Sequence record: PV636258.1
Length of the DNA: 64,000 nt
Source: a phage
Strand: one strand, 5' to 3'
In this document: piece by piece, positions 1 through 64,000 of the stretch
Layout: each line of letters starts with the position of its first letter
How positions within the stretch are numbered: the first letter of the stretch is position 1
Translations under genes and position numbers: made by a program
The notes under the pieces: model-generated
The model's database searches: none
Told to the model about the DNA's origin: nothing
The model's input: the letters and a program-made list of their open reading frames with translations, nothing else

Positions 1-474
1 AGTCTTCCAGCGCTCGATCCCCTCTGGTGTAGTCACGGTTAGGATTGAATAACCCCATATATGGGAACCATTCAGCACAGCCGCGCTGTGCCCACCAATT
101 TTGTCTTCCAGTTTACAAATGAAAGACTCATATTGCATCGCAGCGTTTCGACGTGCTTCTTTGACAAACAGAGCATGGCGCTCAGGATCAGCTTTGACAA
201 TATCCGGCTTCCCAGGTATGTAAGAAGGATTCACTGCCTGGGTCAAAGAACGGTAGAGCGCATGTTTTGATTTCATTCGTTGGTAATCTGGATCACCAAA
301 CTTGACACCAACCGAAGATGGCCACGGAGCGCACTTCTCGACGTCCCAGCCGTTGGATGCCAGATCGTCCATTATGTTCTTGATGACTTTGTTCGCGTAC
401 TGCTCAGCAGCATTCTCAGCATCAACCAGCAGAGGCTCGACGGCAATACGGACAGGAGTTTTTGGGGTGCTCAT
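1..474 (-). CDS. hypothetical protein, partial (C-terminus lies beyond window start)
   Basis: Uninterrupted minus-strand frame from ATG at 474 (AAGGA about 8 nt upstream) to the window edge; absent from the ORF track because it has no in-window stop; the short plus ORFs 61-270 and 280-516 are its shadows. Confidence 0.5.
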   Translation of the reverse strand, partial: MSTPKTPVRIAVEPLLVDAENAAEQYANKVIKNIMDDLASNGWDVEKCAPWPSSVGVKFGDPDYQRMKSKHALYRSLTQAVNPSYIPGKPDIVKADPERHALFVKEARRNAAMQYESFICKLEDKIGGHSAAVLNGSHIWGYSILTVTTPEGIERWKT

Positions 475-683
475 GATATAGTCCTTCATTCAGACAGAAG
501 ACGGGCGCGGACATAACCCAGGATGTACGAAACCATACCGTACAGCAGGACAGTCAGGTCACTGGGGATTAGGTGATACTTGCCGATGTCGGCCATGGCC
601 AGAAATGCGAATACTACCCACACGATAAAAATCATAATATAGTCCTTCAGTTCAAAGTAAGCCCCCGAAGGGGCTTTGTCATA

Positions 684-1241
684 TTAGAGGCGGGAATCCA
701 ACCATGCGTTCTTTTCATTCTGCCATTCCCAAGCGGCCTGACCACCAGCCATGATAACTTCCAGAGAAGGAGTATTGTCATCCTCGCCGCCGTGAAGATC
801 TGGATCAAATCCATCATCTTCCGGATCATCTTCACATTCGTTCTGATATGCGGAATATTCAATATAATGCGCTTCGGCTTCGTAATCCATGTCTCCCAGA
901 GCAGTCTCAAGAGTCATTTTACCTTCGGCAATCAGCTCAGCCGTTGCGTCGTCCAGACCTGCGTCTTTCGCTTCAACGAACAGTTCGTGACGTTTCTGGA
1001 AGAAAAAGAATTGCATGGCGGCAGAACGTGAATCAAAGAATTCTTGACGAGGAGCGGTGATATCACGCCCATCAATTTTACTTACCATCACGACACGAGA
1101 ACCGTACTCAACCAGGAAGCGACCGCCTTTTACGGGGTTGCTGCCGTCAACTGTGCCCAAAGTGGTGATTACACGGCCTTCTTCGGTGCCGAACAATACA
1201 GTTTTGCCGGATTTAGATTGAACGATAATTTCGATTGCCAT
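684..1241 (-). CDS. hypothetical protein with acidic C-terminal tail
   Basis: ORF 684-1421 trimmed to ATG at 1241 preceded by AAGGAA; transcribed divergently from the DNA polymerase gene; very acidic C-terminus (DDPEDDGFDPDLHGGEDD). Confidence 0.5.
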   Translation of the reverse strand: MAIEIIVQSKSGKTVLFGTEEGRVITTLGTVDGSNPVKGGRFLVEYGSRVVMVSKIDGRDITAPRQEFFDSRSAAMQFFFFQKRHELFVEAKDAGLDDATAELIAEGKMTLETALGDMDYEAEAHYIEYSAYQNECEDDPEDDGFDPDLHGGEDDNTPSLEVIMAGGQAAWEWQNEKNAWLDSRL

Positions 1242-1290
1242 GATGTATTTCCTTCTCTTCAAATTGTTGTTTGTTCGTACTACAATTAGA

Positions 1291-1319
1291 AGTATACGCC
1301 AGTTATTGAAGAAGTAAAC
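1291..1319 (-). promoter_or_regulatory. candidate early (sigma70-like) promoter GTTTAC-17nt-TATACT with upstream TTGAATAAA tract
   Basis: Read on minus strand: -35 GTTTAC (plus 1314-1319), 17-nt spacer, -10 TATACT (plus 1291-1296), about 45 nt upstream of the ATG at 1241. Confidence 0.35.
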
Positions 1320-1336
1320 TTTATTCAATAAATATT

Positions 1337-1549
1337 TTAATAAATTTTGAACTCTGCTCCTTTGTACACTGCTGTCCCTCGTTCTATGAGGCCGTCGGGG
1401 ACAACCACCTTTGTGGGCCATCCACCGTCCGGTGCCTTGACAGTCAGGCGTGTCTTATGATCACCCAGCTGAATCTGTTCATAAATCCTTCCTCTTACTA
1501 TCGTCGCCCCGCCTTGGGTGACGAGCAATCTCTTGTTTACCACTTTCAT
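1337..1549 (-). CDS. small hypothetical protein
   Basis: 70-aa ORF in same orientation as flanking minus genes; no recognisable motif. Confidence 0.3.
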   Translation of the reverse strand: MKVVNKRLLVTQGGATIVRGRIYEQIQLGDHKTRLTVKAPDGGWPTKVVVPDGLIERGTAVYKGAEFKIY

Positions 1550-1590
1550 TCCTTAACACCAAAAGAAAGGGGAGTTTCCTCCCCTCTAAC

Positions 1591-2181
1591 TTATTTCTTC
1601 AGATCAGGCCACGCACCAGAGGTCGCAGTAGACCCAGCTGGGGGAGCAGACTCAAGATCGGGAGAACCCGACTGAGTAACAACAGTGGGATCTTTGTTAA
1701 CCACTTTGACCCCAAACTGCTTGAGAGCATCCACAGCTTGCGCCTTCCGGCTGTTGCTTTTGTAATGGTTATACCCCTTGATACCGAATGATGCACTAAT
1801 TGCTGTCAATAACGAATAGGTATACCATTCAGGTGCGGTATCGAGCGCCTGGAGGCCGCCGATTACTGCTTTGATGAAATCCCCTTTATGATACTCATCA
1901 GGGAACAGAATTAGTTCCACAACCGGAGCAGTCATGACGAGGATAGCGGGTACGGCCAACACGATAGTCCAGAATTCGTCTTTCCAAGACCCGCCGACTT
2001 CGGTGATCTTAGACAGCTCCCAATCTGAGGAGGACTTGATAGCCTCTAGCTTGACATCGTGTTTTGCCTGAACAACTTCCCGCTTGTATTGGATCAAATC
2101 AGTCCCGAGGTTCCAGAGTTGCTTTAGCGCCCCTGGGATAATACTCACAAAGGGGATTGCCATAATAAACTCCTTGGTCAT
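1591..2181 (-). CDS. hypothetical membrane protein (single predicted TM)
   Basis: ORF 1591-2223 trimmed to ATG at 2181 with GAGGAA RBS; hydrophobic segment FWTIVLAVPAILVMTAPVV. Confidence 0.45.
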   Translation of the reverse strand: MTKEFIMAIPFVSIIPGALKQLWNLGTDLIQYKREVVQAKHDVKLEAIKSSSDWELSKITEVGGSWKDEFWTIVLAVPAILVMTAPVVELILFPDEYHKGDFIKAVIGGLQALDTAPEWYTYSLLTAISASFGIKGYNHYKSNSRKAQAVDALKQFGVKVVNKDPTVVTQSGSPDLESAPPAGSTATSGAWPDLKK

Positions 2182-2242
2182 TGAACGTTCCTCGGCTAAA
2201 TTACGGGGACGTGCTAACGGCACGGTTAACCGGAGACAAACA

Positions 2243-5239
2243 ATGACTGTTTTCTATACGAACGTTGCCCGACAGGGTAACGACCTTCTGATTCGTATTG
2301 CAGACGACAACGGCAATCGCCGTATGTTGCGTAAGAAATTCGAACCCACCTTGTATTTACCCACAGCCGATTATTCCAAAGTTGAAAAGATTGGCCTCCT
2401 CAATGAACCGTTGGTGTCTAAAAAATTTGCGTCAATGCGTGACGCCGACAACTATCTGGAGGAATATAAGGAGGTCGAAGGCGCTGCCGTTTACGGACAA
2501 ACGGATTATGCATATCAATTCATAGCGCATAGTTTTCCTGGGATGATTACCCCCGATTACTCAAATATTCACATCGCCAACGTGGATATCGAAGTTTTCT
2601 CGGCTGGGTGGCGCGATGGAGAAATGACTAAAGGCCCATTTCCTCACGCGACGATTGAATCCCACACGTTTAAGGGGAGTGAGGCGCGTGTTCGCCGATT
2701 CCATAAGCAAGTGTTGGCCAACCATGATTTCGTTCGAGAGCATTTCCCAGGTTCCTTTATTTCCAACAACGTGACTGACCAGTTCCCTATCATTGATAGT
2801 AATGGTAAGATCACACAGAACATGAATGCCGCCTTCCCTATTACGCTCATCCAGCTTCAAGACATGAACACCAACAAGTTCTATGTCTGGGGTATGCCGT
2901 GTTCTAAGGATCGCCATAAATTCAAATATGATCCAAATGATGAAGAGATAGGTGGTCTTGAGGTTGAATACAAAGAATACACGACTGAACAAGAACTTCT
3001 TCGCGCCTTCTTAGATTATTGGTCTGAACGTCAATTTGATGGTTGGACTGGCTGGAACATCGAAACGTTTGATAGCCCGTACTTGGTTGAACGTATTACG
3101 CAGGTTCTCGGCGAAACCCAGGCAGAGCGCCTCAGTCCTTGGGGCAAACTCAAGAAACGTTTCATCAAAGACCGTAAAGGCGACGTGACTTCTTATCAAT
3201 TCGTGGGTTGTCCTATGATGGACTACATGCAAGTTTACAAGAAACACACGTACACAACCCGCGAAAAATACTCACTGGATTGGATCGCTTATTGTGAACT
3301 CGGTGAGAAGAAGTTGGATTATAGTGAAAGCAAGTCATTGTATGATCTATATTTTAATGATTATTGCAAACACACCCGATATGGTATCAAAGACGTCAAA
3401 CTCGTGTGGCGTTTAGAACAAAAGCTGCGTTTGATACAGCTGATGTTCGTATTGGCGTATCGCACCAAATCTAACTATGAAGACGGTCTTGGGACTGTAG
3501 CACCATGGCTGGCGATGTGTTACTATCGTCTTTATGAAAAGGGGATTGTCCCTAAAATACAGCGTGTATATGATGGTCCAACAGACTTTGAAGGCGCATA
3601 TGTCATGGAGGTTGCACCAGGGATATATTTCTGGGTATTCTCTGAGGACTTAAACTCCCTGTATCCCCACATCATACAGCAATACAACCTTGGTCCTGAG
3701 ACTATCGTTTCTGACAAGCACACACGTCGCGATATCATTGAGTCCATGTGTGAAGAATTGACCAAAGCGATGAATGATATGACAACGCCTATGAACAAGC
3801 GCCGTCATCTCAAAAATCTTCACGACAAGCTGCAGCGTGCTATTGATGAACGCATACAAGTTGTTGATGAATTGGTCGCGCTGGGTGAATTCCATTTTGA
3901 AACATTACGTCGATATAACGTTTCGTTTACCCCGAACGTTCAATTCTTCAGTAATGAGAAGATGTCTTTCCTTTCCGAAATTATGCGAGGCATATACGCT
4001 GACCGTAAAGGAGAGAAAGCAACTGGCCTGAAGTATGAGCAATGGGCTGGTTGGTGTAAGGAAATGTCTAAAGGTGATTTCCACCTTGAATCCGCCATGA
4101 AGTCTCGTTTCTACGATCCTGAATGGTATGAAGAACACAAGCATATCGACCTTGATCACCTGACTGAAGTCATGCATAAGTGGGAAGATTTGGGAGTTGC
4201 CCAAGATACGTTACAACAAGGTCTGAAGATCTTGATGAACGCAGGATATGGTGCAATTTCTAACGTCTGGTTTAAAGAATACTTCAACATCAACATCGCT
4301 GAAGCAATTACCACTTCCGGCCAGCTGATCAATAAATGGAACAAACGCCACACTGATGATTATCTGAACAAACTTTGTGGCACCACTGGTCAGGATTTTG
4401 TTATCGCAGGTGATACAGACTCCAATTATATTTGCATTGAACGCCTGGTCAAGCAATTGTGGCCTGAAGAAAAGGACCATCACAAACTCGTTGATAACAT
4501 TGACCAATGGATCAAAGAGAATTACCAGCCAAAAACCAGTGAATGGGCGCAGTTGTTGTGTAATACCATGAACGGGTTTGAGCAGCGCATGGTCTGGGAA
4601 CGTGAGGTCATCGCATCGTCTGCTGTATGGCGAGCCAAGAAGATGTATTGCATGGCAGTATACGATAGCGAAGGCATCAAGTATGAGAAGCCAAAGATCA
4701 AATTCAAAGGTTTGGAAGCGCGTAAATCAACCACTCCTGAGTGGTGTCGTGAGCGTCTGGTTAAATGTTATGAGAAAGTCCTGCTCGGTACTGAGGCAGA
4801 GGTTCAGGAATTAATCGCTGGATACAAAAAGGAATATATGGAACTCACCGTGGATGATATCGCTCAGGCATCTGGTGTGAGCGATATTGAGAAGTGGTTA
4901 GACGCGAACGGGAATTACATCAGCGGTACGCACTTTGCTGCCAAGGCTTGTATTATGTACAACAAGCTGATCGATAAGCACGAAGATCTCGGTCTTCCCC
5001 CTATCGAATCTGGCGATAAGGTTAAAATCATCAACCTGAAACCTGGCAATCCTGTGGGGAATGATCGCATAGCCTTCCCTGACTTCCTTCCTCCAGAATT
5101 GGGATTGGATAAATGGGTGGATTACCACACCACGTTTGAAAAGACCTTTATAGAGCCAATTCAGTCTATCTTGGATGTGGTTGGTTGGTCTCATAAACGT
5201 CGAGTTAATCTGTTGTCCATGATGGGCAAGAAAGGTTGA
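2243..5239 (+). CDS. 43: DNA polymerase, family B (T4 gp43-like)
   Basis: ORF 2084-5239 trimmed to ATG 2243 (GGAG 7 nt upstream); exonuclease and polymerase motifs incl. YPHIIQQYNLGPETIV (motif A region), NAGYGAIS (KxxxNSxYG-like), IAGDTDSNYI (motif C YGDTDS). Confidence 0.93.
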   Translation: MTVFYTNVARQGNDLLIRIADDNGNRRMLRKKFEPTLYLPTADYSKVEKIGLLNEPLVSKKFASMRDADNYLEEYKEVEGAAVYGQTDYAYQFIAHSFPGMITPDYSNIHIANVDIEVFSAGWRDGEMTKGPFPHATIESHTFKGSEARVRRFHKQVLANHDFVREHFPGSFISNNVTDQFPIIDSNGKITQNMNAAFPITLIQLQDMNTNKFYVWGMPCSKDRHKFKYDPNDEEIGGLEVEYKEYTTEQELLRAFLDYWSERQFDGWTGWNIETFDSPYLVERITQVLGETQAERLSPWGKLKKRFIKDRKGDVTSYQFVGCPMMDYMQVYKKHTYTTREKYSLDWIAYCELGEKKLDYSESKSLYDLYFNDYCKHTRYGIKDVKLVWRLEQKLRLIQLMFVLAYRTKSNYEDGLGTVAPWLAMCYYRLYEKGIVPKIQRVYDGPTDFEGAYVMEVAPGIYFWVFSEDLNSLYPHIIQQYNLGPETIVSDKHTRRDIIESMCEELTKAMNDMTTPMNKRRHLKNLHDKLQRAIDERIQVVDELVALGEFHFETLRRYNVSFTPNVQFFSNEKMSFLSEIMRGIYADRKGEKATGLKYEQWAGWCKEMSKGDFHLESAMKSRFYDPEWYEEHKHIDLDHLTEVMHKWEDLGVAQDTLQQGLKILMNAGYGAISNVWFKEYFNINIAEAITTSGQLINKWNKRHTDDYLNKLCGTTGQDFVIAGDTDSNYICIERLVKQLWPEEKDHHKLVDNIDQWIKENYQPKTSEWAQLLCNTMNGFEQRMVWEREVIASSAVWRAKKMYCMAVYDSEGIKYEKPKIKFKGLEARKSTTPEWCRERLVKCYEKVLLGTEAEVQELIAGYKKEYMELTVDDIAQASGVSDIEKWLDANGNYISGTHFAAKACIMYNKLIDKHEDLGLPPIESGDKVKIINLKPGNPVGNDRIAFPDFLPPELGLDKWVDYHTTFEKTFIEPIQSILDVVGWSHKRRVNLLSMMGKKG

Positions 5240-5275
5240 TTCAATAAACCAAAGGGGGATATAATTCCCCCTGTT
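5236..5275 (+). promoter_or_regulatory. intergenic hairpin (GGGGGA-TATAAT-TCCCCC) preceded by TTCAATAAA; terminator and/or sigma70-like promoter (TTGATT-18-TATAAT)
   Basis: Directly after polymerase stop; GC stem 5254-5271 with TATAAT in loop; TTGATT at 5236-5241 lies 18 nt upstream of the TATAAT. Confidence 0.45.
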
Positions 5276-5299
5276 ATCCCTTTGACAACAGGTATTGTT

Positions 5300-5644
5300 A
5301 TGAAACTCAATAAGATTCTTCTGGTGTGTGCTCTGGCTTTCTCTACCACTGCATGCTCTACCCTTCTGGACGTTGCGTCTACTGTTGACCTCGATGCGCC
5401 GACGTTCACCAATCAGCAAGCGGTGAATAAGATGGAAGACACCATCAAGGCACATGCTGCGTTGGATAACACCACTCCTGGTCCGTTGCAAACTGTTTGC
5501 AATTATGACGATTCCATCCAGGAAGATGAAACCTATCACTGTACCACTTACGTGAAGGAATCTTCTGTGGTTCTGTATGCAGATTGCACAGAAGAGCAAT
5601 GCACCGCAACTGGTTATGATCAAGTGGAGAAGTCTGATGAATAA
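5300..5644 (+). CDS. small secreted/lipoprotein-like protein
   Basis: ATG at 5300; N-terminal signal-peptide-like MKLNKILLVCALAFSTTAC; several Cys in mature part. Confidence 0.45.
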   Translation: MKLNKILLVCALAFSTTACSTLLDVASTVDLDAPTFTNQQAVNKMEDTIKAHAALDNTTPGPLQTVCNYDDSIQEDETYHCTTYVKESSVVLYADCTEEQCTATGYDQVEKSDE

Positions 5645-6419
5645 TCATGTTGGTCTGTATGATGCCAATTCTAAAATCGGTGGAATGTATCGTATCCTGG
5701 TAGACGTAGACTTGACTTTGGTTGATAGCCTCTCCCCTTGGGTGGATTGGTTTAATATTTCCAATTCAAAAGCTGCTGCTGAAAACATGGGTTGTCATGA
5801 TTATCCCAATGATTTCCAGCGTATCACCAAAGAGTGCTATATGGCTCATGCTGGTGATTTGGCGATCCTCATGCGGGAACGCGCTCACCCAGCATGGTTG
5901 ACACGCCGTGTGTTTGTTGCTGGTCAATGGATGGATTCACCTACAGGACGTGATCCTATGGATTGGTGGCGCATGCCGGACCTGTATGCCAAGATGAACC
6001 CGCTTCCAGGCGCTTACGAGTTCCTGGTGAATCTGAAGAAGATCCTACTCGAAGACTTTGAAAATGTTGAATTGATCGCAGTATCTAAGTGTGAGCCAGA
6101 ACACGAGCGCAGCAAGCGCCAGTTTGTCTATGACAAGTTCCCTGGCATCTTCAACGGGTTTGTCAGCACCGACGAAAAGCATCTTTTGGCAGGTGATGTT
6201 TTAATTGATGATAACCCGAAATACGTTGAACCCTGTGCGATGAACAATATTTTTGTCATCTTTGTTCCTCAGGGAAATTATGAAAAACTGGATCTTTCGA
6301 ACTCGGAAGATATGCTTTATATTAAACCAGTAGAAGGCCAGAACCACTTCGACTTCCTGAACCGCAATATTGTCGAAGTGGTGAACCGCCTGATTGGCCA
6401 TTATCAATACGTCCATTGA
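5637..6419 (+). CDS. HAD-superfamily hydrolase (nucleotidase/phosphatase-like)
   Basis: Start ATG 5637 overlapping upstream stop; HAD motif I ILVDVDLTLVDS (DxDxT) and C-terminal VLIDDNP aspartate motif. Confidence 0.6.
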   Translation: MNNHVGLYDANSKIGGMYRILVDVDLTLVDSLSPWVDWFNISNSKAAAENMGCHDYPNDFQRITKECYMAHAGDLAILMRERAHPAWLTRRVFVAGQWMDSPTGRDPMDWWRMPDLYAKMNPLPGAYEFLVNLKKILLEDFENVELIAVSKCEPEHERSKRQFVYDKFPGIFNGFVSTDEKHLLAGDVLIDDNPKYVEPCAMNNIFVIFVPQGNYEKLDLSNSEDMLYIKPVEGQNHFDFLNRNIVEVVNRLIGHYQYVH

Positions 6420-6429
6420 GGAGGACATC

Positions 6430-6735
6430 GTGCAAGAACAATCTAAGTTTGGGGAAACCCCAGACAAGCGTTCCGGTGATAGCGATATGGATGGCGTTAT
6501 TATCCATGTGAACAACTTCATTCGTAAACAAACCACACCCACTTCCGTTGGTGCGGCGCTGGAATTAAAGCGTGTTCTGATAGAAAACGGTATGGCACCA
6601 GATGACGATGAAATTTTCTATAACTTCGACGACCAGTATAAAGTGAAGTTTGAAGAGAATGGCCGCCCACAGGTTGCTGTTTTCTGGTCTCCCTGGTTGG
6701 GCGGTGTGAGCTGGCGTATTGAGGAAGATGCATAA
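6430..6735 (+). CDS. hypothetical protein
   Basis: ORF 6394-6735; GTG at 6430 preceded by GAGGAGG at 5-nt spacing chosen as start. Confidence 0.4.
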   Translation: MQEQSKFGETPDKRSGDSDMDGVIIHVNNFIRKQTTPTSVGAALELKRVLIENGMAPDDDEIFYNFDDQYKVKFEENGRPQVAVFWSPWLGGVSWRIEEDA

Positions 6736-7640
6736 TGGCTAAAATAATTGTAGTGAAAGGCACCTCGGCCACGGGCAAGGGTACGAGAGTAGTCCAGTTC
6801 ATCGAATGGCTCCGAACTAAGCTGGAGCCTACTGAACTCACCTACACCATTGGTGACAAGACGCGCCCATTCGGCCTGAAGTTCGAAGAGCTGAAGTTAA
6901 TCTTCGTTGGCCAGTATACTGTGTCCAACAAATCCGGCCTGGCTTCCTGGACTTCCATGGACGCCATCCACGCCGCCACAGGCTCGGGTGATATCGCCCG
7001 TGATCTGGTCAAAGGCTGGCTGGCTCAGGGTTACACTTTGGTGTGCGAGGGTGAACCCCTCATGCTATCGGATAAATGGCGTCCTGAATGGATGTTCAAG
7101 AACTATCCGATTGAATCTCTGGCGTTGCTTTATTTTGCATACCCAGACCGCTATCAGTATGATGCACGCATCCGTGGTCGCTCTGGTAAGGAAGCAGGGG
7201 ACTCCGGCTGGTCACGCAACGAATCTTACTCCAAGGAGTTTGAGAAGTCGAAGACTGAAATGCTGGTGCTGGGTTGGGAAGTGGTGGTCAATGACTACAG
7301 CGGGCAAGACGTGTTGTACCGTCAATCGCCTACAAACACTCAAGAATTCAAAACAGGAAATGATAGCGAATTAGCCATGATGCCGTTTGATGCACCTTTA
7401 TGGGTGATTGGCAACGCTATTCATCATCAAATGCGTGGTGAGTTTCACGCCATGGGTCTGGACATCAAAGATTTCTACGGATTCTGTGAAACTGACCCAA
7501 TGACGCGTGAAGTCGGTGGGGATGATCCTCTAGCGCATCGAGTCCCTGAGAAGGCGACCAAATCTAAAACCAAGGCGAGCGCCAAGGGAGAGGTAACAAA
7601 GTCCTCTGTATCCCTTCTCGGCCTGTTGAGTAAGGGTTAG
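6735..7640 (+). CDS. P-loop NTPase / kinase-like protein
   Basis: ATG overlaps upstream stop (TAATG); Walker A-like KIIVVKGTSATGKGT near N-terminus; no further assignable motifs. Confidence 0.55.
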   Translation: MAKIIVVKGTSATGKGTRVVQFIEWLRTKLEPTELTYTIGDKTRPFGLKFEELKLIFVGQYTVSNKSGLASWTSMDAIHAATGSGDIARDLVKGWLAQGYTLVCEGEPLMLSDKWRPEWMFKNYPIESLALLYFAYPDRYQYDARIRGRSGKEAGDSGWSRNESYSKEFEKSKTEMLVLGWEVVVNDYSGQDVLYRQSPTNTQEFKTGNDSELAMMPFDAPLWVIGNAIHHQMRGEFHAMGLDIKDFYGFCETDPMTREVGGDDPLAHRVPEKATKSKTKASAKGEVTKSSVSLLGLLSKG

Positions 7641-7642
7641 AA

Positions 7643-7846
7643 ATGAAACAGATGTCTAAATATTTTGTGTTCGTCGGATTGGTGATGTGTATCACAGCTG
7701 TGCTTGTCGGTGTCATGAAATATTTGGGCATCGTTGAGTTGGATTCAATCGAAATATTGAACGTTTACGCGTTATATTATTTGGGGGGTGCTATCTTATT
7801 AACGCCTTTCGTCTATAACATAATTCAGAGTTTCAAAAGGAATTAA
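7643..7846 (+). CDS. small membrane protein
   Basis: 67-aa ORF, two hydrophobic segments. Confidence 0.4.
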   Translation: MKQMSKYFVFVGLVMCITAVLVGVMKYLGIVELDSIEILNVYALYYLGGAILLTPFVYNIIQSFKRN

Positions 7847-7847
7847 A

Positions 7848-8198
7848 ATGAAAATCCTCATTCCACGCAACGTTGTCGCTGTTGCTATTGATTACCGTGG
7901 TGATGCGAAGATGATTAACGCTGTCCGTTATTATCCGGAACAGAATAAAATCGTCCCACAATTTCAACTGAATACCAATCCTTCTTCTAAGGATTTCGGT
8001 TCTTGGCGTCAGGTGGGTTTGGCTCGTACCCAGGTCAATGCCCAGCATTTTATTTCCGAAAAGACGAAAACCGCCAAGCAAATTTGGTTGGTGACGAATG
8101 ATCGTCGTTTCCTGCCTATCTGGTCTCTGGGACAGCCCGTAGTAAGCCCCGAAGATATCCAACTCGAAGCCGAGGTGAAGGATGACGCATCTGTCTAA
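7848..8198 (+). CDS. hypothetical protein
   Basis: 116-aa ORF tightly packed between neighbours. Confidence 0.4.
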   Translation: MKILIPRNVVAVAIDYRGDAKMINAVRYYPEQNKIVPQFQLNTNPSSKDFGSWRQVGLARTQVNAQHFISEKTKTAKQIWLVTNDRRFLPIWSLGQPVVSPEDIQLEAEVKDDASV

Positions 8199-9423
8199 AA
8201 TGCCGCAGGGATATAAAGCCCCTGAAAAATGGAAATACCCGATTGATCTGGCAGTAGATTATCGTAAGCCAGAAAATCGCATGTACCTGCTCAAGGCATG
8301 GGTGGAGGCGCTATCCTACACTGAAGAGCATAACCAGCAAGTCCGTCTGATGGATTATGCCATCGAGGTTACAGAAGGCATCACACAGCTCGAAAAGATC
8401 GAGCGCAAGATTTGGATGGCCTTTTTGTGGGGGTGTTGCTATAATGGGATTGGACCATGGACAATTTACAGTGAATTTCCTGTACCCCCACAATCTCCGA
8501 AAGAGTTTCAGCGATTTTCTGATTGGTATAACCTGAATTTTGATCGTATGCGCTTCGATACAGATTGTCGTTATCGTAAGTCGAAAATGATTCCGTGCGT
8601 TCAGTCCTATATCGATTGGTTGGGTGGTAAAACCCAAATGGATTCTTTTCGTTGGATGTTGGAATGCACTACCAAGGAAGACCAGTTCACCGAACTGTGG
8701 AATACGGCGATGTCATGGAAATACTTCGGTCGCCTGAGCGCATGGAACTTCCTGGAAGCCCTGAACATGGTCTTCGGTAACATATGGGATATAGACGTCC
8801 CTGGGTTCATGTTGCGTGACCGTGATGGTAGCGAATCCAATCGTAACGGCGCGGCGTTCTTATCCAACCGTGATGATTGGGTGACCAAGCACGGGAAGAA
8901 AAAGATCAACGGTTGTCCTATTACAGACGAAGAATGTGATATACTCGAAACCGACCTTGAGAAAGCGTTTCAGGAATGCGTTGAAGAGTTTGGCCACATC
9001 ACGTTTATCAATCGTCTGAACTTTGAGACCTCCGGTGCTTGTTGGTTGAAGAAATTCTTCCGACTGAAGAATACCCGTTACATCGGGTGGGACGCCGAGC
9101 GTACATGGGACGAGATCGATTATATGGAACGTATTTGGCCTGAATACTCCTGTGCACCTCTCTGGGAAGCCCGTTCACTCTGGCTACCAGATACCCTGTT
9201 ATGTGAGAAGGCTCCTGCAGGGCACGTTCCAGGCGTCCAGAAGTGGAAGATGCCCGTGTTCTTTGAGACGGGTGTTCCTCTACATATCTGGCATTTACAG
9301 CAGGGTACACGTTGGGAACCGTCTGAGGTTTGTTTGTCAGTTGGTAAATTGGACACCATGAGCCGAAATGGTACTGTGTATCCTTCTAAAAGTGTGAACC
9401 TCATGACACTCTTGAAACGCTGA
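8182..9423 (+). CDS. hypothetical protein (413 aa, Trp/Cys-rich)
   Basis: Long ORF with no motif I can assign; overlaps upstream gene end by 17 nt. Confidence 0.5.
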   Translation: MTHLSKMPQGYKAPEKWKYPIDLAVDYRKPENRMYLLKAWVEALSYTEEHNQQVRLMDYAIEVTEGITQLEKIERKIWMAFLWGCCYNGIGPWTIYSEFPVPPQSPKEFQRFSDWYNLNFDRMRFDTDCRYRKSKMIPCVQSYIDWLGGKTQMDSFRWMLECTTKEDQFTELWNTAMSWKYFGRLSAWNFLEALNMVFGNIWDIDVPGFMLRDRDGSESNRNGAAFLSNRDDWVTKHGKKKINGCPITDEECDILETDLEKAFQECVEEFGHITFINRLNFETSGACWLKKFFRLKNTRYIGWDAERTWDEIDYMERIWPEYSCAPLWEARSLWLPDTLLCEKAPAGHVPGVQKWKMPVFFETGVPLHIWHLQQGTRWEPSEVCLSVGKLDTMSRNGTVYPSKSVNLMTLLKR

Positions 9424-9431
9424 TATAAATA
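9424..9431 (+). promoter_or_regulatory. T4-type late promoter-like box TATAAATA
   Basis: Exact TATAAATA 28 nt upstream of ATG at 9459. Confidence 0.3.
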
Positions 9432-9458
9432 TCCTCGCTATAAAGTGAGGATATTATC

Positions 9459-9626
9459 ATGTTACAAGATCTGTTGGTTTATGCGCTTCCTGGCGTTGTT
9501 GTCGGCTTCGTAGCTGGCGCTCTGGTCTTCCGTAAACACGCGCAAGACGGTGAAGTGATTGTTCAGAAGGGTAAAGACATCCTGGAACAAATCGAAGCCA
9601 AACTGGACGAGCTGAAGAAAAAGTAA
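9459..9626 (+). CDS. small membrane protein (55 aa)
   Basis: ATG 9459 after GAGGATATTATC; hydrophobic N-terminus LLVYALPGVVVGFVAGALVF; below ORF-track size cutoff; the minus ORF 9462-9719 is its shadow. Confidence 0.4.
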   Translation: MLQDLLVYALPGVVVGFVAGALVFRKHAQDGEVIVQKGKDILEQIEAKLDELKKK

Positions 9627-9640
9627 TCTGATTGCGATTG

Positions 9641-9695
9641 CGTTCTTCAATAAAGGGGAATGGGTTATTATTAGCCCGTTCCCCTTTCTTTTTGC
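9641..9695 (+). terminator. intrinsic terminator-like hairpin of the recurrent TTCAATAAA family
   Basis: GTTCTTCAATAAA then AAAGGGGAATGGG / CCCGTTCCCCTTT stem with TTATTATT loop, followed by CTTTTT. Confidence 0.5.
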
Positions 9696-9707
9696 AAGGA
9701 TTGATTT

Positions 9708-9899
9708 ATGACACCTCAATACAAAATATTGGTCACCAGCCGTTGTTATGCTTATGGACAGGGTGAAGCAATATCAGTACACACAGTTGTAGTTGATTTT
9801 GAAAACAAAGAACAAGCAGATTTGGCATTCTATAATATGCAGCAGAGCACAGCTCCTGCCGATATTGGCGTTAAACAAGTTTATACGAAATTATACTGA
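9708..9899 (+). CDS. hypothetical protein
   Basis: 63-aa ORF. Confidence 0.35.
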   Translation: MTPQYKILVTSRCYAYGQGEAISVHTVVVDFENKEQADLAFYNMQQSTAPADIGVKQVYTKLY

Positions 9900-9910
9900 G
9901 GTCCTATATC

Positions 9911-10123
9911 ATGGCAATGCAACGAATTGAAGACATGTCTGCGCTCGATATGGAAGCGACTTTTGGTGATTACTTTGAGTCCACCCCAAAACAAAAAGAA
10001 CCTCTGGTTGGTCGTTTGGTTGTTTCTGAAGCGTTCGCCCAGAAGGTTCGCGAAGGTCTTCCTGCAGAATATAGTTGTTTCCGTAATGGCGCTCCTGTTA
10101 TCGTCATGGGAGAATCTAAATGA
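9911..10123 (+). CDS. hypothetical protein
   Basis: 70-aa ORF; GAGG upstream of ATG. Confidence 0.4.
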   Translation: MAMQRIEDMSALDMEATFGDYFESTPKQKEPLVGRLVVSEAFAQKVREGLPAEYSCFRNGAPVIVMGESK

Positions 10124-10506
10124 CACAGTCCGAATACAAACAGTACCTGTACGATCTGTTCATGAAAGAAACGGATGGTACACTCCACCCTAAGAAAGCC
10201 ACTATCGTCGCGTTGCATTCTGAAGGTAATTTGTCTATAGCATATATCCGAAAAGAACTCGATTTGATGGGAATCGAATATGAAGACCATATCACGGATA
10301 CACGTGCTTTAAAAAGAGCAACAGCAATCGTTCTTCACACCGTTGCAACAATTATGCATCGCCACCATGTTTCTTTTGACGATGCAATAACTCCACAGTA
10401 TCATGAAGAACGCTGGGAATTGCTCAAATTGAACGGGGCGCACAGTTCTCACAAAAATCAACTTCTTGGTATGACGAAGGAACAACTCGTGGATGGTGTG
10501 TTATGA
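10120..10506 (+). CDS. hypothetical protein
   Basis: 128-aa ORF, start overlaps upstream stop. Confidence 0.45.
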   Translation: MTQSEYKQYLYDLFMKETDGTLHPKKATIVALHSEGNLSIAYIRKELDLMGIEYEDHITDTRALKRATAIVLHTVATIMHRHHVSFDDAITPQYHEERWELLKLNGAHSSHKNQLLGMTKEQLVDGVL

Positions 10507-11612
10507 TTTACCTTCTGTTTGTGGTTCCTGTAATTTTGGCCATCTTGTTTATAATATATCACCGCAAGACCCATGAGCCAAAGGAGACTTTGATCGCCAC
10601 GGCCATTGTTATCGTATTGTCTTGCCTTATCCAGTCGGGATTATATGCTGCTTTCTCCCTTGGTAGTTCTGGGGACGTGGAAATCCTGAATGGATATGTA
10701 ACTGATAAGCAACGGAATAAGGTGGGTTGTGAACATTCTTATGAATGTATGTGTTATTACACAACATCTTGTACAGGTTCAGGAAATAACCGATCTTGTA
10801 CACAAACGCGTCATTGCAGCACATGCTATGAGCACTCTTATGACGTTGATTGGGACGTATTAACAACCGTCGGTGATCTGAGCATTGACCGTATTGATCG
10901 TCAGGGTACTACAGAGCCTCCGCGTTGGGCACAAGTTAAAATCGGGGAACCTGCGGCACGTGAACATTCATATATGAATTATGTGCTGGGCAACAAAGAT
11001 TCATTATTCTCTAAATCTGACCAGCAATTCGCTGAGAAGTTCAAAGAGCATATCCCTTCATATCCGAGGGTGTATGATTATTACCGAGTAACTCGTGTTC
11101 TGAATATGTCAGGGATGGACATTCCTGTTGATTACTGGAATGACTATCTGAACAATACTCTGAAAACATTAGGTGCTTCACGTCAGGTTAATATCGTTTG
11201 GGTTGTGACTTCTGGCCAGCCTGTTGAATATTTTCAGGGACTTCTATATGCATGGTCTGGCGGTAAAAAGAACGATGTTATTGTAGTCACCGATATTTCA
11301 AAGGATATGAAAATTAATTGGGGTAAGTCTACGTCATTTGCCGACGGCATGAACAACATGGAACTCCATTCTCGTAACGGACTTTCATTGACTGGGAAAC
11401 CAATGGGCATATCCGTGTTCCAAGAAGTTGCGGTCAATATCAGTAAGGGATACAACCGAGTTGAGATGAAGGAAATGGAATATCTGAAATGGCGAGATCT
11501 TAAAACTTGGGAAGTGATTATCGTCGTGCTGTTTGGATGTATCCCATTTACCGCAGTTTTCATATTAGGCCGCATGCAGTACAATGGTCGAACTTATAAA
11601 CGTTTGTTTTAA
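10503..11612 (+). CDS. membrane protein with Cys-rich extracytoplasmic region
   Basis: N-terminal TM helices, Cys cluster (CEHSYECMCYYTTSCTGSGNNRSCTQTRHCSTCYEH), C-terminal TM VIIVVLFGCIPFTAVFILG. Confidence 0.5.
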   Translation: MIYLLFVVPVILAILFIIYHRKTHEPKETLIATAIVIVLSCLIQSGLYAAFSLGSSGDVEILNGYVTDKQRNKVGCEHSYECMCYYTTSCTGSGNNRSCTQTRHCSTCYEHSYDVDWDVLTTVGDLSIDRIDRQGTTEPPRWAQVKIGEPAAREHSYMNYVLGNKDSLFSKSDQQFAEKFKEHIPSYPRVYDYYRVTRVLNMSGMDIPVDYWNDYLNNTLKTLGASRQVNIVWVVTSGQPVEYFQGLLYAWSGGKKNDVIVVTDISKDMKINWGKSTSFADGMNNMELHSRNGLSLTGKPMGISVFQEVAVNISKGYNRVEMKEMEYLKWRDLKTWEVIIVVLFGCIPFTAVFILGRMQYNGRTYKRLF

Positions 11613-11627
11613 CAAGAGGAAGTAAAG

Positions 11628-12197
11628 ATGTCACAACGTAAAGGTATTTCAATTGGTTGGATCGTTGGGTTGGCAATTCTAGCATTTGCTGTAATTGGGA
11701 TTGGCAGTGTGGTTAGCTATTTCAATGACTTCAACCGCATTGAACAACAGGTCAAAAAGTTCAACAAAGATTCTGAAAACCACCTGAGCAATTATACGCT
11801 CAAAGTTCAGGAGACGGCGCAGATTCCTGACATGTACAAAAACGGTTTGAAGGAAGTGATCAAAGATACTTTCCAAGGCCGTTATGGCGCAGACGGTTCC
11901 AAAGCAGTAATGCAATGGATTCAGGAACAGAATATTCAGTTTGATTCATCTTTGTACAAAGAGATTCAGGTTGTTATCAGCTCAGGTCGGGATGAATTCC
12001 GCATTAGCCAAACTAAAAAATTGGACGCATGTGCGATCTATGAAACTAAACTTGGCCAGTTCCCTGGTTCTCTGATAGCAGGAATCTTTGGATATCCGCG
12101 TATCGATCTTGACAAGACATGTCAGGTGGTGAGTGACACCCGTACCCAGGCCGCATTTGACTCCGGTGTCCAGACTCCGATTAACTTCAAAGGCTGA
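11628..12197 (+). CDS. LemA-like membrane protein
   Basis: N-terminal TM (GWIVGLAILAFAVIGIGSVV) followed by LemA-like YFNDFNRIEQQV region. Confidence 0.45.
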   Translation: MSQRKGISIGWIVGLAILAFAVIGIGSVVSYFNDFNRIEQQVKKFNKDSENHLSNYTLKVQETAQIPDMYKNGLKEVIKDTFQGRYGADGSKAVMQWIQEQNIQFDSSLYKEIQVVISSGRDEFRISQTKKLDACAIYETKLGQFPGSLIAGIFGYPRIDLDKTCQVVSDTRTQAAFDSGVQTPINFKG

Positions 12198-12201
12198 TCT
12201 T

Positions 12202-12624
12202 ATGAGCGTGAAACTAACCGAATCTCTGACGCTGGAACAGCAACAGGCGTTACTGGATGAAGTGGTAATCTCTGCTGTCAAGCAGGGCATTATCCGTGAC
12301 GACACGTTGTTGACGCGCCCCGAAATGATCCATCATCTGGTGGTGTGCCTGGGCGAAGCCAATAATCCTCGCAAAAAGATTGTAATGTTCAAAGAAGGCA
12401 TTATTTATCCCAATGGAAGATTCGCTTGGTTAACCCTATCGGGAAGTCATCCGGATTTGAAGGATGAACAGAAAGAAATCAAAACTTCTGTTCCGGTAAC
12501 GCCATACACTGAAGGAGTTGATTTATTGTCTTGGTTTGAGACCATCAATACCATCTATGTCATGGCACCTGATGGTAAGCCAGCACAGGATCTGCGTGGT
12601 GGGGTTGTAGGTTCGGAAGACTAA
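12202..12624 (+). CDS. hypothetical protein
   Basis: ORF 12133-12624 trimmed to ATG 12202 (MSVKLTESL). Confidence 0.45.
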   Translation: MSVKLTESLTLEQQQALLDEVVISAVKQGIIRDDTLLTRPEMIHHLVVCLGEANNPRKKIVMFKEGIIYPNGRFAWLTLSGSHPDLKDEQKEIKTSVPVTPYTEGVDLLSWFETINTIYVMAPDGKPAQDLRGGVVGSED

Positions 12625-12626
12625 TA

Positions 12627-12675
12627 GTTCTTCAATAAATGGGGATAGGGTATTATTGCTCTATCCTCTTTTTTA
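12627..12675 (+). terminator. terminator-like hairpin of the TTCAATAAA family
   Basis: GTTCTTCAATAAA + GGGGATAGGG/CTATCCTC stem with TATTATT loop + TTTTTT. Confidence 0.5.
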
Positions 12676-12686
12676 TGGAATGTGTT

Positions 12687-13058
12687 ATGTCTGACAAGCC
12701 AAGAAAGATTGCAATTATTGGAGGAGGAATCGGCGCTCGGACTATGGCCACTATCCTTCAAGAAAAGCTGAAAGGCGTTGAAGTAGAATGTATCAGTGTA
12801 GACGATATTCCTAAACGTCGTTGTGAACCAGGTGAACGCATGATAATTTGTGATGATCTGGTAGAAAGTGAACGCAAAACATTGGTATCTCAAGCGGTGG
12901 CTCAGTTACGGAAGGCAGATATTTCGTATTGTGAAGCAGAAGCCGATGACAGAGACATAATTGCGTCACAACGTTATCAAAAGCCGCCGCGCCTATATGG
13001 AGCCGCCCAACATAAACGTCAGGCTAAGAAATATAAAAATCGGAGTAAACGAAAATGA
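12687..13058 (+). CDS. hypothetical protein with glycine-rich IAIIGGGIGA motif
   Basis: ORF 12639-13058, ATG 12687; dinucleotide-binding-like GGGxG motif but protein too short for a full Rossmann oxidoreductase; basic C-terminus. Confidence 0.4.
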   Translation: MSDKPRKIAIIGGGIGARTMATILQEKLKGVEVECISVDDIPKRRCEPGERMIICDDLVESERKTLVSQAVAQLRKADISYCEAEADDRDIIASQRYQKPPRLYGAAQHKRQAKKYKNRSKRK

Positions 13059-13504
13059 CTACTCAAAAACCAACTTATGAAGAATTGGCACAGACCGTTC
13101 TGACCTTCGACAGTACCCTGAAGACCCTGTACAAGGTACTGGGAAAGAACCCGACTTCAGAGTCAGGCGAAGCAGTTGATCTTCTGTTCCTGCCCAACTG
13201 CATGGTATCAGCTAACGCCATTGTTACCGCCCTGAAAGATACAGGAGCGCGAGAGCCGGATCCCACAGGGATTCAGAATTATCTGGAGAACTTTGACGAG
13301 TACTCCTTCACTGATCTGCTCCTGCGCGATCTGATCAACACAGAACGTCGCCGTCAGGAAAAGAACTGCCCTGTAGTTCAGTCTGACCATGAAATCGAAC
13401 AAACCGTCCGTGAAGAACTGAATGGCACCTACTCGCCCATCGACCTGGCTGTGATGATCGTTCAGGCGCTGTCATACGCCGCCAAAGGAGAAACAAATGT
13501 CTAA
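13055..13504 (+). CDS. hypothetical protein
   Basis: 149-aa ORF, start overlaps upstream stop. Confidence 0.45.
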   Translation: MTTQKPTYEELAQTVLTFDSTLKTLYKVLGKNPTSESGEAVDLLFLPNCMVSANAIVTALKDTGAREPDPTGIQNYLENFDEYSFTDLLLRDLINTERRRQEKNCPVVQSDHEIEQTVREELNGTYSPIDLAVMIVQALSYAAKGETNV

Positions 13505-13703
13505 ACCATTATCTGCTGCGGCTGTAGCAACCCTTGCTTTGTCCGCCATGGCTGAAGATATGATGCATAATGGTCGTCTCTGGGATGATCATCGTTATGC
13601 ACAGGGGTGTACCCCTGGGGAACCTGGGCATGCTCGTCCTTCCGTCAGTCGTCCTAAAAAGGCCAAGACCCATGGAAAGAACAAAAAGAAACGCCGTAAA
13701 TGA
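13497..13703 (+). CDS. small hypothetical protein with basic tail
   Basis: 68-aa ORF; competing overlapping frame 13570-13863 makes this call uncertain. Confidence 0.3.
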   Translation: MSKPLSAAAVATLALSAMAEDMMHNGRLWDDHRYAQGCTPGEPGHARPSVSRPKKAKTHGKNKKKRRK

Positions 13704-13872
13704 AGTCATTCCCGAATATCGCCTTCACGCATTATCGGAAGGTGAACCCAGATCATCACGATGTCATGTTATGTTTCAAGAAGGTAAAATGATGGCCGAT
13801 GAAATCCTCTTCCTTCGAGCAGAGGTGATCCGTTTAAGTAACAATAAACCCCCAAAGAAATGAGGATATGTC

Positions 13873-14226
13873 ATGAGTTCTATTGAACAGCTGATCACAC
13901 CACAATATGTTTACAGCAATATAGTAGAGCACCTCCGCTCTCAATTGAATGTGAAGCAGTTGAACAGCTCTGAATTGAGTGGTTTAGAAATCACAGAAGT
14001 TGAAGTTGCGGCCTTCGGTAGTCGTTATCATTTTGTTGTCAATCACACTCAGGTTGAACAAGTCACTTCGAGCATTATTGACCTCGGCGCAACGAAGCCT
14101 TCCCGCGCAGAGCCGAAATCTGTGACACGCAATATTGTGGGTTATCTGGAAGAGACGTTAGAGCCAGGTGCCACCCACCCGATATTCAATTTCAACGCCG
14201 CCGTTATAAACGTTCAGGGAAGTTAA
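13873..14226 (+). CDS. hypothetical protein
   Basis: 117-aa ORF followed by terminator. Confidence 0.4.
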   Translation: MSSIEQLITPQYVYSNIVEHLRSQLNVKQLNSSELSGLEITEVEVAAFGSRYHFVVNHTQVEQVTSSIIDLGATKPSRAEPKSVTRNIVGYLEETLEPGATHPIFNFNAAVINVQGS

Positions 14227-14234
14227 TCCTGATT

Positions 14235-14260
14235 AAAGCCTCCGATTGGAGGCTTTTCTA
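14235..14260 (+). terminator. intrinsic terminator
   Basis: AAAGCCTCC gatt GGAGGCTTTTCT. Confidence 0.55.
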
Positions 14261-14333
14261 TTGAACCACCCGCCAGTATCATAACCTTACCCAATAATGT
14301 GTTCTTCTTTGATCTGAACAGGAATTCTATACT

Positions 14334-17075
14334 ATGAAAATGCGCAAGTCCGAGCATTTCGTGCGCTCTTCTTCTACCATCGTCGGACAGACATTCAATG
14401 TCAAGATGACGGATAAATTATTTGAAACATTATTTTCAAGTCTCTACAAATATAAAGAGGCGGCGTCTTTGCGTGAGACGTTGTGTAATGGTATAGACTC
14501 GCATAATATGCGTGATCGCCAACAACGCTGGATGCCATCGCATTATGCTCCTCTCACTCCTATGCCTCAACGATACAGCAAACATCTTGCCCCCAAGGGA
14601 ACTCCTGTTGTTGTACATTTACCGGATGTTATGGAACCCTGGCTGGAAATTAAAGATTATGGGGTTGGTCTTCCATTAGAAATGATCATCGGCGAGCCTA
14701 TTACAGCGCGTGAAGATGAAGTGCTGGTTGAAGGTAATATCGTCGTGAAGGAAGACGAAATCCCTGATAGCACTGCTGTTATTGGTACACCTGGTTATTA
14801 TAATGGGGTACTGGTATTCCGCGCTGAGGATGGCGAGATCATTCGTGGACCTGGTTTGTATACAACACTCTTCCATAGTACAAAAGAGGACGACGACGGG
14901 CAAATAGGGGCGTTTGGGCTAGGTTCTAAATCCCCATTTGCGGTATCTGATTCATTTACAGTAGAAAGTCGCTATGAGGGGAAACTGTATCGCTTCCTGA
15001 TGTATCTGAATGCGGACAGAATCCCAACTGTGGATCTCATTACCAAGGATTTAGATACCCGTGATCCTAAACCGGAAGACACTGATGAGTTCAACGGCCT
15101 GACTGTTAAAGTTCCTGTAAAGAATCAGCGTTTTACCGCCTTTGAACAAGAGTTGGTCCGTTTGGGTCGAGTGATGCGACCTTCAATGCGACCGAAGGTT
15201 GAAAACGCCAGTTATTCTTTCCGTTGGTCTGACATCAACTTCGAAAACCGTGTAGGCAACACATATATCCAACCGAAGTCAGATTCCGACAACATCCACT
15301 ATGCTGTCATGGGCGGGGTTTCTTACCCGATAGATCTCGACCAATTGGACTCTGAAATATGCACCGTGCTGGAAAAATTCCCGAGTTCCTATACCTTCTT
15401 CGAACTTGGAGAACTGAATGTACCGCCGTCACGCGAAGACTTGTCATACGACGAATTCACTCGTGAAAGCCTGAACCGCGTGTTCAAGCATGTGGCCGAA
15501 AATATCATGCAAGCGAAGATGTATGAACTTCGCCAAGCGGAGTCAATGGGTCCTCTTATGTTGTATATGAAAAAGACTCAGCTGACTGATATGTTCGGTA
15601 GTGGTTTCCGTAAATTGGTCGAACGGGAATTTCCTGCAGATAACCGTTTCTACAAAGGCACGTTCCGTTATATCGGAGCGCCGGACGTCGTGCGCGATTA
15701 CTCTTTGGATGCACCTTTCCGGTCTATTGGTAGTCCTTACGAAATTGAAGTACACGACAACGGTGTAGTACACGACAGCATTTATGTGAACTCTGTCGGA
15801 AATTGGTTGAAATCTAAATCAAAAATTGCTGTTATTATTGATAACTCGAATCGTGCTCGAAACCTGAAGATACAAACAGCACGCAATAACTTCAATGTCG
15901 TTATCGTCGTCAAACCGAATGAAAATTATTTCAGTAATCGGAATCAGCTTGCGGCACATAAAGAATCATTTACCAACCATGAGGAATTGAAGTCTTATTT
16001 TGAATCATGGATCGGTGTACAAGAAACAACGCCGGACTACCTGGTCTTTGCCGATAAACTGATCGAGGTCTTTGGCGATTTATTCAATCCGGATGAAGTC
16101 TATTTCATGCATGAAATGGAATATGTTCGCCCGACCGTTGAAAAAGATCCTGGGATGTTTAGTTTCTATTACAATTCATTTAACTTCGACAGCGTTTATG
16201 AATTAGATGGAAAAACCGTTTCAGATATTATTGATTCGGGCAAAAAGATCGTATATATCGAAGTATCTGGCCGAGAAGGTATCCATAAAATTCATGGTAA
16301 TACCTTACGACAATCCACGGCTGGACATTTGCGTGAAGCGATGGAAAGAACGAAGTTCGGCGAGAATGGAAACGAAAACCTGTTTGATTTGCTGGGAGCA
16401 CATCCAACAATCGTTCTTGCGCGTCGTAAATCTGTTCCGATGATGAAGAAATTCCCAGAAGTATTCATCCCCATTGACGCAGTGTTTGATATGTTGCTTG
16501 AGCATTATAAAGATGAATTTCAGGCGCTTGAATCTAAGAAACTCCTGAAACTTCGCAAGGGTATAAACATCATGTCTCATCGCATTGATTATGGTGCCAA
16601 GCTGTTGATTGATTCCCATGGAAAAGTTACGGATGGCTATGCCCATCATCAACACAGGGCAAAAGCAATCATCAGTTATGCGAAACAACAAATCACTGAA
16701 GAAGAATGGAAGATTGTTCGTATGCTGGCCAAACGAAATCCGTCTGGATCGGGGTACGGTTATTTCCGCAAGGCTGTTGAGGAATTACATTATCGTATAG
16801 AAATGCCTTTCCCAACTACGAGATTTTTCCGCGCCTGTAACCAGTTAACTCAAGTTGTTGATTTATTGAATGAAAAATTAACTGCTGAAGGATTTGATGA
16901 GATAAATGTCACTAGCACTATATCTCAAAAGCAAAAGGCCAAAAACCGATACCGAGTTGAATGTCATCGTTTGGTGAAGTTCATGATGTCAAAATATCAG
17001 CCTTCGGCACACAACGCGATTGAAGATGCCACTAGATTTGTGAAGGCTATTTCAAAACGTATTCTCGGGGCATAA
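14334..17075 (+). CDS. rIIA: rIIA-like protein (GHKL-type ATPase domain)
   Basis: 913 aa; N-box-like ETLCNGIDSH, G1-like IKDYGVGLP and G2-like GAFGLGSKS; followed immediately by rIIB-like gene as in T4-like phages. Confidence 0.7.
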   Translation: MKMRKSEHFVRSSSTIVGQTFNVKMTDKLFETLFSSLYKYKEAASLRETLCNGIDSHNMRDRQQRWMPSHYAPLTPMPQRYSKHLAPKGTPVVVHLPDVMEPWLEIKDYGVGLPLEMIIGEPITAREDEVLVEGNIVVKEDEIPDSTAVIGTPGYYNGVLVFRAEDGEIIRGPGLYTTLFHSTKEDDDGQIGAFGLGSKSPFAVSDSFTVESRYEGKLYRFLMYLNADRIPTVDLITKDLDTRDPKPEDTDEFNGLTVKVPVKNQRFTAFEQELVRLGRVMRPSMRPKVENASYSFRWSDINFENRVGNTYIQPKSDSDNIHYAVMGGVSYPIDLDQLDSEICTVLEKFPSSYTFFELGELNVPPSREDLSYDEFTRESLNRVFKHVAENIMQAKMYELRQAESMGPLMLYMKKTQLTDMFGSGFRKLVEREFPADNRFYKGTFRYIGAPDVVRDYSLDAPFRSIGSPYEIEVHDNGVVHDSIYVNSVGNWLKSKSKIAVIIDNSNRARNLKIQTARNNFNVVIVVKPNENYFSNRNQLAAHKESFTNHEELKSYFESWIGVQETTPDYLVFADKLIEVFGDLFNPDEVYFMHEMEYVRPTVEKDPGMFSFYYNSFNFDSVYELDGKTVSDIIDSGKKIVYIEVSGREGIHKIHGNTLRQSTAGHLREAMERTKFGENGNENLFDLLGAHPTIVLARRKSVPMMKKFPEVFIPIDAVFDMLLEHYKDEFQALESKKLLKLRKGINIMSHRIDYGAKLLIDSHGKVTDGYAHHQHRAKAIISYAKQQITEEEWKIVRMLAKRNPSGSGYGYFRKAVEELHYRIEMPFPTTRFFRACNQLTQVVDLLNEKLTAEGFDEINVTSTISQKQKAKNRYRVECHRLVKFMMSKYQPSAHNAIEDATRFVKAISKRILGA

Positions 17076-17107
17076 TAGCCCCATTACCCCACAGTGAGAA
17101 CTACAAG

Positions 17108-18691
17108 ATGAATGCTATAGAAAAACGTATTCTCAAGCTGTTGAATGAGAACAGAAGTCAAAGTTCAATAGCCAGTGAATTGGGCGTACCGCGCTCAATG
17201 ATACAACGCGTGTCGGATAAAGAACTGGGAGTGGATCCAGCTTCGATTAAGTCTCTGACTACTGAACAGATTCAAGAAATACAAACCAAGAGCAGCAAAG
17301 GTGAAAGCAATTCTTCTCTGGCATCAGTTTATGGCGTCAGTGCCAAAACAATTGCCCGCGCCCTGATGGTTCGTATCATCAAAGAATCTAATAACGTGGT
17401 CGTGATTTCGCCAATTAAAGAATTGACTGAAGAAGGGAAAATCCCCGACACCTATGAAGTTCTGGAAGGTTCGGTGTCTGTCGATTCTGAAGGCGAAGAA
17501 TGGTATGTTGGCCGTTTCCTGGAAAACCAAACAGTGTTTATCTGTATGCGTTACGATAGCTCTGCTGCTATTCAGGCCAAACTTTTCAGAAGCGAAGAAC
17601 TGAAACCGTTAGAAACTCGGTCAAGCCGCTTCAATGAAGAAAACATTTCTCCGTTGGCCGAATTGGCGACAGCACTGGTTGATGGCGTTACCAAAGTCAA
17701 TGACGGCGTGGTAATCAGTGTACAACATGACGGCGAAACATACCCGATGCGCGGTTCCCTTGATGCCCGTCGGCGTGTGGGATACTTTGACGCAATTCTG
17801 GGGCGTACACTTCGACTGGCGTTGTCGTCTGTTGTTTTCTCGGTTAAGACAACGGCTGTTGAGGAAGAGTCTGGCGACAAACAAACTCAGAATTCATTTA
17901 ACGAAAAAGATCTGTCGGTGTTCTTGAATGAGCACCAGATCATGATTTTACCGGAAAGCATCGTTATCGTTATGGATGGCAAACCGGAAACGATAACCAC
18001 AAGCCATCAGGCGTATGATCGTATTGTTGAAGCGATTAAAAATCGTGACGTCAAAACAGCGTACACTCTGATGAAACCGCGTGAAGCCATCAGCAAATTC
18101 ACTACAGGCATGGTTGATTTATCTGACAACCGTGTGCGCTGGGGTGGCTATGACATCACGGGAACTTCCGTCGCCAAACGCGTTTTGGCACTGGCATTAA
18201 AAGGCGATTATCCAAACTTAGAACGCTTGGGTCGTTTTCTGGACAAAATGTTTCAAAACCCGAGCGCCGCGCTGGTTCAGTCCGGTCGAATCTATGAATT
18301 CATGGCATATTCGGATATCGAAATTCATGAAGACGGTGATATCATCCTGTATAAATCCGTTCGCGGTAACTACATGGACAAGCGCACAGGAAAAGTTAGT
18401 AATGCTCCTGGGACCATTGTTCGGATGGCTCGCTCATTCGTGAACGATAACAACAAAGATCTGTGCTCTTACGGTCTTCACGTTTGTTCTCTGGCTTATC
18501 TGAAACAATGTTTTGGTAGCCTGGGACAACGCGTTGTCCGTTGCAAACTGAACCCGAAAGATATCGTGTCTATCACTGATGATTATGGCTCCAGTAAAAT
18601 CCGCTGCTGTGAATATCTGGTATTAGACGATTACACCACGGAATACAACCGCCAACATAAATCCATTGATGTTGAAGGTCTATACAAGTAA
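17108..18691 (+). CDS. rIIB: rIIB-like protein
   Basis: 527-aa ORF directly downstream of rIIA-like gene; assignment by position and size only. Confidence 0.5.
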   Translation: MNAIEKRILKLLNENRSQSSIASELGVPRSMIQRVSDKELGVDPASIKSLTTEQIQEIQTKSSKGESNSSLASVYGVSAKTIARALMVRIIKESNNVVVISPIKELTEEGKIPDTYEVLEGSVSVDSEGEEWYVGRFLENQTVFICMRYDSSAAIQAKLFRSEELKPLETRSSRFNEENISPLAELATALVDGVTKVNDGVVISVQHDGETYPMRGSLDARRRVGYFDAILGRTLRLALSSVVFSVKTTAVEEESGDKQTQNSFNEKDLSVFLNEHQIMILPESIVIVMDGKPETITTSHQAYDRIVEAIKNRDVKTAYTLMKPREAISKFTTGMVDLSDNRVRWGGYDITGTSVAKRVLALALKGDYPNLERLGRFLDKMFQNPSAALVQSGRIYEFMAYSDIEIHEDGDIILYKSVRGNYMDKRTGKVSNAPGTIVRMARSFVNDNNKDLCSYGLHVCSLAYLKQCFGSLGQRVVRCKLNPKDIVSITDDYGSSKIRCCEYLVLDDYTTEYNRQHKSIDVEGLYK

Positions 18692-18706
18692 GTGTAAATG
18701 GATATA

Positions 18707-18732
18707 AAAGGGAGGCTTCGGCCTCCTTTTCT
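18707..18732 (+). terminator. intrinsic terminator
   Basis: GGAGGCTTCGGCCTCC stem then TTTTCTTT. Confidence 0.6.
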
Positions 18733-18743
18733 TTGAGGTGAAT

Positions 18744-19043
18744 ATGGAAACTAGAGATGTTTACTTCGTGTATGAACAACAAGCATTTGGTTCATTACGC
18801 CGGAAAACAAAATTCCTTGTTGATTCATTCCAATTTGAAGGAGAACTCAAGGAATACTCGTTCAGGAATTTTCCTCCGAGAGAAGTCATAGGCGACCAGT
18901 TCGTGAAATTATTTTGTCGTTGTGGCGGCTGTGACTTTAACGACGACGGATATTCCATGCATGTTTATTGCTGCAATTGTTGTGGTAAATATATTACAGT
19001 CTATAGGAGAACTGATCATGGCGAAGACACAAAAGAAAATTGA
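18744..19043 (+). CDS. Cys-rich small protein (putative zinc-binding)
   Basis: ATG 18744 after GAGGTG; CRCGGCDF and CCNCCGKY clusters. Confidence 0.4.
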   Translation: METRDVYFVYEQQAFGSLRRKTKFLVDSFQFEGELKEYSFRNFPPREVIGDQFVKLFCRCGGCDFNDDGYSMHVYCCNCCGKYITVYRRTDHGEDTKEN

Positions 19044-19431
19044 AAACACTCAAACCATTCAAGAAATCACTGCACAGGAAGAAAATAAACTTCCCAGTTA
19101 TCTGCAACGCGTGGTGGATAACGTGCCTCAGGGCGGCGACGGCGGTATTGTCTACGCTGGTGACTACGGTTGGGTGTGTGAATATAAAGACGGCTCTAAG
19201 GAGCTTCTAGAGGAACTCACCGGACTTGCCGGAACTTTGCGCCGTTATGGGTTAGATAAATTCGGTAAACCTATGAAACCAGGTACTGTGGTATCAACCG
19301 ATATTACAGTTGAAGTTCTTCTTTTGCTTGATATCAATGATCTTAAAACGCTTGCGGAACCCCTGGGTATCGACGCGACTGACCGTAATGAAATAATCTC
19401 GCAATTGACTGAAAAACTGCAGATTAAATAA
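19018..19431 (+). CDS. hypothetical protein
   Basis: ATG 19018 after AGGAGA; overlaps upstream gene end. Confidence 0.4.
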   Translation: MAKTQKKIENTQTIQEITAQEENKLPSYLQRVVDNVPQGGDGGIVYAGDYGWVCEYKDGSKELLEELTGLAGTLRRYGLDKFGKPMKPGTVVSTDITVEVLLLLDINDLKTLAEPLGIDATDRNEIISQLTEKLQIK

Positions 19432-19463
19432 TCCCAGTGTATAACTGCTGATTATAATTCAAT

Positions 19464-19856
19464 ATGGCTATCGTTGACGAAAGCAATTTGATGGAGTACG
19501 CTCTAAGACATTATATCACCCCTGGTGTCTCAAGAGATGATTTGATGGTAGACATTCAGCGAATTTCGCTAATTAATCAATCATTGAAAAGATTTGTGCC
19601 AGGGAAAAGTCCTCGCGTACTTATCAATCAATTGATTATCCTTTTCAATACCTTTGAAACCGAAGCCGTGTGCCGAATGTTGGTGTTGAAAACGGATAAG
19701 AACCAACATCCTCGTCTTAAAGCAGCGCTGTTGACGTTAGGAGTTTGGCGAGATGATTTATGTTCCGGTTCATACGAACCAGATAATGAGCTGATGATGG
19801 CTCTGAACAACGATTTGGATGAGTGGAGGAAACCATGCCAACAATCACAGTATTAG
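19464..19856 (+). CDS. hypothetical protein
   Basis: 130-aa ORF. Confidence 0.4.
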   Translation: MAIVDESNLMEYALRHYITPGVSRDDLMVDIQRISLINQSLKRFVPGKSPRVLINQLIILFNTFETEAVCRMLVLKTDKNQHPRLKAALLTLGVWRDDLCSGSYEPDNELMMALNNDLDEWRKPCQQSQY

Positions 19857-20644
19857 TCGCACCGGAAGTTGTCCGCAACAAACCCGAAACCGAACGCAAT
19901 CATGTCGTGACGGGTGTTGCAAAGGGTTGGCAAAAGACCAGCCTCAACCAAGATCCTGACGAGATCCTGACCGAATGTAAAGGTCTTGACGCTCTTCTCA
20001 CCAAGAGCAATTTACAAGCGGACGGTGTCACCAAAGTGGATCCCACCAAGCCTATCGGCTTTCAAGTATCTTATGAAATCCACGATCCGAATGCTATTTT
20101 AACCACCGGACTTGTGATTACTCCAGCTACAGCCAGCGGAGAGATCGGACAATTTGTTGAATTGCTAGCGACGGTATCCCCTGCCAATGCCACATATCAA
20201 GGCGTTAATTGGTATTCTGGTGATATTACGAAAGCTGTACATGTCGGTGGTGGTAAATTCAAATTGCTGGCTTCAGGAACTGTAACGGTTTATGGTGTCA
20301 CGGTTGAAGGGAATCACACAGATTCTACGGTTATTACAGTTGCAGGCGCTCTATCGCTGTCGACTGATTTACCTGCCACCAAAGACGTGACTTCTGGACA
20401 AGACGGAACCTTTAGTGTTGTTGCTGCGGGCGGTACAACTCCATACACTTATGTGTGGCATTTCTCTGATACTCCTGGGGGTGCGGGGTCAGTTATCGAT
20501 GCTGGCACTAATGCCACCGCCGCCACTGCTAACCTGGTTATCACAGCAGTTGAAGCCGCAAATGAAGGCGAATATTGGTGTGTTGTTTCTGATGCAGATG
20601 GCCATTCTGTCACGTCTACTCGTTGTGAAATGGCTGTGGTGTAA
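19835..20644 (+). CDS. Ig-like domain-containing protein (possible virion decoration protein)
   Basis: ATG 19835 after GGAGGAAACC; two Ig-like repeats (ATYQGVNWYSGDITKAV; TTPYTYVWHFSD...EGEYWCVVSDADG). Confidence 0.5.
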   Translation: MPTITVLVAPEVVRNKPETERNHVVTGVAKGWQKTSLNQDPDEILTECKGLDALLTKSNLQADGVTKVDPTKPIGFQVSYEIHDPNAILTTGLVITPATASGEIGQFVELLATVSPANATYQGVNWYSGDITKAVHVGGGKFKLLASGTVTVYGVTVEGNHTDSTVITVAGALSLSTDLPATKDVTSGQDGTFSVVAAGGTTPYTYVWHFSDTPGGAGSVIDAGTNATAATANLVITAVEAANEGEYWCVVSDADGHSVTSTRCEMAVV

Positions 20645-20647
20645 TTT

Positions 20648-20869
20648 ATGAAGAGCTTCCAGGATTTCCTTGAAGACTCTTCTGCTCCGGCAACCACGAC
20701 CGCCGATGTGGGGAAACCCGAAGGCGGTATGGTTAAGGAGCCTGTCAAAAAACCAAAAGATCTTGAAGAAGAGTCTGATTTTAAAAAGATCTTTGGCAGC
20801 ATTTTCAAAGATTTGGATTTATCCAAGGCGCGAAAATGGAATTTCAGGACAGGCCAATACGACGATTAA
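20648..20869 (+). CDS. small hypothetical protein
   Basis: 73-aa ORF followed by strong terminator. Confidence 0.35.
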   Translation: MKSFQDFLEDSSAPATTTADVGKPEGGMVKEPVKKPKDLEEESDFKKIFGSIFKDLDLSKARKWNFRTGQYDD

Positions 20870-20892
20870 AGAGGCTTCGGCCTCTTTTTCAT
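20868..20892 (+). terminator. intrinsic terminator
   Basis: AAAGAGGCTTCGGCCTCTTTTTC. Confidence 0.6.
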
Positions 20893-20956
20893 TTCCAGCA
20901 TTGGGTGTATAATGGACCCGTTCCCCATGAGCGGAACCTAACTGAGGATATACCAA

Positions 20957-21466
20957 ATGCAATCTATGATCAAACGTAAAATAGAAATCTCCATGAATGC
21001 CCATGTCGATATGATCCAGCAGCTTGTGGCAGATGCGTATGAGATACAAAAGGAACGTCAAATTAGGGGAGTGATAGACCCTATTTGCTCCGGCAACATG
21101 CTCTACTACAGAATGCTCCGCCAGACCGGACATACAGCCGCTCTGAAGAAACTACTTTCTAAAAAGTTTCAGGTCGAAAACGACGCATATGTGTTTGGCA
21201 TCTTCCATACTTCTCGTGAACGTGATGCATTCTTCTATCCTTCCCGCAACCCTCAGACGGGCGAAGAATTACTTATCCCTGATGTCGACAAGAAAGAGAG
21301 CACGACGACAATCACCCATTTCATGGGGACCAGGATCGATAAGGCTAACATAATCGTGTTCTCTGACACTCTACATGATGTAAAACGTTTAGCCGCTGCC
21401 CGTGAAATGTTGCAGGATGCTCGGACCAGTCTCACAAATTTGACTTTAGTAGTGTTTCTGGGCTAG
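20957..21466 (+). CDS. hypothetical protein
   Basis: 169-aa ORF. Confidence 0.4.
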   Translation: MQSMIKRKIEISMNAHVDMIQQLVADAYEIQKERQIRGVIDPICSGNMLYYRMLRQTGHTAALKKLLSKKFQVENDAYVFGIFHTSRERDAFFYPSRNPQTGEELLIPDVDKKESTTTITHFMGTRIDKANIIVFSDTLHDVKRLAAAREMLQDARTSLTNLTLVVFLG

Positions 21467-21513
21467 ATATCTGTGTGGGGAGAGAACTCCCCATTTTGAA
21501 TCGGAGGTGATTT

Positions 21514-21705
21514 ATGTTACGTTGCAAGAGAGGTTCCAACTCCTTTAAGTTGGGTATGCTGACTGGAGTAACGTTCATGATTGCTTTAGACAGCCTTGTG
21601 GGACTGCTTTCCCTTCCTGATTTCAGGATGGAACGATTCATATTGTTAGTTCTATTTGGCGGTGTCTCGGTTATTAGTGCTTTGAAAGCGTACAAAAAGA
21701 TCTGA
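21514..21705 (+). CDS. small membrane protein
   Basis: 63-aa ORF, two hydrophobic segments. Confidence 0.35.
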   Translation: MLRCKRGSNSFKLGMLTGVTFMIALDSLVGLLSLPDFRMERFILLVLFGGVSVISALKAYKKI

Positions 21706-21746
21706 TTTAACTCACACACAGCAATTTTGATTTGAGACCCTATATC

Positions 21747-22232
21747 ATGCTCCCATTACTCAATGTTCCAAAAGAACGTATGACGCCGGATAGTGAAGGC
21801 AAGACCCATTACAACATATACAGTCGAAGCCGCACAGAACTAGGCAGATTCCTTTCCCATTTTGCATACCATCCCATGGATACTGTTGATGGTAATTTCA
21901 ACTCAATAGAAGGCTACTGGTATTGGCTAAAATATCGCCACGACGACTTGCGTAGTCTTTATGGGAACGACGCCAAGCAATTTGGACAAACCCTGGCCAA
22001 GTCACGCATCGTTGTATTGTCCCCTGATGATCCCAAATTTAAACGAGACATTATCGCAGCAACGAGTCAAAAATTGCTGACAATGCCATCCAAGTTGAGA
22101 TTCCAATTGGCCCATAGCCGTCTCCCCCTGATTCACGCTTATGAACATCAGGGGAAATACAGTTTTCAAAACTCTATGGATTTTATCATACAGCATATTA
22201 ACCGCTTCCGTCTAGAAGGATATTTGAAATGA
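21747..22232 (+). CDS. NADAR-like (YbiA-type) domain protein
   Basis: ATG 21747; LSHFAYHPMDTVDGNFNSIEGYWYWLKY resembles NADAR core (FSNFxxxP...DG...TSEHYFQAQK); motif-level only. Confidence 0.4.
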   Translation: MLPLLNVPKERMTPDSEGKTHYNIYSRSRTELGRFLSHFAYHPMDTVDGNFNSIEGYWYWLKYRHDDLRSLYGNDAKQFGQTLAKSRIVVLSPDDPKFKRDIIAATSQKLLTMPSKLRFQLAHSRLPLIHAYEHQGKYSFQNSMDFIIQHINRFRLEGYLK

Positions 22233-22807
22233 ATTTTCTAAAAACTATCTTCAACACATCATATGAACTCAGCCAGCGCGATTCTAATCGTTCTCCTGTG
22301 TTTGTATATTGCAAACTCGTGGAAGAGTCTTGTGAACTATCAGATGTGCTTTATGGAATCGCTGCATCCGAACCCCTGAACGGTGAAGTGGCGGACGTTA
22401 TCATCTCGGCTCTGGATCTATTATATGTTGTGGATTATCAACAAGTTCAACAACATGGGTCTATGACCAAAGAAGAAATCTTTGACTCCATGTTGTTTGC
22501 TTTGGCTACAGCCAATCACACAACTGATCTCAGCCAACATACGTTGGAGGATTATTGGTTCTGCAGTGGTGTTGAAACTATAGACAAATATCTTGCGATG
22601 GTTAATCATTACAAAGGCCGCATCACTCGTTTACTGAACCAACCTCAACGTTCAGAAGATAATATGGTGGACCTGGTTTCAAATCTGATACGCAATACTG
22701 CCAAATTGGCGTGTGGATATAATCAAAACCATATCAACACGATCGTTAAAGTGGAACATGCCATAGAACACAAAGTGGAAAAATGGCGCACTAAATTTGG
22801 TCTATAA
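22229..22807 (+). CDS. MazG-like nucleoside triphosphate pyrophosphohydrolase
   Basis: EESCELSD and EVADVIISALDLLY acidic helix motifs typical of all-alpha NTP-PPase. Confidence 0.5.
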   Translation: MNFLKTIFNTSYELSQRDSNRSPVFVYCKLVEESCELSDVLYGIAASEPLNGEVADVIISALDLLYVVDYQQVQQHGSMTKEEIFDSMLFALATANHTTDLSQHTLEDYWFCSGVETIDKYLAMVNHYKGRITRLLNQPQRSEDNMVDLVSNLIRNTAKLACGYNQNHINTIVKVEHAIEHKVEKWRTKFGL

Positions 22808-22856
22808 GCCAACCCCATACATAATCTTGTGTGTTTACCATTGACGGGATAGGCCG

Positions 22857-24770
22857 ATGTCCAACAAAATTGATATTGAACGCAAATACAAAAAGCTCAC
22901 TCACATAGAGCATATCCTACTTCGCCCAGAGCGTCATCTGGGCAGTATTCGTTCGTCTGTGGGGACGGTGTGGGTGTATGACCCAACCAAAGACAAAGTC
23001 ATCTTTCGTGACAACTTTGAGTACTCCCCTGCGCTGATCAAACAGTTTGATGAAATCATCACCAACTGTGTTGACCACAGCAAGACCCCTGAGGGTAAAG
23101 GCTTGACGGAAATCACCGTCACGGTCTCTCCTATGAACGGTCAAATCATCGTTTCTGACAACGGGGGTATCCCTGTGGTCAAGCATGGCGTCACCAATGA
23201 GTGGCTCCCTGAGATGTTGTTTGGCTCGCTCTATGCGGGCAGCAACTTCAACGATGAGGACGAGGAGTACAACAACCAGAAGTCCGGCGGCCAGAACGGT
23301 GAAGGGGCTTCGCTCGTCAACGTGTTCTCAAAGTGGTTCCGCGTTGCTACCAGTGACGGCAAGAAGTCTTATACTCAGCTGTTTGAAGACAACATGAGCA
23401 AGAAGTCCAATCCGGTCATCGGCAATACACCGAAAGAGTTCGGCACCACTATTGCCTGGATCCCTGATTATGCGCGCCTGGGTGTTAAGGGGCTTGACCA
23501 GAACAACCTGCTCATGATTTACCGTCGTGCATTCGAAGTGGCGGCATGCAACCCGCGCCTGAAGGTTGTTCTCAACGGCAAGCAAATCCGCATTGATCGC
23601 TTTGGTCACTTCGTTGATTACTTCTACGCTGGCTCGGCTGTTGATGAAACGGATGATTGGTCTGTTGCTATCACTCCCTCATCTGGTGTGTTCATGCATG
23701 CGTCATACGTGAACTCAATCGCCACGCACATCGGTGGACCTCACGTTGATTATGTTGCTGACCAGATCGTGGCGGCGATACGCCCTCAGCTGGTTAAGAA
23801 GTTCAAGACCGAACTGAAGCCAGCGATGATCAAGAACCACATGTCATTGTTCATCGCCGCCGACATCAACAACCCTCGCTTTGACAGCCAGACCAAGGAG
23901 CGCATGACGACTCCTGTGAGCCAGTTTGGTACGTCCTACAAGCCCAGCGATAAACTGATTCGCAAGGCGCTTGAGTTCGTGACAGCAGGGCTGAGTAAAG
24001 AACTGGCTTCATTACGCAATGAACAAGAAGATGCCGAATTTGAAAAGGCGAAGAAGGATATCAGCAAACGGGATTATCGTGAGATTGAGAAGTATTATCC
24101 GGCGACCGCCAGAGGCGACCGCAGTGGGTGTTCTCTGCTACTGACAGAAGGTGATAGCGCATCCAACCCTATCCTGAACGCTCGTGATACCAAGAAAATT
24201 GGTTTGTTCCCGCTTCGTGGTAAGTTCATCAACTGCCTGAACGCCCCGCGCTCAAAGGTGATGGCGAACGAAGAATTCAAGAATTTATGCACCATTCACG
24301 GCGGTGCTGTGCCAGGCCAGCCGCTTGATATCAGTCGCTATCCACAGACCGTCGTGGCAACAGACGCGGATGACGACGGCATTCATATCCGTGGGTTGTT
24401 AATAACTCTGTATTGTACGTTCTGGCCTGAATACGTTCGTCAGGGTAGGCTGAAGCTCCTTCGTACTCCATACATGCGCGTGTGGTGTGGTAATATAATG
24501 CACGAATTCATGAACAATGCCGAATATGAGGAGTTCCTGAAGACACCTGACGCCAAGAAGATCACGAAGAAGAAATATCTGAAAGGTCTTGGCGGTAACA
24601 GCACTGAAGACTTCAAGCGTATTCTAAACAACCTGGATGCGTATACTACGACGGTCACGCTGGACGATGGATACAAGCAGTCACTGAAGAATGGCTTCGG
24701 TGATGAGGCTGCTGATTACCGCAAAACCTGGTTTAGCGATGTTTGCCTATTTGAAACCGAGGATGAATAA
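22857..24770 (+). CDS. 39: DNA topoisomerase II large subunit (GyrB-like; gp39 with gp60-equivalent region in one frame)
   Basis: 637 aa; N-terminal HIEHILLRPERHLGS, TOPRIM region LLLTEGDSASNPI and DADDDGIHIRGLL; contiguous ORF, no bypass element. Confidence 0.9.
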   Translation: MSNKIDIERKYKKLTHIEHILLRPERHLGSIRSSVGTVWVYDPTKDKVIFRDNFEYSPALIKQFDEIITNCVDHSKTPEGKGLTEITVTVSPMNGQIIVSDNGGIPVVKHGVTNEWLPEMLFGSLYAGSNFNDEDEEYNNQKSGGQNGEGASLVNVFSKWFRVATSDGKKSYTQLFEDNMSKKSNPVIGNTPKEFGTTIAWIPDYARLGVKGLDQNNLLMIYRRAFEVAACNPRLKVVLNGKQIRIDRFGHFVDYFYAGSAVDETDDWSVAITPSSGVFMHASYVNSIATHIGGPHVDYVADQIVAAIRPQLVKKFKTELKPAMIKNHMSLFIAADINNPRFDSQTKERMTTPVSQFGTSYKPSDKLIRKALEFVTAGLSKELASLRNEQEDAEFEKAKKDISKRDYREIEKYYPATARGDRSGCSLLLTEGDSASNPILNARDTKKIGLFPLRGKFINCLNAPRSKVMANEEFKNLCTIHGGAVPGQPLDISRYPQTVVATDADDDGIHIRGLLITLYCTFWPEYVRQGRLKLLRTPYMRVWCGNIMHEFMNNAEYEEFLKTPDAKKITKKKYLKGLGGNSTEDFKRILNNLDAYTTTVTLDDGYKQSLKNGFGDEAADYRKTWFSDVCLFETEDE

Positions 24771-24771
24771 G

Positions 24772-26103
24772 ATGGTTGCTAAAAGTATTACCGTAACAGA
24801 ATTTATCAACGGGGATCATAAAGAGTTTTCCGTGGTTAACAGCATCCGTCAAATCCCTCAGCTGATTGACAGCCTGAAGCCAAGCCAGCGCAAGATACTC
24901 TTTGCTGCTCTTGAATACAACAAGGAGGAGATTGTTGACCGCCTTGGCATGTTCGCCGCCGCTCGCACGAATTACAAATCCGGTGGTGAGAACATGAGCG
25001 GTACGATCGTGAACATGGCTCAGGGGTTCCCAGGTACGAATAACATCCCATACTTTGACCGCGACGGACAGTTTGGTTCAATCATGGGGCGCGAAGCGTC
25101 TTCCGCTCGTTATATTTCAGTGGCAGTGTCTGAAGTTATCCGTAAAATCTTCCGAAAGGAGGACGATGGGATATTGGAATACAATTATCTTGGGGAAGAG
25201 AAACTGGAGCCGAAATTCTTTTTACCCATCCTGCCCATGTTTCTCGTGAATGGTATAAATGGTATCGGCTCGGGTTATGCCACCGACACCCCATGTCACT
25301 GCGTTAAGTCCGTGCTCAGTGCCCTGAGAGCACTTCTCCGTGGCGAAGACCCGAAGGACTTAAAACCGTACTGGAATGGTTTCAAAGGAGAGACAGGCTA
25401 TACTGAGGAAGGAAGAGCATACAGTCGTGGTTTGTTCACCCGCGTCAATGCAACCACTCTGAACATCACCGAGGTTCCTATTGGTTGGTTCTCTAAAACC
25501 TATGAGACCAAAGTGTTGTTGCCGTTGTACAAATCCGGCATACTCACTGAATATGCTAACGATACGACCGAAGATGGTTGGGATATCACTGTTGTATTCA
25601 AGCGGGGTGAATTGTCTAAGTTGGATGACGAACAGGTTGAACAGATGTTCCGTCTTTACTCAGCTAATAAGCCCGTGTGGACAGCTTGGGATGAAGATGG
25701 TGTTATTCACCGTTACGATGGTTGGAAAGACATGTTGCTTCCATTTTTCAATTATCGCCTGAGTCGCTATGAAGATAGACGTCAGTATCTTATCAAGGAA
25801 TTGACCGACAAAATACACCGTTTGAACAATCGTGCCATATTCATTGGGTGGGCTGTCATTACAGATATGCGCCGGAGCCTCACGGAACTGAAAGCGTTAT
25901 TCCAGACAGACTATCCTGATTTTGATGGCGATCTCGATGATTTATTCAAGATGTCTTTATCATCAATTACACTAGATGCCCATGAACGTTTGTTGAACCA
26001 GATAAAGAATTTAGAAGTTCAACGAGAAGAATTAAATAATAAGCAAGACATCGATCTTTATACTGAAGATTTAGATGATCTTGAAAAGGCATTGGGCCTA
26101 TAA
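24772..26103 (+). CDS. 52: DNA topoisomerase II medium subunit (GyrA-like, gp52)
   Basis: ATG 24772 2 nt after upstream stop; GyrA-like N-terminus with PSQRKILFAALE; active-site Tyr region present. Confidence 0.85.
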   Translation: MVAKSITVTEFINGDHKEFSVVNSIRQIPQLIDSLKPSQRKILFAALEYNKEEIVDRLGMFAAARTNYKSGGENMSGTIVNMAQGFPGTNNIPYFDRDGQFGSIMGREASSARYISVAVSEVIRKIFRKEDDGILEYNYLGEEKLEPKFFLPILPMFLVNGINGIGSGYATDTPCHCVKSVLSALRALLRGEDPKDLKPYWNGFKGETGYTEEGRAYSRGLFTRVNATTLNITEVPIGWFSKTYETKVLLPLYKSGILTEYANDTTEDGWDITVVFKRGELSKLDDEQVEQMFRLYSANKPVWTAWDEDGVIHRYDGWKDMLLPFFNYRLSRYEDRRQYLIKELTDKIHRLNNRAIFIGWAVITDMRRSLTELKALFQTDYPDFDGDLDDLFKMSLSSITLDAHERLLNQIKNLEVQREELNNKQDIDLYTEDLDDLEKALGL

Positions 26104-26146
26104 ATCTGGAGGGTGAAATTCCCTCCAAACAAGCGAGGGGTTCACC

Positions 26147-26425
26147 ATGTTTGTATATTTCCGCAGTCTCTCATTGCTGGCTTTCTTCTATTGGTTGTTC
26201 GATATCTTATGCCCTCGTTTTATTAAAGAGGAAGTTGCTTTTGTCAATCATGAAGGCCAACAAGATTTATGGATACCTCTTTGCGCTCTTTCTGATGTAA
26301 CCGAATCGGATGAAGTGGGTATGGTTGGCACCATGCGTTCATTTAATTTATTTGGATTCGCATTATTCCCTAAGTTAATTGGAGAATTACGCCCATACAA
26401 TCCTGATATAGAAGTGGAGGCGTGA
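26147..26425 (+). CDS. hypothetical protein
   Basis: 92-aa ORF with hydrophobic N-terminus. Confidence 0.35.
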   Translation: MFVYFRSLSLLAFFYWLFDILCPRFIKEEVAFVNHEGQQDLWIPLCALSDVTESDEVGMVGTMRSFNLFGFALFPKLIGELRPYNPDIEVEA

Positions 26426-26426
26426 T

Positions 26427-26738
26427 ATGTCAAAATTATTGACTCCAAAATTATTATCAATGGGTGGTTCCATATATTTTCATTGTCCTGGATGTAATAT
26501 GCTTCATCCTTATCGCATTTCAGGGCAAATGCCTGGCCCAATATGGCAATGGAATCACGATCTCGAATCACCGACTTTCACTCCTAGTCTGTTGGTGAAT
26601 CATTCTGATCCAAATAACCGTTGCCATTTATTTTTGACAGATGGTAAATTACAATTCCTCGGAGATTGTTTCCACGAATTAAAGAATCAAACCGTGGAGA
26701 TGGTCGATATTCCTGAACCTGAAATATGGATAGATTAG
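26427..26738 (+). CDS. hypothetical Cys/His-motif protein
   Basis: HCPGCNMLHPY ... RCHLF ... GDCFHEL motifs suggest metal binding. Confidence 0.4.
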   Translation: MSKLLTPKLLSMGGSIYFHCPGCNMLHPYRISGQMPGPIWQWNHDLESPTFTPSLLVNHSDPNNRCHLFLTDGKLQFLGDCFHELKNQTVEMVDIPEPEIWID

Positions 26739-26741
26739 ATT

Positions 26742-27155
26742 ATGAAATTACTTGGATATTTTCGTTCTTTGCCTACTGGATCTCCTAATGGGTGTCAATT
26801 ATACTCTGAAGTGAAAGGGGACGTGGACGACACTCACATCGCCTTGTATGCTCGTGATATACCTGACCCAACCAAGTTTGATCGGCGTGTTGTGGCTGCT
26901 GCCAACAAATATGGTGATGTGATCGTTGTAAGCGCCCGACATCACGACAAATTGATGAACACGCAACTCAAACGATTGAAGGAAGCAGGTATTATCGAAA
27001 CCACCCACACTCGTGAACAAGGGTTTATTGATAACTATGGGCAATGGATGTCCCGTGAAGAGGCCGCTGTGGTCGCCCGTGAAGCCGGACAAACTAATCA
27101 GGTCCGTTTGAAGAACACTCCTTTCAAAGAACTCTTTTCCGAAGACCTCTATTGA
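26742..27155 (+). CDS. hypothetical protein
   Basis: 137-aa ORF. Confidence 0.4.
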   Translation: MKLLGYFRSLPTGSPNGCQLYSEVKGDVDDTHIALYARDIPDPTKFDRRVVAAANKYGDVIVVSARHHDKLMNTQLKRLKEAGIIETTHTREQGFIDNYGQWMSREEAAVVAREAGQTNQVRLKNTPFKELFSEDLY

Positions 27156-27204
27156 ATAAATTGGCGGTATAATTGCCGCCTAACCCCATAATGAGACAAA
27201 TAAC

Positions 27205-27429
27205 ATGGCAAATGAAATTGGTGATATTGCCCAGTTCCGTGCTATTTCACGCCGCCTGAAATCGTATGGACTCGTTATCGAAGAAATAGATGAAGACGTT
27301 CAGGGTGTATTGGAAGGGATGTTTGGGAGTACCGTTGGAACGGAATTATTTGAACTTTTAAAGATGGCAGCTGATAACCAATTTGTTGAATATATTTCTG
27401 AACACGCTATTGATGGTCTGAATAAATGA
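27205..27429 (+). CDS. hypothetical protein
   Basis: 74-aa acidic ORF. Confidence 0.35.
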   Translation: MANEIGDIAQFRAISRRLKSYGLVIEEIDEDVQGVLEGMFGSTVGTELFELLKMAADNQFVEYISEHAIDGLNK

Positions 27430-27662
27430 ACGAGTTATATGAATTTGAACGCGTGTATGAGTCCGCTTCAGTTTCAGGATACATGAAACGATTATATCAA
27501 GAAATCTGTGTTCGTTTGATGATGCGAGGAATATCTGTCAATTGTGTTATGGCACAGACAGACAGTTTTATTATGACACTCACTGACCATCGCCAGAATA
27601 TGTGTATCATCCAGGTTAGCTGTGTCAACAACGAAATTATACAATGGAGACGTTACGCATGA
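27426..27662 (+). CDS. hypothetical protein
   Basis: 78-aa ORF. Confidence 0.35.
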   Translation: MNELYEFERVYESASVSGYMKRLYQEICVRLMMRGISVNCVMAQTDSFIMTLTDHRQNMCIIQVSCVNNEIIQWRRYA

Positions 27663-28264
27663 CCACATATGTTATCACAAACGGCGATTTACTGAAAGCC
27701 GCTACGAGTTTTAATCTCATCAATGCTTTCGCTCATGGCGCAAATTGTTGGTCTGTGATGGGCGCAGGTATCGCCAACCATGTTCGATTGGATTTCCCAG
27801 AAATTTACCGCGCCGACCAATTAGATGAACGTGGTCCGGAACAACGTTTGGGGAACATGTCCTATGCGTTTGATCATGACACTGGTGTCTGGGGATTCAA
27901 TTTGTATACTCAGTTCTACCCTGGTCCTAACGCACGCATGCCTTCCATTATCAGTTCAGTTCAGATTATGTTTGAACAAGTTCACGATATCATTGAGGCA
28001 AAAACTGACGAAACAGTCTATGTCGGTTTACCCGCCATCGGCTGTGGTATCGGTGGTTTGAAACTGTTTCATGTAGTGAGCCAGATTAATAAAATCGCGG
28101 ATACTATCTTCGAAGATACCAGGCGTCGTGTAGTACCCGTCTTTTATATCCGACAGGGTGACGGGTTTGAACAAGATTTACAAGAACTTTCCCAGATGGT
28201 GGACTACGGAATCTCTGTCGTCGCTAGTGAAGAAGATATCATCGAAGAGGAAGGTATTGGATGA
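27659..28264 (+). CDS. macro domain protein (ADP-ribose binding/hydrolase-like)
   Basis: ATG 27659 after GGAGA; NAFAHGANCWSVMGAGIANHV resembles macro-domain NAAN...GGGV...AI motif. Confidence 0.5.
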   Translation: MTTYVITNGDLLKAATSFNLINAFAHGANCWSVMGAGIANHVRLDFPEIYRADQLDERGPEQRLGNMSYAFDHDTGVWGFNLYTQFYPGPNARMPSIISSVQIMFEQVHDIIEAKTDETVYVGLPAIGCGIGGLKLFHVVSQINKIADTIFEDTRRRVVPVFYIRQGDGFEQDLQELSQMVDYGISVVASEEDIIEEEGIG

Positions 28265-28605
28265 AGCGTGAAATAACAGAAGAGATGCTCGCCAAAGCCG
28301 TTCTTCATCCCAAGGTGCGTTTTGCATTTATCCCTACACGTTTACACGATGGAAATTGGGTATGGCTGGAGCATTATGTTCGCGCTCCTATCGGCCTATA
28401 TGCCCAACTCCGTTATGGCGGCGAAGTCGAGTTAAAACAATATCGCGTCGGCGGGGGATTAGGCGGGTTGGATGACGGGGAATATTTCCCACATCGCAAT
28501 TTCGCCATGAACGATAATTCATATTTCAAAGTCGAGTATGCCGCCGCTTGTGGGACATATCCTTTGAAACTCCTTTTAGAGAAAGCAGGGGAAACTGATG
28601 TATAA
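28261..28605 (+). CDS. hypothetical protein
   Basis: 114-aa ORF, start overlaps upstream stop. Confidence 0.4.
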   Translation: MKREITEEMLAKAVLHPKVRFAFIPTRLHDGNWVWLEHYVRAPIGLYAQLRYGGEVELKQYRVGGGLGGLDDGEYFPHRNFAMNDNSYFKVEYAAACGTYPLKLLLEKAGETDV

Positions 28606-29230
28606 ATCTAATTTCTTGGCCGTCGCTGATAGCGAAACTCTCGGTCGTTGGGATGATGCTGTCATGTTGTCTTGGGCACAGACTATCGCCGACCTGACTA
28701 AGCGTTATACTCTTCAGCAGCTTGTTGAAGAGCGCACGACATTTATTAAACTGAATGTCAAAGAACAGATTGAACTTGGCCGTGTGAAAGACCAGGGCAC
28801 TGTGGAATGGTGGCTGGGTACAGGTAAACGCAACCCGTGCGACGCCGCCCGAGCTATCAGTCTATATCCGACCGACAAGGATATTTCTATTTTCGAATTG
28901 GCCGATGAAATTCGCAAGGGATGCCATCGCCTTGGGATCGACCCGCGCTCGGTTGACTGGTGTGATAGGAATCTGTTTGACCTCCGCAAGGCCCAGCACA
29001 TCATTGAGGTGACGTGTAAGCAAGATTCCAACGAACCTTGGGACTATCACCACACATTTGACATCGTAAGCTGGCTGAAGGGTGTTGGGCAGCAGGATCG
29101 ATATGCTGGTATCAAGGCGTGGGAACTGGAAGGCATGATCTATCATGACCCTCGTTATGATGCGGCGCTTGACTGGCTACGCATTCAGAAAACCATGGAA
29201 GACCTGATGGGGCTGAAGGTAGAAGGATGA
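28598..29230 (+). CDS. DEDDh-type 3'-5' exonuclease (DexA/oligoribonuclease-like)
   Basis: Exo I FLAVADSETLG (DxE) near N-terminus and Exo III YHDPRYDAALD (H-x4-D). Confidence 0.55.
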   Translation: MYKSNFLAVADSETLGRWDDAVMLSWAQTIADLTKRYTLQQLVEERTTFIKLNVKEQIELGRVKDQGTVEWWLGTGKRNPCDAARAISLYPTDKDISIFELADEIRKGCHRLGIDPRSVDWCDRNLFDLRKAQHIIEVTCKQDSNEPWDYHHTFDIVSWLKGVGQQDRYAGIKAWELEGMIYHDPRYDAALDWLRIQKTMEDLMGLKVEG

Positions 29231-29307
29231 ATCTTTCCTTGTTTTCATGGTTGTTTACAATCATAGTTTTCTTCATAGTCTGTGTTCAATATTTTGGAGG
29301 TTCTTAA

Positions 29308-29598
29308 ATGTTCTTTCAAATTGTCGGGGTGATCACGACCATTGTTTTTGTTGTCATAACGCTTTGGATATTGTATTCTTCATTTATCCATCCGATTTTT
29401 CAGGCTCTCAGTATTACACGTTGGCTCACAGCGTGTTCTTTGAAATCTGGAAGCGAATGTCCTTCTTTATCGTCCAAATGGAAATTCTTCAAATGGGCGT
29501 ATGAAGTCGGAGGAGTCCGAACAACCAGATATTCAAATAATGTAGGGGAATGGTTTAGCATCGGCAATTGGCGTTTGTACGAATCTGAAGACAAATAA
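29308..29598 (+). CDS. small membrane protein
   Basis: 96-aa ORF, hydrophobic N-terminal half. Confidence 0.4.
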   Translation: MFFQIVGVITTIVFVVITLWILYSSFIHPIFQALSITRWLTACSLKSGSECPSLSSKWKFFKWAYEVGGVRTTRYSNNVGEWFSIGNWRLYESEDK

Positions 29599-29629
29599 GC
29601 CCCGAAAGGGGCTTTTCTATTTGTATAAT
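29597..29629 (+). promoter_or_regulatory. terminator hairpin followed by extended -10 (TGTATAAT)
   Basis: AAGCCCCGAAAGGGGCTTTTCT hairpin 29597-29616, then TGTATAAT at 29622-29629 upstream of gene at 29671. Confidence 0.5.
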
Positions 29630-29670
29630 GTATTATCATTGTACCATCATATCTTTATGGCACACAACAA

Positions 29671-29967
29671 ATGAAAGAGCAAGAAATTATCCGGCATTGT
29701 ATTCGCTTAGGAACATTAAAACCTCTCTATCAGGCTTTGCGTTTCAATGCCATTAAATTCAAACCTTTACCAAGAACTATCGCAACGTTCTTTGCCATGC
29801 GTTCTGTTGGAAAAACGATTTTCTTTGAGCATGACATTTATTTTTATACAAAGATTAATGGCGAAGATTTAGATAAAATGATTTTCGTGAACGACGATAA
29901 AAATATGAAGATAAAGGTGGAAAACGAATTGCGCAGGATAAATGATTCTTTAAGAGGAATATTTTAA
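29671..29967 (+). CDS. hypothetical protein
   Basis: 98-aa ORF; stop overlaps start of PP-loop gene (TAATG). Confidence 0.4.
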   Translation: MKEQEIIRHCIRLGTLKPLYQALRFNAIKFKPLPRTIATFFAMRSVGKTIFFEHDIYFYTKINGEDLDKMIFVNDDKNMKIKVENELRRINDSLRGIF

Positions 29968-30629
29968 TGGAAATTGTTGTCTCAATATCTGATTGTGATT
30001 TTGTATACCGTGTTCTTCAAGGGGATGCTCCATTGCCGGAGAATAATCAAGAAGTGACGTTGTTCTGGTCTGGTGGGGTGGATAGCACATACATGTTGAT
30101 TTGGTTGTTATCGAAAGGATATTCAGTTCATACTGTGTATTGCCACCTCGAAAATAATAAATTTAAATCTAAGCGCGAAAATTGGGCGAGGAATAAAATA
30201 TACAACTGGATTAATAAAAATGCCCCACTTCTCATGTATCGTTGGACACATCATCAAGAGCCTATCAGTAGCATCAACGTCCCGAACGGTGGTTTTCGCG
30301 CTTGTTTAGCACAAGCCCCGATATGGTTATTAAACACGCAATTTAAAGGCAGTGGCTTGCCGTCCACGTATATCTTGGCATATGTTAACGGCGATGACGC
30401 AATACACTGGATACCCGCCTTTAATAAAGTTATTGAAGGATACAACATGATGACCAGAGACGGGGAAAGACCTATTGAAATTTTATATCCATTGATTAGT
30501 CTCAAGAAATCTTGGTTCTATCATCACATGTCCCCAATACATGACTTAATGACATGGTGTGAATTGCCAATTTTGAAAAAGAATTGTGATTGCCCTGCCT
30601 GTGTTCGACATCGCCATGAGTTATCATAG
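29967..30629 (+). CDS. PP-loop ATP pyrophosphatase, QueC-like
   Basis: SGGVDST PP-loop signature; C-terminal Cys cluster CELPILKKNCDCPAC with QueC-like spacing; about 220 aa like QueC. Confidence 0.6.
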   Translation: MEIVVSISDCDFVYRVLQGDAPLPENNQEVTLFWSGGVDSTYMLIWLLSKGYSVHTVYCHLENNKFKSKRENWARNKIYNWINKNAPLLMYRWTHHQEPISSINVPNGGFRACLAQAPIWLLNTQFKGSGLPSTYILAYVNGDDAIHWIPAFNKVIEGYNMMTRDGERPIEILYPLISLKKSWFYHHMSPIHDLMTWCELPILKKNCDCPACVRHRHELS

Positions 30630-30631
30630 AG

Positions 30632-30973
30632 ATGAAATGTTCGGTTGTTGTAAATGACATCACGAGATTGATAAATCTTATCAAAGACGTCTTCCCACAA
30701 CAGGTGGATGTTGAGTATGTTGGGAAGAACGGAAAGTGCTATCAGGTTGCTCTGGTTCTGAAGCACGTGTATCCTCAAGCAGAGATCCATTATAGCCAGA
30801 TTGAAGGTCATGTGTATACTCTGATTGATGGACATTACTACGACATCGACGGCATCCACTTCAGTGTCCCACCAGACACGTGTTTGCTCGAACATAATAG
30901 AGGTCACAAACCGCATCGTTGGCATAAAGGGTTTGTGAACGTACCGATTTTAGAATGGCTGAGGAAACCATAA
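30632..30973 (+). CDS. hypothetical His-rich protein
   Basis: 113-aa ORF; stop overlaps next start. Confidence 0.4.
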
Positions 30974-31533
30974 TGGCGGGAATTGTAAAGCACCTTGGTG
31001 ACACTCATCTTGGGCATAAGAAGGTCTTTAAACCGCGTGGATTTGATACACAGGAAGCCCATGACGCTGCGGTCATTGACAGTATCTTTCAGGGGTTGAA
31101 GTCTCGGGACGTTCTTGAACTGGCTGGTGATATATGCTTCATCGGGGCTGAAGGGTTCATTCGCCTGATGCGGGAGGGTGCCAAGCGAAACATTGATGAG
31201 TTTAAGCGACGCCCCGTTCCCGATGACTGGCGTCCGAACTTTATCATCAAGGTGGCACAAGGCAACCATGACAGCTTTAAGATGTTGTTGTCTCTGTATC
31301 TGGACGGCTGGATTAGCTCCTTCGGCGCTATGTACGAACGTGACACGCCTGTTGGCTGTGTGTTGACAACACATGTTCCTTATCAATTAGACCGTTGGGC
31401 GTATAATATCCATGGTCATCTTCACGAAAATATTCGAGAAGAGCGCGAATACCTGAACTGCAGTTGGGAACAATTCAAGCGTCCTGTAACCCTGGCTGAG
31501 TTGTTATACACAAATTTAGGAATTGTATTATGA
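30973..31533 (+). CDS. calcineurin-like metallophosphoesterase
   Basis: ATG 30973 after GAGGAA; GDTHLG (motif I), GNHD (motif III), IHGHLH (motif V). Confidence 0.6.
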
Positions 31534-31862
31534 AAATATTCTTTCCTGGTCAGAAAGTACCCGAAGAAATAGAAAAGGTCGAGTTATTTGGTTATAAAAG
31601 CGGTGATCCGTTCCTGCGATTTTCTTCACCATGTATTGTGAAGCGTAATCATGAAGGGCATTATGTGCGCCCAATCATCCTCATGGGTTCTGTCATGACG
31701 CTGAGAGCTAAAACGGATTCGGTTGTTATTACTGGAAGTCCCAACATACCCAATGGGAAGACTACGCTAAATTGCAAGCCTATCCTGTCGTCTTGGGCGT
31801 TAATTGGATTTCTGTCTATAATCTTGTTTTATCGTTACCTTACCGACTTGGGGATCTTATGA
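31530..31862 (+). CDS. hypothetical protein with C-terminal TM
   Basis: 110-aa ORF; C-terminal hydrophobic [13 protein letters not shown]. Confidence 0.4.
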
Positions 31863-32209
31863 AAAAGCCACGCATCACAGGACATCAACTCTGCGTCCTT
31901 TTAGGAATGTTGAATTTTGAAAAGGGTGAAGCCAGACGCCTTTGTCATTGGTATTTCAATCCCAAATCTTGGACGAACGATAAAGGGAAAACGGTTTGGA
32001 CTTTTCATGCGCCACCGATATCTGGCGGGTTTCGTTCTGTAAAGGGTGATCCATGGGATACGCGTTCAGGTCAATCCTTGTTGTCTAAAGGTCTGATCGA
32101 ACCTGCGTTTACAATGGTTCACGACAACTCTGAAGAGTATAAGCATTGGCCGAAGTCTGAAGTAACATTCTATAGGCTTACAGACCTCGGTAAAGCATGT
32201 ACTGAATAA
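31859..32209 (+). CDS. hypothetical protein
   Basis: ORF trimmed to ATG 31859 overlapping upstream stop. Confidence 0.4.
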   Translation: MKKPRITGHQLCVLLGMLNFEKGEARRLCHWYFNPKSWTNDKGKTVWTFHAPPISGGFRSVKGDPWDTRSGQSLLSKGLIEPAFTMVHDNSEEYKHWPKSEVTFYRLTDLGKACTE

Positions 32210-32227
32210 TATTTTAGGTTATTGAAG

Positions 32228-32252
32228 AAAGGGGAAGGTATACTTCCCCTTA
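32228..32252 (+). terminator. terminator-like hairpin (TTGAAGAAA + GGGGAAG-GTATA-CTTCCCC)
   Basis: GC stem with AT loop, member of recurrent element family; weak T-run. Confidence 0.4.
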
Positions 32253-32272
32253 ATTTATTGGGAGAGACAAAC

Positions 32273-32590
32273 ATGATTTCATTAAAAGAAATGTACGAAC
32301 GCCTCGAAGAACTGAAATCTAAAGAACGTCTGTATTCAGAAGAGAATGCAGAAATGTCAGATCTTATCGAAAAAATTGCGTTGCGTGAAAAGTATCTTCA
32401 ACGTTATATCAATCATCCACCTCATATGGTTGAGCGCATGTCTACAATTCTCGAATTGGACAGCAGCGGTGTAACAGGCAAAGACCTGATTGTCAAAGAG
32501 GTTCATTCCATGGTGTCACTCGGTCAGATCTTTGGCCGCGCCGACCAGGATGACATGATCTTTTTACTTGAAAAGGCTCTGGTAAAATAA
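32273..32590 (+). CDS. hypothetical protein
   Basis: ATG 32273 (MISLKEMYERL). Confidence 0.4.
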   Translation: MISLKEMYERLEELKSKERLYSEENAEMSDLIEKIALREKYLQRYINHPPHMVERMSTILELDSSGVTGKDLIVKEVHSMVSLGQIFGRADQDDMIFLLEKALVK

Positions 32591-33111
32591 TGGCTATCAA
32601 ACCACGAATGATGTTCGCCCATATGCGATCAGCTGCAGCATATGGTGTAACCAGTTATGCTCGGCGTCTGCAAGTCGGTTGTGTTATCGTAAACCCTGAA
32701 ACTGATCAGCCTGTGGCTATCGGATGGAACGGAACGCCTCCTGGCATGCCGAATGTTTGTGAGATGGAACAACACGGGCAAATTGTTACAAACCCGCGTG
32801 TCATTCATGCGGAGGAAAATGCTCTAATGCGTATCCCCGAAAATGCAGATGATTTCACAGGGTTGGTTATGTTTGTGACACATAGCCCATGCCCTGATTG
32901 CACTCAGAAGATCATCGACAACGGCAAGATCGATAAAGTATATTATCAAGAGCCATATCGTATCATGGATGGAATCAAAATATTGATGAACTCCGGAATT
33001 GAAGTTTACCGGATGGTGGGCGATATGGCAATCCTTAAACACGTTTTCGACGATCAAGGCGAAGTCGGATACGAACAAATCTTATCCAACCCAGACAAAG
33101 TAAGGAATTAA
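32590..33111 (+). CDS. cd: dCMP deaminase
   Basis: Zinc-dependent cytidine/dCMP deaminase motifs HAEENAL and SPCPDC. Confidence 0.8.
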   Translation: MAIKPRMMFAHMRSAAAYGVTSYARRLQVGCVIVNPETDQPVAIGWNGTPPGMPNVCEMEQHGQIVTNPRVIHAEENALMRIPENADDFTGLVMFVTHSPCPDCTQKIIDNGKIDKVYYQEPYRIMDGIKILMNSGIEVYRMVGDMAILKHVFDDQGEVGYEQILSNPDKVRN

Positions 33112-33112
33112 A

Positions 33113-33520
33113 ATGCGTTATGTAGACCGCATGCTCGGCGAAAATGAACATGTCATCGCTTTCACCCGCCCGACTTGGTGGAGCGGTTTTTGGATTTATG
33201 TTCTGGTTATTTTAACGATTATCCCAACATTTGGATTCAGCTTGTTATTTCTGATACCAACAATTTTAAATGTGTTGACAACTGAATTCGCAGTCACCAA
33301 CAAGCGTGTTATTGTCAAACGGGGATTTATTCGTCGTGATGCTGATGAACTCCGTCTTGGTAAAGTAGAAACCATTAAGGTGGACCAGTCTATTACAGGC
33401 CGTATCTTGAAGTTTTCGACCATCAGTGTTATTGGTACGGGCGGTACTCGCCTGTTGGCTACAGGTTGTGCTAAAGGGAACGAATTCCGTCAAAAAATTT
33501 ATGATCATCTGGGTGACTAA
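33113..33520 (+). CDS. membrane-anchored protein with bacterial PH-like domain
   Basis: Two N-terminal TM segments then soluble beta-rich region; YdbT-like architecture. Confidence 0.4.
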   Translation: MRYVDRMLGENEHVIAFTRPTWWSGFWIYVLVILTIIPTFGFSLLFLIPTILNVLTTEFAVTNKRVIVKRGFIRRDADELRLGKVETIKVDQSITGRILKFSTISVIGTGGTRLLATGCAKGNEFRQKIYDHLGD

Positions 33521-33739
33521 ATGATTACTGCAGGATACACCGTCGATTTGTATTGTGAGTGTGTTGAATGCAAATCTTGTAATTGGGCTTGGGAAGAACA
33601 TCACCCCAGATGTGGGATGAAGTCTTATGCTGGTGAATCTTGGGGAGACTGTGCTAGACAAGCCCGTGCTGATGGGTGGATGATATGCAGGGACAAACAA
33701 ACTTGCTTTGCCCCTGGACATCCAAGGAAATCAGGGTAA
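33521..33739 (+). CDS. Cys-rich small protein
   Basis: CECVECKSC ... HPRCG ... C clusters. Confidence 0.35.
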   Translation: MITAGYTVDLYCECVECKSCNWAWEEHHPRCGMKSYAGESWGDCARQARADGWMICRDKQTCFAPGHPRKSG

Positions 33740-34351
33740 TAACAAACCATCATCTTCCGATTGCGTTGGTTGTTTATTAGCAGTTTCCTTCTTCATTTGC
33801 TCTTTCAACGCATTAATCCTTTGAGCGCGGCGTCGATCTTCCATTTCGACTTCGCGCTTTTTCTTAGAACGAAGAGCAAATTGTTTTTTAACTTCTGGGT
33901 CTTCACCTGGCACCAAATGTTCTTCTGTCCAGATAATGAATTTCCAACCCACCTTTGCACAATGTTCTTTAGTTGCTGTCCACTTTGCCTGATTTACCAA
34001 CCAAGTGCGCATTGAATTATTGAATGTTGATTCCTTCATCGTTTTAGTTTTGCGAGGTTCTTTAATCTGGTCTTTGGGTTTTATTTCAATAAGAGTAATT
34101 TGTAATTCATCGGAATCCTGCCGACGAGTCCAAACCTTCAAATCCATGAAATAACGATGGGCGCGGCCATCAACCGGAGATATGTAAGGGATTACACAAG
34201 TTTCCGAACCCCACTTCACGATAGCAGGATTCATGTCACAGAATTTGAATGCAACCAATTCTAAAGAGGAACGAAACACGATATCTTTTACGTCTCCGAC
34301 ATATTTTTGAGGATTTACGGGGACATACTTCCCCTGCAAATACATAGCCAT
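33731..34351 (-). CDS. hypothetical protein with PD-(D/E)xK-like motif
   Basis: 206 aa; YFMDLKV ... ITLIEIKPK resembles D-(x)n-ExK nuclease-fold motif; divergent from structural cluster. Confidence 0.4.
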   Translation of the reverse strand: MAMYLQGKYVPVNPQKYVGDVKDIVFRSSLELVAFKFCDMNPAIVKWGSETCVIPYISPVDGRAHRYFMDLKVWTRRQDSDELQITLIEIKPKDQIKEPRKTKTMKESTFNNSMRTWLVNQAKWTATKEHCAKVGWKFIIWTEEHLVPGEDPEVKKQFALRSKKKREVEMEDRRRAQRINALKEQMKKETANKQPTQSEDDGLLLP

Positions 34352-34404
34352 ATTCTAGTCCTAAATAGTGTCATCACTCTATTCTAATTAAAGGGCTTCA
34401 GACC

Positions 34405-35373
34405 ATGGCGAATTTCAAGTCGACCATCGATAAGATCAAAGTTCTGAACACAAAAGGCTTGGCCAAGTCTCAGAAGCAATTGGTCTATCCATTAGACATA
34501 ACAGGGGGTAAAACCCTGGGCCATTATGTTCTATTCAACATCAACCGAATATCTGGTTCTTCATATGGGGACACCACAACCCAAACCGTCGAAAATCCGA
34601 TACAAAATCCATTGGGTAAGACTCCTGTGGTTTATGGTTCTAAATCGGGGTCTATTAGCAAATATGCTTGGGCGCGTCATGTCCGCTCTAACGAGTCAAT
34701 CGTGTTGTGTATGCCCGAATCCATTACAACCAACTATGGCGTTGGTTGGAACGGCTCCGAGTTGGGATTAGCAGGTATGGGTGCCCAATTCTTATCACGC
34801 GCCGCCCAAGATATGAGTCAATTCAAACTTGGGGATGCTTTGAATGTTGGGAAAGAAATGGGGAGATTTGCGGCAACAAAGGCCATTCAATCTGCTTCGG
34901 AAGCAATTCCTTTCTTGCCGACAATTAATGCTCATGATACATTAGAATTGTTTACAGGTACGATGACCAACCCGTATGTGGAAATGATTTTCCAAGGGGT
35001 GCGCAACCGAGAAATCCCGTTCACATTCAAATTCACTCCAAGATCGCAAAAAGAGGCGAAAATGGTGCGGGAGATTATCCGTTTATTCAAGATGCACATG
35101 TATCCAGAATACAAATACAACAAGAATTCCAGCGCATTCTATCTTCATCCATCCACGTTTGATATCACGTTCATGGTCCAGGGAGAACGCAACAAATGGT
35201 TGCATCGGATATCGACTTGCGTCCTATCAAATATGTTTGTCAACGAGACGCCTGACTCTTCATATGCTGTACACAAAGATGACAGCATCGTGTCGACACA
35301 AATCGACATGACGTTTATAGAACTAGAACCGTTGCACAAAGGCCGCTTTGATACCGAAGGCGACAGCTTCTAA
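34405..35373 (+). CDS. putative baseplate/tail-tube-associated structural protein
   Basis: 322-aa ORF heading a cluster that ends in a tape-measure-like protein; assignment by context. Confidence 0.4.
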   Translation: MANFKSTIDKIKVLNTKGLAKSQKQLVYPLDITGGKTLGHYVLFNINRISGSSYGDTTTQTVENPIQNPLGKTPVVYGSKSGSISKYAWARHVRSNESIVLCMPESITTNYGVGWNGSELGLAGMGAQFLSRAAQDMSQFKLGDALNVGKEMGRFAATKAIQSASEAIPFLPTINAHDTLELFTGTMTNPYVEMIFQGVRNREIPFTFKFTPRSQKEAKMVREIIRLFKMHMYPEYKYNKNSSAFYLHPSTFDITFMVQGERNKWLHRISTCVLSNMFVNETPDSSYAVHKDDSIVSTQIDMTFIELEPLHKGRFDTEGDSF

Positions 35374-35386
35374 GGAGAAAGATGCC

Positions 35387-35944
35387 ATGAAATATTTTGA
35401 GAAATTTCCACTCGTGTGGCATCAACTAATTGGTGTCAAAGAGGATGACCAAGTCCTGTTGCAGAACTTAACACGACGGGTTATGGTTGTTAAGAAAATT
35501 AGGGACATAGAAGGGCTTCTCCTGCCGTATACTGTTTTTGATGGGGAAACCCCAAGGTCTTTTGCCGAACGCGTCTACGGTTCCTTCGAGCTGTTTTGGA
35601 TCCCATGTCTTATCAATGGTATCATGGACATCGCAGAGGACTGGCCAAAACCAGAGCGCCGTATCATTGAAGAACTGACGGCTCGATACGGCCTTGACGG
35701 AATGTGGGATGTGAAATACTATGTTGACGAATTCGGTCATGAAACAGATCCTAGAGCAATACGTTTAGCATATGGCCTTGGTTCTATGGATGATTCCACG
35801 ATTATCGCCAACTATGGTCTGACAGGTATTACATATCATGATGATGCTATAAACAAAAACGAAGCCAAACGGAATATTCAGGTTCTAGACCCAGATTATG
35901 TTTCTTCCTTTGTTAATCAGCTGGAACAGGAGCTGACCAAATGA
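35387..35944 (+). CDS. putative baseplate structural protein
   Basis: ATG 35387 after AAGGAGAAAG; context only. Confidence 0.4.
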   Translation: MKYFEKFPLVWHQLIGVKEDDQVLLQNLTRRVMVVKKIRDIEGLLLPYTVFDGETPRSFAERVYGSFELFWIPCLINGIMDIAEDWPKPERRIIEELTARYGLDGMWDVKYYVDEFGHETDPRAIRLAYGLGSMDDSTIIANYGLTGITYHDDAINKNEAKRNIQVLDPDYVSSFVNQLEQELTK

Positions 35945-37329
35945 TCGAAAATAAAGAATCCCAGGACGGAATTTTAACTCCGTCCACAACATTTGATTTG
36001 AAATATATGGCGATATTACCACACACGCCTGAAGGCGGTACTCCCAAGCCTTATGACCTTTCATCGTTGTTTCAAGAATTCAACGTATATCAGGATCTTG
36101 GTCTGGAAGGGAATGCTTCACCGTCGCTGACAGCTAATATTCTGATCAAAGAAGGCTGGGATATATTGGATACAATGCCAATCCTCGGAGGTGAGGAAGT
36201 AGTGGTATCGTTCAAATCTCCTGCAGCTTCTGATTACACTACGCTTTCATTGCGAGTCAGTCGGGTAGGAAGAGTTGCTGATGAATCGAACTCTTCTTCG
36301 AAAAAGGCATTCTGGTTACACTTGGTAACAACAGACGCGTATCGAGATAGCATGTTGCGTAAATCTCTTGGATTAAGCGGTTCTTATTCTGAGATGGCAG
36401 CTAAGATCTTTGAGCAACTGAATTCACGCACCAAATTTGAAGACATAGATCCTTCATATGGGATACAAGAAAGGTTCGCTACCCCTCTTTGGCCTGTACT
36501 CCGCTCCATAGATTATATGGCCAGCCGTGCATATGACGAATTATTCATGCCGTTCGTTTTCTATGAAGACTTTACGGGTTATCACTTCAAAAGCATGACG
36601 ACGTTGTTCAACCAGGGCAACCAGTCTATGACTGCTGAAGAGAAGCAAGAGGCTTCTATTGAAAAGAAATTCTTCCGAGACCCTCAAGACGCGCCGTTGA
36701 TGCAGGATAACAATTTCAACTCAGAACGTTTCATGCGGACTATAATCAAGGCTGAAAAGAAACTGGCGCGTGATCAATACATGGCGAATTATCGGGATAT
36801 CTTGGCAGTGAACGAGCGCGTGTATGACTTTAGTACAAAATCCACGACAGCGACCCAACGCATTTATTCAGAATGGTTTGACAGCACTGCTCACCTTGAT
36901 CCTTTCCCTTTGTTCTCTGATCAATTCGACCGCGAGAACGTTAGGTACATTGAAGCGCAACCGGATGGTGCCGAACAAATAGATTACGCACGACGCGTTA
37001 TAGAATTCAGCCTCGCGTCAACGGTTATGCGTTTGCTGGTCGTGGGGGATAACCGTCTGAATGTTGGGCAGGTTTATTATATTGAAGATTTGTCGAACCG
37101 CCCGAAATCTAATGAAAACATTGCCGAGTTAAGTAAGTTATCAACAGGCCATTATATCGTCACAAAGATACGCCACAAGATTTCACGCCTGACAAATGAT
37201 TATCAATGCGTCGCTGAGATTGCCAAAGATAGTATGATCCAGAAGGTCTTACCGCCTCAGACTGGTCAAACTGTGGCTTCTACACCAACTCCGACGCCAA
37301 TAGAGAAAGGACAAGCCCAGAAGGTCTGA
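35941..37329 (+). CDS. putative baseplate hub/tail structural protein
   Basis: 462-aa ORF, start overlaps upstream stop; context only. Confidence 0.45.
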   Translation: MIENKESQDGILTPSTTFDLKYMAILPHTPEGGTPKPYDLSSLFQEFNVYQDLGLEGNASPSLTANILIKEGWDILDTMPILGGEEVVVSFKSPAASDYTTLSLRVSRVGRVADESNSSSKKAFWLHLVTTDAYRDSMLRKSLGLSGSYSEMAAKIFEQLNSRTKFEDIDPSYGIQERFATPLWPVLRSIDYMASRAYDELFMPFVFYEDFTGYHFKSMTTLFNQGNQSMTAEEKQEASIEKKFFRDPQDAPLMQDNNFNSERFMRTIIKAEKKLARDQYMANYRDILAVNERVYDFSTKSTTATQRIYSEWFDSTAHLDPFPLFSDQFDRENVRYIEAQPDGAEQIDYARRVIEFSLASTVMRLLVVGDNRLNVGQVYYIEDLSNRPKSNENIAELSKLSTGHYIVTKIRHKISRLTNDYQCVAEIAKDSMIQKVLPPQTGQTVASTPTPTPIEKGQAQKV

Positions 37330-37339
37330 GAGGTGACAA

Positions 37340-39280
37340 ATGGCAGATAACAATCAACCGACACCAGGGCAGCAAGACATCGTCAAGGTTTTGGATAAAA
37401 TCAAAAAAGAAATGATGGAGCGCAAGCAATTGCGCGCCCAATCCGAGACGAATAAACAGCTCGCAGATGTCAACAAACAACTGCAATCTCTGAAGACACG
37501 CCAGGCGTCTAATCAGGAGCAGAAAGTACCGCCAATTAAATTCCCATCGGTGAATGACATCGTCGGTGGGTTCGTTCGCGTTAGTCCTATTTTCACAAGG
37601 GACTATAGCACGTGGATGAAAGACACTGTCAGCCTTTCCAAGGACGGAAATGAAGAACTGATGCGAATCGCAACCAAAATAGAAAAATTTGGCGAAGCGG
37701 CGAATGGTCCTGTTGATGATATGTCTGTTGAATATCTTGACATGATATCAGATCAATTGGGCGCGGCCAACGAAGATAGTCTTGAACGCCTTGATGGATT
37801 AAAGGATAAGCTGGCGTTGGTCGGAGGGGAGATCGTAAACCTGACTGACATAATGCTTCAAACGCATAAGGACACGCTGGATTTCAATAAAGATGCCAGT
37901 AACGAAACTGTTACCCGCCTCGACAGCATTGATGACAAATTGGGATACATGAACGAAGATCTTAATGATACTCTGACACGTATCTATGAAAGTGATCAAA
38001 AATATAGAGAAGAAGAGAAATTCCGTCGTGGCGAAGAAGGTAAGGAAAACAAGAACAACCCAGAGGCTGGTTCTATCCCTCCGTCTGAGCCTAAACAAGA
38101 TGGTCAATCTTCTGGGTTAGGCGCGGCGCTGGGGGCACTCCTTGGACTGGGTGCGTTAAAACTCCTGATGTCCCCATTAAAACTTGTTGGTGGCTTCATT
38201 AAATTATTCATGGGGTTTGGTGCTGGGATCGGCGGGTTGCTTGCGCCTCTGAAAGCAGCAACCAAGATGCTTCGAGTTGGACCTCTGGCGTTAATAACAT
38301 CTGTATTTGAATTCGGTAAAGGTTTCTTTAATGCTAAAGAAATCCTTGGTAAAGCGCAAGTATCGATCGTTGATCGGGTTCAGGCAGGGATAACAGAGCT
38401 GGTCGGTAGTTTCGGGGATCTCGCTGATTGGGTTGCTGAAATATTCGGATGGAACAATGCTGGGTTTGGAAAGGCGTTCCGTGAACAAGTGCTGAAAATG
38501 ACCGAAGCGCCCGTGCGTTGGTTGAACTCGATTGTTGATTGGGTCACCAACGATTTGTTTGCGGGTATCGGGAAGAGTACATCACTGACCGAAATCCCTG
38601 GTAAACTTGCAGACAACTTACAAGGCCAATTGATAAAATTGGTTGATTGGGTAACGGGCGGAATATCAGGATTGATTGATGATGGCATGGCGGCTGCAAA
38701 TAAAGTCGTTGAAGATATGAAGAAAGGATTTGCGGAAAACGTGAAGAAACCATTCTTTAATATGTTGAATGCCATAACCAATGCCATGTTTGATATCGTG
38801 GATAAATTCGTGAGTATCATACCTGATGCTCTGGGTGGTGAAGCAGCCAGGAACAAAATGGCGGAAGCAAGACAGTCTATGCTAATCAGCCAAGACGATA
38901 AGGCTCCTGAGAATGCGTCTACGCCGCCAAGCAGTCAATCACCAGCACAACCCAATGCCAATATCAGCACGTTAACTCCGATGCCTTCTGGGGTGTCCTC
39001 AGACGCTGTCAACGTTACGGATAGAACTTCACAATTGAAAGACGCATACGCGGGAATTGGGGGAGGTACTCTGGGCGGGGCTTATCCGGTTCAAGGAAGA
39101 GCAGCCAATAACATCGAAGAAGTTAAATCCGCCTATGCTAACCCGCCAGCCAGTGTTGTGGTTCCAGTACAACAAAATGTGGACAACTCGAAGAAAGTCA
39201 GTACGACGAACAACTTCAATAGTTCACAGTTGGAGCCGTCCAACCGTACTGATACAGGGCGCATTCTCTGGGATTGGTAA
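37340..39280 (+). CDS. tail tape-measure / hub-like protein (gp29-like)
   Basis: 646 aa; N-terminal coiled-coil, Gly/Ala-rich hydrophobic stretch GLGAALGALLGLGALKLL...GFGAGIGGLLAPL typical of tape-measure proteins. Confidence 0.5.
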   Translation: MADNNQPTPGQQDIVKVLDKIKKEMMERKQLRAQSETNKQLADVNKQLQSLKTRQASNQEQKVPPIKFPSVNDIVGGFVRVSPIFTRDYSTWMKDTVSLSKDGNEELMRIATKIEKFGEAANGPVDDMSVEYLDMISDQLGAANEDSLERLDGLKDKLALVGGEIVNLTDIMLQTHKDTLDFNKDASNETVTRLDSIDDKLGYMNEDLNDTLTRIYESDQKYREEEKFRRGEEGKENKNNPEAGSIPPSEPKQDGQSSGLGAALGALLGLGALKLLMSPLKLVGGFIKLFMGFGAGIGGLLAPLKAATKMLRVGPLALITSVFEFGKGFFNAKEILGKAQVSIVDRVQAGITELVGSFGDLADWVAEIFGWNNAGFGKAFREQVLKMTEAPVRWLNSIVDWVTNDLFAGIGKSTSLTEIPGKLADNLQGQLIKLVDWVTGGISGLIDDGMAAANKVVEDMKKGFAENVKKPFFNMLNAITNAMFDIVDKFVSIIPDALGGEAARNKMAEARQSMLISQDDKAPENASTPPSSQSPAQPNANISTLTPMPSGVSSDAVNVTDRTSQLKDAYAGIGGGTLGGAYPVQGRAANNIEEVKSAYANPPASVVVPVQQNVDNSKKVSTTNNFNSSQLEPSNRTDTGRILWDW

Positions 39281-39943
39281 TTAAATTCCGTGGGCAAGGA
39301 TTAGCTCACGGAGTTTTCCTTTTGTGTATTCTGTGTTTTCATCAGGAACAACTGAATTGGTTTTCTTTAATAAAAAAGACTCAGAGTTCCAATAGATGTC
39401 ATCCTTGAGTATTGTATCATATAAATGGATGAAACCCACTACTTTATTCAATCCAACGAGAAACCAAATTGGATAGCGTTTAACAATAATATCTGTCAGT
39501 AAAGGTGGATGCCCATTACCATTTCCTTTGATATATTGGATAAAATTCACGCCTCTTTCTTTTATCTCAGGGATCATATATCTCTCAAAATGTTCAAGAA
39601 AATTATATGAGAAGTTGTCATACAGGCGGCGATATTCATTATAATTTTCTTGGGCCTGTCTTGTAAGTAATGTTGTCACCCACGTCTTTGGTGATTTAAC
39701 AAAGTTGGCAATAATATAATTTTCCACCACTTCACCTTGGGACGATTCGAACCGACGAGCAAGTTTAGCAAATTGTTTGGCCACGCCCTGTTTAGAATAG
39801 AACGTTTCAAACTTGTAATTGTTCATCGGTCCATACAGGCCATAATCAAAGTCTTTTGTGGTGAAATGCAATTTGATCGCCATATAGATGCAATAAACGT
39901 TGAATGCCCTTTCATATTGCATTTTCTCCCACTCAGTTATCAT
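39281..39943 (-). CDS. 59: gp59-like helicase loader (tentative)
   Basis: 220 aa (T4 gp59 is 217 aa); helix pattern YCIYMAIKLH ... KQFAKLARRF ... resembles my recollection of T4 gp59; located with ligase and helicase genes. Confidence 0.4.
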   Translation of the reverse strand: MITEWEKMQYERAFNVYCIYMAIKLHFTTKDFDYGLYGPMNNYKFETFYSKQGVAKQFAKLARRFESSQGEVVENYIIANFVKSPKTWVTTLLTRQAQENYNEYRRLYDNFSYNFLEHFERYMIPEIKERGVNFIQYIKGNGNGHPPLLTDIIVKRYPIWFLVGLNKVVGFIHLYDTILKDDIYWNSESFLLKKTNSVVPDENTEYTKGKLRELILAHGI

Positions 39944-40086
39944 GGAGTTTCTCCTTGCGTTTCTGTCTTTGAAGTCGGTGACGTTCTGAGCAAAACTGGT
40001 AGTACTCAGACAGCAATCCTTTCTCCTTTATAAAGAGAATGGCGTTTCGAAAAGCAATTCCAATCTTGGCATATGACGGCGGATTT

Positions 40087-40350
40087 TTACCAACCACGTG
40101 ATCTCTCCTCTGATTTAACGAAACGTTGAAACTCTTCTGTTTTTCCTTGGCGATGAATAAACACCAACGCCAAAATAAAACGACGGAATGATTTTGGGAT
40201 AAGACGATAGCCGTTGGTCCAATTATAAACGACATCAGAACAATTCATCATCTTCATCATTTGCAATTCAGAAACTCCCAACTCCCGCATAATGGTTAAG
40301 AGATGTAATGAGTCATTATTCTTTCTTGGTTGTTTGTCAACAAGTTTCAT
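40087..40350 (-). CDS. small hypothetical protein
   Basis: 87-aa ORF with AGGTG RBS; preferred over overlapping 100-aa ORF 39933-40235 that lacks an RBS. Confidence 0.3.
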   Translation of the reverse strand: MKLVDKQPRKNNDSLHLLTIMRELGVSELQMMKMMNCSDVVYNWTNGYRLIPKSFRRFILALVFIHRQGKTEEFQRFVKSEERSRGW

Positions 40351-40427
40351 AATAACACCTGGTAATGATTTCTTGGAATTATACTGCTACTGTCTTTATT
40401 GAATGGGGTTCCGAAGAACCCCAATTT

Positions 40428-41855
40428 TCATGCCGCTTCCAACAACACCAAAATATTTTCGATATATGCTTTCTGGATAGCATAGACTTCAGCCAGTGTA
40501 TTAGCGACTTTCTTGTCTGTGCGTACTTCAACGAGACGTGGAAGGAATAGAGACTTCATGGCGTCATCGGTTTTATCCTGTACGCCATTAGAGAGCACGG
40601 CGGCAATCTTACCAATGAAGTCCTCTTGGTTTTCCCACATTCGTAGTCTCAACTCATCTGAGATCCCCGATACGCCAACAACTAAGAGGCCATCAGAGGT
40701 CTTGCAGAGGAGAGATCCAAATGTCTTGGCGTGCTTCCCTTTCTTATCGGCCTCGTTGAAGCCAACGATTTCAAGGTCACATTCTACTTCCATTTTTAGC
40801 TTTAACCCTTCAGATGATGTTCCATCTTCCCAAGGCATATCTGCGGCCTTACAAATCGTGCCTTCTTCCCGACGAGCCAAAGCGTCTTTGAAGTGTTCGA
40901 CAGCTTCTTCAAATGAATGAACAACACGGGTTTCTTGAACCTGAACCAGTCCGTCATCCCCTTCGAACAACTGTTGTATGATATCAAAACGGCGCTCATA
41001 TGGGGTGTCCACACGCTGAGCATTGAACCAATTATCATACGGCACAACGTCCCATACCCGATAGATCACCTTGTAACGATCTTCCAGGGGTTCACCCGTT
41101 TGGATAACACTGTTGAGCTTACCATTGCCGATAGCCCGAGGCAACACTGTATTCGTTTTCAGATCAATGACGAGCAGTTCACCATGGAAGACGCTTTCAC
41201 CAATCCCCGCATCGTAGATCAGGTCTTTGAAAACCAATGATAGGTTATCAACGGAACCACCCGCAATAAGAGAACCGGAACGAGAACGAATCTCTGGGTC
41301 TCTTCCATAACGACAGATGATGTTGGCAAACATGCCATCTGACTTCAGCTGGCTGAAGACGCCGCGCTTGAAGTCCATCTTCTTCAGCAAGTCAATCGTC
41401 ATGTTATCATAACGGTGATATGGAAGGATATTAATCAGACGCCCTGTACCACCTGCTGCGTTGAATGCTGCGTTTATACCTTTCTCGGCAATTCCCGCTT
41501 TGATGTCTCTGTCGAGTATAATTTGTATCAGGGTACGGTAATCCGGATGGATGTTGGTTGCAGCCTTCGCAAGTTCTTGATCTGCCTTCATCCCACCGAT
41601 CTTGCGTTCGGCCATCATATCGAGAACATCATAAACCTGATCCCAGCTACCAACAACGCCGCGCGAGAGCATGCGAGGGAATGCGTTTAGATTGAATTGA
41701 GTGCGGTAATAAGAACGCATCGGGTCGTAGACGTATTGAAGGAAATCAACCAATTCTGGGTTGTTTCTGAACGCCTCGGTCAGCACAGCTTTCTTGGCGT
41801 TGGTGCCTTTGGTATCGCGAAGATTTTGAATTATTTCTAAAAGAGGAAGCATCAT
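40428..41855 (-). CDS. 30: ATP-dependent DNA ligase
   Basis: 475 aa; adenylation motif I LKSDGMFANI (KxDG) and downstream nucleotidyltransferase/OB architecture. Confidence 0.85.
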   Translation of the reverse strand: MMLPLLEIIQNLRDTKGTNAKKAVLTEAFRNNPELVDFLQYVYDPMRSYYRTQFNLNAFPRMLSRGVVGSWDQVYDVLDMMAERKIGGMKADQELAKAATNIHPDYRTLIQIILDRDIKAGIAEKGINAAFNAAGGTGRLINILPYHRYDNMTIDLLKKMDFKRGVFSQLKSDGMFANIICRYGRDPEIRSRSGSLIAGGSVDNLSLVFKDLIYDAGIGESVFHGELLVIDLKTNTVLPRAIGNGKLNSVIQTGEPLEDRYKVIYRVWDVVPYDNWFNAQRVDTPYERRFDIIQQLFEGDDGLVQVQETRVVHSFEEAVEHFKDALARREEGTICKAADMPWEDGTSSEGLKLKMEVECDLEIVGFNEADKKGKHAKTFGSLLCKTSDGLLVVGVSGISDELRLRMWENQEDFIGKIAAVLSNGVQDKTDDAMKSLFLPRLVEVRTDKKVANTLAEVYAIQKAYIENILVLLEAA

Positions 41856-41913
41856 GTGTCTCCAGGGTTATTCGTCATGCTATTATAACCCTAGAGACTT
41901 CAATAGAATTATT

Positions 41914-42252
41914 CTAACTCCTTTCCTTGACAGAAGTGAAAGATTCTTTCCATCCTTTAAATTGTTCGGTCAGGGATTCTTTCCCCATTTCCCCATTGGA
42001 AACGCTATGGATATATGCAAATGCATCGTAACCATAACCAGGCATTGCTTCACAAATACGAAGAGAGACCAATGTTTCGCCAACAGAAACCAGATAATGA
42101 TCACGGCGATGGCTCAAAGGATAGTGATTGTCATGGAATTTGTCGATAACAACGCAGTTCTGGGGTTCGGCGTCAATTGCCAGCCCGTTGGCTTCGCTAC
42201 CGCCGCGCCCAAGGGTGCATCCTGGGAATAATGTTTCTACGAGTGTGGTCAT
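41914..42252 (-). CDS. hypothetical protein
   Basis: 112-aa ORF. Confidence 0.4.
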   Translation of the reverse strand: MTTLVETLFPGCTLGRGGSEANGLAIDAEPQNCVVIDKFHDNHYPLSHRRDHYLVSVGETLVSLRICEAMPGYGYDAFAYIHSVSNGEMGKESLTEQFKGWKESFTSVKERS

Positions 42253-42253
42253 A

Positions 42254-42463
42254 TTACTTCCTCATCATATTCAATAAATTAATTTTACCCTTTGCTTCTG
42301 GGGCATACCAAACGTTCTGAGAGTGCCTCTTACAGCACGGACAATCCTTGGTGGCAATTACACAGGGAGCCTTGTCCACGGCATATCCAGCGTCTTCGGC
42401 TTCCTTGACGGTGTTAAATGGCAAGTATGCACTTGTGCCTTGCCCTCCGCATGAACATTCCAT
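42254..42463 (-). CDS. small Cys-rich protein (zinc-ribbon-like)
   Basis: CSCGG ... CPCCKRH cysteine pairs. Confidence 0.4.
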   Translation of the reverse strand: MECSCGGQGTSAYLPFNTVKEAEDAGYAVDKAPCVIATKDCPCCKRHSQNVWYAPEAKGKINLLNMMRK

Positions 42464-42575
42464 CAGCGTTTCCTCTTAAAGGGGATGATCAGGGCTATGA
42501 TTAACAGCATAGCTGTGATCACTCCGCATGCGATAAGACCGAATGCAAATGATTTCAAAACAAATTGAAAAATAA

Positions 42576-43769
42576 TCATAATTTCCTCAGTTTTGCCCTT
42601 GTGATCTGAGTTTGTTTAACACCTTTGAATTCGGTCAATTCTTTGACGCGACCACGAATGATCATATCACCTTCCAGGAATTCAGTTTCCATATAAGAAG
42701 TCTTCCATGTAATGGTATTGCCTTCCTTGGTTTTGAAAGTATACAGATACGTGTCACCATAATCAGACGAATACAGGAAAATCCTTGCTTCAAATTTGAC
42801 CTGTGCTTCTAACATTTCACCAACTTCACCAACCCAATTTGATACAGTGCGCGTTTGGCGGGGGGTGTGGATATAATCATAATACTTTGCTGCTCCCCAA
42901 CGAACTGTCGTGGAGTCCTTAACGAGGTGATATCCAGGTTCGCACATACGTTTCAACCGGACGTTGAAATCGTTATTTTCAGACAACGATGCGATGAAAA
43001 GCATCATATGATACATCTCTGATTGGGCATCTTCGCGAGCTTTGATAGCCTTATTGTAAAACATTTCTACGTCGGAACCTTTCTCCGGACGAGTGCCGCT
43101 AGAGATATGACCAAGAACCCGACCAAAATCATCACTTTTAATGCTCAGGCCGGACAGCAAAACCTGAAAGCAATTCCGCAAATAACCTTCAGTGTCAACG
43201 TAATCAGGTTCGTTCACTCGATAGATGCCTTCAGGTTCATCTTCATCAGGTGAGAACATTTCATGTATCGACATATAATAAGACATCACGGCATCAAGCG
43301 ATTTCTGATGCGGAACATAATGATGCATGCAGCTGCTACCCACGAGCATCTGTGCGCCAGATTGTTCGTTACGAACGACATATGTGTTATGACGACGCAC
43401 AGATTTGTTGCAATGCTCGCACCAAGATACGTTTTCAGCTTCAAATCTTTGAACGAAATTTGGGTGGATGTCATCTGACAGTTTATTCAGAATGACTTTT
43501 GGATACTGGTGGTTGAATTGTCCAATGATACTCCACCCACCATAAGAAACGGGGCGGTCGATGCCTTCACCAGTTAGAGTACAATCTTGCCACCAACGAT
43601 AAAATTTTTCGCCAGTGATAGAATCGCGGTGTTGTGTTTTGTATGGTTCACTGAACTCAACAAGAGGGAACTCGAGATTCAGGCGCTTGGCCGTTCTTTC
43701 AAGTTTGGCCAGACGTTCCTTGACACGACCAATGTTATCAATTGGGATGCTGAAGGTCTTGGCTTTCAT
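42576..43769 (-). CDS. hypothetical protein (397 aa) with Cys/His cluster
   Basis: WCEHCNKS ... SSCMHHY cluster; sits where T4-like genomes often carry the primase, but no TOPRIM motifs recognised. Confidence 0.45.
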   Translation of the reverse strand: MKAKTFSIPIDNIGRVKERLAKLERTAKRLNLEFPLVEFSEPYKTQHRDSITGEKFYRWWQDCTLTGEGIDRPVSYGGWSIIGQFNHQYPKVILNKLSDDIHPNFVQRFEAENVSWCEHCNKSVRRHNTYVVRNEQSGAQMLVGSSCMHHYVPHQKSLDAVMSYYMSIHEMFSPDEDEPEGIYRVNEPDYVDTEGYLRNCFQVLLSGLSIKSDDFGRVLGHISSGTRPEKGSDVEMFYNKAIKAREDAQSEMYHMMLFIASLSENNDFNVRLKRMCEPGYHLVKDSTTVRWGAAKYYDYIHTPRQTRTVSNWVGEVGEMLEAQVKFEARIFLYSSDYGDTYLYTFKTKEGNTITWKTSYMETEFLEGDMIIRGRVKELTEFKGVKQTQITRAKLRKL

Positions 43770-43854
43770 TTTTGCCTCTCATGATGTAGTGAAACTTTTC
43801 AATGTAGGTTAAATGATAGCCGCAAGTTTTATTGAAGTAAAGTTTTATTGAATT

Positions 43855-43879
43855 AAAGCCCAACAAATGTTGGGCTTTT
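43855..43879. terminator. palindromic hairpin terminator (usable on either strand)
   Basis: AAAGCCCAACAAATGTTGGGCTTTT; on minus strand followed by two TTCAATAAAAC repeats. Confidence 0.5.
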
Positions 43880-43886
43880 ACCGATA

Positions 43887-44189
43887 TTATTCAGCAGTGC
43901 GATCAGGTGCTGCGTTAGGATACAGTGACTCATAAAGATCCTGGTATTTGGCGCTGGTCTCGATGGTCTTGGTATAAGTTCCACCAGCGCGATCGGTAAC
44001 GACTTTGCGCAGATCAACGGCTTTGATGCCTGTTTCTTTTGCCAATTCAGCCAGGGCTTCGGTAACAAAGGTCTGTTCAGACTTGATACGGATCTGGGCG
44101 GCACGACAATTTTCTAAAGTCTGCATCATCTTTTGACGCAGTTTTGGATCAGAAGGGAGTTGATAAAAACCAATTTGTTCAACTGACAT
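43887..44189 (-). CDS. hypothetical protein
   Basis: 100-aa ORF. Confidence 0.4.
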   Translation of the reverse strand: MSVEQIGFYQLPSDPKLRQKMMQTLENCRAAQIRIKSEQTFVTEALAELAKETGIKAVDLRKVVTDRAGGTYTKTIETSAKYQDLYESLYPNAAPDRTAE

Positions 44190-44201
44190 AATATATCCTC
44201 A

Positions 44202-44534
44202 TTAATGACGAGAACCGAGTGGACCGATACTAGTTCCCAAACGGCGCAGGAAGAAATAAACGATACTGTGAAAACCAAACTCAGGAATAATATCAACGCC
44301 TTCAACATTGTAATATTCCTGAGTGTTGGTCTGTACTGGCAATGGAAAAGACGGAAGATCAAGCTGAACCAATTCACCTGGTTCGCAATGTATCTTGACA
44401 TTCTTACCCCAATGCCGACGATTCTTATAAAATTCTAGAGTCTGCTCTGTAGTGAGTTTGAGACTGGTTTCTCCAGACTGGCACACCTGTTGTGCCGCCC
44501 GAATCAGGTCAGCTATAAATGCAACATCCGACAT
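44202..44534 (-). CDS. hypothetical protein
   Basis: 110-aa ORF. Confidence 0.4.
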   Translation of the reverse strand: MSDVAFIADLIRAAQQVCQSGETSLKLTTEQTLEFYKNRRHWGKNVKIHCEPGELVQLDLPSFPLPVQTNTQEYYNVEGVDIIPEFGFHSIVYFFLRRLGTSIGPLGSRH

Positions 44535-44597
44535 GATGTGCTCCTGGGTTAATATTCAGATCATAGAGATTATACCCTATGATCACCATTATTGAAG

Positions 44598-46028
44598 TTA
44601 ACCGAAATTCCAATTGTTCACGGTCTCGGCTTTCTTGACATCATTTACGTCGCCTGTTTTGTTTAAGTCATGTTTGATATGAACATTCTCAACATAACGG
44701 GCTTCCTCTTCTGTCAGGTCTCGCTTGACTTCATTCCAATCCAAGTCAAACAATATCTGTTTATCTTGATCCATACCGAACAAGAACGATTTGAGTTTCT
44801 GTTTATTGGCATAACGGTTTTTCAAGATAGACGCTCGGGCTTTCTTAACAGCCGCCAGTTCATCAGGGGCATAGAACGCCATGATGAAGTCTGCAACCTT
44901 CGGAATACCGATAGCATCTGCCAGGTCGCTAATATCACCATCAGTCGCCGATTGTTTTTCACGGTTAAATTGCATACCTGTCCATACAGGGCAATCAAAT
45001 TCAAATCCAAGCGCACGGAATTCACGCGCCACCGACGTATAATACACGTTGGTGTTCTGCATTAAATGGGCAGGAAGGCGAGAAGACGCTGATTCACCCA
45101 AGTAGTCTATAATAATGACGTCCGGCGTAATTCCCGTGGATGTCGCATAATCAAGGATATCGCGGCGATATAGTCCTGTATGCCCAGCGCCTGAAGGATA
45201 TTCCTTGATAACAATATCACCCTTCATGGAACCGTCTTGACGAGTTCGCAACTTTTGTATCGTGGCGACATATTCATGTCGTGAGAGCTTCTCTAAGGAC
45301 TCGAAGTCCCTGCGCATCATACGGGCATCAAGGCGGTGACGCCAGACGTTCTCAGCCACTTCTAGGGTGAATACGAATACGTTCAACCCTTGCTCGGAGT
45401 AACCAGCAGCCAAATCAATCAGAGTTGTTGTCTTACCCGCATTAATTGCACCCGTCACGATGTTCAGCGTTTTCTTACCAACACCACCACGAGTCGCTTT
45501 GTTGAATATCTCTACAGCGAAAGGAATCTTCGCTTCATTAGAGTTCATGTGGTCGTATTGTTGTTCAGCCATTTCCCAATAGATATGGCCAAGATAAGAA
45601 TCAAAACTTATCGCCAACGCCTCTTGTAGGAGAGTTGGAATCGTGTTCATCTCATCTTTACGTTTCTCATCACCATAGATGTTGACGGCGTGTTTGATCG
45701 CATTATGAACAGCTTTCTGCCGCGCCCAACTTTCTGTTTCTTTTACAAGCCATTCCTGATGGAATGTGTTGTCATTGATATTCTCAAGAGCAGAAATAGC
45801 TTGTTCAAATACGTGTTCGTTGAGCGAAGTCTTTTCCAGCATAATAGACAACGCTTCAACCGAAGGACGAGCATTATATTCGCAAGTGTAATGGTCAATG
45901 AGACCGAATATAATTTTCTCGCCTTCGTTATCGAAATAATCGGCTTTCAAATACGGCTGGATCTTTCTTTGATATTCTTCGTTATAGATTAATTGGGAAA
46001 GCACGACAGATTCGAGTAACATTGGCAA
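44598..46028 (-). CDS. 41: replicative DNA helicase, DnaB family (gp41-like)
   Basis: 476 aa; Walker A GAINAGKTT, DnaB-like C-terminal RecA-fold domain. Confidence 0.9.
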   Translation of the reverse strand: MPMLLESVVLSQLIYNEEYQRKIQPYLKADYFDNEGEKIIFGLIDHYTCEYNARPSVEALSIMLEKTSLNEHVFEQAISALENINDNTFHQEWLVKETESWARQKAVHNAIKHAVNIYGDEKRKDEMNTIPTLLQEALAISFDSYLGHIYWEMAEQQYDHMNSNEAKIPFAVEIFNKATRGGVGKKTLNIVTGAINAGKTTTLIDLAAGYSEQGLNVFVFTLEVAENVWRHRLDARMMRRDFESLEKLSRHEYVATIQKLRTRQDGSMKGDIVIKEYPSGAGHTGLYRRDILDYATSTGITPDVIIIDYLGESASSRLPAHLMQNTNVYYTSVAREFRALGFEFDCPVWTGMQFNREKQSATDGDISDLADAIGIPKVADFIMAFYAPDELAAVKKARASILKNRYANKQKLKSFLFGMDQDKQILFDLDWNEVKRDLTEEEARYVENVHIKHDLNKTGDVNDVKKAETVNNWNFG

Positions 46029-46358
46029 CTACCCCACCAAAATTTTGTTGTAATCCTGAGCATTTTGCTGTATCAGATCAACTAAGATATCCCCAGACAC
46101 CACAGTGAACAAGTCATTTTCTTTCAAATTAACAAATAACAAACGCCATGGTTTCTTCAATATATCTGTTGTAAAGGATAACCGAGGCTCTCCATTATCT
46201 AAATGGACACCCACTTTCCCTATACGAAATTGAACGCCACGGAATTTGCCTTCCGTTATTTCGATTATTGCTAACTGATCAGAACCAGGGTCGATGATTT
46301 TGTAATTAACGGGGGAGTCTCCTCCCCCTGCAATATTACTCGGTTGTTTTGATGACAT
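46029..46358 (-). CDS. hypothetical protein between uvsX and helicase genes
   Basis: 109-aa ORF tightly coupled to both neighbours. Confidence 0.45.
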   Translation of the reverse strand: MSSKQPSNIAGGGDSPVNYKIIDPGSDQLAIIEITEGKFRGVQFRIGKVGVHLDNGEPRLSFTTDILKKPWRLLFVNLKENDLFTVVSGDILVDLIQQNAQDYNKILVG

Positions 46359-47421
46359 TATCGAGGCGCTCCAGCATATCTGCAGGCATAACCGAACTCT
46401 GAGAGATACCGAACATGTTGTTCACATCGTCAACAAAGTCTGGGTTTTCCAGCAGCGGATACCAGAAGTCATCCCCCAGCTCTGCCTTACGATATTTCTT
46501 TTCTTTTTCTGGATCAAACCCGCCTTTGGCAGTGCGTTGATACCAAGAACCACTCACCAAATCCACATACCCCAGCATGCGCGCAATTTCTAACATACCG
46601 GACCAACGGTCAATACCGCCTTCATACAACACAGTGACAGGGAACTTGGCTTTTTCACGGACAAAGCGGCCTTTCATAATGTTGACTGTAAACTGCCATC
46701 CCAAAAGGTCTTTGTCTTCTTTAACTTGAGAACGCGTGATGAACCACAATTGGTTAGAAGACAGGAACCCCTGTTTACCGCCTTTGATGTTCGGCTCGGC
46801 GTATTGGTTCCCGATTTCATCATAGTACGAGTTGATCCATACCAAAACGAATTTCTTTTCAGTGACCAACGGGGTGATAACACGCCAAAAACTATTGAGA
46901 GCGCGAGCGCGGGTCATATCTTGTGTGTCTTTGCCCGCGATGGCATCATCAACTTCTTTGGTAGACGGCAACTGGCTGATTGAGTCAATGAATACGATGA
47001 TCTTGTCACCTTTCTGTGCATCGTTCAGAAGCTGTGTCAGCTTGATCTTCGTCTTTTCAACGTTTTCAATCGGCAGATACAAGACACGGTCCATGTCAAT
47101 ACCCATAGATGTCCAGTAGTTTTCATTCGCACCGCCTTCTGAATCCGCGAAGATACAAATTGCATCAGGAAACTTATCCATGTAAGCCTTAACATCCACC
47201 AGCCCAAACATGGTTTTGAATGTACGAGAATCCCCTACCAACTGTTTGATGCCTGATATCAGACCACCATCAATACGACCGGACCAGGCCAAATTCAGAA
47301 TAGGAATACCCGTACTGCAAATAATGTCAGGCTTCAGCGCATCGGTCTTTGACAGCACTTCGGCATTCGGGTCCAGTTTCTTTGCTGTCTTGAGCATGCG
47401 AGCCATCAATGAATCGGCCAT
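46336..47421 (-). CDS. uvsX: UvsX recombinase (RecA/Rad51 family)
   Basis: 361 aa; N-terminal similarity to T4 UvsX architecture, Walker A GDSRTFKT, KVDDAIAGKDTQDMTRA region. Confidence 0.9.
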   Translation of the reverse strand: MADSLMARMLKTAKKLDPNAEVLSKTDALKPDIICSTGIPILNLAWSGRIDGGLISGIKQLVGDSRTFKTMFGLVDVKAYMDKFPDAICIFADSEGGANENYWTSMGIDMDRVLYLPIENVEKTKIKLTQLLNDAQKGDKIIVFIDSISQLPSTKEVDDAIAGKDTQDMTRARALNSFWRVITPLVTEKKFVLVWINSYYDEIGNQYAEPNIKGGKQGFLSSNQLWFITRSQVKEDKDLLGWQFTVNIMKGRFVREKAKFPVTVLYEGGIDRWSGMLEIARMLGYVDLVSGSWYQRTAKGGFDPEKEKKYRKAELGDDFWYPLLENPDFVDDVNNMFGISQSSVMPADMLERLDNVIKTTE

Positions 47422-47936
47422 TTCGTTTCCTCTTGCTTGTTGATCGTAATTAATAAATCGGTGCCCAAGACTTTCTTGGACAATATATTGATTGCTTCGT
47501 GAATCGCCATTATTGACGGGAGTTTTTCATCGTTAATTTCGGAACCCCCGCGTTCTGTTAAATACATATTACGCAGACGATTGTGCTGTGCCCTGTTGAC
47601 ACAAGAAACATTCAATGCGATATTCAGGATATACATCATTTGTTCAGTTGTAACATCCTTTGGAATAGCATGAACATAATATATCGCATCTTCAAAATAG
47701 ATATGCTGTAATGACTCAGGAATTTCTTCTCCACCGAAAGCAAAATCTTCAATACGTTTGAAAAGGGTTTCCGGCTCTGGTGTTGTAATATGTTGCGTTA
47801 CAGTAGCCGCACCATCTGGTTCTTTGTTGAATTTGGTCGCGATAACGACATGACCGCCTGGTTTAATAAACTCAGCGAAGTTCTCTGCCATGTGCGGGGC
47901 ATATTCCGCATAATATGATACGACAACTGTAAACAT
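47406..47936 (-). CDS. hypothetical protein
   Basis: 176-aa ORF coupled within nucleotide-metabolism operon. Confidence 0.45.
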   Translation of the reverse strand: MFTVVVSYYAEYAPHMAENFAEFIKPGGHVVIATKFNKEPDGAATVTQHITTPEPETLFKRIEDFAFGGEEIPESLQHIYFEDAIYYVHAIPKDVTTEQMMYILNIALNVSCVNRAQHNRLRNMYLTERGGSEINDEKLPSIMAIHEAINILSKKVLGTDLLITINKQEETKWPIH

Positions 47937-48481
47937 TAGAACTCCAGAGTCAGAGGGGTTTCGGCAGACTTGTCATAGTTCGCACCGCCAGCAGCACGTA
48001 GACGATTGCGATCGTTTTTGCGCTTGTGTGCCAGCATGTAGGTCTCAGCATCCAGCCCCAAATATCCGCAAGCCGCTGCCAAGAAGGTAGCCAAAACATT
48101 CCGAAGAGGGTGTGACATGAAATACGTGAACAGTTCAGTCACTTTCCTGAGGTCGTTAGGGGTTTGAATTGGCTGCGCCTGAACGAATCTCACCATTTCT
48201 GGAATATCGTGTGGTTTGTCTTCCTCCTGCAGGACAGCACAGAGCATGAAGTGAACAACGTCCACCAACTCGTATATGGCATCCACTTGTCGCCAATGCT
48301 TACCACCCCCATAGATCTTCCAGTCTATGGTTGTTTCGTCTAGAAACTCTGCCCACTCACGATAGATGGAGTTTGCTATCGCCACTTCGGTCCAGCGCTT
48401 CTTCCACTCTTCCCCAAAATAGGCCACGTTGGTGGCCTTTTGAAGTTCGAGCAGACTTTTAATATGCTCTGCTGTGATCAT
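47936..48481 (-). CDS. 56: MazG-like dNTP pyrophosphatase (gp56 dCTPase/dUTPase-like)
   Basis: EWAEFLDET and ELVDVVHFML acidic helix motifs as in T4 gp56-type all-alpha NTP-PPases. Confidence 0.55.
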   Translation of the reverse strand: MITAEHIKSLLELQKATNVAYFGEEWKKRWTEVAIANSIYREWAEFLDETTIDWKIYGGGKHWRQVDAIYELVDVVHFMLCAVLQEEDKPHDIPEMVRFVQAQPIQTPNDLRKVTELFTYFMSHPLRNVLATFLAAACGYLGLDAETYMLAHKRKNDRNRLRAAGGANYDKSAETPLTLEF

Positions 48482-49047
48482 TTCCGATCCCTATAAAATT
48501 TGACGAACGGTTGCCAACCTTCAAACGGATTGACAAATTCATAATCAACTTCCATCTTATCAATGAAAGCCTCAATGTCATCCTCTATGATACCACCGCG
48601 ATCCGCCTTTGAAATGCGGGTGATGGGACATTTAGTGCTCAGCGCCCATTCATATTCCTGAGGGGTGCGCAAATCACTCACGATATAATGAACGTGTGGG
48701 TTCTGTTCCACCAAAGGAAGTTGATATCGTTTAAAGAATGACAGAAACAGGTCTGGTTGTACGTAACGCAAGCCCGTATCGCTGCCGAGATGAAGCCAGA
48801 TCTGCCGTGGAGTTAATCCCTTGGGGTTATCAGGGTGAACATATGGCAAGTCCTTGATGTCGTCCTCTACTTCCTCTGGCAACCAAGGATAGATGTAATG
48901 AGCCACCCGACGCAACTCGTCTGAGAAAGATAAGCGCTGGATGTCCATATCACCCTGTAAATGGTGAAAGCTGATGAGGGACTCCAAACAGAAGTCCTTG
49001 CCGGAGCGCTTGCGCCCCGTAAAGAATTCCAGATTAGGGTATTTCAT
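48478..49047 (-). CDS. 1: deoxynucleoside monophosphate kinase (gp1-like)
   Basis: P-loop FFTGRKRSGKDF resembles T4 gp1 FLSGVKRSGKDT; ATG at 49047 overlaps upstream stop (ATGA). Confidence 0.7.
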   Translation of the reverse strand: MKYPNLEFFTGRKRSGKDFCLESLISFHHLQGDMDIQRLSFSDELRRVAHYIYPWLPEEVEDDIKDLPYVHPDNPKGLTPRQIWLHLGSDTGLRYVQPDLFLSFFKRYQLPLVEQNPHVHYIVSDLRTPQEYEWALSTKCPITRISKADRGGIIEDDIEAFIDKMEVDYEFVNPFEGWQPFVKFYRDRK

Positions 49048-50087
49048 TCCCCATACCCCCACATGTGTTTACGGTCAACGGGTGATTGTAACAACGCATT
49101 ACGAAGACCATCATCAGCAATCCGACGTTTATCAATTTTAGTATCATTAAGGCGACACCACAGACAATATGACATATCCATCATCAAACCTGTATCTGCG
49201 TTATATTCCTTCAAATGCTCTCTGATTTTACCAAATTCACTGCCAATGTCACAGTGATGAAGTACACCGAGGAACAGATTTTGGATGTTTTCTTGACATT
49301 TCACCTTTTCCGAAGAGAATTCCAACAAAGAATTGTACATACCAGTAGAAGTTCGGGTCTTGTTGGTTATGTTCCCGAGTTGCTTCCGACTGACTTCGTT
49401 GTTGTAATAGTGAAGGTTATTCGAGAACAGTTTATAATTCCCGACTTCCACGTTCAACACCTTCGCCAATACTTCCTGCAAAATGGAGAATTCAATGAAG
49501 TTGATTGAACTCATACCCCAGAGGACATCCTGACTTCGATTGATGACCGTGATGTTCAACCGCCCTTCTGTTATACTGAACAATAAAGCCAGATTACAGA
49601 TCATGTCTTTAGTCTTGGCTTCTCCTGTTTCACTATGCGCGGCCAAACTTTCATCTGAGTCCAGAGCTGGATCATAGATGGTGAGATACGCCTGACGGGT
49701 GTTGGGGTTATTGCGCAAACGGTTGATGACACTATTCAGCTGGCCATAGTTGTACAGGCGTGGTCCGTAAGCACCACGCCACGTTACGCCATCATCCGAG
49801 AAGTTGACCGCACGAGGGAGGACTCGGGAAAGGAAACGGATGTCATTGCGGCCTGACAGAACCCAGAATGTTTCACCAATCGCAGCAAGCGCAGATGAAT
49901 TACGACCTTCAACAGATAACCAACGATCTCGAGGGTCAGCCACCGTAATCGTCACGCCATCAATAAAACGAGTGCCGTCAGTGTTAATCTCTGCGTTGCC
50001 AGGATCTGACTCAATCCCGTGTTCACGGATAGCCAACACAGCTTTCTTCAGCATATCATTATTGTTTAAAGCAAAAATCTCCATCAA
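49044..50087 (-). CDS. thymidylate synthase-family enzyme, divergent (candidate deoxypyrimidylate hydroxymethylase)
   Basis: TS-fold motif series: GAYGPRLYNYGQ, NNPNTRQAYLTIYDP, Cys in DMICNLALLF, NRSQDV, SSINF (Asn at uracil-specifying position), SNNLHYY; 347 aa with C-terminal extension. Confidence 0.8.
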   Translation of the reverse strand: MMEIFALNNNDMLKKAVLAIREHGIESDPGNAEINTDGTRFIDGVTITVADPRDRWLSVEGRNSSALAAIGETFWVLSGRNDIRFLSRVLPRAVNFSDDGVTWRGAYGPRLYNYGQLNSVINRLRNNPNTRQAYLTIYDPALDSDESLAAHSETGEAKTKDMICNLALLFSITEGRLNITVINRSQDVLWGMSSINFIEFSILQEVLAKVLNVEVGNYKLFSNNLHYYNNEVSRKQLGNITNKTRTSTGMYNSLLEFSSEKVKCQENIQNLFLGVLHHCDIGSEFGKIREHLKEYNADTGLMMDMSYCLWCRLNDTKIDKRRIADDGLRNALLQSPVDRKHMWGYGE

Positions 50088-58611: not shown

Positions 58612-59415
58612 ATGAATTTACCATCATTGCCCAAAACTGAGAGAACACATAAAAGTGATTTCTGGCCGACTGTGATCAAATACCGCGCCTTTACAGCAGG
58701 GCAACAGACCATGTTACTTCAGGTTGCTGATCCGAACACTCCTATGGGTGAGCGCGTGGCAACATTGGAGCAACTATTTGACAGTTGTGTTGATGCTGGC
58801 GTTCCCTTTAGTAAACTGCCAATCGGTGTTACTGAAGAAGTATTTTTAAAGATGCGCTGTATATCTATCGGCGAGGTCATGAAGATACGTTACAAATGTA
58901 ACAATAAAGTTCAAGCCGACACAAATGAAGGTGAAGAACCAGTTTCTGGTGTTAAAGATTGTGGCCAAGAGCTTGTGTTACCGATCCCGCTCAATCAGGT
59001 AAAATGCGTGTCCCCAGAAGGCTTCAGGGAGACGTTTGATCTACCAGGTGGTTATCATATAAAGATGCGCCAGCCGTCCTTCTCGGATGCCTCAGTGCTT
59101 AATGAAGCATCCTCTGTTGAACAAATGATTGCCACCTTTATCGATTGCCTGTATGACGACGATGGTCAGGTTTGGAAGGTGGAAAATCCGGCTGAACCTG
59201 GTATCAATCCAGAAGTTGCTAAAGAACGCCAACGCATTAAGGATGAATTTGTCAAATGGGTTGGGGACAATATCGAATCTGAGATTGTTCAGGACATTTC
59301 GAATGATTTCTTTAAAAAGATTCCGCGTATTCGTTACGCGACAAAAATTAAATGCCCTTCGTGTGGGAAAGAACACGAAGTCAAATTTAACAGTGTCACC
59401 GAGATTTTCATTTAA
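58612..59415 (+). CDS. putative baseplate protein with C-terminal zinc ribbon
   Basis: 267-aa ORF with GGAG RBS upstream of gp5-like gene; C-terminal KCPSCGKEHE; function by context. Confidence 0.45.
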   Translation: MNLPSLPKTERTHKSDFWPTVIKYRAFTAGQQTMLLQVADPNTPMGERVATLEQLFDSCVDAGVPFSKLPIGVTEEVFLKMRCISIGEVMKIRYKCNNKVQADTNEGEEPVSGVKDCGQELVLPIPLNQVKCVSPEGFRETFDLPGGYHIKMRQPSFSDASVLNEASSVEQMIATFIDCLYDDDGQVWKVENPAEPGINPEVAKERQRIKDEFVKWVGDNIESEIVQDISNDFFKKIPRIRYATKIKCPSCGKEHEVKFNSVTEIFI

Positions 59416-59564
59416 TTTTTGAAATTGATTTACTCTCCTATTTTGTGATGTGTGACGAATTAAAGGCACACGGCTATAGCATATTTGAAATCAGTGAATC
59501 GATGCCGTGGCATCTTGATTTGCTTACCGAGACACTGAAAATTAGATTGTCTAAGAAATCTTCC

Positions 59565-59590
59565 AACCCCACGTAATGTGGGGTTTTCTT
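59565..59590 (+). terminator. intrinsic terminator
   Basis: AACCCCACGTAATGTGGGGTTTTCTT. Confidence 0.55.
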
Positions 59591-59921
59591 CGCTTACCTG
59601 TATTACCGTTTAAGAAAGGATTGTTTAACCCGAAATTGCTATATCACCATTGTTCCTGATATGAATGTTGTGTAAATCTGGTTTGAATTTGTTTTGAAAC
59701 AAAAATAATGCTTTTCTACGCATGTTCTGAGGTGTACAGTATTTTCCTCGCCTTTATGCCTCCATGGCATTGGAATGGGACTGCCTGTCAAGGCGGTGTT
59801 ACGAGCTTCAGCGAGTAGGAACGAAAAGAACAAAGGTTGAACGGAAGCAGAGCTTCCTATAATATATTATTCGACAGATTTCAAATCCCCGCCATAAATA
59901 TCACATGATTCTAATTGACTA

Positions 59922-61547
59922 ATGGGTTTCAATATGTTAGACAACTTGCGTTGGTTTTACGGGCGCGTTGAAGACGTGAATGATCCCGATCAAAACGGGC
60001 GCGTCGCAGTACGCATCTATGGGGTGCACACGGAGGATACCACTCTCCTGCCTACAGAATTATTGCCTTGGGGTAAAATGCTTATGCCAGCATCTAACGC
60101 ATCCTCGGCAGGTTTAGGCTGGTCTCCGACGGGTATCACTGTCGGCTCTGACGTTATGGGGTTTGCTTTGGATGAAGCATATCAGAACATCCGTATTGCA
60201 TGGGTATGGCCAGCAGCAACACCAACAGATGGGTCAGATACAAACCCATTGGCGCTGGGCCAGGTCGTTCAATCTATAGAAAGGCAGAAGTATAATGCCG
60301 TCGAGAATGTTCCTGTTAAGATTGAGGATGAACCACAACCGGATCCACAACCACCAGTAGACGGTTATGATCCTGAGAAGTGGATGACCGTGGCTCGTGG
60401 GGAATTGGGCGTCAAAGAATATTCTGGTAAGTTCAATAACAACCCAAGGATATTGGAATATCATAAGACAACTTCCCTGGGGGCTTCAGAAGATGAAGTT
60501 AGTTGGTGTGCGTCGTTTGTTGGATGGGTTCTGATACAGGCCGGATATACATCAACACGTTCTGCTTTGGCTCGCTCATATCTACAATGGGGGTCTCCTC
60601 TGTCAGAACCACGTTACGGCGCTGTTGTAGTGTTCCGGCGCGGGAACAACCCGACATTCGGTCACGTTGCATTCGTTCAGAAATTTGACGCCAACTACGT
60701 TTGGTGTATCGGGGGAAACCAATCCGATTCTGTGAAGGTGAGCCGTTTTAGCCGCTCATCCGTGTTGGGTTATCGTTGGCCAGGTCCAGCAACTACAGCT
60801 TCAGCAGCTCCGGCACAACAAAACGGTAAATGGTCTGAACCTATTCCAGATCGTACCCCGAAAGTCCAAGAAACACCGCCTCCTTCTGGTCGTGTTCAGG
60901 ATATTGACAACACAGGAGAGGTATCGGTTCCTTCGGCTGGGGGGTCTCGTTATCCATACAACAATGTTATGGCTTCTCGCGCTGGGCATATTATGGAGGT
61001 CGATGACACTCCAGGCGGGGAACGTTTGCATTGGATGCACTCTTCTGGGTCTTATAAGCAAATGCTTCCTGACGGTGATGTTGTTAATAAATCAGTCAAA
61101 GATCATTATGACCTAACGATGTTCGACAAACGTTATTATGTGGGGCGCGATCATAACCTGACTATCGGCGGGACTGAAGTACAGCGTAAGACAGGAGAAG
61201 TTTACCACTTGCACTCTTCTAACTATTCCAATGTGGTCGCTGGAACAGCGTTGATGAAATTTTCCCAATTGGCTGAGATACAGGCACAGAACGTGTTGCG
61301 TCTCATCTGTGAAATGTTTGAAGTGTCTAACACTTTGAAGGTTCCTAAGATACTGGCAACTGAAATAATTTGCGATAAATTATCGGTCGCACAGACTATT
61401 GAAGGCAACATCAAATATGCTGAAGGCGCTGGTCGCGCCGCCTCACGTGCGGGGGCAACTCCTGTAACAACTACAGGCCCAGGTCCAATTGATATAAAAC
61501 CGGAGTTAGAGGATAACGGTGGCAATTTTGGTGGTAAAGGCGCATGA
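59922..61547 (+). CDS. 5: baseplate hub / tail-associated cell-puncturing protein (gp5-like) with CHAP/NlpC-P60-type peptidoglycan hydrolase domain
   Basis: N-terminal OB-domain signature WFYGRVEDVNDPDQNGRVAVRIYGVHT ... LPWGKMLMP as in T4 gp5; central WCASFVGW ... GHVAFV Cys/His hydrolase motif rather than a lysozyme. Confidence 0.75.
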   Translation: MGFNMLDNLRWFYGRVEDVNDPDQNGRVAVRIYGVHTEDTTLLPTELLPWGKMLMPASNASSAGLGWSPTGITVGSDVMGFALDEAYQNIRIAWVWPAATPTDGSDTNPLALGQVVQSIERQKYNAVENVPVKIEDEPQPDPQPPVDGYDPEKWMTVARGELGVKEYSGKFNNNPRILEYHKTTSLGASEDEVSWCASFVGWVLIQAGYTSTRSALARSYLQWGSPLSEPRYGAVVVFRRGNNPTFGHVAFVQKFDANYVWCIGGNQSDSVKVSRFSRSSVLGYRWPGPATTASAAPAQQNGKWSEPIPDRTPKVQETPPPSGRVQDIDNTGEVSVPSAGGSRYPYNNVMASRAGHIMEVDDTPGGERLHWMHSSGSYKQMLPDGDVVNKSVKDHYDLTMFDKRYYVGRDHNLTIGGTEVQRKTGEVYHLHSSNYSNVVAGTALMKFSQLAEIQAQNVLRLICEMFEVSNTLKVPKILATEIICDKLSVAQTIEGNIKYAEGAGRAASRAGATPVTTTGPGPIDIKPELEDNGGNFGGKGA

Positions 61548-61611
61548 TTACACTGGTGAGGGCAGATAATGCCCTCTCGTGCTGGAGAGGCAATATCCAA
61601 AGGGGTTTAAC

Positions 61612-61992
61612 ATGAAAGAGTACAAGGACATTGACCTGAAGTTTGGCATGCATCCGGTCACCAAAGATGTCACTAAGAAAACAGGCATTTATGCTGTACT
61701 ACAATCTGTGCGAAATATCGTGATGTCGACGGTAGGTGATTGGCCGACATATCCGAGTATTGGGGCAGGGTTGTATACCATGTTGGGGGAAAACACAAAT
61801 CCCACGATACAGGTCGACGTGAAGAACAAAGTTGAAGATGCCATTGCTCTTTTTGAGCCAAGAGCTGAATTGCAATCTGTTGATGTATCATTGTCGGACG
61901 ATTATCATTCTCTGGGCGTAACCATCACGTTCTATGTGGTCAACAACCCAGAGCCGATAACAGACACCATATGGTTAAAACGCACAAACTGA
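61612..61992 (+). CDS. 25: baseplate wedge protein (gp25/GPW-like)
   Basis: ORF 61579-61992 trimmed to ATG 61612 (AGGGG RBS); 127 aa, GPW/gp25-like size and pattern. Confidence 0.6.
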   Translation: MKEYKDIDLKFGMHPVTKDVTKKTGIYAVLQSVRNIVMSTVGDWPTYPSIGAGLYTMLGENTNPTIQVDVKNKVEDAIALFEPRAELQSVDVSLSDDYHSLGVTITFYVVNNPEPITDTIWLKRTN

Positions 61993-62331
61993 TTAAGGTG
62001 CGTTGGTATTGGAGCGGTTGGTAATTATTTCAAAATGCGTCAGTAAACGGTACAGTAATTTCCCACCTATTCTATGGACTATGGTGGTTGACTTTAGGTT
62101 AACCACCACACCATCTAGTCTCCCCGTCAACACAAATGTTAAACGAATGCGAAGGATATCACTGCCTTCAGAACGCATTATTTGACAGTCATGGATGTAC
62201 CCTATTTCTTTCCCTTTGAGGACAAGAGGAACATGTGCGCTTTCCTTTAACAGGGTATCTAAATTTTCAAATAAAGGTTCTTCTTTGTTATTGACGGAAT
62301 ACACCGTCTCTAATATCGGGAATTTATACAT
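61993..62331 (-). CDS. hypothetical protein
   Basis: 112-aa ORF convergent with gp25-like gene. Confidence 0.4.
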   Translation of the reverse strand: MYKFPILETVYSVNNKEEPLFENLDTLLKESAHVPLVLKGKEIGYIHDCQIMRSEGSDILRIRLTFVLTGRLDGVVVNLKSTTIVHRIGGKLLYRLLTHFEIITNRSNTNAP

Positions 62332-62332
62332 A

Positions 62333-62794
62333 TCATGGCACCAACGTAATCACAATCATGTTGAGTACCGTATCAACCGCGACACCAGAATCTTCTTCAT
62401 GGATAGTTGATGCACGTAAATGAATGTCAGAAATATAATTGTCTATATGCATCGATGTCAAATAAGGGCGGTGCTGATACACAGGACGGTTGACCTGAAC
62501 ATATTCACGCAGAATGCTAAATGAAAAGTCTTCACATTGAGTGGTGTCAATGCGCAAAAATCTTTGAGCATGGCAGGTCTTTAACTCGGTCACTTTCCCC
62601 AAATAATGGAGGTCTCCGGATGAACCGATACGGAACATCACGTCTACTTCAGATTTGAAAATTTCGCGTTCAATAAGGGTCGCTGGTGCCCAACAAACTT
62701 CTTCCTTGTCTTCTGGGAATAACGTATCGATCACTTCAGGCAATTGGATGTAACCGAAGTTGTGACGAGGGTTGGTCAGTAATTTGTTAGACAT
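62333..62794 (-). CDS. hypothetical protein
   Basis: 153-aa ORF. Confidence 0.4.
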   Translation of the reverse strand: MSNKLLTNPRHNFGYIQLPEVIDTLFPEDKEEVCWAPATLIEREIFKSEVDVMFRIGSSGDLHYLGKVTELKTCHAQRFLRIDTTQCEDFSFSILREYVQVNRPVYQHRPYLTSMHIDNYISDIHLRASTIHEEDSGVAVDTVLNMIVITLVP

Positions 62795-63029
62795 TTTGTG
62801 CCCCTATTACGTGCTCCGAGGCTTGTTCATAAGCTGTACGGAGTTCAAGATAAGAATCGGCTAACAGAGGAGATTTTTCATTGCTTCGGTTCATGATTAT
62901 TTGGTGGTTAACGACAGCACGGCGTAATCTGAGTTCTGCCACCCAGAATGCTTTTTGTTTGGCGTGTCCTGGACGGGCGCGTAGGTCGTGATAATGCATA
63001 GAAGCATGATATATTTCAGAGTTGGTCAT
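62787..63029 (-). CDS. hypothetical protein
   Basis: 80-aa ORF. Confidence 0.35.
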   Translation of the reverse strand: MTNSEIYHASMHYHDLRARPGHAKQKAFWVAELRLRRAVVNHQIIMNRSNEKSPLLADSYLELRTAYEQASEHVIGAQNV

Positions 63030-63104
63030 GATGTAGTACCCGCTTTCAATTTGTGGCGTTGGCCAATGAATTACTGGGAAGTATAAGCGCAGGATTTATA
63101 GAAG

Positions 63105-63129
63105 TAAAGCCCCTCGATGAGGGGCTGGT
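63105..63129 (-). terminator. intrinsic terminator (minus strand)
   Basis: AGCCCCTC gat GAGGGGCT followed on minus strand by TTTACTT. Confidence 0.5.
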
Positions 63130-63133
63130 CGGG

Positions 63134-63520
63134 TTACTTGATGAAGAGTACCAGAGGCAGGTTTGTGCCCTTGTCTACCACGTACAGAGCGTCATCGCCC
63201 TTCTTGAACATCAGCTGGTCGTTCTCGTACATCAGCTGAGCTTTACGGGCGTCGTTTTGGAAATCTTGGTACAGTTCTGGTTCTTCAGATAACAGTTCCG
63301 GGTCGATCAGGTGCACTTCTTTAGATCGCAACTCTTCCTTGGTCAGCGCCGCCCCGTTACGCAGGGCATCACGCAGGGCACGCAGGATAGAGCGCGGGTA
63401 TCTCTCCCCGTGGACGTTAAACGCAAAGGGGACTTGTTTAAGGAACGCTCTGGACTTCGCCAGGCCTTGGATAGGGAAAGAGATGGTGGCTTCTAATACG
63501 GCTGGTGTGTTCAGATACAT
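63134..63520 (-). CDS. hypothetical protein
   Basis: 128-aa ORF bracketed by two hairpins. Confidence 0.4.
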   Translation of the reverse strand: MYLNTPAVLEATISFPIQGLAKSRAFLKQVPFAFNVHGERYPRSILRALRDALRNGAALTKEELRSKEVHLIDPELLSEEPELYQDFQNDARKAQLMYENDQLMFKKGDDALYVVDKGTNLPLVLFIK

Positions 63521-63594
63521 GATATAGTCCTTCTGGTCAAATGTGGCGTTGTTGCCGTGACCTAGAATACTATAAACCAGGTTTTTGAAAAGTA

Positions 63595-63615
63595 AAGCCC
63601 CTGGGTTAGGGGCTT
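63595..63615 (-). terminator. intrinsic terminator (minus strand)
   Basis: AGCCCCTAACCCAGGGGCT then TTTACTTTTC on minus strand. Confidence 0.5.
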
Positions 63616-63622
63616 TGAAAGA

Positions 63623-63847
63623 TCAGCGTTTCAAACTTGCGGCGAGTCCAGTAACGTCGGTCACGGTTTGGTCAGCCAGAACAATCACGGGCATAGACAT
63701 GCGTTGCTTACCAGTGATTTTCTGTAATTCTTCCAGCTTGTAGTCTTTGTCTAGCTTCAGAATTTGGTGTTCAATACCGCGAATGCGACAGATGTTTTCA
63801 GCTTGTAAACATTGCGCACAACCTTGTTTGGAATAAATCGTAATCAT
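63623..63847 (-). CDS. glutaredoxin / NrdH-like redoxin
   Basis: 74 aa; thioredoxin-fold active site YSKQGCAQC (CxxC) near N-terminus. Confidence 0.6.
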   Translation of the reverse strand: MITIYSKQGCAQCLQAENICRIRGIEHQILKLDKDYKLEELQKITGKQRMSMPVIVLADQTVTDVTGLAASLKR

Positions 63848-63857
63848 TTCTCACCTT

Positions 63858-64000
63858 TAGGCAAATTTCAGACCGTCGGAGACTGATCCAGTAAGGACAC
63901 CAGTCAGATAATCAGGGGCTTCCGCTTCCTGTAATGCATATTGCATTGTTTTATTATCTAGCCACTCATTTATCCATGGCACCGGATTGTCTTTACGGGC
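63858..64000 (-). CDS. hypothetical protein, partial (N-terminus beyond window end)
   Basis: Open minus-strand frame from window edge to TAA at 63858-63860; immediately upstream of glutaredoxin-like gene. Confidence 0.4.

Follow-up and report, generated by a model that had tools for sequence, protein, structure and literature searches.

The window analysed here, i.e., the whole stretch of 64,000 nucleotides of phage DNA in sequence record PV636258.1, encodes a 220-amino-acid PP-loop protein which, judged by sequence comparison, belongs to a large and almost virus-only group that has diverged strongly within the QueC-like PP-loop ATP pyrophosphatases. The gene is one of the accessory genes in the early region of a Kuttervirus, and its product is most likely an ATP-dependent, one-step, amide-forming ligase with a substrate other than 7-carboxy-7-deazaguanine (CDG). 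For the explanation as a whole, in which a diverged and mostly viral QueC-like enzyme performs a one-step amide ligation on a non-CDG substrate, our confidence is about even, and what we infer in it are the substrate, the nucleophile and the catalytic activity of every family member. In the proposed mechanism, ATP and Mg would be bound at the SGGVDS loop, while a planar substrate would stack on the conserved aromatic residue W148 and become adenylated at its carboxylate or possibly at a carbonyl oxygen. Attack of an amine on the adenylate would yield the amide in one step, as in Cap9 and unlike the two-step nitrile synthesis of QueC. As acceptor, a protein or peptide amino group is the favoured guess, followed by a small-molecule or nucleotide amine.

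The Kuttervirus gene and its surroundings

The window is DNA of a Kuttervirus (ViI/CBA120-like), a phage of Salmonella and E. coli, and the region shows 99.7% identity to Salmonella phage Chennai and 98.7% to CBA120, in which the corresponding orf028 already carries the annotation 'QueC-like'. Phage ECML-4 is presumably a ViI-like phage as well, and a singleton QueC-like gene in it would then equal the PP-loop gene described here. Such a singleton was credited to ECML-4 by Hutinet et al. (2019), who put singleton QueC-like genes aside as another PP-loop subfamily (PMC6884629). For the singletons of ECML-4 and Muddy that study neither defines a family nor describes a signature, a distribution or the genomic context.

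Table 1. Features of the co-directional gene array around the PP-loop gene
Feature	Position	Strand	Evidence or family
Terminator-like hairpin with U-tract; closes the preceding gene, opens the PP-loop block	29597..29614	+	pattern scan, fold
98-aa ORF, no assigned function	29671..29967	+	phrog_9302; Kuttervirus only
Diverged QueC-like PP-loop ATP pyrophosphatase, 220 aa	29967..30629	+	CBA120 orf028/gp024, phrog_1550
YunG-like phage protein, 113 aa	30632..30973	+	PF24591, phrog_4814
Calcineurin-type metallophosphoesterase	30973..31533	+	phrog_547, E 1e-42
DUF7618 protein, 110 aa	31530..31862	+	PF24594, phrog_6872
116-aa protein, no assigned function; closes the first block	31859..32209	+	phrog_4677
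Intergenic hairpin in the array's sole sizeable gap	32229..32251	+	pattern scan, fold
105-aa protein, no assigned function; opens the second block	32273..32590	+	phrog_4059
dCMP deaminase (zinc deaminase, HAE...PCxxC), second block	32590..33111	+	PF00383, E 1e-17; phrog_174, E 8e-64
Membrane protein with bacterial PH domain, 135 aa	33113..33520	+	PF03703 (bPH_2), phrog_3707
Cys-rich 72-aa ORF, last of the array	33521..33739	+	phrog_926

An earlier, sequence-only reading of this DNA had placed the gene in an operon with a metallophosphoesterase, a dCMP deaminase and orphan proteins, translationally coupled to small orphan ORFs. The genes are indeed closely packed: the TAA of the 98-aa ORF and the ATG of the PP-loop gene have one base in common (TAATG) and a 2-nt gap separates the PP-loop gene from the next ORF; the two downstream enzymes are likewise present. 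The presumed orphans, in contrast, fall into conserved phage families (PF24591, PF24594, PF03703 and PHROGs 9302, 4677, 4059 and 926). The metallophosphoesterase displays the motifs GDTHLGH, GDICF, GNHD and GHLH in its translation and has no Pfam match; its start in Table 1 is the one annotated in CBA120, and at its longest the ORF would begin at 30955. By analogy with the established 5-hmdU pathway, the dCMP deaminase probably supplies dUMP for the hydroxymethyl-dUMP route. The last ORF, which is absent from the CBA120 RefSeq annotation, converges on a head completion gene on the minus strand.

Overlaps or gaps of a few nucleotides join the genes throughout, save for one gap of 63 nt (32210-32272). 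The upstream hairpin (dG -16.6 kcal/mol, z -4.5) was matched in folding by 0 of 200 shuffles and is followed on its 3' side by a TATAAT (29624-29629) that may serve as a promoter. The second hairpin (dG -17.1 kcal/mol, z -2.8) sets the PP-loop block apart from the deaminase block and is possibly a terminator or a processing site, a function that we infer with caution because its U-tract is weak. With these two hairpins bracketing the first block, the array probably comprises more than one operon.

A functional operon of PP-loop enzyme, metallophosphoesterase and deaminase, as had been proposed, is not upheld by comparative data, as this neighbourhood is confined to close relatives within the Ackermannviridae. 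Kuttervirus, Agtrevirus-like and Taipeivirus-like genomes have the phosphoesterase one to two genes 3' of the PP-loop gene; it is absent from phiMAM1 and phiEa2809; PM10-type relatives have one extra gene within the array, and Limestonevirus keeps the deaminase while the PP-loop block is absent. Beyond close relatives, the PP-loop gene is never accompanied by a phosphoesterase or deaminase. The adjacency is thus lineage-specific synteny in a variable array and not a pathway.

Relationship to QueC and to the viral family

The motifs read initially from the letters are found in the 220-aa protein: SGGVDS occupies residues 35-40, and the C-terminal cysteine cluster, W-C198-ELPILKKN-C207-D-C209-PA-C212, aligns to the zinc site of QueC with both HMMER and hhalign. 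The AF2 model has a pLDDT of 83.9. Homology to E. coli QueC extends over the full length (hhalign: 95% probability, 21% identity, 180 columns), and a full-length match of the family profile to QueC 3bl5 has E 2e-11. The protein shares with QueC the SGGxDS loop, a size of about 220 aa in one Rossmann-like domain and the four-Cys zinc site; also retained are E71 as the conserved glutamate after strand 2, the aromatic W148 at the YPDC tyrosine and K181 at the position of K165. The equivalence of E71 with E42 is not certain because the gap after strand 2 falls at different places in the HMMER and hhalign alignments. Further key residues are N63, N64, Q116, Y139 and D143, and the first zinc cysteine, C198, makes up with E199 a 'CE' pair that is common to Cap9.

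The departures from QueC concern the substrate pocket. In the alignments Y35, D133 and Y189 of E. coli QueC are replaced by L61, P150 and E199, respectively, and R99 has no conserved counterpart, whereas alanine at Y35, R99, Y131 or Y189 inactivates E. coli QueC (PMC13329287). The YxQxH, VPxRN and YPDC motifs of QueC have been lost, and the spacing C-x8-C-x-C-x2-C of the Kuttervirus zinc site differs from QueC. The Pfam QueC match is confined to residues 33-64 (23.9 bits), and the TIGR00364 (QueC) model, which has a cut-off of 150.3 bits, gives only 18.4 bits. The substrate pocket is altered, and formation of the QueC product by this protein is therefore improbable.

The gene is also unlinked to queD, queE, folE and tgt. 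The sequence-only reading had seen no complete deazaguanine cassette in this DNA and had advised a genome-wide search for partners. The enzyme indeed stands outside any 7-deazaguanine cassette: with E. coli QueD, QueE, FolE, Tgt and QueA as queries, neither the window nor the whole CBA120 genome gave a tblastn match below E 0.7, the CBA120 RefSeq annotation lists none of these five products, and neither a preQ1 riboswitch nor another Rfam match was obtained. The phage has no TGT/DpdA gene to use a QueC product. In the host E. coli, queD and queE were seen and QueC is already present; CDG is available from the host via the established E. coli pathway.

The family comprises about 1,100 clusters at 50% identity (1,141 representatives at E≤1e-3, 475 at E≤1e-10), almost all of them viral or metagenomic. 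One case lies on a bacterial chromosome, and a search of 185,579 reference genomes with one search pattern gave no relative. G37, D39, S40, E71, Y139, D143, K181 and C198 are invariant, a signature that differs from canonical QueC.

Cap9 of type IV CBASS (PDB 9nto) is also among the nearest known systems. It is homologous at full length (family profile E 7e-9) and shares the minimal single domain, the 'CE' pair and, in one viral lineage, an adjoining small partner whose N-terminus is conserved as Met-Gly/Ala. By this analogy, Cap9-like one-step amide-forming chemistry is plausible. In contrast to Cap9, which has the CDG-binding residues Y/FxQ, RN and YxDC, the family lacks them; its genes are phage-borne rather than placed in a defence island, with neither a CD-NTase nor Cap10 nearby. 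QatC of QatABCD is likewise QueC-like and its substrate pocket, too, has been remodelled, yet it is about 400 aa long with N- and C-terminal extensions and own motifs, its match to the family profile has E about 1, the PADLOC match is limited to the PP-loop region, and no QatA, QatB or QatD is present here. Speaking against the non-CDG explanation, a deazaguanine substrate may still be compatible with the swapped canonical residues, as QatC also lacks them and some authors have nevertheless proposed that it deazaguanylates QatB.

Alternative functions

Best placed among the alternatives, although unlikely, is a viral protein conjugation of the Cap9/QatC type, in which an acyl or nucleobase carboxylate would be activated and joined to a partner protein at its N-terminal amine; the enzyme may also counter host QueC-based immunity (QatABCD, type IV CBASS). 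Besides the 'CE' pair, a 120-aa protein of a large uncultured lineage points in this direction, its ORF lying immediately 5' of the PP-loop gene and either overlapping the start of that gene or standing a few nucleotides from it. The N-terminus of this protein, M-[G/A]-x-x-Y-x-W-G-x-N-P, is among its most conserved segments, and position 2 is Gly or Ala in 24 of 26 copies compared to 12% of other same-locus proteins, a pattern counting as one evolutionary observation because the 26 copies are homologues. [quoted passage not shown] However, Kuttervirus has no homologue of the 120-aa protein, none of the neighbours in the window starts with Met-Gly, the small ORFs that precede the gene in other lineages are related neither to the 98-aa ORF nor to each other, and the substrate residues of Cap9 are not retained.

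Less probable still, and in our view improbable, is the originally proposed nucleotide- or DNA-level modification jointly with the metallophosphoesterase and the dCMP deaminase. Nucleotide bases can be substrates of PP-loop enzymes, GMP synthase being a further example, and GTP-bound YcfA is among the structural matches. Replication or recombination genes lie within 6 kb in 14 of 30 sequence groups, a proximity for which there is no baseline rate in large phages, and SNF2 helicase, PolB, DnaB, UvsX/UvsY or topoisomerase II flank the gene directly in several lineages; the phosphoesterase recurs in three related groups of genomes. Against this, the neighbourhood is lost outside close relatives, the Limestonevirus deaminase occurs without the PP-loop block, the protein is not basic (family median pI 6.7) and has no extra nucleic-acid-binding domain, and the family is also present in the phiKZ-like phage PA1C, whose kind is not known to modify DNA. 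HMUD2 and the amino acid:DNA transferase, two of the five 5-NeOmdU genes, fall inside the window (6735-9423), 20 kb from the PP-loop gene. Reconstitution of the known 5-NeOmdU pathway from ViI gp67, gp160, gp226, gp243 and gp247 (PMC5889632) weakens the case for a role in DNA modification, and the PP-loop enzyme is unnecessary for this thymidine hypermodification.

Modification of phage or host tRNAs (thiolation, lysidine-like or similar) is very improbable. ThiI, TtuA, NcsA and TilS are structural neighbours, CBA120 has genes for tRNA-Met(CAU), Asn(GUU), Ile and Ser, and Thg1, PTH2, an RNA ligase and a tRNA-synthetase-like gene occur in some jumbo-phage contexts. Yet classification among PP-loop proteins, as the sequence-only reading had suggested, gave only 13-16 bits with the NCBIfam MnmA, ThiI and TilS models (cut-offs 94-284), and the single 220-aa domain is free of RNA-binding modules such as THUMP or the TilS C-terminal domain; membership in a tRNA-modifying clade, which that reading saw as speaking against it, is thus not indicated. 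Moreover, the cysteine cluster aligns to the QueC zinc site and not to Fe-S thiolase cysteines, and the window contains no tRNA gene.

True QueC activity, converting host-made CDG to preQ0 or ADG during infection, is the least credible reading, because the automatic annotations ('QueC-like', '7-cyano-7-deazaguanine synthase'), the full-length homology and the supply of CDG by the host are outweighed by the replacement of the QueC-essential Y35, R99, Y189 and YPDC aspartate, a score far under the equivalog cut-off, the lack of DpdA/TGT for the product, the QueC already in the host and the assignment of such singletons to another subfamily by Hutinet et al. (PMC6884629).

The PP-loop protein and its viral family

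The sequence-only reading had described a 220-aa ORF with a PP-loop and a C-terminal Cys cluster, and these are present as described; as the ORF, its motifs, its neighbours and the absence of partner genes all checked out, the feature was regarded as real. Window positions 29600-33800 show 99.7% identity to Salmonella phage Chennai and 98.7% identity to positions 15265-19453 of Escherichia phage CBA120, which its database record places in Kuttervirus, Ackermannviridae, and to whose record the window is circularly permuted (rIIA start 14334). The gene has been annotated before (CBA120 orf028/gp024 carries the RefSeq label 'QueC-like queuosine biosynthesis' and elsewhere 'alpha hydrolase') and its odd status as a singleton was already noted.

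The protein shows both hallmarks of the PP-loop ATP pyrophosphatases, the superfamily of adenine nucleotide alpha hydrolases: a pyrophosphate-binding SGGxDS loop that follows the first strand, and the Rossmann-like alpha/beta fold common to solved members. SGGVDS occupies residues 35-40 and is invariant in 19 close and 83 distant homologues. Four C-terminal cysteines (C198-x8-C207-x-C209-x2-C212) align with the zinc site of QueC (C-x8-C-x2-C-x2-C) and were counted as such a site, the spacing being x8/x2/x2 in the wider family and x8/x1/x2 in Kuttervirus. Single-sequence searches pick up nothing beyond the PP-loop motif: the Pfam QueC match is confined to residues 33-64 at 23.9 bits, NCBIfam QueC (TIGR00364) reaches 18.4 bits at a cut-off of 150.3, PADLOC returns a generic QueC model for residues 26-82 only, and the PDB yields argininosuccinate synthase and QueC, all at E>0.1. 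A family profile made from the 19 close homologues and searched against 1.84 billion representatives retrieved 1,141 proteins with E<=1e-3, of which 475 reach E<=1e-10, nearly all of about 200-300 aa and matched over their full length. With this profile, B. subtilis QueC is found in a full-length match at E 2e-11 and Cap9 at E 7e-9, and QatC 9vlk is not matched (E 0.97); hhalign against E. coli QueC reaches 95% probability (21% identity, 180 columns), and 77 of the 83 family members match Pfam QueC, weakly (best E 4e-12). Based on the profile and hhalign matches, the protein is, judged by sequence, genuinely but very distantly related to QueC and Cap9. In the 83-sequence alignment G37, D39, S40, E71, Y139, D143, K181 and C198 are invariant, and N63, N64, Q116, A145, F174, P175, E199, C207, C209 and C212 nearly so. 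The C-terminal extensions of longer members contain no Pfam domain and consist of low-complexity acidic tails only. Charge was considered as a sign of nucleic-acid binding and dropped, a median pI of 6.7 for the family being uninformative.

Cultured phages carrying the family include most Ackermannviridae genera and some jumbo phages of Pseudomonas, Ralstonia, Burkholderia and Vibrio, and the metagenomic contigs that carry members reach 358 kb in length. A scan of 185,579 reference genomes with a single pattern returned no relative. The sole chromosomal member seen, on a bacterial chromosome of 4.2 Mb, has a 35-aa N-terminal extension and is a lone gene between IS3/IS21-type transposases, near WD40, TPR and CHASE2 proteins; located among IS elements, it is uninformative. 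Roles of QueC-like proteins beyond queuosine synthesis, as protein modifiers in bacterial immunity, have lately been demonstrated or proposed (Cap9, QatC), and the viral family forms a third, virus-side branch of about 1,100 clusters at 50% identity with its own invariant active-site signature and without a cellular home.

Features of the window and of related loci, with the sequence to which each position refers
Feature	Sequence	Position	Strand	Remarks
5-hmdU DNA kinase 2 (HMUD2)	window	6735-7640	+	PF18747, E 2e-149
Amino acid:DNA transferase	window	8182-9423	+	PF18724
Terminator-like hairpin	window	29597-29614		dG -16.6, z -4.5; AAGCCCCGAAAGGGGCTT
TATAAT	window	29624-29629		
PP-loop gene	window	29967-30629	+	220 aa
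Hairpin in intergenic gap	window	32229-32251		dG -17.1, z -2.8
72-aa Cys-rich ORF	window	33521-33739	+	phrog_926, E 2e-26
Divergent thymidylate-synthase homologue	window	49044-50087	-	
tRNA genes	CBA120	136807-138162 (L086 47354-48709)		Met(CAU), Asn(GUU), Ile(GAU), Ser(GCU)
120-aa protein (example)	L055	4514-4876		
Extra 149-aa gene	PM10 (L096)	1674-2123		window ~30973
Site of absent block	LIMEstone1 (L084)	13123-14184		window ~26100-32270
Chromosomal family member	OW818669 (L088)	10001-10687		
DUF4326 protein	L089	11917-12189		jumbo-phage contig
DUF4326 protein	L090	2426-2719		jumbo-phage contig
DUF4326 protein	L091	7254-7580		jumbo-phage contig

Active site, possible reaction and candidate partner

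The signature of canonical QueC (YxQxHxxE, VPxRN, YPDC and Y189) was defined in a 2026 study, and the exchanges Y35A, R99A, Y131A and Y189A each abolish the function of the E. coli enzyme (PMC13329287). According to a structural study, it is the Tyr and Asp of YPDC that stack against the deazaguanine base and read it (PMC13279940). In our alignments QueC Y35 is replaced by L61 and Y189 by E199, R99 has no conserved counterpart (A115/Q116 are found there), and the YPDC Asp, D133, corresponds to P150 and is variable across the family. The position of the YPDC Tyr retains an aromatic residue, W148 in this protein and Tyr in most of the family; also kept are K181 (K165 in QueC), the zinc cysteines and E71, which is probably E42, an equivalence that is uncertain because HMMER and hhalign set the gap after strand 2 differently.

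With Cap9, the deazaguanylase of type IV CBASS which performs a single amide-forming step only, the protein has in common a 'CE' pair at the first zinc cysteine. In contrast, the residues by which Cap9 binds 7-carboxy-7-deazaguanine (CDG), Y/FxQ(x)5E, RN and H(x)4YxDC, are not found; the RN pair is not retained in the viral family, and in the profile alignment the 'tpyy' loop of Cap9 9nto_B bearing Y115 is an insertion missing from it. Moreover, neither the window nor any of 79 viral loci showed CD-NTase or Cap10 neighbours. QatC was likewise rejected, as it comprises about 400 aa with QatC-specific motifs and is accompanied by qatA, qatB and qatD, whereas the PP-loop protein has 220 aa.

At the level of sequence, these comparisons establish that the PP-loop is intact, that the Cys cluster is of the QueC type and that the protein is homologous to QueC and Cap9; they also establish that its pocket, though non-canonical, is conserved and keeps an aromatic residue. 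Such an enzyme would bind ATP, adenylate the carboxylate or carbonyl of a planar substrate other than CDG and pass the activated substrate to an amine in a single step. We regard this general statement, taken together with the negative claims made here, as having an even chance of being correct. No functional data for Kuttervirus orf028 or the viral family were found in the literature.

A protein or peptide is the leading guess for the acceptor, and a tentative one. Equally tentatively, the members of the viral family might be protein-conjugating enzymes derived from QueC that couple an acyl or nucleobase group, activated by ATP, to a partner protein at its N-terminal amine. In an uncultured lineage the partner would then be a 120-aa Met-Gly protein encoded between the SNF2 helicase and PolB genes (loci L027, L035, L053-L055, L072 and others), directly upstream of the PP-loop gene with an overlapping start or a few nt away. 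Neither Pfam nor PHROG yields a match to this protein. Its best-conserved segments include the N-terminus, M-[G/A]-x-x-Y-x-W-G-x-N-P, and a SALWLSG motif is also conserved; 24 of the 26 copies have Gly or Ala at position 2, as compared to 12% of the other proteins of the same loci. This N-terminus brings to mind QatB and CdnD, in which an N-terminal glycine inserts into the active site of QatC or Cap9, and makes the 120-aa protein a candidate substrate or partner of the PP-loop enzyme. With an HMM of this protein, Kuttervirus, phiMAM1, phiEa2809, PA1C and YC yield no homologue (best E 0.11). For the family as a whole, the idea of a small conserved partner upstream was considered and rejected: most lineages have overlapping ORFs there, and these are unrelated in sequence. 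Such conjugation would serve either to control replication proteins of the phage or to subvert the QueC-based immunity of the host (QatABCD, type IV CBASS). If the family does comprise protein-conjugating or counter-defence enzymes, QueC-ligase chemistry would extend to phages that are cultured and tractable (CBA120, ViI, Det7).

Gene neighbourhood and nucleotide or DNA modification

According to the sequence-only reading, the gene belongs to an operon with a metallophosphoesterase, a dCMP deaminase and orphan ORFs, and its product may carry out a nucleotide- or DNA-level modification step. The co-directional packing is present: the TAA stop of the upstream 98-aa ORF overlaps the PP-loop ATG by one base, and the genes downstream overlap or are separated by gaps of a few nt. 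The metallophosphoesterase, which was missed by the Pfam search, is supported by phrog_547 (E 1e-42) and by metallophosphoesterase motifs in the translation, and the identification of the dCMP deaminase is unambiguous. The small ORFs turned out not to be orphans, with matches to PF24591 (YunG-like), PF24594 (DUF7618), PF03703 (bPH_2) and several PHROGs. The last gene of the array, a 72-aa ORF, is absent from the CBA120 RefSeq annotation.

What fails is the functional link to the phosphoesterase and deaminase, as judged from synteny in 83 loci, from LIMEstone1 and from a hairpin within the array. Upon clustering of 1,270 ORFs from these loci, the YunG-like, phosphoesterase, DUF7618 and dCMP deaminase genes never accompany the PP-loop gene beyond Ackermannviridae. 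The phosphoesterase does so only in Kuttervirus and the nearest genera and is not found alongside in phiMAM1 and phiEa2809, and none of the window neighbours occurs with the PP-loop gene in PA1C, Vibrio phage YC or the uncultured lineages. Even inside Kuttervirus the array is variable, since in PM10-type phages the YunG-like gene and the phosphoesterase are separated by an additional gene of 149 aa. This extra gene, which may be the 'phosphoheptose isomerase' of some records, is found in many Kutterviruses and is absent from the window, Chennai and CBA120. Dickeya Limestoneviruses do not contain the family gene; in LIMEstone1 the whole block lying between the topoisomerase genes and the gene that precedes the deaminase is absent (Tk.4-like, DexA-like exonuclease, PP-loop, YunG-like, phosphoesterase and DUF7618 genes) and the deaminase and the bPH membrane protein are kept. 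Several homing endonucleases lie near this site. The hairpin at 32229-32251 occupies the sole real intergenic gap of the array and stands between the PP-loop block and the deaminase block. A second hairpin, strong and bidirectional-looking, GC-rich with T-tracts on both sides, lies 5' of the PP-loop block, is followed by TATAAT and likely marks a transcription-unit boundary directly before the 98-aa ORF. A nucleotide or DNA role tied to the neighbours is consequently considered unlikely.

Hypermodified thymidine does not offer such a role either. In ViI-like phages part of the thymidine is replaced by 5-NeOmdU (review PMC11721090), which was rebuilt in lysates from ViI gp67, gp160, gp226, gp243 and gp247 (PMC5889632). 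The gene set behind the modification comprises 5-hmdU DNA kinases, amino acid:DNA transferases and a PLP enzyme. The window encodes such a kinase and such a transferase, both known hypermodification genes, 20 kb from the PP-loop gene, and a divergent thymidylate-synthase homologue that may be the dUMP hydroxymethylase; the dCMP deaminase plausibly supplies this route. A place of the PP-loop gene in the pathway was rejected, as the five genes sufficient in vitro do not include it and Limestonevirus is without the gene.

Replication or recombination genes lie within 6 kb of the PP-loop gene in 14 of the 30 sequence groups formed at 45% identity. Several gene orders recur: SNF2 helicase, 120-aa protein, PP-loop, PolB and, further on, Nudix; RecA/UvsX-like, FEN, DnaB-like and PP-loop; gp32-like, UvsX, UvsY-like, PP-loop and SNF2; and PP-loop, then topoisomerase II. 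The window itself has topoisomerase II and the DexA-like exonuclease 1-7 kb upstream. This association is suggestive, being neither universal nor set against a baseline frequency. The jumbo-phage contexts (L089-L092) are heterogeneous, with RNA ligase, PARP, NADAR, Thg1, ThyA, DHFR and DNA ligase and no shared partner. A small DUF4326 protein is encoded 0.5-5.5 kb from the PP-loop gene in three of these four contigs, with NADAR, PARP/WGR and RNA ligase genes near the sites.

tRNA modification and queuosine synthesis

Modification of tRNA, the task of TilS, MnmA, ThiI and TtcA/TtuA, is an improbable function. The PP-loop protein is a single domain without an RNA-binding or Fe-S/catalytic-Cys module, and the HMM classification that the sequence-only reading had proposed leaves it far under the NCBIfam cut-offs of MnmA (16.1 vs 284), ThiI (14.6 vs 264.5) and TilS-N (13.3 vs 93.6).

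Least probable is true QueC activity, the synthesis of preQ0 from CDG with ATP and ammonia, for a protein that lies far below the TIGR00364 cut-off, has no full-length Pfam QueC match, lacks the catalytic signature and has no queD, queE, folE or DpdA/TGT user of preQ0 alongside. The absence of a deazaguanine cassette, already suspected for the window, holds for the whole CBA120 genome as well: at BLAST-level sensitivity, tblastn with E. coli QueD, QueE, FolE, Tgt and QueA gave no match better than E 0.76, and the CBA120 annotation lists none of these five products. Furthermore, an Rfam search near the PP-loop gene found no preQ1 riboswitch and no other family, even at E<=1. Phage ECML-4 is presumably a close relative of the phage studied here. 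Its singleton QueC-like gene had been put aside by Hutinet et al. (PMC6884629).

The viral family is routinely mislabelled in databases as '7-cyano-7-deazaguanine synthase' or 'queuosine biosynthesis'. Recognising it as something other than QueC puts right the labels in over 160 Kuttervirus genomes and in several jumbo phages and prevents the false inference of deazaguanine DNA in these phages. The remaining interest lies in a large, virus-restricted, QueC-like family as a tractable lead to a possible phage counterpart of the Cap9/QatC ligases. The window contains no tRNA gene, and CBA120 has four. Asn tRNA is one of the queuosine-modified set; although no link exists between the two, it is curious that CBA120 carries an Asn tRNA gene alongside its QueC-like gene.

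What the first reader, a model, noticed from the sequence alone, without database searches (positions are those of the whole stretch)
42576..43769. Orphan 397-aa Cys/His-cluster protein in the expected primase position
In T4-type gene order the primase follows the gp41 helicase; here a 397-aa protein with a WCEHC...SSCMHH cluster occupies that area (two small ORFs intervene) but shows no TOPRIM motifs I can recognise. It may be a highly divergent primase or an unrelated zinc-binding factor.
Basis: inference. Interest (0 to 1): 0.4.

Follow-up and report, generated by a model that had tools for sequence, protein, structure and literature searches.

The report
Zinc/OB-fold phage protein, not a primase
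The 397-residue Cys/His-cluster protein next to the phage's replicative helicase is not a hidden primase (the real T4-type primase lies elsewhere in this Salmonella phage genome); it belongs to a very large, unnamed phage protein family built from a zinc ribbon and a DNA-binding OB fold, and most likely acts as a non-enzymatic DNA-binding helper.

Summary
The ORF is real: 42576..43769, minus strand, 397 aa, with WCEHC and SSCMHH. It lies two small ORFs downstream of a T4 gp41-type helicase. The window is Salmonella phage Chennai (Kuttervirus, Ackermannviridae).

The primase reading is refuted.
- A canonical gp61 primase (chennai_132) lies about 6.7 kb beyond the window end. It matches T4 gp61 over its full length (E 5e-44).
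- The 397-aa protein has no TOPRIM or AEP signature by sequence profile, by residue conservation or by predicted fold.

It is not an orphan. It matches phrog_2319 (unknown function) over its full length. A profile search finds 8,462 clusters (50% identity), nearly all of the 150 listed being 370-440 aa. No Pfam, NCBIfam, PADLOC or PDB sequence match exists.

The gene has its own conserved sigma-70-like promoter. Relatives often sit near SNF2-helicase replication modules.

Best reading: an early, non-catalytic ssDNA- or branched-DNA-binding accessory factor. The function is inferred, not shown.

The parts
42576..43769 (-). CDS of the 397-aa protein (chennai_091; phrog_2319), stop codon included
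   Evidence: ORF list; 100% identical annotated CDS in MN953776.1; full-length phrog_2319 match, E 3.4e-171
43434..43769 (-). N-terminal alpha/beta domain, residues 1-112 (strand, long helix, then a multi-stranded sheet and a second helix). No match found in solved structures.
43305..43433 (-). Zinc-ribbon segment, residues 113-155. Ligand candidates are C117, H119, C120 and C147 (H149 is subfamily-specific). R126 is conserved.
   Evidence: C117, C120, G144 and C147 are invariant; H119 is in 69/70 and R126 in 68/70 of the members of A2. There is a weak, non-significant resemblance to the ribosomal L36 zinc ribbon (E 0.96).
42855..43304 (-). All-helical middle domain, residues 156-305, preceded by a lower-confidence acidic linker at about residues 172-189
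   Evidence: AF2 secondary structure and pLDDT. The domain pI is 5.2. G207 is conserved, and T215 (F in this phage) is conserved in the family.
42579..42854 (-). C-terminal OB fold, residues 306-397. Five strands with a short helix between strands 3 and 4. W355, K376, Q386, T387 and R391 are conserved.
43813..43841 (-). Sigma-70-like promoter candidate, TTTACT-17 nt-TATCAT, directly upstream of the gene
   Evidence: Consensus scan. Both hexamer regions are conserved in Dickeya, Klebsiella and Serratia Ackermannviridae.
43855..43878 (-). 10-bp hairpin (AAAGCCCAAC-ATTT-GTTGGGCTTT) just after the stop of the upstream 100-aa ORF. It is terminator-like and separates the gene from the helicase transcription unit.
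   Evidence: Read directly from the sequence. The stem is conserved, with variable loops and T-rich tails, in three other genera. The terminator scan did not list it.
41914..42579 (-). Three small co-directional ORFs downstream (38-aa hydrophobic peptide, 69-aa Cys-rich protein, 112-aa protein). Start and stop codons overlap with the gene and between the first two ORFs (ATGA, TGATG), so they are probably co-transcribed and translationally coupled.
   Evidence: Annotation chennai_090, 089 and 088; overlaps read from the sequence; phrog_4789 and phrog_5022, both of unknown function.

Best explanation
The gene encodes a member of a very large, uncharacterised phage protein family (phrog_2319). 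It is not a primase and probably not an enzyme.

The protein has four modules: an N-terminal alpha/beta domain, a zinc ribbon held by C117, H119, C120 and C147, a helical domain, and a C-terminal OB fold of the SSB/RPA/RecG-wedge type.

The most likely mechanism has three steps.
- The gene is transcribed early from its own sigma-70-like promoter.
- The protein binds single-stranded or branched DNA on a surface formed by the OB fold (W355, K376, Q386, T387, R391) and the basic zinc ribbon (R126).
- The N-terminal and helical domains hold it onto other phage DNA-metabolism proteins.

It would therefore act as an accessory factor in replication, recombination or repair, not as a catalyst.

Shown: the gene, the family, the invariant Cys/His set, the predicted fold, the absence of primase features, and a real gp61 primase elsewhere. 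Inferred: zinc binding, DNA binding, early expression and the accessory role.
For: Genome and primase.
- The window is Kuttervirus phage Chennai.
- The real primase is chennai_132. It matches T4 gp61 (8dvf_H) at E 5.1e-44 over its full length and phrog_47 at E 1.7e-78.

Family.
- phrog_2319 is matched over the full length at E 3.4e-171.
- An HMM profile search finds 8,462 clusters at E<=1e-3 and 4,349 at E<=1e-10; nearly all of the 150 listed span the full length at 370-440 aa.
- All 70 diverse members fall in phrog_2319.

Conservation.
- Invariant: C117, C120, G144, C147, R391.
- Nearly invariant: H119, R126, W355, K376, Q386, T387.
- No acidic residue is invariant or nearly invariant; the best are D150 (79%, H in this phage) and E380 (77%).

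Structure.
- The AF2 model has pLDDT 92 and pTM 0.75.
- Structural relatives in BFVD include two actinophage proteins named 'ssDNA binding protein'.

Context.
- In Ackermannviridae the gene lies between uvsX/gp41 and DNA ligase/gp59.
- Among 31 groups (70% identity) of IMG/VR relatives, the commonest neighbour within 8 genes is an SNF2 helicase (9 groups). AAA_24/PD-(D/E)XK, DUF669 and thymidylate synthase genes are also nearby.
- The promoter and the upstream hairpin are conserved across genera.
Against: - No experiment or named homologue supports DNA binding. OB folds also bind proteins, oligosaccharides and RNA.
- The association with replication genes is loose. In KVP40-like and phiAS5-like phages, and in several large gut phages, the gene sits among small unannotated ORFs. 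In some temperate phages it sits at the prophage end next to a serine recombinase.
- The phage already has gp32, gp59 and UvsX, so no obvious functional gap needs filling.
- The Kuttervirus protein differs from the family consensus at several otherwise conserved positions: R124V, D150H, T215F, H378L.
- The N-terminal and helical domains (two thirds of the protein) have no structural match. I could not search them separately, and afdb50 was unavailable.
Confidence: 0.5

Rival explanations
1. It is a highly divergent DNA primase (TOPRIM/DnaG-gp61 type or AEP type) that works with the adjacent gp41 helicase.
For: It lies near gp41, as gp61 does in T4. It has a Cys/His cluster that could be taken for a primase zinc-binding domain. 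One BFVD structural relative (295 aa, 122 aligned columns) carries a 'DNA primase/helicase/DNA Complex ...' description of unknown provenance.
Against: - A full-length gp61 orthologue exists elsewhere in the genome.
- There is no Toprim or primase Pfam hit.
- The family profile finds no primase among all PDB sequences, even at E<=10.
- No acidic residue is invariant or nearly invariant for a TOPRIM E/DxD motif or an AEP DxD/H/D motif.
- The gene is not linked to the helicase in other phages.
Confidence: 0.02
2. It is an early counter-defence or host-takeover protein. It would bind a host nucleic acid or a host defence or repair protein (or act as a decoy) and would not serve the phage replisome.
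For: - Its phylogenetic spread is very wide and patchy: Ackermannviridae, KVP40-like and phiAS5-like Straboviridae, and contigs assigned to Clostridia, Bacilli, Actinomycetota, Bacteroidota, Myxococcota, Planctomycetota and a Cupriavidus plasmid. This suggests horizontal mobility.
- It is often embedded in runs of small unannotated ORFs, once near a Lar restriction-alleviation gene.
- In temperate gut phages it is the first large gene after the repressor/cro-like switch, or it sits at the prophage end. Both are typical accessory-gene positions.
- It has its own sigma-70-like promoter.
Against: - It was found in every Ackermannviridae genus examined, down to 22% identity. That looks more like a core function.
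- It has no match to PADLOC models.
- No known anti-defence protein shares this architecture.
- Its invariant residues look like a nucleic-acid-binding OB/zinc surface, not a mimic.
- The overall pI is neutral (6.9), so it is not an acidic DNA mimic.
Confidence: 0.25
3. It is a sequence-specific DNA-binding regulator (transcription or replication-origin factor) that uses the zinc ribbon to read DNA.
For: - It has a zinc ribbon with a conserved arginine.
- In temperate phages it lies immediately downstream of the lysis-lysogeny switch.
- In Kuttervirus it lies directly downstream of a phrog_639 'transcriptional regulator'.
- An exact 13-bp direct repeat lies in its own promoter region.
Against: - At 390 aa with an SSB/RPA-like OB fold, it is atypical for a phage transcription factor.
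- No HTH or other dsDNA-reading motif was found.
- The 13-bp repeat is not conserved as a repeat in other genera.
Confidence: 0.1
4. It is an enzyme of an unrecognised type (for example a zinc-dependent nuclease or a DNA-modification accessory enzyme).
For: - Several polar positions are fairly conserved in the main family: H87 77%, D150 79%, H378 86%, E380 77%.
- Some relatives sit beside thymidylate-synthase-containing nucleotide-metabolism clusters.
- The Kuttervirus gene is about 5 kb from a thymidylate-synthase-like gene.
Against: - None of these polar positions is invariant. The Kuttervirus protein itself lacks D150 and H378.
- No catalytic-domain match appears in Pfam, NCBIfam or the PDB.
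Confidence: 0.08

Closest known systems
OB-fold single-stranded-DNA-binding domains (RPA DNA-binding domains, bacterial SSB/PriB, hSSB1, plasmid PrgE, RecG wedge domain)
   Different: No sequence similarity is detectable. The OB fold is only a quarter of the protein. There is no acidic C-terminal tail as in bacterial SSB, and the oligomeric state is unknown.
Zinc-containing OB-fold DNA-binding proteins: T4 gp32 (His/Cys3 zinc site), RPA70 DBD-C, and the MCM N-terminal domain (helical + zinc + OB), from my own knowledge of these families
   Different: In gp32, RPA70-C and MCM the zinc module is inserted in, or packed directly on, the OB fold. Here the zinc ribbon (residues 113-155) is separated from the OB fold (306-397) by a 150-residue helical domain. 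The phage also has its own gp32 homologue. No sequence relationship was found.
T4 gp61 / DnaG-type primase
   Same: Only superficial features are shared: similar length (397 vs 342 aa), a Cys/His cluster, and a position near gp41 in this genome.
   Different: There is no TOPRIM fold, no conserved acidic motif and no sequence match. The true gp61 orthologue is chennai_132, elsewhere in the genome.
phrog_2319 and the shorter phrog_30451, 3628, 27218 and 4095 (all 'unknown function')
   Same: It is a full-length member of phrog_2319. The C-terminal region (residues 293-395) also matches the four shorter PHROGs. BFVD relatives of 185-290 aa give partial structural alignments.
   Different: None of these families has a described function, so membership gives no mechanism.

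Membership tests
DnaG/gp61-type (TOPRIM) primase | RNA-polymerase domain with a TOPRIM fold and conserved acidic metal ligands (E ... DxD) | tested here: not met
   No Toprim or primase Pfam hit. No acidic residue is invariant or nearly invariant in 70 diverse members. The model shows helical and OB domains after the zinc ribbon, and none of the listed top PDB fold hits is a primase.
DnaG/gp61-type (TOPRIM) primase | N-terminal zinc-ribbon DNA-recognition domain (CHC2 or C4) at the very N-terminus | tested here: not met
   The Cys/His cluster is at residues 117-149, after a 112-residue alpha/beta domain. Its pattern is C-x-H-C...C.
DnaG/gp61-type (TOPRIM) primase | Detectable sequence homology to gp61 or DnaG | tested here: not met
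   The single sequence and the 70-sequence profile find no primase in the PDB, which includes T4 gp61 8dvf_H, at E<=10. In contrast, chennai_132 hits gp61 at E 5e-44.
Archaeo-eukaryotic primase (AEP/PrimPol) | Catalytic motifs I (DxD), II (sxH) and III (hD) in an alpha/beta + RRM-like core | tested here: not met
   The acidic positions that pass 60% conservation (E139, D150, E380) all lie outside the N-terminal alpha/beta domain; H87 is only 77% conserved. There is no AEP Pfam hit and no AEP among the listed fold hits.
OB-fold nucleic-acid-binding proteins (SSB/RPA-like) | Five-stranded closed beta-barrel with a helix between strands 3 and 4 | tested here: met
OB-fold nucleic-acid-binding proteins (SSB/RPA-like) | Binding of single-stranded nucleic acid | not testable with these tools
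   Only indirect evidence: conserved W355, Y337, F345, K376 and R391 on the barrel.
Structural zinc ribbon | Four conserved Cys/His ligands on two knuckles | tested here: met
   C117, C120 and C147 are invariant and H119 is in 69/70 members. The Ackermannviridae subfamily additionally keeps H149. Actual metal binding is not testable here.
phrog_2319 | Full-length match to the family HMM | tested here: met
   E 3.4e-171, residues 1-396 against profile positions 1-398 of 399. All 70 diverse relatives also match.
Known anti-phage defence system proteins (PADLOC) | Match to any of the 5,027 PADLOC models | tested here: not met
   No hit for the protein or for three of four diverse relatives. One relative had a chance-level Csx1 hit, E 0.016.

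The most novel reading that the evidence does not exclude
phrog_2319 is a major phage-encoded nucleic-acid-binding factor that has never been recognised. Its architecture (alpha/beta domain, C-x-H-C...C zinc ribbon, helical domain, OB fold) matched no solved structure over its full length and has no Pfam model. Its function would be distinct from canonical SSB. It could be a new class of recombination or replication-restart mediator, or an early counter-defence protein that sequesters ssDNA or branched DNA intermediates. It is shared by Ackermannviridae, some Straboviridae and thousands of gut and environmental phages.
Probability: 0.3. Interest if true: 0.6.

Novelty: new variant of a known kind. 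Interest (0 to 1): 0.3.

Why it matters
For annotation, the result removes a tempting error. The protein should not be called a primase, and the neighbouring 'DNA primase/helicase' label covers only a gp41-type helicase. The Kuttervirus primase is the separate gp61 orthologue.

More broadly, the protein is a handle on one of the larger unannotated phage families: 8,462 clusters at 50% identity with no Pfam, NCBIfam or PDB sequence match. A confident model and a short list of invariant residues (C117, H119, C120, C147, R126, W355, K376, Q386, T387, R391) make the family directly testable.

If it proves to be a new DNA-metabolism or counter-defence factor, the result would annotate thousands of phage genes at once. 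As it stands, this is an ordinary 'conserved hypothetical' with a plausible DNA-binding role.

Tried and rejected
- Primase hypothesis: rejected (see above).
- Pfam, NCBIfam and PADLOC scans of the protein, and of 70 (Pfam, NCBIfam) or 4 (PADLOC) diverse relatives: nothing significant.
- PDB sequence searches with the single sequence and with the profile: only a chance-level resemblance of the CEHC...RRR knuckle to ribosomal protein L36 (E 0.96). I do not interpret it as homology.
- afdb50 fold search: not available on the machine.
- BFVD: all relatives uncharacterised.
- The search for related loci with the 70-sequence alignment failed for lack of a conserved stretch. A 15-sequence sub-alignment worked.
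- Neighbourhood analysis gave only a loose association: SNF2 helicase in 9 of 31 groups.
- My by-eye labels 'VRR-NUC' (120-aa neighbour), 'HAD phosphatase' (142 aa) and 'thymine pyrophosphorylase-like' (331 aa) were not confirmed by Pfam at E<=1e-3 and are dropped.
- Literature searches for the PHROG id, accession numbers and Kuttervirus transcriptomics found nothing on this protein.
- The 13-bp motif TTCAATAAAACTT is not a recurrent promoter element in the window: 6 matches at <=2 mismatches against 3.5 expected.

Full report
**Observation.**
The window is 100% identical over the tested 4.1 kb to Salmonella phage Chennai (MN953776.1; Kuttervirus, Ackermannviridae). Window position equals record position minus 23,316. 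The ORF at 42576..43769(-) encodes 397 aa and is annotated chennai_091, 'hypothetical protein'. It contains W116-C-E-H-C120 and S145-S-C-M-H-H150.

Upstream on the same strand lie:
- a UvsX recombinase (46336..47421);
- a 109-aa ORF;
- a gp41-type helicase at 44598..46028 (DnaB_C E 3.7e-14; T4 gp41 structure 8dtp E 4.2e-76);
- two small ORFs of 110 aa (phrog_3733) and 100 aa (phrog_639, 'transcriptional regulator').

Downstream lie three small ORFs, an ATP-dependent DNA ligase and a gp59 helicase loader. The physical observation is therefore correct.

**Is it the primase? No.**
The Chennai record annotates a separate 'DNA primase', chennai_132, at record 93999-95063. That is about 6.7 kb beyond the right end of the window. 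Pfam misses it at E<=0.01. It matches phrog_47 'DNA primase' at E 1.7e-78. It also matches the T4 gp61 chain of the solved T4 primosome (8dvf_H) at E 5.1e-44 over residues 13-354 of 354. The phage therefore has a canonical gp61.

The 397-aa protein gives no hit in Pfam, NCBIfam or PDB sequences. A profile built from 70 diverse relatives finds no primase among all PDB chains, even at E<=10.

**What family is it?**
- It matches phrog_2319 ('unknown function') end to end, E 3.4e-171.
- tblastn finds it in 410 phage records. These include every Ackermannviridae genus examined (Kuttervirus, Limestonevirus, Taipeivirus, Campanilevirus and Vibrio members, down to 22% identity). They also include KVP40-like and phiAS5-like Straboviridae. 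All are annotated hypothetical.
- A profile of close homologues, searched against 1.84 billion representative proteins, gives 8,462 clusters at E<=1e-3 and 4,349 at E<=1e-10. Nearly all of the 150 listed span the full length at 370-440 aa.
- Relatives occur on contigs assigned to Clostridia, Bacilli, Prevotella, Microbacterium, Myxococcota, Planctomycetota and Dependentiae, and on a Cupriavidus plasmid.
- None of 70 diverse members hits any Pfam or NCBIfam model, and none of the four tested hits a PADLOC model significantly. All 70 fall into phrog_2319.
- No paper in the searchable library mentions the protein.

**Conservation.**
In the 70-sequence alignment (mean identity 24%) the invariant residues are C117, C120, G144, C147 and R391. 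Nearly invariant are H119 (69/70), R126, W355, K376, Q386, T387, G207, G314 and G338. The consensus around the cluster is C-[ED]-H-C-x3-R-x-R-K-x-T-Y...G-E-x-K-Q-V-G-x2-C-L-K-D-F.

The family-wide metal site is therefore C117, H119, C120 and C147. Conversely, some Ackermannviridae members replace H119 by D or E while keeping H149.

No acidic residue is invariant or nearly invariant. The best are D150 (79%, H in this phage) and E380 (77%). This argues against TOPRIM, AEP, polymerase or nuclease chemistry.

**Structure.**
With the 16-sequence alignment AlphaFold2 gave pLDDT 82 and pTM 0.39. With the 70-sequence alignment it gave pLDDT 92 and pTM 0.75. The model has four parts:
- residues 1-112: an alpha/beta domain (strand, long helix, sheet, helix);
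- residues 113-155: short hairpins carrying the Cys/His ligands, i.e. a zinc ribbon;
- residues 156-305: helices, after a less confident acidic linker;
- residues 306-397: a five-stranded barrel with a short helix between strands 3 and 4.

In BFVD the full-length structural relatives are all uncharacterised phage proteins. Shorter relatives of 185-290 aa give partial structural alignments, and two actinophage ones are named 'ssDNA binding protein'.

**Transcription unit.**
A 10-bp GC-rich hairpin (43855-43878) follows the stop codon of the upstream 100-aa ORF. A sigma-70-like TTTACT-17-TATCAT promoter candidate (43813-43841) and a GAGAGG ribosome-binding site precede the ATG. The hairpin stem and both promoter hexamer regions are conserved in Dickeya, Klebsiella and Serratia Ackermannviridae whose proteins are only about 70% identical.

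The stop codon overlaps the start of a 38-aa hydrophobic ORF (ATGA). The stop of that ORF overlaps the next start (TGATG). The gene thus heads its own small operon and is not simply read through from the helicase.

**Genomic context elsewhere.**
- Vibrio Ackermannviridae-like phages: the homologue lies near the gp2 end protector, ligase and gp59, but not near a helicase.
- ValKK3 and phiAS5: it sits among small hypothetical genes near head genes.
- 80 IMG/VR loci were retrieved, 69 of which had the gene called; these form 31 groups at 70% identity. The commonest neighbour within eight genes is an SNF2-family helicase (9 groups; Pfam SNF2-rel_dom E 7.7e-14). AAA_24 ATPases (some fused to a PD-(D/E)XK nuclease), DUF669 and thymidylate synthase genes are also nearby.
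- Temperate gut phages: the usual order is integrase(-), repressor-like HTH(-), small ORF(+), this gene(+), small ORFs, HTH, ..., SNF2 helicase.
- Other gut phages: it lies just before a serine recombinase at the prophage end, or among dozens of tiny ORFs.

The link to DNA-metabolism modules is real but loose. The positions are also compatible with an early accessory or counter-defence gene.

**Interpretation.**
- Shown: this is not a primase.
- Shown: it is a member of a huge uncharacterised phage family, with an invariant Cys3/His set and a confidently predicted C-terminal OB fold.
- Inferred: it binds zinc structurally.
- Inferred: it binds single-stranded or branched DNA through the OB fold and the basic zinc ribbon.
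- Inferred: it is made early.
- Inferred: it serves as a non-catalytic accessory factor in phage DNA replication, recombination or repair.

I put about 0.5 on this reading, about 0.25 on an early counter-defence or host-takeover role, about 0.1 on a sequence-specific regulator, under 0.1 on an unrecognised enzyme, and about 0.02 on a primase.

**Comparison with known systems.**
The protein works most like zinc-bearing OB-fold DNA-binding proteins: T4 gp32, RPA70 DBD-C and the MCM N-terminal domain (this comparison rests on my knowledge of those families). It is not a member of any of them. There is no sequence relationship, the domain order differs, and two thirds of the protein has no structural counterpart in the PDB searches that could be run.

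**Verdict.**
Its primase interpretation is refuted, and its fallback ('unrelated zinc-binding factor') is supported. Interest is modest: a well-conserved 'dark' phage family with a clear, testable DNA-binding hypothesis, but nothing that overturns current understanding.

Noticed in passing
window 43824-43836 and 43840-43852 (- strand): Two exact copies of the 13-mer TTCAATAAAACTT lie 16 bp apart (start to start). The downstream copy overlaps the -35 region of the promoter candidate in front of the gene and the upstream copy abuts it. The motif is not enriched elsewhere in the window: 6 hits at <=2 mismatches against 3.5 expected. The upstream copy is only partly conserved in other genera.
   Followed up: partly
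window 44598-46028 (- strand); Chennai chennai_094: The gp41 homologue is labelled 'DNA primase/helicase' in many phage records. It matches only the helicase: T4 gp41 8dtp at E 4e-76, and phrog_19 profile positions 159-604 of 621. The label is misleading and may have fed the expectation of a nearby primase. The mechanical ORF starts at a TTG (476 aa), two codons upstream of the annotated start (474 aa).
   Followed up: partly
L003:5000-6064 (- strand); Chennai record 93999-95063, outside the window: The true gp61-type primase of this phage gets no Pfam hit at E<=0.01, although it matches T4 gp61 (PDB 8dvf_H) at E 5e-44 and phrog_47. This is a blind spot of Pfam for T4-type primases.
   Followed up: yes
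window 42463-42579, 42254-42463, 41914-42252 (- strand): A chain of three small ORFs lies downstream of the gene. The first start overlaps the gene's stop codon and the second start overlaps the first ORF's stop. They are a 38-aa very hydrophobic peptide, a 69-aa protein with six cysteines (phrog_4789) and a 112-aa protein (phrog_5022). All are of unknown function, and a short ORF immediately downstream (start overlapping the gene's stop) plus a 60-70-aa ORF after it are annotated in Dickeya and Klebsiella relatives.
   Followed up: partly
P0025 (486 aa): One distant family member carries a tandem duplication of the C-terminal OB module (two matched stretches; the second copy ends ...KAHSEYKDTKQTFIKE). 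The OB unit can therefore be duplicated independently of the rest.
   Followed up: no
L006:2383-3600 and L006:17399-20086: A 140-kb gut-metagenome phage contig that carries a family member also encodes a reverse transcriptase (RVT_1) and a DNA methylase interrupted by an intein (Hint_2, Intein_splicing and a faint LAGLIDADG_3 hit).
   Followed up: no
IMG/VR loci L010-L047 (e.g. L013:~2600-2900, L026:4204-4476): In temperate gut phages a small, very acidic, helical 75-90-aa ORF (cluster 7 in my analysis) lies on the same strand within three genes of the family member, in 16 loci (4 groups); it is immediately adjacent (+1 or -1) in 13 of them. It could be a partner protein. It has no counterpart in the Kuttervirus locus.
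   Followed up: no
window 47936-50087 (- strand): A cluster of nucleotide-metabolism genes lies about 4-6 kb upstream: a dUTPase-like gene, a 194-aa P-loop-like ORF and a 347-aa thymidylate-synthase-like gene. Kutterviruses are known, from my own knowledge, to hypermodify thymidine. Several distant family members also lie beside thymidylate-synthase genes (L048, L056, L060, L072-L074). No functional link was established.
   Followed up: partly

Follow-up and report, generated by a model that had tools for sequence, protein, structure and literature searches.

What does the gap between two baseplate genes of a Kuttervirus genome contain, and could it be regulatory? The window, i.e. the whole stretch of 64,000 nucleotides analysed here, comes from a Vi01-like member of the Ackermannviridae and is about 100% identical to Salmonella phage Chennai. 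Its largest unannotated stretch, 59416–59921, is bounded in the list of open reading frames by the end of a gp26-like ORF (59415) and the start of a gp5-like ORF (59922). Phages of this family (Vi01, CBA120, LIMEstone and their relatives) are widely used in biocontrol and typing, and their regulation is known from sequence guesses only. The gap is a composite of five things: a small gene, a terminator, a regulatory module, the folded centre of this module, and a late promoter with its leader. The features described below are on the plus strand; no strand is assigned to the AT-rich spacer and to the hairpin preceding TATAAT.

Genes and signals at the two ends of the gap

The left flank is the gp26-like baseplate hub gene (58612–59415; Pfam T4_baseplate, 1.3e-51; PHROG 150, baseplate hub), with the late-promoter motif ATAAATA at 58577–58583, 29 nt upstream. 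The right flank is the gp5-like baseplate hub / tail lysozyme gene (59934–61547; PHROG 430, E = 2.4e-156), whose product contains the Pfam domains Gp5_OB and CHAP. The original prediction described the region between them as a non-coding gap of about 500 nt. It is indeed the largest gap of the window: by the Chennai annotation, with the small ORF counted, it is the largest distance between coding sequences (345 nt), followed by one of 173 nt. However, its left end carries a real gene at 59448–59576, and the truly non-coding part is about 59594–59933. The AT-rich stretches seen originally were recovered (GC content 0.31–0.33 at 59600–59750 and 59850–59950), as was the absence of tRNAs, since ARAGORN reports no tRNA or tmRNA genes in the whole window. 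The suggestion of a genome end or packaging site is not supported, as related records are circular or circularly permuted with arbitrary starts, and the draft contigs FSL SP-063 and FSL SP-029 break in the gap inside a 49-nt repeat, as assemblies tend to do at repeats. This repeat, which explains why some draft assemblies break here, is part of the element described below, the second copy of which lies outside the window. Within the window the repeat search found only the terminator's own arms, and no iterons.

The left third of the gap is coding. It contains a small conserved gene (59415–59576) coupled to the gp26-like gene. Starting from the ATG at 59448, it encodes 42 amino acids; the frame is open and conserved at the protein level from 59415, where an ATT codon, replaced by ATG in Aglimvirinae, overlaps the gp26 stop codon. 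The protein is conserved in eight phages spanning seven genus-level lineages, and in these phages the numbers of variable columns in the three codon positions are 12, 6 and 30. It matches PHROG 9633 over the full length (profile 1–49 of 49, E = 1.9e-36). The similarity to PHROG 634, "baseplate hub assembly catalyst", is weak (E = 0.0035) and covers profile positions 63–107 of 121 only, and no match was found in Pfam. The gene is annotated in Chennai, Det7, LIMEstone1, AV101, SKML-39 and Bue1, and was called in 17 genomes; it is absent from many annotated records. A look-up of contigs encoding it returned complete genomes only and no transcript-like contigs.

The operon formed by gp26 and the small ORF is closed by an intrinsic terminator (59565–59593), identified by its fold and conservation. 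It has an 8-bp stem, 59565–59572 / 59578–59585, followed by UUUCUUCG, with UUUCUU directly after the stem in the transcript. The original prediction of a terminator hairpin is thus correct: 59565–59585 with the U-run has a folding energy of -13.2 kcal/mol (z = -3.41), and none of 200 shuffled sequences is as stable. The position and shape of the terminator are retained in other genera despite changes in the stem sequences. The annotations of LIMEstone1, Mooltan and Menlow include it, and for phage AG3 it appears under the name Torf083. It is followed by a poorly conserved AT-rich spacer (59594–59682; identity 50–62% to other genera and 16% to Bue1), which has no stable fold (z = +1.06).

The final 40 nt of the gap are a T4-type late promoter and the short leader of the gp5-like gene. 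The promoter, CATAAATA, occupies 59893–59900; the motif had been noticed originally as near-late-promoter, with its position (59892–59899) one base off. It matches the late-promoter consensus TATAAATA in seven of eight positions and is identical in seven of eight aligned phages, the exception being Bue1 with ACATAAATA shifted by two bases. The same site is a putative late promoter in the LIMEstone1 annotation and Porf084 in the AG3 paper. The motif ATAAATA is depleted in the window (6 observed, 10.9 expected); three sites (9425, 53783, 58577) are situated 29–41 nt upstream of annotated plus-strand gene starts, and the one considered here 22–34 nt upstream of the gp5 start. The assignment to the T4 type is supported by the presence of the corresponding factors: homologues of gp55, gp33 and gp45 are represented in the Chennai annotation by a late-transcription sigma factor, a transcription factor for late promoters and a sliding clamp, and the AG3 paper reports the same.

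The leader (59901–59933) was delimited by comparison of start codons. The ATG at 59922 is present in Kuttervirus only, and the ATG at 59934 is conserved in all genera. Judging by this pattern, 59934 is more likely than 59922 to be the gp5 start, which is thus probably annotated 12 nt too early in many records. A helix proposed by RNAalifold, 59726–59735 / 59932–59941, would occlude this start in the style of T4 lysozyme. It was not adopted, because its pairs do not covary, three of them are G·U, there is a mismatch, and in Menlow the helix is disrupted.

A conserved structured element and its copies

Between the terminator and the late promoter there is a module of about 190 nt (59683–59863), conserved across genera. 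Comparison of genomes established its anatomy, conservation, paralogy, strand-specific covariation and restricted distribution. Its centre is a core structured element (59748–59819) identified by a covariance model, covariation and folding, and called here copy A. The core consists of helices P2 (59756–59760 / 59766–59770), P3 (59781–59786 / 59791–59796) and P4 (59799–59806 / 59811–59818), the latter with tandem G·A pairs 59803–59804 / 59813–59814. In addition, the P2 loop (59761–59765) pairs with 59775–59779 (AUGGG, four bases downstream), forming a pseudoknot. The covariance model has a single match in the window, which is the core (81 bits, E = 2e-21).

In the alignment of 20 distinct sequences, all from one phage family, 93% of cells are paired, versus at most 46% when the partners are slid. 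Six pairs changed on both sides, and these are distributed across P2, the pseudoknot, P3 and P4; none of 500 shuffles reached this score. Pairs 9–23 and 10–22 of P2 are A-U and U-A versus C-G and A-U, and in pair 17–29 of the second pseudoknot stem each of the four Taipeivirus sequences has C-G in place of A-U. The independent compensatory events are few, about 5–6, and one event can reach both copies of the element because of gene conversion between them. RNAalifold, run blind, found P2 and P3 independently, and the single-sequence fold contains P2, P3 and P4. The stability of the fold is no better than that of shuffled sequences (z = -0.67). As both stems covary, P2 and its loop pairing are classified from the alignment as a hairpin-type (H-type) pseudoknot. 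Its predicted connecting loops are 1, 0 and 4 nt long, and we judge such lengths to be feasible. The U·G pairs, such as pair 35–50, which is U·G in 18 of the 20 sequences, and the tandem G·A pairs are compatible with the sense strand and with no other. Hairpins with tandem G·A pairs are stable also in single-stranded DNA.

The original prediction would have been weakened by a lack of conservation in related phages. The comparison found the opposite: the core is 73–82% identical to Aglimvirinae phages and Taipeivirus, which is the level of the flanking coding DNA. With the downstream hairpin included, the identity in these groups is 73–87%, versus 32–62% in the adjacent spacers. In the unpaired stretches of the core the sequence is conserved as well as the structure. 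The suggestion of a small RNA or a regulatory leader is supported in kind by a conserved paralogous element with sense-strand covariation, but both the element itself and the small gene had been missed.

The core matches no Rfam family. Rfam 15 has no match in the window at the gathering score, and at E up to 10 the region 59400–59960 yields two chance snoRNA matches, neither of them covering the core. No matches at E up to 1 were found at the other two loci (B and C, see below) and in the Serratia and Erwinia phages. Three ORFs overlapping the core (59708–59818 and 59764–59862 on the plus strand, 59639–59833 on the minus strand) were rejected as genes, because the ATG is not conserved and the indels are not multiples of three; a shared antisense peptide is explained by the sharing of the underlying DNA. 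An alternative pairing of GGAAUGG with a downstream UUCC was noted and not adopted. Hairpins with tandem G·A pairs do not form a genome-wide regulon, as six were found versus 8.9 in shuffled sequences.

Copy B is located outside the window, upstream of the gp6-like baseplate wedge gene; it shares 49 nt (59758–59806 in copy A) at 94% identity. Both copies have the same orientation and lie 116–118 nt upstream of the start codon of the respective baseplate gene. A reduced form, C, with the G·A hairpins only and without the pseudoknot, is found upstream of the sliding-clamp gene gp45, also outside the window. The length of P4 varies, from a 4-nt loop in copy A to a 7-bp extension in copy B, and in a stem 5' of copy B a C-G pair is replaced by U-A. 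Variants are common to the copies of one genome: in Mansal the P4 of copy A has an insert of the B type, the two copies of an AV101-like genome agree in their P3 variant, and those of Taipeivirus in their pseudoknot change. The interval between P4 and the late promoter varies between about 45 and 76 nt, which argues against a phased DNA activator site. This variable spacing is neutral for the question of R-loops considered below.

The canonical core pattern is restricted to the Ackermannviridae in scans of IMG/VR, metagenomes and species genomes. There are two copies per genome in the scanned IMG/VR genomes, and BLAST finds two places per record in the listed Kuttervirus, Agtrevirus and Limestonevirus records; in Taipeivirus BLAST finds one place, and both copies were located directly. 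IMG/VR matches on other contigs are chance matches to G+C-rich sequence. The metagenome scan produced two real matches and one chance match, and none were found in 185,579 species genomes. A match labelled "Enterococcus phage" is mislabelled Kuttervirus-like DNA.

The core is flanked by further conserved parts. Firstly, there is an upstream block (59683–59719) composed of TTGAAT (59683–59688), 12 nt, and AAAAAT-AATG-CTTTTCTAC (59701–59719), which is a candidate start region of the element's transcript. The block is common to loci A, B and C and the Serratia and Erwinia phages. TTGAAT is 11–13 nt upstream of the A-run in all five A-type lineages checked (the window, AV101, L042, Menlow, Serratia 3M). 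In the whole Chennai genome the motif of the block occurs at loci A and B only, and it is thus confined to these loci and is not a general promoter motif. No sigma-70 promoter with N16–18 spacing was found on the sense strand of the gap, and the other loci have weak, non-conserved candidates only. Secondly, the 5' segment 59724–59750 is 83–100% identical to Kuttervirus and Aglimvirinae and 71% identical to Menlow. In the single-sequence fold it may form a hairpin, TGAGG (59728–59732) / CCTCG (59746–59750), which is not retained in Menlow. Downstream of the core there is a purine-rich, poorly conserved linker (59820–59842; 33–57% identity to other genera), and the AT skew over 59750–59899 is +0.18 to +0.27. 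Finally, the module ends with a conserved hairpin GGAAGC-AGA-GCTTCC (59843–59857) followed by TATAAT (59858–59863), with 81–87% identity over 59843–59863. The stem is preserved through changes, being GGATGC/GCATCC in Menlow and GGCGGC/GCCGCC in Bue1. Its U-tract on the sense strand is weak, and the terminator scan flagged the Bue1 version as a terminator of the antisense strand.

Possible functions of the element

One possibility is that the module serves as a leader RNA, acting in cis and bound by a factor. We favour this reading tentatively, at somewhat less than an even chance. The order of conserved block, structure, hairpin and gene is usual for attenuation-type leaders. Transcription would start in the conserved upstream block, and the module would act in cis as the leader of transcripts initiated upstream of the proximal late promoter. 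The invariant unpaired and pseudoknot nucleotides might bind a trans-acting factor, be it a small ligand or a protein of the phage or its host, and the binding would decide whether transcripts pass the hairpin 59843–59857 and thus whether the baseplate gene is expressed. Transcripts from the proximal late promoter would lack the element and bypass this control. Transcription of the element, its action in cis and the binding of a factor are what we infer. A literature search found neither a transcriptome for the Ackermannviridae nor a description of an RNA element at this site.

Against the leader stand the lack of a pseudoknot at the gp45 locus and of a convincing sense-strand promoter upstream of the element in the window, as well as the ordinary stability of the fold, the small number of independent compensatory events and the fact that tandem G·A hairpins can also form in DNA. 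Moreover, the hairpin 3' of the element is conserved for copy A in all genera checked, and for copy B in Kuttervirus only, and hence attenuation is not a shared feature. For the same reason a riboswitch in the usual sense finds mixed support: the fold is conserved and covaries, within one phage family and among 20 distinct sequences, and a conserved expression platform is not observed, the hairpin after the element being conserved in copy A only. Still, the presence of a pseudoknotted element in the leaders of gp5 and gp6, and of a related form at gp45, points to a layer of control not recognised before in these T4-related phages, and the element is a small, well-defined target for mutation and probing. 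If it binds a ligand or a protein, it would represent a new RNA class.

An alternative that we consider unlikely is that a small trans-acting RNA has the element as its body, is produced from two gene copies, A and B, and acts on a common target and not on the downstream gene, e.g. by sequestering a host or phage protein. In the window this RNA would extend from about 59716 to the hairpin 59843–59857, roughly 150 nt. The two near-identical copies, kept alike by gene conversion, and the conservation of sequence as well as structure in unpaired stretches agree with this. The same is true for the hairpin that follows copy A in all genera checked and the terminator-like hairpin with UUUUGAUU 3' of copy B in Kuttervirus. 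The late promoter is downstream of the element, so late gp5 mRNA could do without it. However, the hairpin 59843–59857 is followed by UAUAAUAU, a poor U-tract, and is not called as a sense-strand terminator; in Aglimvirinae and Taipeivirus there is no terminator between copy B and the gene; and no promoter was identified. The position, fixed ahead of the same genes in every genus, is that expected of a cis-element.

Still less likely, in our opinion, is that the module works at the level of DNA or an R-loop, either as an origin of the T4 oriF/oriG type or as a clamp-loading site for the late promoter. An origin would comprise a promoter and, downstream of it, AT-rich DNA that unwinds and keeps the transcript annealed. 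In the clamp-loading version, the sliding clamp would be loaded by an RNA 3' end or by extruded hairpins and would activate the late promoter immediately downstream. In either case it would be the displaced sense DNA strand, or else the primer RNA, that folds into the hairpins. The T4 origin oriE is located in the gene 5 region, and in single-stranded DNA hairpins of the GCGAAGC and tandem G·A kinds have an unusually high stability. The three copies in a genome occupy three of its largest intergenic gaps (345, 363 and 338 nt), at two of which transcription diverges, and one locus precedes the clamp gene itself. Downstream of P4 the sense strand is rich in A+T and in purines, and the upstream block has an A5-N3-4-T5 inverted repeat. 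According to a review of T4 (PMC3016281), oriE, oriF and oriG are near strand switches, oriF and oriG combine a promoter with AT-rich DNA that unwinds, and the map shows repEA, a gene close to oriE. On the other hand, T4 R-loop origins need no specific downstream sequence (PMC3016281), whereas in the element a stretch of 72 nt is conserved, covaries and includes a pseudoknot. Besides, no MotA-type middle promoter is recognisable, no MotA-type box is conserved across genera, and there are no iterons.

T4-type late transcription uses a nick in the non-transcribed strand as an enhancer. By analogy, it is conceivable, and we rate it as a long shot, that the modules at gp5, gp6 and gp45 are built-in R-loop sites, in which a short structured transcript is annealed upstream of the late promoter. 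Its 3' end would mimic a nick in the non-transcribed strand and thus orient clamp loading and/or prime leading-strand replication. In that case the signal that switches on selected late genes would come from a dedicated RNA-made loading site and not from random nicks or replication forks, and this would be a new link between replication and late transcription.

Finally, it is rather improbable that the repeat is a regulatory cassette spread by recombination, similar to the PeSLs (promoter-stem-loop cassettes) known in T4-type phages, with copies kept similar by gene conversion, hairpins serving as terminators or insulators, and no specific RNA fold. Copies within a genome do share variants (Mansal, the AV101-like genome, Taipeivirus), and the copy A hairpin abuts TATAAT, which recalls the composite terminator/promoter layout of PeSLs. 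However, PeSLs are reported to occur in series of copies, mainly in hyperplastic regions beside variable genes, and to have a sigma-70-type -35/N17/-10 promoter (PMC2839356, PMC4122927). Here there are 2–3 copies, which in every genus keep fixed orthologous positions ahead of conserved genes for structure and replication, neither an N17 promoter nor any sense-strand promoter with N16–18 spacing is present, and compensatory changes are observed in four helices.

Comparison with known systems

The T4 origins oriF, oriG and oriE resemble the loci described here in being few, non-coding, near strand switches and beside late structural genes, with AT-rich sequence downstream. They differ in having no shared motif or required structure (PMC3016281), whereas our loci share a structured core. 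PeSLs are, like the element, repeated intergenic regulatory sequences with stem-loops in a T4-related genome, with recombination between copies; the element differs from them in copy number, placement, the lack of a sigma-70 N17 promoter, strict synteny and multi-helix covariation.

With attenuation-type leaders the element shares a compact conserved fold with a pseudoknot, invariant unpaired bases and covariation, and the position on the sense strand upstream of a hairpin and a gene. Unlike such leaders, it matches no Rfam family and is separated from the gene by a late promoter; conservation of the terminator-like hairpin does not extend to copy B, and the bound factor is putative.

The put RNAs of phage HK022 are cis-acting antiterminators, stem-loops of about 70 nt situated between a promoter and downstream terminators. 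The resemblance consists in two copies per genome and a stem-loop of about 70 nt, with a proposed action in cis and a place between a putative promoter and downstream hairpins. There is no similarity in sequence or structure, and put RNAs have neither a pseudoknot nor tandem G·A pairs.

The pseudoknot in the leader of the T4 gene 32 mRNA is an autoregulatory binding site. The element has no sequence similarity to it, and is found not at the gene for the single-stranded DNA-binding protein but at two baseplate genes, where it is joined to G·A hairpins. Yet both are hairpin-type pseudoknots of T4-related phages, placed far upstream of the start codon and followed by an A/U-rich stretch.

Gene neighbourhood and annotated features of the gap

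Positions 58600-61600 of the window match Salmonella phage Chennai (MN953776.1; Kuttervirus, Ackermannviridae, Vi01-like phages) at 100% identity and many further Kuttervirus genomes at 98-99%. When mapped to Chennai, the window start and position 58600 show a 6-bp offset, and therefore at least one small indel separates the window from the Chennai record somewhere upstream of 58600. The gap (59416-59921) is flanked on the left by a gp26-like baseplate hub gene (58612-59415, Pfam T4_baseplate) and on the right by a gp5-like hub/lysozyme gene (Gp5_OB and CHAP), followed by a gp25-like gene. The boundaries proposed originally agree with the ORF positions. The gap is indeed the largest in the window, with 345 nt between CDSs in the Chennai annotation against 173 nt for the runner-up, and, as predicted, no tRNA was found in it.

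The original prediction described the gap as non-coding. However, its left end contains a small conserved gene (59415/59448-59576), with a 42-codon ORF from ATG 59448. This ORF is annotated in several relatives and was called in 17 genomes. The protein is retained in eight phages (Kuttervirus, Agtrevirus, Limestonevirus, the AV101 lineage, Taipeivirus, Miltonvirus, Nezavisimistyvirus), and the variable alignment columns are distributed over codon positions 1/2/3 as 12/6/30. Its match to PHROG 9633 covers the whole profile (E = 2e-36); a family annotated as baseplate hub assembly catalyst is matched only faintly (E = 0.0035). The frame is open and conserved at the protein level from 59415, the codon overlapping the gp26 stop 33 nt upstream of ATG 59448. 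This codon is ATG in Aglimvirinae (TAATG), ATT in the window, and ATC or ATA in Serratia and Erwinia phages, a pattern that suggests a coupled or non-canonical start at 59415 rather than ATG 59448.

The predicted terminator hairpin is sound: the hairpin 59565-59585 with its U-run forms an intrinsic terminator (59565-59593; -13.2 kcal/mol, z = -3.4). It is labelled as a terminator in three annotated relatives and in the AG3 paper, and other genera keep a hairpin at this position with differing stem sequences. The following spacer (59594-59682) has no stable fold and shows 50-62% identity to other genera.

The late-promoter motif CATAAATA is present, one base to the right of its predicted place, at 59893-59900, and is followed by a short leader of gp5. 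ATAAATA is rarer in the window than expected (6 vs. 10.9). On the plus strand it occurs at 9425, 53783 and 58577, 29-41 nt upstream of plus-strand gene starts, and at 59894, 22-34 nt upstream of the gp5 start. This depletion and placement are consistent with a role as the late promoter core, and the phage has homologues of T4 gp55, gp33 and gp45, which act in late transcription. Annotations usually start the gp5-like gene at ATG 59922; ATG 59934 (CAATATGTTAGAC), the sole start kept across genera and the one annotated in Mansal, is probably the true start. There is nothing unusual about the small gene, terminator or late promoter, which the annotations of some relatives already include. Only the last two were reported for this gap in the AG3 (PMC3121705) and LIMEstone papers.

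Candidate structured core and its second copy

Downstream of the spacer are a conserved block (59683-59719; TTGAAT, 12 nt, AAAAATAATGCTTTTCTAC), a conserved 5' segment with the core (59724-59819; core, 59748-59819), a poorly conserved purine-rich linker, and a hairpin (59843-59857) directly followed by TATAAT. The stem of this hairpin is retained through changes in Menlow and Bue1. On the sense strand, TTGAAC lies 15 nt upstream of the TATAAT at 59858-59863. A scan flagged the hairpin as an antisense-strand terminator in Bue1, and by eye its antisense flank is also T-rich in Aglimvirinae and Menlow.

A BLAST search of the complete Chennai genome with the gap as query yielded one other match, of 49 nt (59758-59806, 94% identity). 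A full second copy of the core, copy B, is situated there, outside the window and ahead of the gene for the gp6-like baseplate wedge protein (MN953776.1, 13839-13924, minus strand). Copy B and the window copy, copy A, have the same orientation relative to the gene and lie at about equal distances from the start codon. Where copy A has the hairpin AUGCC-UCCAU-GGCAU, copy B has GCAGCC-UCCAU-GGCUGC, and the 2-bp mini-hairpin of copy A (GC-UUCA-GC) corresponds to a 7-bp hairpin in copy B. A long hairpin that contains two tandem G·A motifs, and whose stem shows a C-G to U-A change between genera, precedes copy B; a CGCGCGAG box and GCTAAATA come after this copy.

Both copies were gathered from relatives, giving an alignment of 20 distinct sequences. 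The proposed fold (helices P2, P3, P4 and a pseudoknot) has standard pairs in 93% of cells; sliding the partners by 1-3 columns lowers this to 33-46%. In six pairs, spread over P2, the pseudoknot, P3 and P4, both sides are altered, and the covariation score was reached by none of 500 shuffles. RNAalifold recovers P2 and P3 without a supplied structure, and single-sequence folding of the window copy recovers P2, P3 and P4. The pseudoknot is supported by a single compensatory change, A-U to C-G, in both Taipeivirus copies. The unpaired stretches are invariant. The predicted U·G pairs (one such pair is present in 18 of the 20 sequences) and tandem G·A pairs are compatible with the sense strand alone: the complementary strand would have C·A and pyrimidine-pyrimidine mismatches in their place. 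The stability of the fold does not exceed that of shuffled sequence (z = -0.67). Only about 5-6 compensatory events are independent, and since the copies exchange sequence, some of these may be one event copied: Mansal copy A bears part of a B-type P4, and an AV101-like genome has an identical P3 variant in both copies. For a computational candidate, the structure is well supported.

Three further observations concern the copies. The ends of draft contigs KC139523.1, KC139563.1 and KC139564.1 (FSL SP-063 / SP-029) fall inside the 49-nt repeat; these ends mark where assembly broke at a repeat and are not termini of the genome. Records OR844942.1 and OR844944.1, named 'Enterococcus phage Efm 3-10' (UNVERIFIED_ORG), contain Kuttervirus-like DNA in which both copy B and the gp6-like gene are present. 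In Table S2 of the AG3 paper (PMC3121705), the 'late promoter' Porf217 published for gp6 of that phage corresponds, in reverse complement, to the conserved block preceding copy B; because its TATTAATA is palindromic, both strands read alike.

Distribution and reduced relatives

A covariance model built from the alignment scored 81 bits for copy A and 86 bits for copy B, with no other strong match in the genome. A weak match (18 bits) lies upstream of the sliding-clamp gene, outside the window (Chennai, about 129470-129540, minus strand). This reduced module, conserved in both Kuttervirus and Taipeivirus, contains two hairpins of the same CGAG/CGAG tandem G·A type but has neither the pseudoknot nor P3. 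It shares CGAGTTGTGAG...CAACGAG with the stem preceding copy B. Reduced forms were also observed upstream of gp5 in Serratia (Miltonvirus) and Erwinia (Bue1) phages, and upstream of gp6 in Serratia phage phiMAM1. The gp5, gp6 and clamp loci are three of the largest intergenic gaps of the genome (345, 363 and 338 nt).

In IMG/VR, the core pattern was found in Ackermannviridae only, at two sites per genome; other pattern matches, in G+C-rich sequence, were rejected as chance. Two further Ackermannviridae contigs with the core came from a metagenome scan. Nothing was found in bacteria and archaea (185,579 species, one genome each), no Rfam family matched the core, and the literature search found no paper describing an RNA element upstream of gp5. 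No described family was found to include the core, which in kind appears to be another orphan structured RNA motif of a phage.

Candidate function

Copies A and B are conserved, paralogous, sense-strand-specific folds, each preceding the late promoter of a different baseplate gene, with a conserved block on the 5' side and, in copy A, a conserved hairpin on the 3' side. The most likely reading, to which we give slightly less than an even chance, is that the core is a cis-acting, factor-binding leader controlling entry into the gene. It would be transcribed from the conserved upstream block, as the leader of transcripts starting upstream of the proximal late promoter, and a factor bound by it would control passage of these transcripts into the gene. 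The order of the modules matches that of attenuation-type leaders, and in each genus the position ahead of these genes is the same. The distance between the core and the late promoter ranges between about 45 and 76 nt, a poor fit to a phased DNA site. However, no promoter could be assigned to the core in the window gap, the upstream block or the other loci, the hairpin 59843-59857 is a poor sense-strand terminator, and copy B has no downstream hairpin in two lineages.

That the core is instead a trans-acting small RNA made from two gene copies is unlikely. Somewhat less likely still is a DNA or R-loop element, an origin or clamp-loading site. The copy number, the location near strand switches, and the AT-rich and purine-rich sequence downstream of P4 all fit such an element, and the T4 review (PMC3016281) attributes such features to oriE, oriF and oriG. 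However, it leaves the conserved pseudoknot unexplained. A recombination-spread cassette of the PeSL (promoter-stem-loop) kind is improbable, as the defining PeSL features are absent.

The closest functional analogies of the core are attenuation-type leaders, the pseudoknot in the gene 32 leader of T4, and the HK022 put RNAs. Neither of the last two resembles the core in sequence.

What the first reader, a model, noticed from the sequence alone, without database searches (positions are those of the whole stretch)
59922..61547. gp5-like hub protein carrying a Cys/His (CHAP/NlpC-P60-type) hydrolase domain instead of a lysozyme
The N-terminus matches the gp5 OB-domain pattern, but the enzymatic domain has WCASFVGW and GHVAFV motifs typical of papain-like peptidoglycan peptidases, not the T4-lysozyme fold of T4 gp5. 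The protein is also short (541 aa), so the C-terminal beta-helix spike may be reduced or supplied by another protein.
Basis: partly seen in the sequence, partly recalled or inferred. Interest (0 to 1): 0.5.

Follow-up and report, generated by a model that had tools for sequence, protein, structure and literature searches.

The report
Phage tail spike with peptidase domain
This is the central tail-spike (gp5-type) protein of a Vi01/CBA120-like Salmonella phage. It carries a cysteine peptidase where phage T4 carries a lysozyme, and this arrangement was already described for phage CBA120 in 2011.

Summary
The ORF at 59922-61547 (+, 541 aa) is real. It is 100% identical in DNA to the 'tail associated lysozyme' gene of Salmonella phage Chennai (Kuttervirus, Ackermannviridae), and 226 deposited phage records hold a match.

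It lines up with T4 gp5 from end to end:
- an N-terminal gp5 OB domain (aa 7-98);
- a central enzyme slot (aa 151-288);
- a Pro/Ala-rich linker;
- a gp5C-like C-terminal module (aa 344-439 homologous to T4 gp5 387-480).

Its side inference is not supported. The protein is short because the OB/linker and enzyme parts are smaller. The C-terminal module (198 aa) is as long as T4's (189 aa), although the fold of its last ~100 aa is unresolved.

This is not new. Kutter et al. 2011 (PMC3184105) describe exactly this architecture for CBA120, and virion proteomics detected the orthologues. What is still missing is biochemistry and a spike structure.

The parts
59922..61547 (+). Whole gene: gp5-type baseplate central spike / hub protein, 541 aa (an alternative start at ATG 59934 gives 537 aa).
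   Evidence: ORF list and translation. PHROG_430 E=2e-157. 100% nucleotide identity to Salmonella phage Chennai 'tail associated lysozyme'.
59940..60215 (+). N-terminal gp5 OB-fold domain (aa 7-98). By analogy with T4, this is the part that docks on the gp27-type hub.
   Evidence: Pfam Gp5_OB E=6e-10. 43% identity to T4 gp5 aa 6-89. Modelled as a beta-barrel-like set of strands, with pLDDT 71-87 in most 10-residue blocks but 34-54 over aa 51-70.
60216..60371 (+). Linker 1 (aa 99-150). It includes the conserved GxDTNPLALGQ motif (aa 104-114, aligned to T4 gp5 126-136) and a Pro-rich stretch, EDEPQPDPQPPVDGYD.
   Evidence: Alignment with T4 gp5. Low pLDDT. Composition.
60372..60785 (+). Central enzymatic domain (aa 151-288): a TIGR02594 / CHAP / NlpC-P60 papain-like cysteine peptidase that occupies the slot of the T4 gp5 lysozyme.
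60507..60509 (+). Codon of Cys196, the predicted catalytic nucleophile (in WCASFVGW), at the first residue of a helix.
   Evidence: Invariant in the 25 hub orthologues and relatives and in at least 90% of 71 TIGR02594 domains. The helix starts at model residue 52, which is aa 196. It aligns with the conserved Cys of CwlO and CTn1-Orf17.
60663..60665 (+). Codon of His248, the predicted catalytic base (in GHVAFV), at the start of a beta strand.
   Evidence: Invariant in both alignments. It aligns with the conserved His of NlpC/P60 structures. The strand spans model residues 103-111.
60717..60722 (+). Codons of Asn266-Gln267 (in GGNQSD), candidates for the third polar residue of the triad.
   Evidence: Invariant in both alignments. 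They lie just after the strand that pairs with the His-bearing strand. The assignment as third residue is inferred, not measured.
60786..60950 (+). Linker 2 (aa 289-343), rich in Pro/Ala/Ser/Thr, with a conserved KWSEPIPDRTP motif that aligns with 'PPIPNDS' in the T4 gp5 linker. The T4 linker contains the Ser351/Ala352 maturation cleavage site.
   Evidence: Alignment. 64% P/G/A/S/T/Q. pLDDT below 50. Processing was not tested.
60951..61238 (+). gp5C-like start of the spike (aa 344-439): YPYN...GHIMEVDDTPGGER... and the first beta-helix turns.
   Evidence: 36% identity to T4 gp5 aa 387-480. Also matches a second solved 576-aa 'baseplate central spike protein' chain, 9f4a.
61239..61433 (+). Conserved C-terminal segment of unknown fold (aa 440-504). 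It contains a ...LKVPKI...L(S/T)V...I(N/E)GN.KYAE.AG motif, shared with metagenomic spikes that carry no enzyme or a different one.
   Evidence: Conserved in alignments A1 and A3. Shared with P0190 and P0187. No Pfam Gp5_C repeat. No solved relative. Not modelled with confidence.
61434..61544 (+). Gly/Pro/Ala/Thr-rich tail (aa 505-541) ending in the conserved (D/E)(D/N)xGGNF motif. In other Ackermannviridae genera the protein continues for another ~70-80 aa.
   Evidence: Composition. Alignment.
58612..59415 (+). Upstream neighbour: a T4 gp26-like baseplate hub subunit.
   Evidence: Pfam T4_baseplate E=1.3e-51. PHROG_150 'baseplate hub'.
61612..61992 (+). Downstream neighbour: a gp25-like baseplate wedge subunit.
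   Evidence: Pfam GPW_gp25 E=9.7e-9. PHROG_261 and PHROG_43.
59893..59900 (+). CATAAATA, a 7/8 match to the T4 late-promoter octamer TATAAATA, 22 nt upstream of the ATG.
   Evidence: Pattern search. Exact TATAAATA copies sit similarly before the gp26-like and gp54-like genes. This is suggestive only.

Best explanation
The gene encodes the central spike (cell-puncturing) protein of a Kuttervirus (Ackermannviridae) contractile tail. It is an orthologue of T4 gp5 in which the lysozyme module is replaced by a TIGR02594-type NlpC/P60/CHAP cysteine peptidase. What is shown: domain order and homology, the papain-like fold, invariant Cys196/His248/Asn266, the baseplate gene neighbourhood, and (from the literature) presence of the orthologues in purified virions. 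What is inferred by analogy with T4 gp5: three copies form the spike; the OB domains sit on the gp27-type hub at the tip of the tail tube; the C-terminal parts intertwine into the needle; sheath contraction drives the needle through the outer membrane; in the periplasm the three peptidase domains locally cut peptidoglycan so that the tube can reach the inner membrane. The bond cut is most likely in the stem peptide or cross-link, with gamma-D-Glu-meso-DAP as the first candidate because the closest structures are DL-endopeptidases. The phage's separate endolysin (outside the window) is annotated as a muramidase in a related Vi01-like phage, so entry and exit would use different chemistries.
Against: No enzymatic activity has been measured for this protein or, as far as the searchable literature shows, for any hub-borne TIGR02594 domain. 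The Cys-His distance could not be measured because model coordinates are not exposed to the tools. The bond specificity is only inferred from structural neighbours, which include DL-endopeptidases, a DD-endopeptidase/LD-carboxypeptidase (MepS) and amidases (CHAP lysins, Tae effectors). The trimeric needle was not modelled: the full-length monomer model has pLDDT below 50 beyond aa 290. No Pfam Gp5_C repeats were detected. A gp27 partner is assigned only by position and by the literature; BLASTP against T4 gp27 found nothing.
Confidence: 0.85

Rival explanations
1. The scaffold is the same, but the domain works as an N-acetylmuramoyl-L-alanine amidase (as many CHAP domains do) or as a DD-endopeptidase on 4-3 cross-links, not as a gamma-D-Glu-mDAP endopeptidase.
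Confidence: 0.2
2. The cysteine peptidase acts mainly in cis, cutting the spike's own linker during tail assembly (the counterpart of the gp5* / gp5C maturation cleavage in T4). Cell-wall digestion would be secondary or absent.
For: The domain is followed by a long flexible linker with a motif (PIPD) aligned to the T4 gp5 linker that is cleaved during maturation. Papain-like enzymes can process themselves. This is speculation.
Against: T4 achieves the cleavage without any peptidase domain. The same TIGR02594 domain is annotated as the putative endolysin of other phages and as a predicted T6SS cell-wall effector, where no such linker exists. Metagenomic spikes with the same C-terminal module have no peptidase (P0190) or an amidase placed after it (P0187).
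Confidence: 0.04
3. The central domain is a catalytically dead structural or peptidoglycan-binding module.
For: None specific. Activity has never been measured.
Against: Cys196, His248, Asn266 and Gln267 are invariant across all hub orthologues down to 32% identity. Across 71 free-standing domain relatives at 37-55% identity, His, Asn and Gln are invariant and Cys is conserved in at least 90%.
Confidence: 0.03
4. The protein is the phage's endolysin or a free lysin, not a virion spike.
For: Some GenBank records call it 'cell wall-associated hydrolase', and NCBI names one copy simply 'TIGR02594 family protein'.
Against: gp5 OB and gp5C modules flank the enzyme. The gene sits between baseplate genes. 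Orthologues are found in purified virions. The genome has a separate annotated endolysin.
Confidence: 0.02

Closest known systems
gp5 homologue of E. coli O157 phage CBA120 and Salmonella phage ViI/Vi01 (Kutter et al. 2011, Virol J 8:430, PMC3184105)
   Same: It is essentially the same protein. Vi01 is 98% identical and Escherichia Kuttervirus EP75 is 97.8% identical. The paper describes a 537-aa gp5 homologue that lacks the usual lysozyme. It places a CHAP / TIGR02594 / NLPC_P60 domain at aa 150-282, flanked by T4 gp5-like regions at aa 3-109 and 334-437, and notes that the ViI protein is present in the virion proteome.
   Different: Nothing of substance. This copy is annotated four codons longer at the N-terminus.
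Bacteriophage T4 gp5 (tail-associated lysozyme / central spike; PDB 1k28, 1wth, 5iv5)
   Same: The order of modules is the same: OB domain, enzyme slot, flexible linker, C-terminal needle. Identity is 43% in the OB domain and 36% at the start of gp5C. It has baseplate-gene neighbours and, by inference, the same role in the cell-puncturing device.
   Different: The enzyme is a GH24 T4-lysozyme fold in T4 and an NlpC/P60-type cysteine peptidase here. The VxGxxxxx Gp5_C repeats of T4 were not detected. No gp5.4/PAAR tip protein was found by BLAST in the window or in the Chennai genome.
Hub or spike proteins of Gram-positive-targeting contractile systems that carry papain-like hydrolases: diffocin hub-hydrolase CD1368 (8v3w_H) and Staphylococcus phage 812 hub protein with a C51/CHAP lytic domain (9euf_E, 9eum)
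   Different: The host envelope and the scaffold both differ. Those are hub (gp27-like) fusions, not a gp5 OB / beta-helix spike, and there is no sequence relationship outside the catalytic fold.
Free-standing TIGR02594 proteins: putative phage endolysins (e.g. Pseudomonas phages ZC01 gp075 and Kakheti25) and T6SS VgrG-associated effectors (Stenotrophomonas)
   Same: The catalytic domain family is the same, at 35-56% identity. It is annotated as a putative endolysin (PMC5418858) or a predicted peptidoglycan-degrading effector delivered by a phage-tail-like machine (PMC13055248).
   Different: Those are single-domain proteins or carry cell-wall-binding domains (PG_binding_1, SH3, LysM). They are not embedded in a spike.
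NlpC/P60 DL-endopeptidases LytE and CwlO (B. subtilis), the C. difficile autolysin Acd24020, and E. coli MepS
   Different: Sequence identity is only 16-22%. They are housekeeping autolysins, and here the third catalytic residue is probably Asn/Gln rather than His.

Membership tests
T4 gp5-type baseplate central spike (hub subunit) proteins | N-terminal gp5 OB-fold domain | tested here: met
   Pfam PF06714 at 40 bits against a cut-off of 25. 43% identity to T4 gp5 aa 6-89. Modelled as beta strands, pLDDT 71-87 in most blocks with a low-confidence stretch at aa 51-70.
T4 gp5-type baseplate central spike (hub subunit) proteins | C-terminal gp5C module that forms the trimeric beta-helical needle | tested here: inconclusive
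   aa 341-435 are homologous to T4 gp5 384-476 (E~1e-14 per stretch). However, no Pfam Gp5_C repeats were found, aa 440-541 have no solved relative, and the monomer model is unreliable there. No trimer prediction was available.
T4 gp5-type baseplate central spike (hub subunit) proteins | A peptidoglycan-degrading module inserted between the OB domain and the needle | tested here: met
   The TIGR02594/CHAP domain at aa 151-288 sits exactly where T4 has its lysozyme. The enzyme class differs.
T4 gp5-type baseplate central spike (hub subunit) proteins | Encoded among baseplate/hub genes and present in the virion | tested here: met
   The neighbours are gp26-like and gp25-like. Virion presence rests on published proteomics of orthologues in ViI, LIMEstone1 and Sajous1, not on this isolate.
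T4 gp5-type baseplate central spike (hub subunit) proteins | A gp27-type hub partner and a gp5.4/PAAR tip protein | tested here: inconclusive
   The 462-aa ORF at 35941-37329 corresponds in position and size to the proteins annotated as gp27 / 'baseplate hub subunit' in LIMEstone1 and Sajous1. It shows no Pfam match and no BLASTP similarity to T4 gp27. tblastn found no gp5.4 homologue in the window or the Chennai genome. No profile-level PAAR search was done.
NlpC/P60-CHAP papain-like peptidoglycan hydrolases (Pfam clan Peptidase_CA), subfamily TIGR02594 | Profile match above the curated thresholds | tested here: met
   TIGR02594 scores 132.9 bits against 70.55, over the full model length 2-132/132. 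CHAP scores 40.7 bits against 26.
NlpC/P60-CHAP papain-like peptidoglycan hydrolases (Pfam clan Peptidase_CA), subfamily TIGR02594 | Papain-like alpha+beta fold | tested here: met
NlpC/P60-CHAP papain-like peptidoglycan hydrolases (Pfam clan Peptidase_CA), subfamily TIGR02594 | Catalytic Cys at a helix N-terminus, His on a beta strand, and a third polar residue, all conserved | tested here: met
   Cys196 is the first residue of helix 196-206, His248 lies in strand 247-255, and Asn266/Gln267 follow strand 259-264. All are invariant or nearly so. Cys and His align with those of CwlO and CTn1-Orf17.
NlpC/P60-CHAP papain-like peptidoglycan hydrolases (Pfam clan Peptidase_CA), subfamily TIGR02594 | Cys-His side chains within catalytic distance, and measured muralytic activity | not testable with these tools
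No published assay was found.
T4-type (GH24) lysozyme | Phage_lysozyme profile match or lysozyme fold with a Glu/Asp catalytic pair | tested here: not met

The most novel reading that the evidence does not exclude
The last ~100 residues form a spike-tip module different from both the T4 beta-helix-plus-PAAR cap and the P2/phi92 iron-binding apex. This region comprises aa 440-504, conserved with an amphipathic stretch and the L(S/T)V..I.GN.KYAE.AG motif, plus a Gly/Pro-rich tail ending in GGNF. Sister genera extend it by a further ~75-aa domain that Kuttervirus lacks, so Ackermannviridae may use a so-far-undescribed way of finishing or capping the needle, possibly with a separate virion protein. 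In addition, the hub peptidase could prove to be the first biochemically defined endopeptidase-type entry enzyme of a Gram-negative myovirus.
Probability: 0.2. Interest if true: 0.35.

Novelty: already known. Interest (0 to 1): 0.12.

Why it matters
It matters little as a discovery. The architecture was published in 2011, it is visible in the Pfam, NCBIfam and PHROG annotations, and it is shared by the whole Ackermannviridae family.

It is a clear example that the gp5 spike is a modular scaffold whose enzyme slot can be refilled. In metagenomic relatives the slot is empty, or the spike carries other enzyme domains: M15-family peptidase Pfam entries, an apparent amidase, or an apparent lytic-transglycosylase segment together with the TIGR02594 peptidase.

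Two gaps remain that are worth filling. First, no hub-borne TIGR02594 peptidase has been assayed; a 2017 review lists only phi6 P5 as a proven endopeptidase-type virion lysin of a Gram-negative-infecting phage. Second, no Ackermannviridae baseplate or spike structure was found. Kutterviruses are widely used in Salmonella and E. coli O157 biocontrol, so the entry enzyme has some applied interest.

Tried and rejected
- **Full-length AlphaFold model** (25-sequence alignment). Only the OB and central domains were usable. The C-terminal 250 aa had pLDDT below 50, so nothing is claimed from it.
- **Profile of the last 106 aa against PDB sequences.** Only chance-level hits (NAD kinase, E~0.2).
- **tblastn of T4 gp5.4 (PAAR), gp5.1 and the C-terminal extensions of the Limestonevirus, Serratia and Erwinia orthologues** against the window and the whole Chennai genome. 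Nothing significant. A weak gp5.4 hit near 13.7-14.1 kb led to ORF 13867-14220, which is PHROG_3959 of unknown function with no PAAR match in Pfam.
- **BLASTP of the 462-aa neighbour of the gp48/gp53-like genes against T4 gp27, plus a PDB sequence search.** No support.
- **Base composition as a sign of recent horizontal acquisition of the central domain.** GC and GC3 are like the rest of the gene, so there is no signal.
- **Rfam scan of 59380-62100,** including the 346-nt upstream intergenic region. Nothing above threshold.
- **Sigma-70 promoter and terminator scan.** Not above shuffled expectation.
- **Literature searches for an activity assay or a baseplate structure for Ackermannviridae gp5.** None found.
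- **Coordinates taken from the Chennai annotation.** These are offset by a few bases from the window in places, because the window differs from Chennai by indels outside this gene. The window's own ORF coordinates are used in the report.

Full report
**Observation.** The window holds an ATG-initiated ORF at 59922-61547 (+) encoding 541 aa. A second in-frame ATG at 59934 would give a 537-aa product. That is the length published for CBA120, and most orthologues start at that point. Neither ATG has an obvious ribosome-binding site.

**Source.** The gene is 100% identical in DNA to the 'tail associated lysozyme' gene of Salmonella phage Chennai and to phage SM5. Matches occur in 226 phage records, almost all from Salmonella, Klebsiella, Escherichia or Serratia phages, and 221 of them are nearly full-length. 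Chennai is classified as Ackermannviridae, Cvivirinae, Kuttervirus. [quoted passage not shown] NCBI names one copy 'TIGR02594 family protein'. The window differs from Chennai by small indels elsewhere.

**Anatomy.**
- Pfam finds Gp5_OB (aa 39-98, E=6e-10) and CHAP (aa 191-266, E=3.3e-10), both above their gathering scores. It finds no Phage_lysozyme and no Gp5_C repeat even at E<=1.
- NCBIfam finds TIGR02594 over its full length (aa 154-286, 132.9 bits against a cut-off of 70.55).
- Solved T4 gp5 chains match two stretches only, aa 7-87 and 341-435. Nothing in the PDB matches the centre by sequence.
- A pairwise alignment with T4 gp5 is collinear from end to end. It runs through the OB domain, a shared GxDTNxL motif, an unalignable enzyme slot, a linker with a shared PIP(N)D motif, and then YPY...GHI.E.DDTPG.ER and the first turns of gp5C.

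Using the published T4 domain boundaries (from my own knowledge of Kanamaru et al. 2002), the lengths compare as follows:

| Module | T4 gp5 (aa) | This protein (aa) |
|---|---|---|
| OB + linker | 173 | 150 |
| Enzyme | 166 | 138 |
| Linker | 47 | 55 |
| C-terminal module | 189 | 198 |

The protein is therefore short because its N-terminal and enzymatic parts are smaller, not because the needle is truncated.

**The central domain.** I built an alignment of 71 TIGR02594 domains from metagenomes (37-55% identical). It gave an AlphaFold model with mean pLDDT 94.4 and pTM 0.90.
- Next come CHAP lysins (PlyGRCS 12.2, LysGH15 10.8) and the T6SS amidase effectors Tae3 (10.7) and Tse1 (8.9). No lysozyme is listed. 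Foldseek agrees.
- Cys196 is the first residue of a helix. His248 begins a beta strand. Asn266-Gln267 follow the neighbouring strand.
- These residues are invariant in 25 hub proteins down to 32% identity. They are invariant or nearly so in the 71 domain relatives.
- A profile alignment puts Cys and His in register with those of CwlO and a C. difficile NlpC/P60 hydrolase.

I could not measure the Cys-His distance because model coordinates are not exposed to the tools.

**The C-terminal module.** Only aa 344-439 are recognisably gp5C-like. Residues 440-504 are well conserved within the family and are shared with metagenomic spikes of other compositions. They lack the T4 octapeptide repeats and have no solved relative. 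They were not modelled with confidence as a monomer. Residues 505-541 are Gly/Pro/Ala/Thr-rich and end in a conserved GGNF motif. Orthologues in other Ackermannviridae genera (Serratia 3M, Erwinia phiEa2809 and relatives, 605-617 aa) continue with a further ~70-80 aa that Kuttervirus lacks. Neither that extension nor T4 gp5.4 (PAAR) has a BLAST-detectable counterpart in the window or in the Chennai genome. Whether another protein caps the needle therefore stays open.

**Context.** The gene lies between a gp26-like hub subunit (58612-59415, Pfam T4_baseplate E=1.3e-51) and a gp25-like wedge subunit (61612-61992). Elsewhere in the window are gp48-like, gp53-like and gp54-like genes. There is also a 462-aa ORF (35941-37329) that corresponds in position and size to the proteins annotated as gp27 / 'hub subunit' in LIMEstone1 and Sajous1, and it is followed by a 646-aa candidate tape measure. 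I could not confirm the gp27 relationship. The genome has a separate annotated endolysin outside the window.

**Relatives.** A search of 1.8 billion representative proteins found 11,683 relatives at E<=0.001, most of them free TIGR02594 domains. Among the hub-like ones the scaffold is clearly modular:
- OB plus the C-terminal module with no enzyme (P0190);
- OB plus the C-terminal module, followed, on my reading of its sequence motifs, by an amidase and a fibre-like tail (P0187);
- OB followed, again on my reading of the sequence, by a lytic-transglycosylase-like segment, then TIGR02594 and the C-terminal module (P0184);
- OB plus TIGR02594 only (P0192 and many others of 260-340 aa);
- OB with precomputed Pfam entries PF13539 or PF08291 (M15-family peptidases, named from my knowledge of Pfam) or with the T4-type lysozyme PF00959.

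Among cultured phages outside Ackermannviridae, the TIGR02594 part also matches inside the 'gp5' annotations of Vibrio phages ICP1 and henriette 12B8. The OB and TIGR02594 parts together match that of Rhizobium phage RL2RES.

**Mechanism.** Shown: the architecture, the fold, the conserved triad and the gene context. Orthologues are present in purified virions of ViI, LIMEstone1 and Sajous1. Inferred from T4 gp5:
1. Three copies form the axial spike under the tail tube.
2. Sheath contraction drives the spike through the outer membrane.
3. The three peptidase domains locally open the peptidoglycan.

The most likely bond is gamma-D-Glu-meso-DAP, because the best structural neighbours include DL-endopeptidases. 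An amidase or a DD-endopeptidase activity is not excluded.

**What is known.** Kutter et al. [quoted passage not shown] They add that the ViI orthologue was seen in the virion proteome. I found no activity assay and no Ackermannviridae baseplate structure in the searchable literature. [quoted passage not shown]

**Verdict.** The finding is already known and belongs to a well-populated family. The inference from shortness to a reduced needle is not supported. Interest is low. The residual value lies in the unassayed enzyme and the unresolved spike tip.

Noticed in passing
window 9424-9431, 53782-53789, 58576-58583, 59893-59900 (+): The T4 late-promoter-type octamer (TATAAATA three times, CATAAATA once) occurs four times, always on the + strand and always 29-42 nt upstream of a + strand ORF start. 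Three of those ORFs are baseplate genes: gp54-like at 53824, gp26-like at 58612 and the gp5-like gene at 59922. The total count is not above chance (4 against 5.1 expected), but the placement is suggestive. Kutter et al. 2011 noted that the late promoter of ViI-like phages had not been identified.
   Followed up: partly
window 61434-61547, and alignment A1 columns ~790-872: Orthologues in other Ackermannviridae genera (Serratia 3M, Erwinia phiEa2809 and relatives; 605-617 aa) carry an extra ~70-80-aa C-terminal domain ending ...ILRQ.GSKPQMMLSNG.TWEAM, which Kuttervirus proteins lack. tblastn found no separate homologue in the window or in the Chennai genome.
   Followed up: partly
window 59922 vs 59934: The start codon is ambiguous. 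ATG 59922 gives 541 aa (MGFNMLDN...). ATG 59934 gives 537 aa (MLDN...), which is the length reported for CBA120 and the start used by most orthologues. There is no clear Shine-Dalgarno sequence before either.
   Followed up: partly
window 59577-59921: A 346-nt stretch with no annotated gene lies between a 42-aa ORF (59448-59576, PHROG_9633, unknown function) and the spike gene. It contains only a 64-aa TTG-initiated minus-strand ORF (59639-59833) that is not annotated in Chennai. There is no Rfam match.
   Followed up: partly
window 35941-37329 and 37340-39280 (+): A 462-aa 'tail protein' (PHROG_350) and a 646-aa ORF follow the gp48-like and gp53-like genes. By position and size they correspond to the LIMEstone1 proteins annotated as gp27 hub subunit (52.6 kDa) and tape measure (71 kDa), and to Sajous1 gp54 and gp53. 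The 462-aa protein has no Pfam match and no BLASTP similarity to T4 gp27.
   Followed up: partly
proteins P0184, P0186, P0187, P0190, P0192 (metagenomic relatives): The gp5-type scaffold appears with very different cargo. P0190 has no enzyme. P0192 has the peptidase only and no needle. P0184 appears, from its sequence motifs, to have a lytic-transglycosylase-like segment plus the peptidase. P0187 appears to have an amidase placed after the needle. P0184, P0186 and P0187 also have long fibre-like C-terminal extensions (882-1129 aa).
   Followed up: no
window 19829-20638 (+): A protein annotated 'putative tail tube protein' in Chennai matches immunoglobulin-like domains (Ig_3, Big_2) and PHROG_215 'structural protein with Ig domain' / Hoc-like head decoration. 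The deposited annotation is probably wrong.
   Followed up: no
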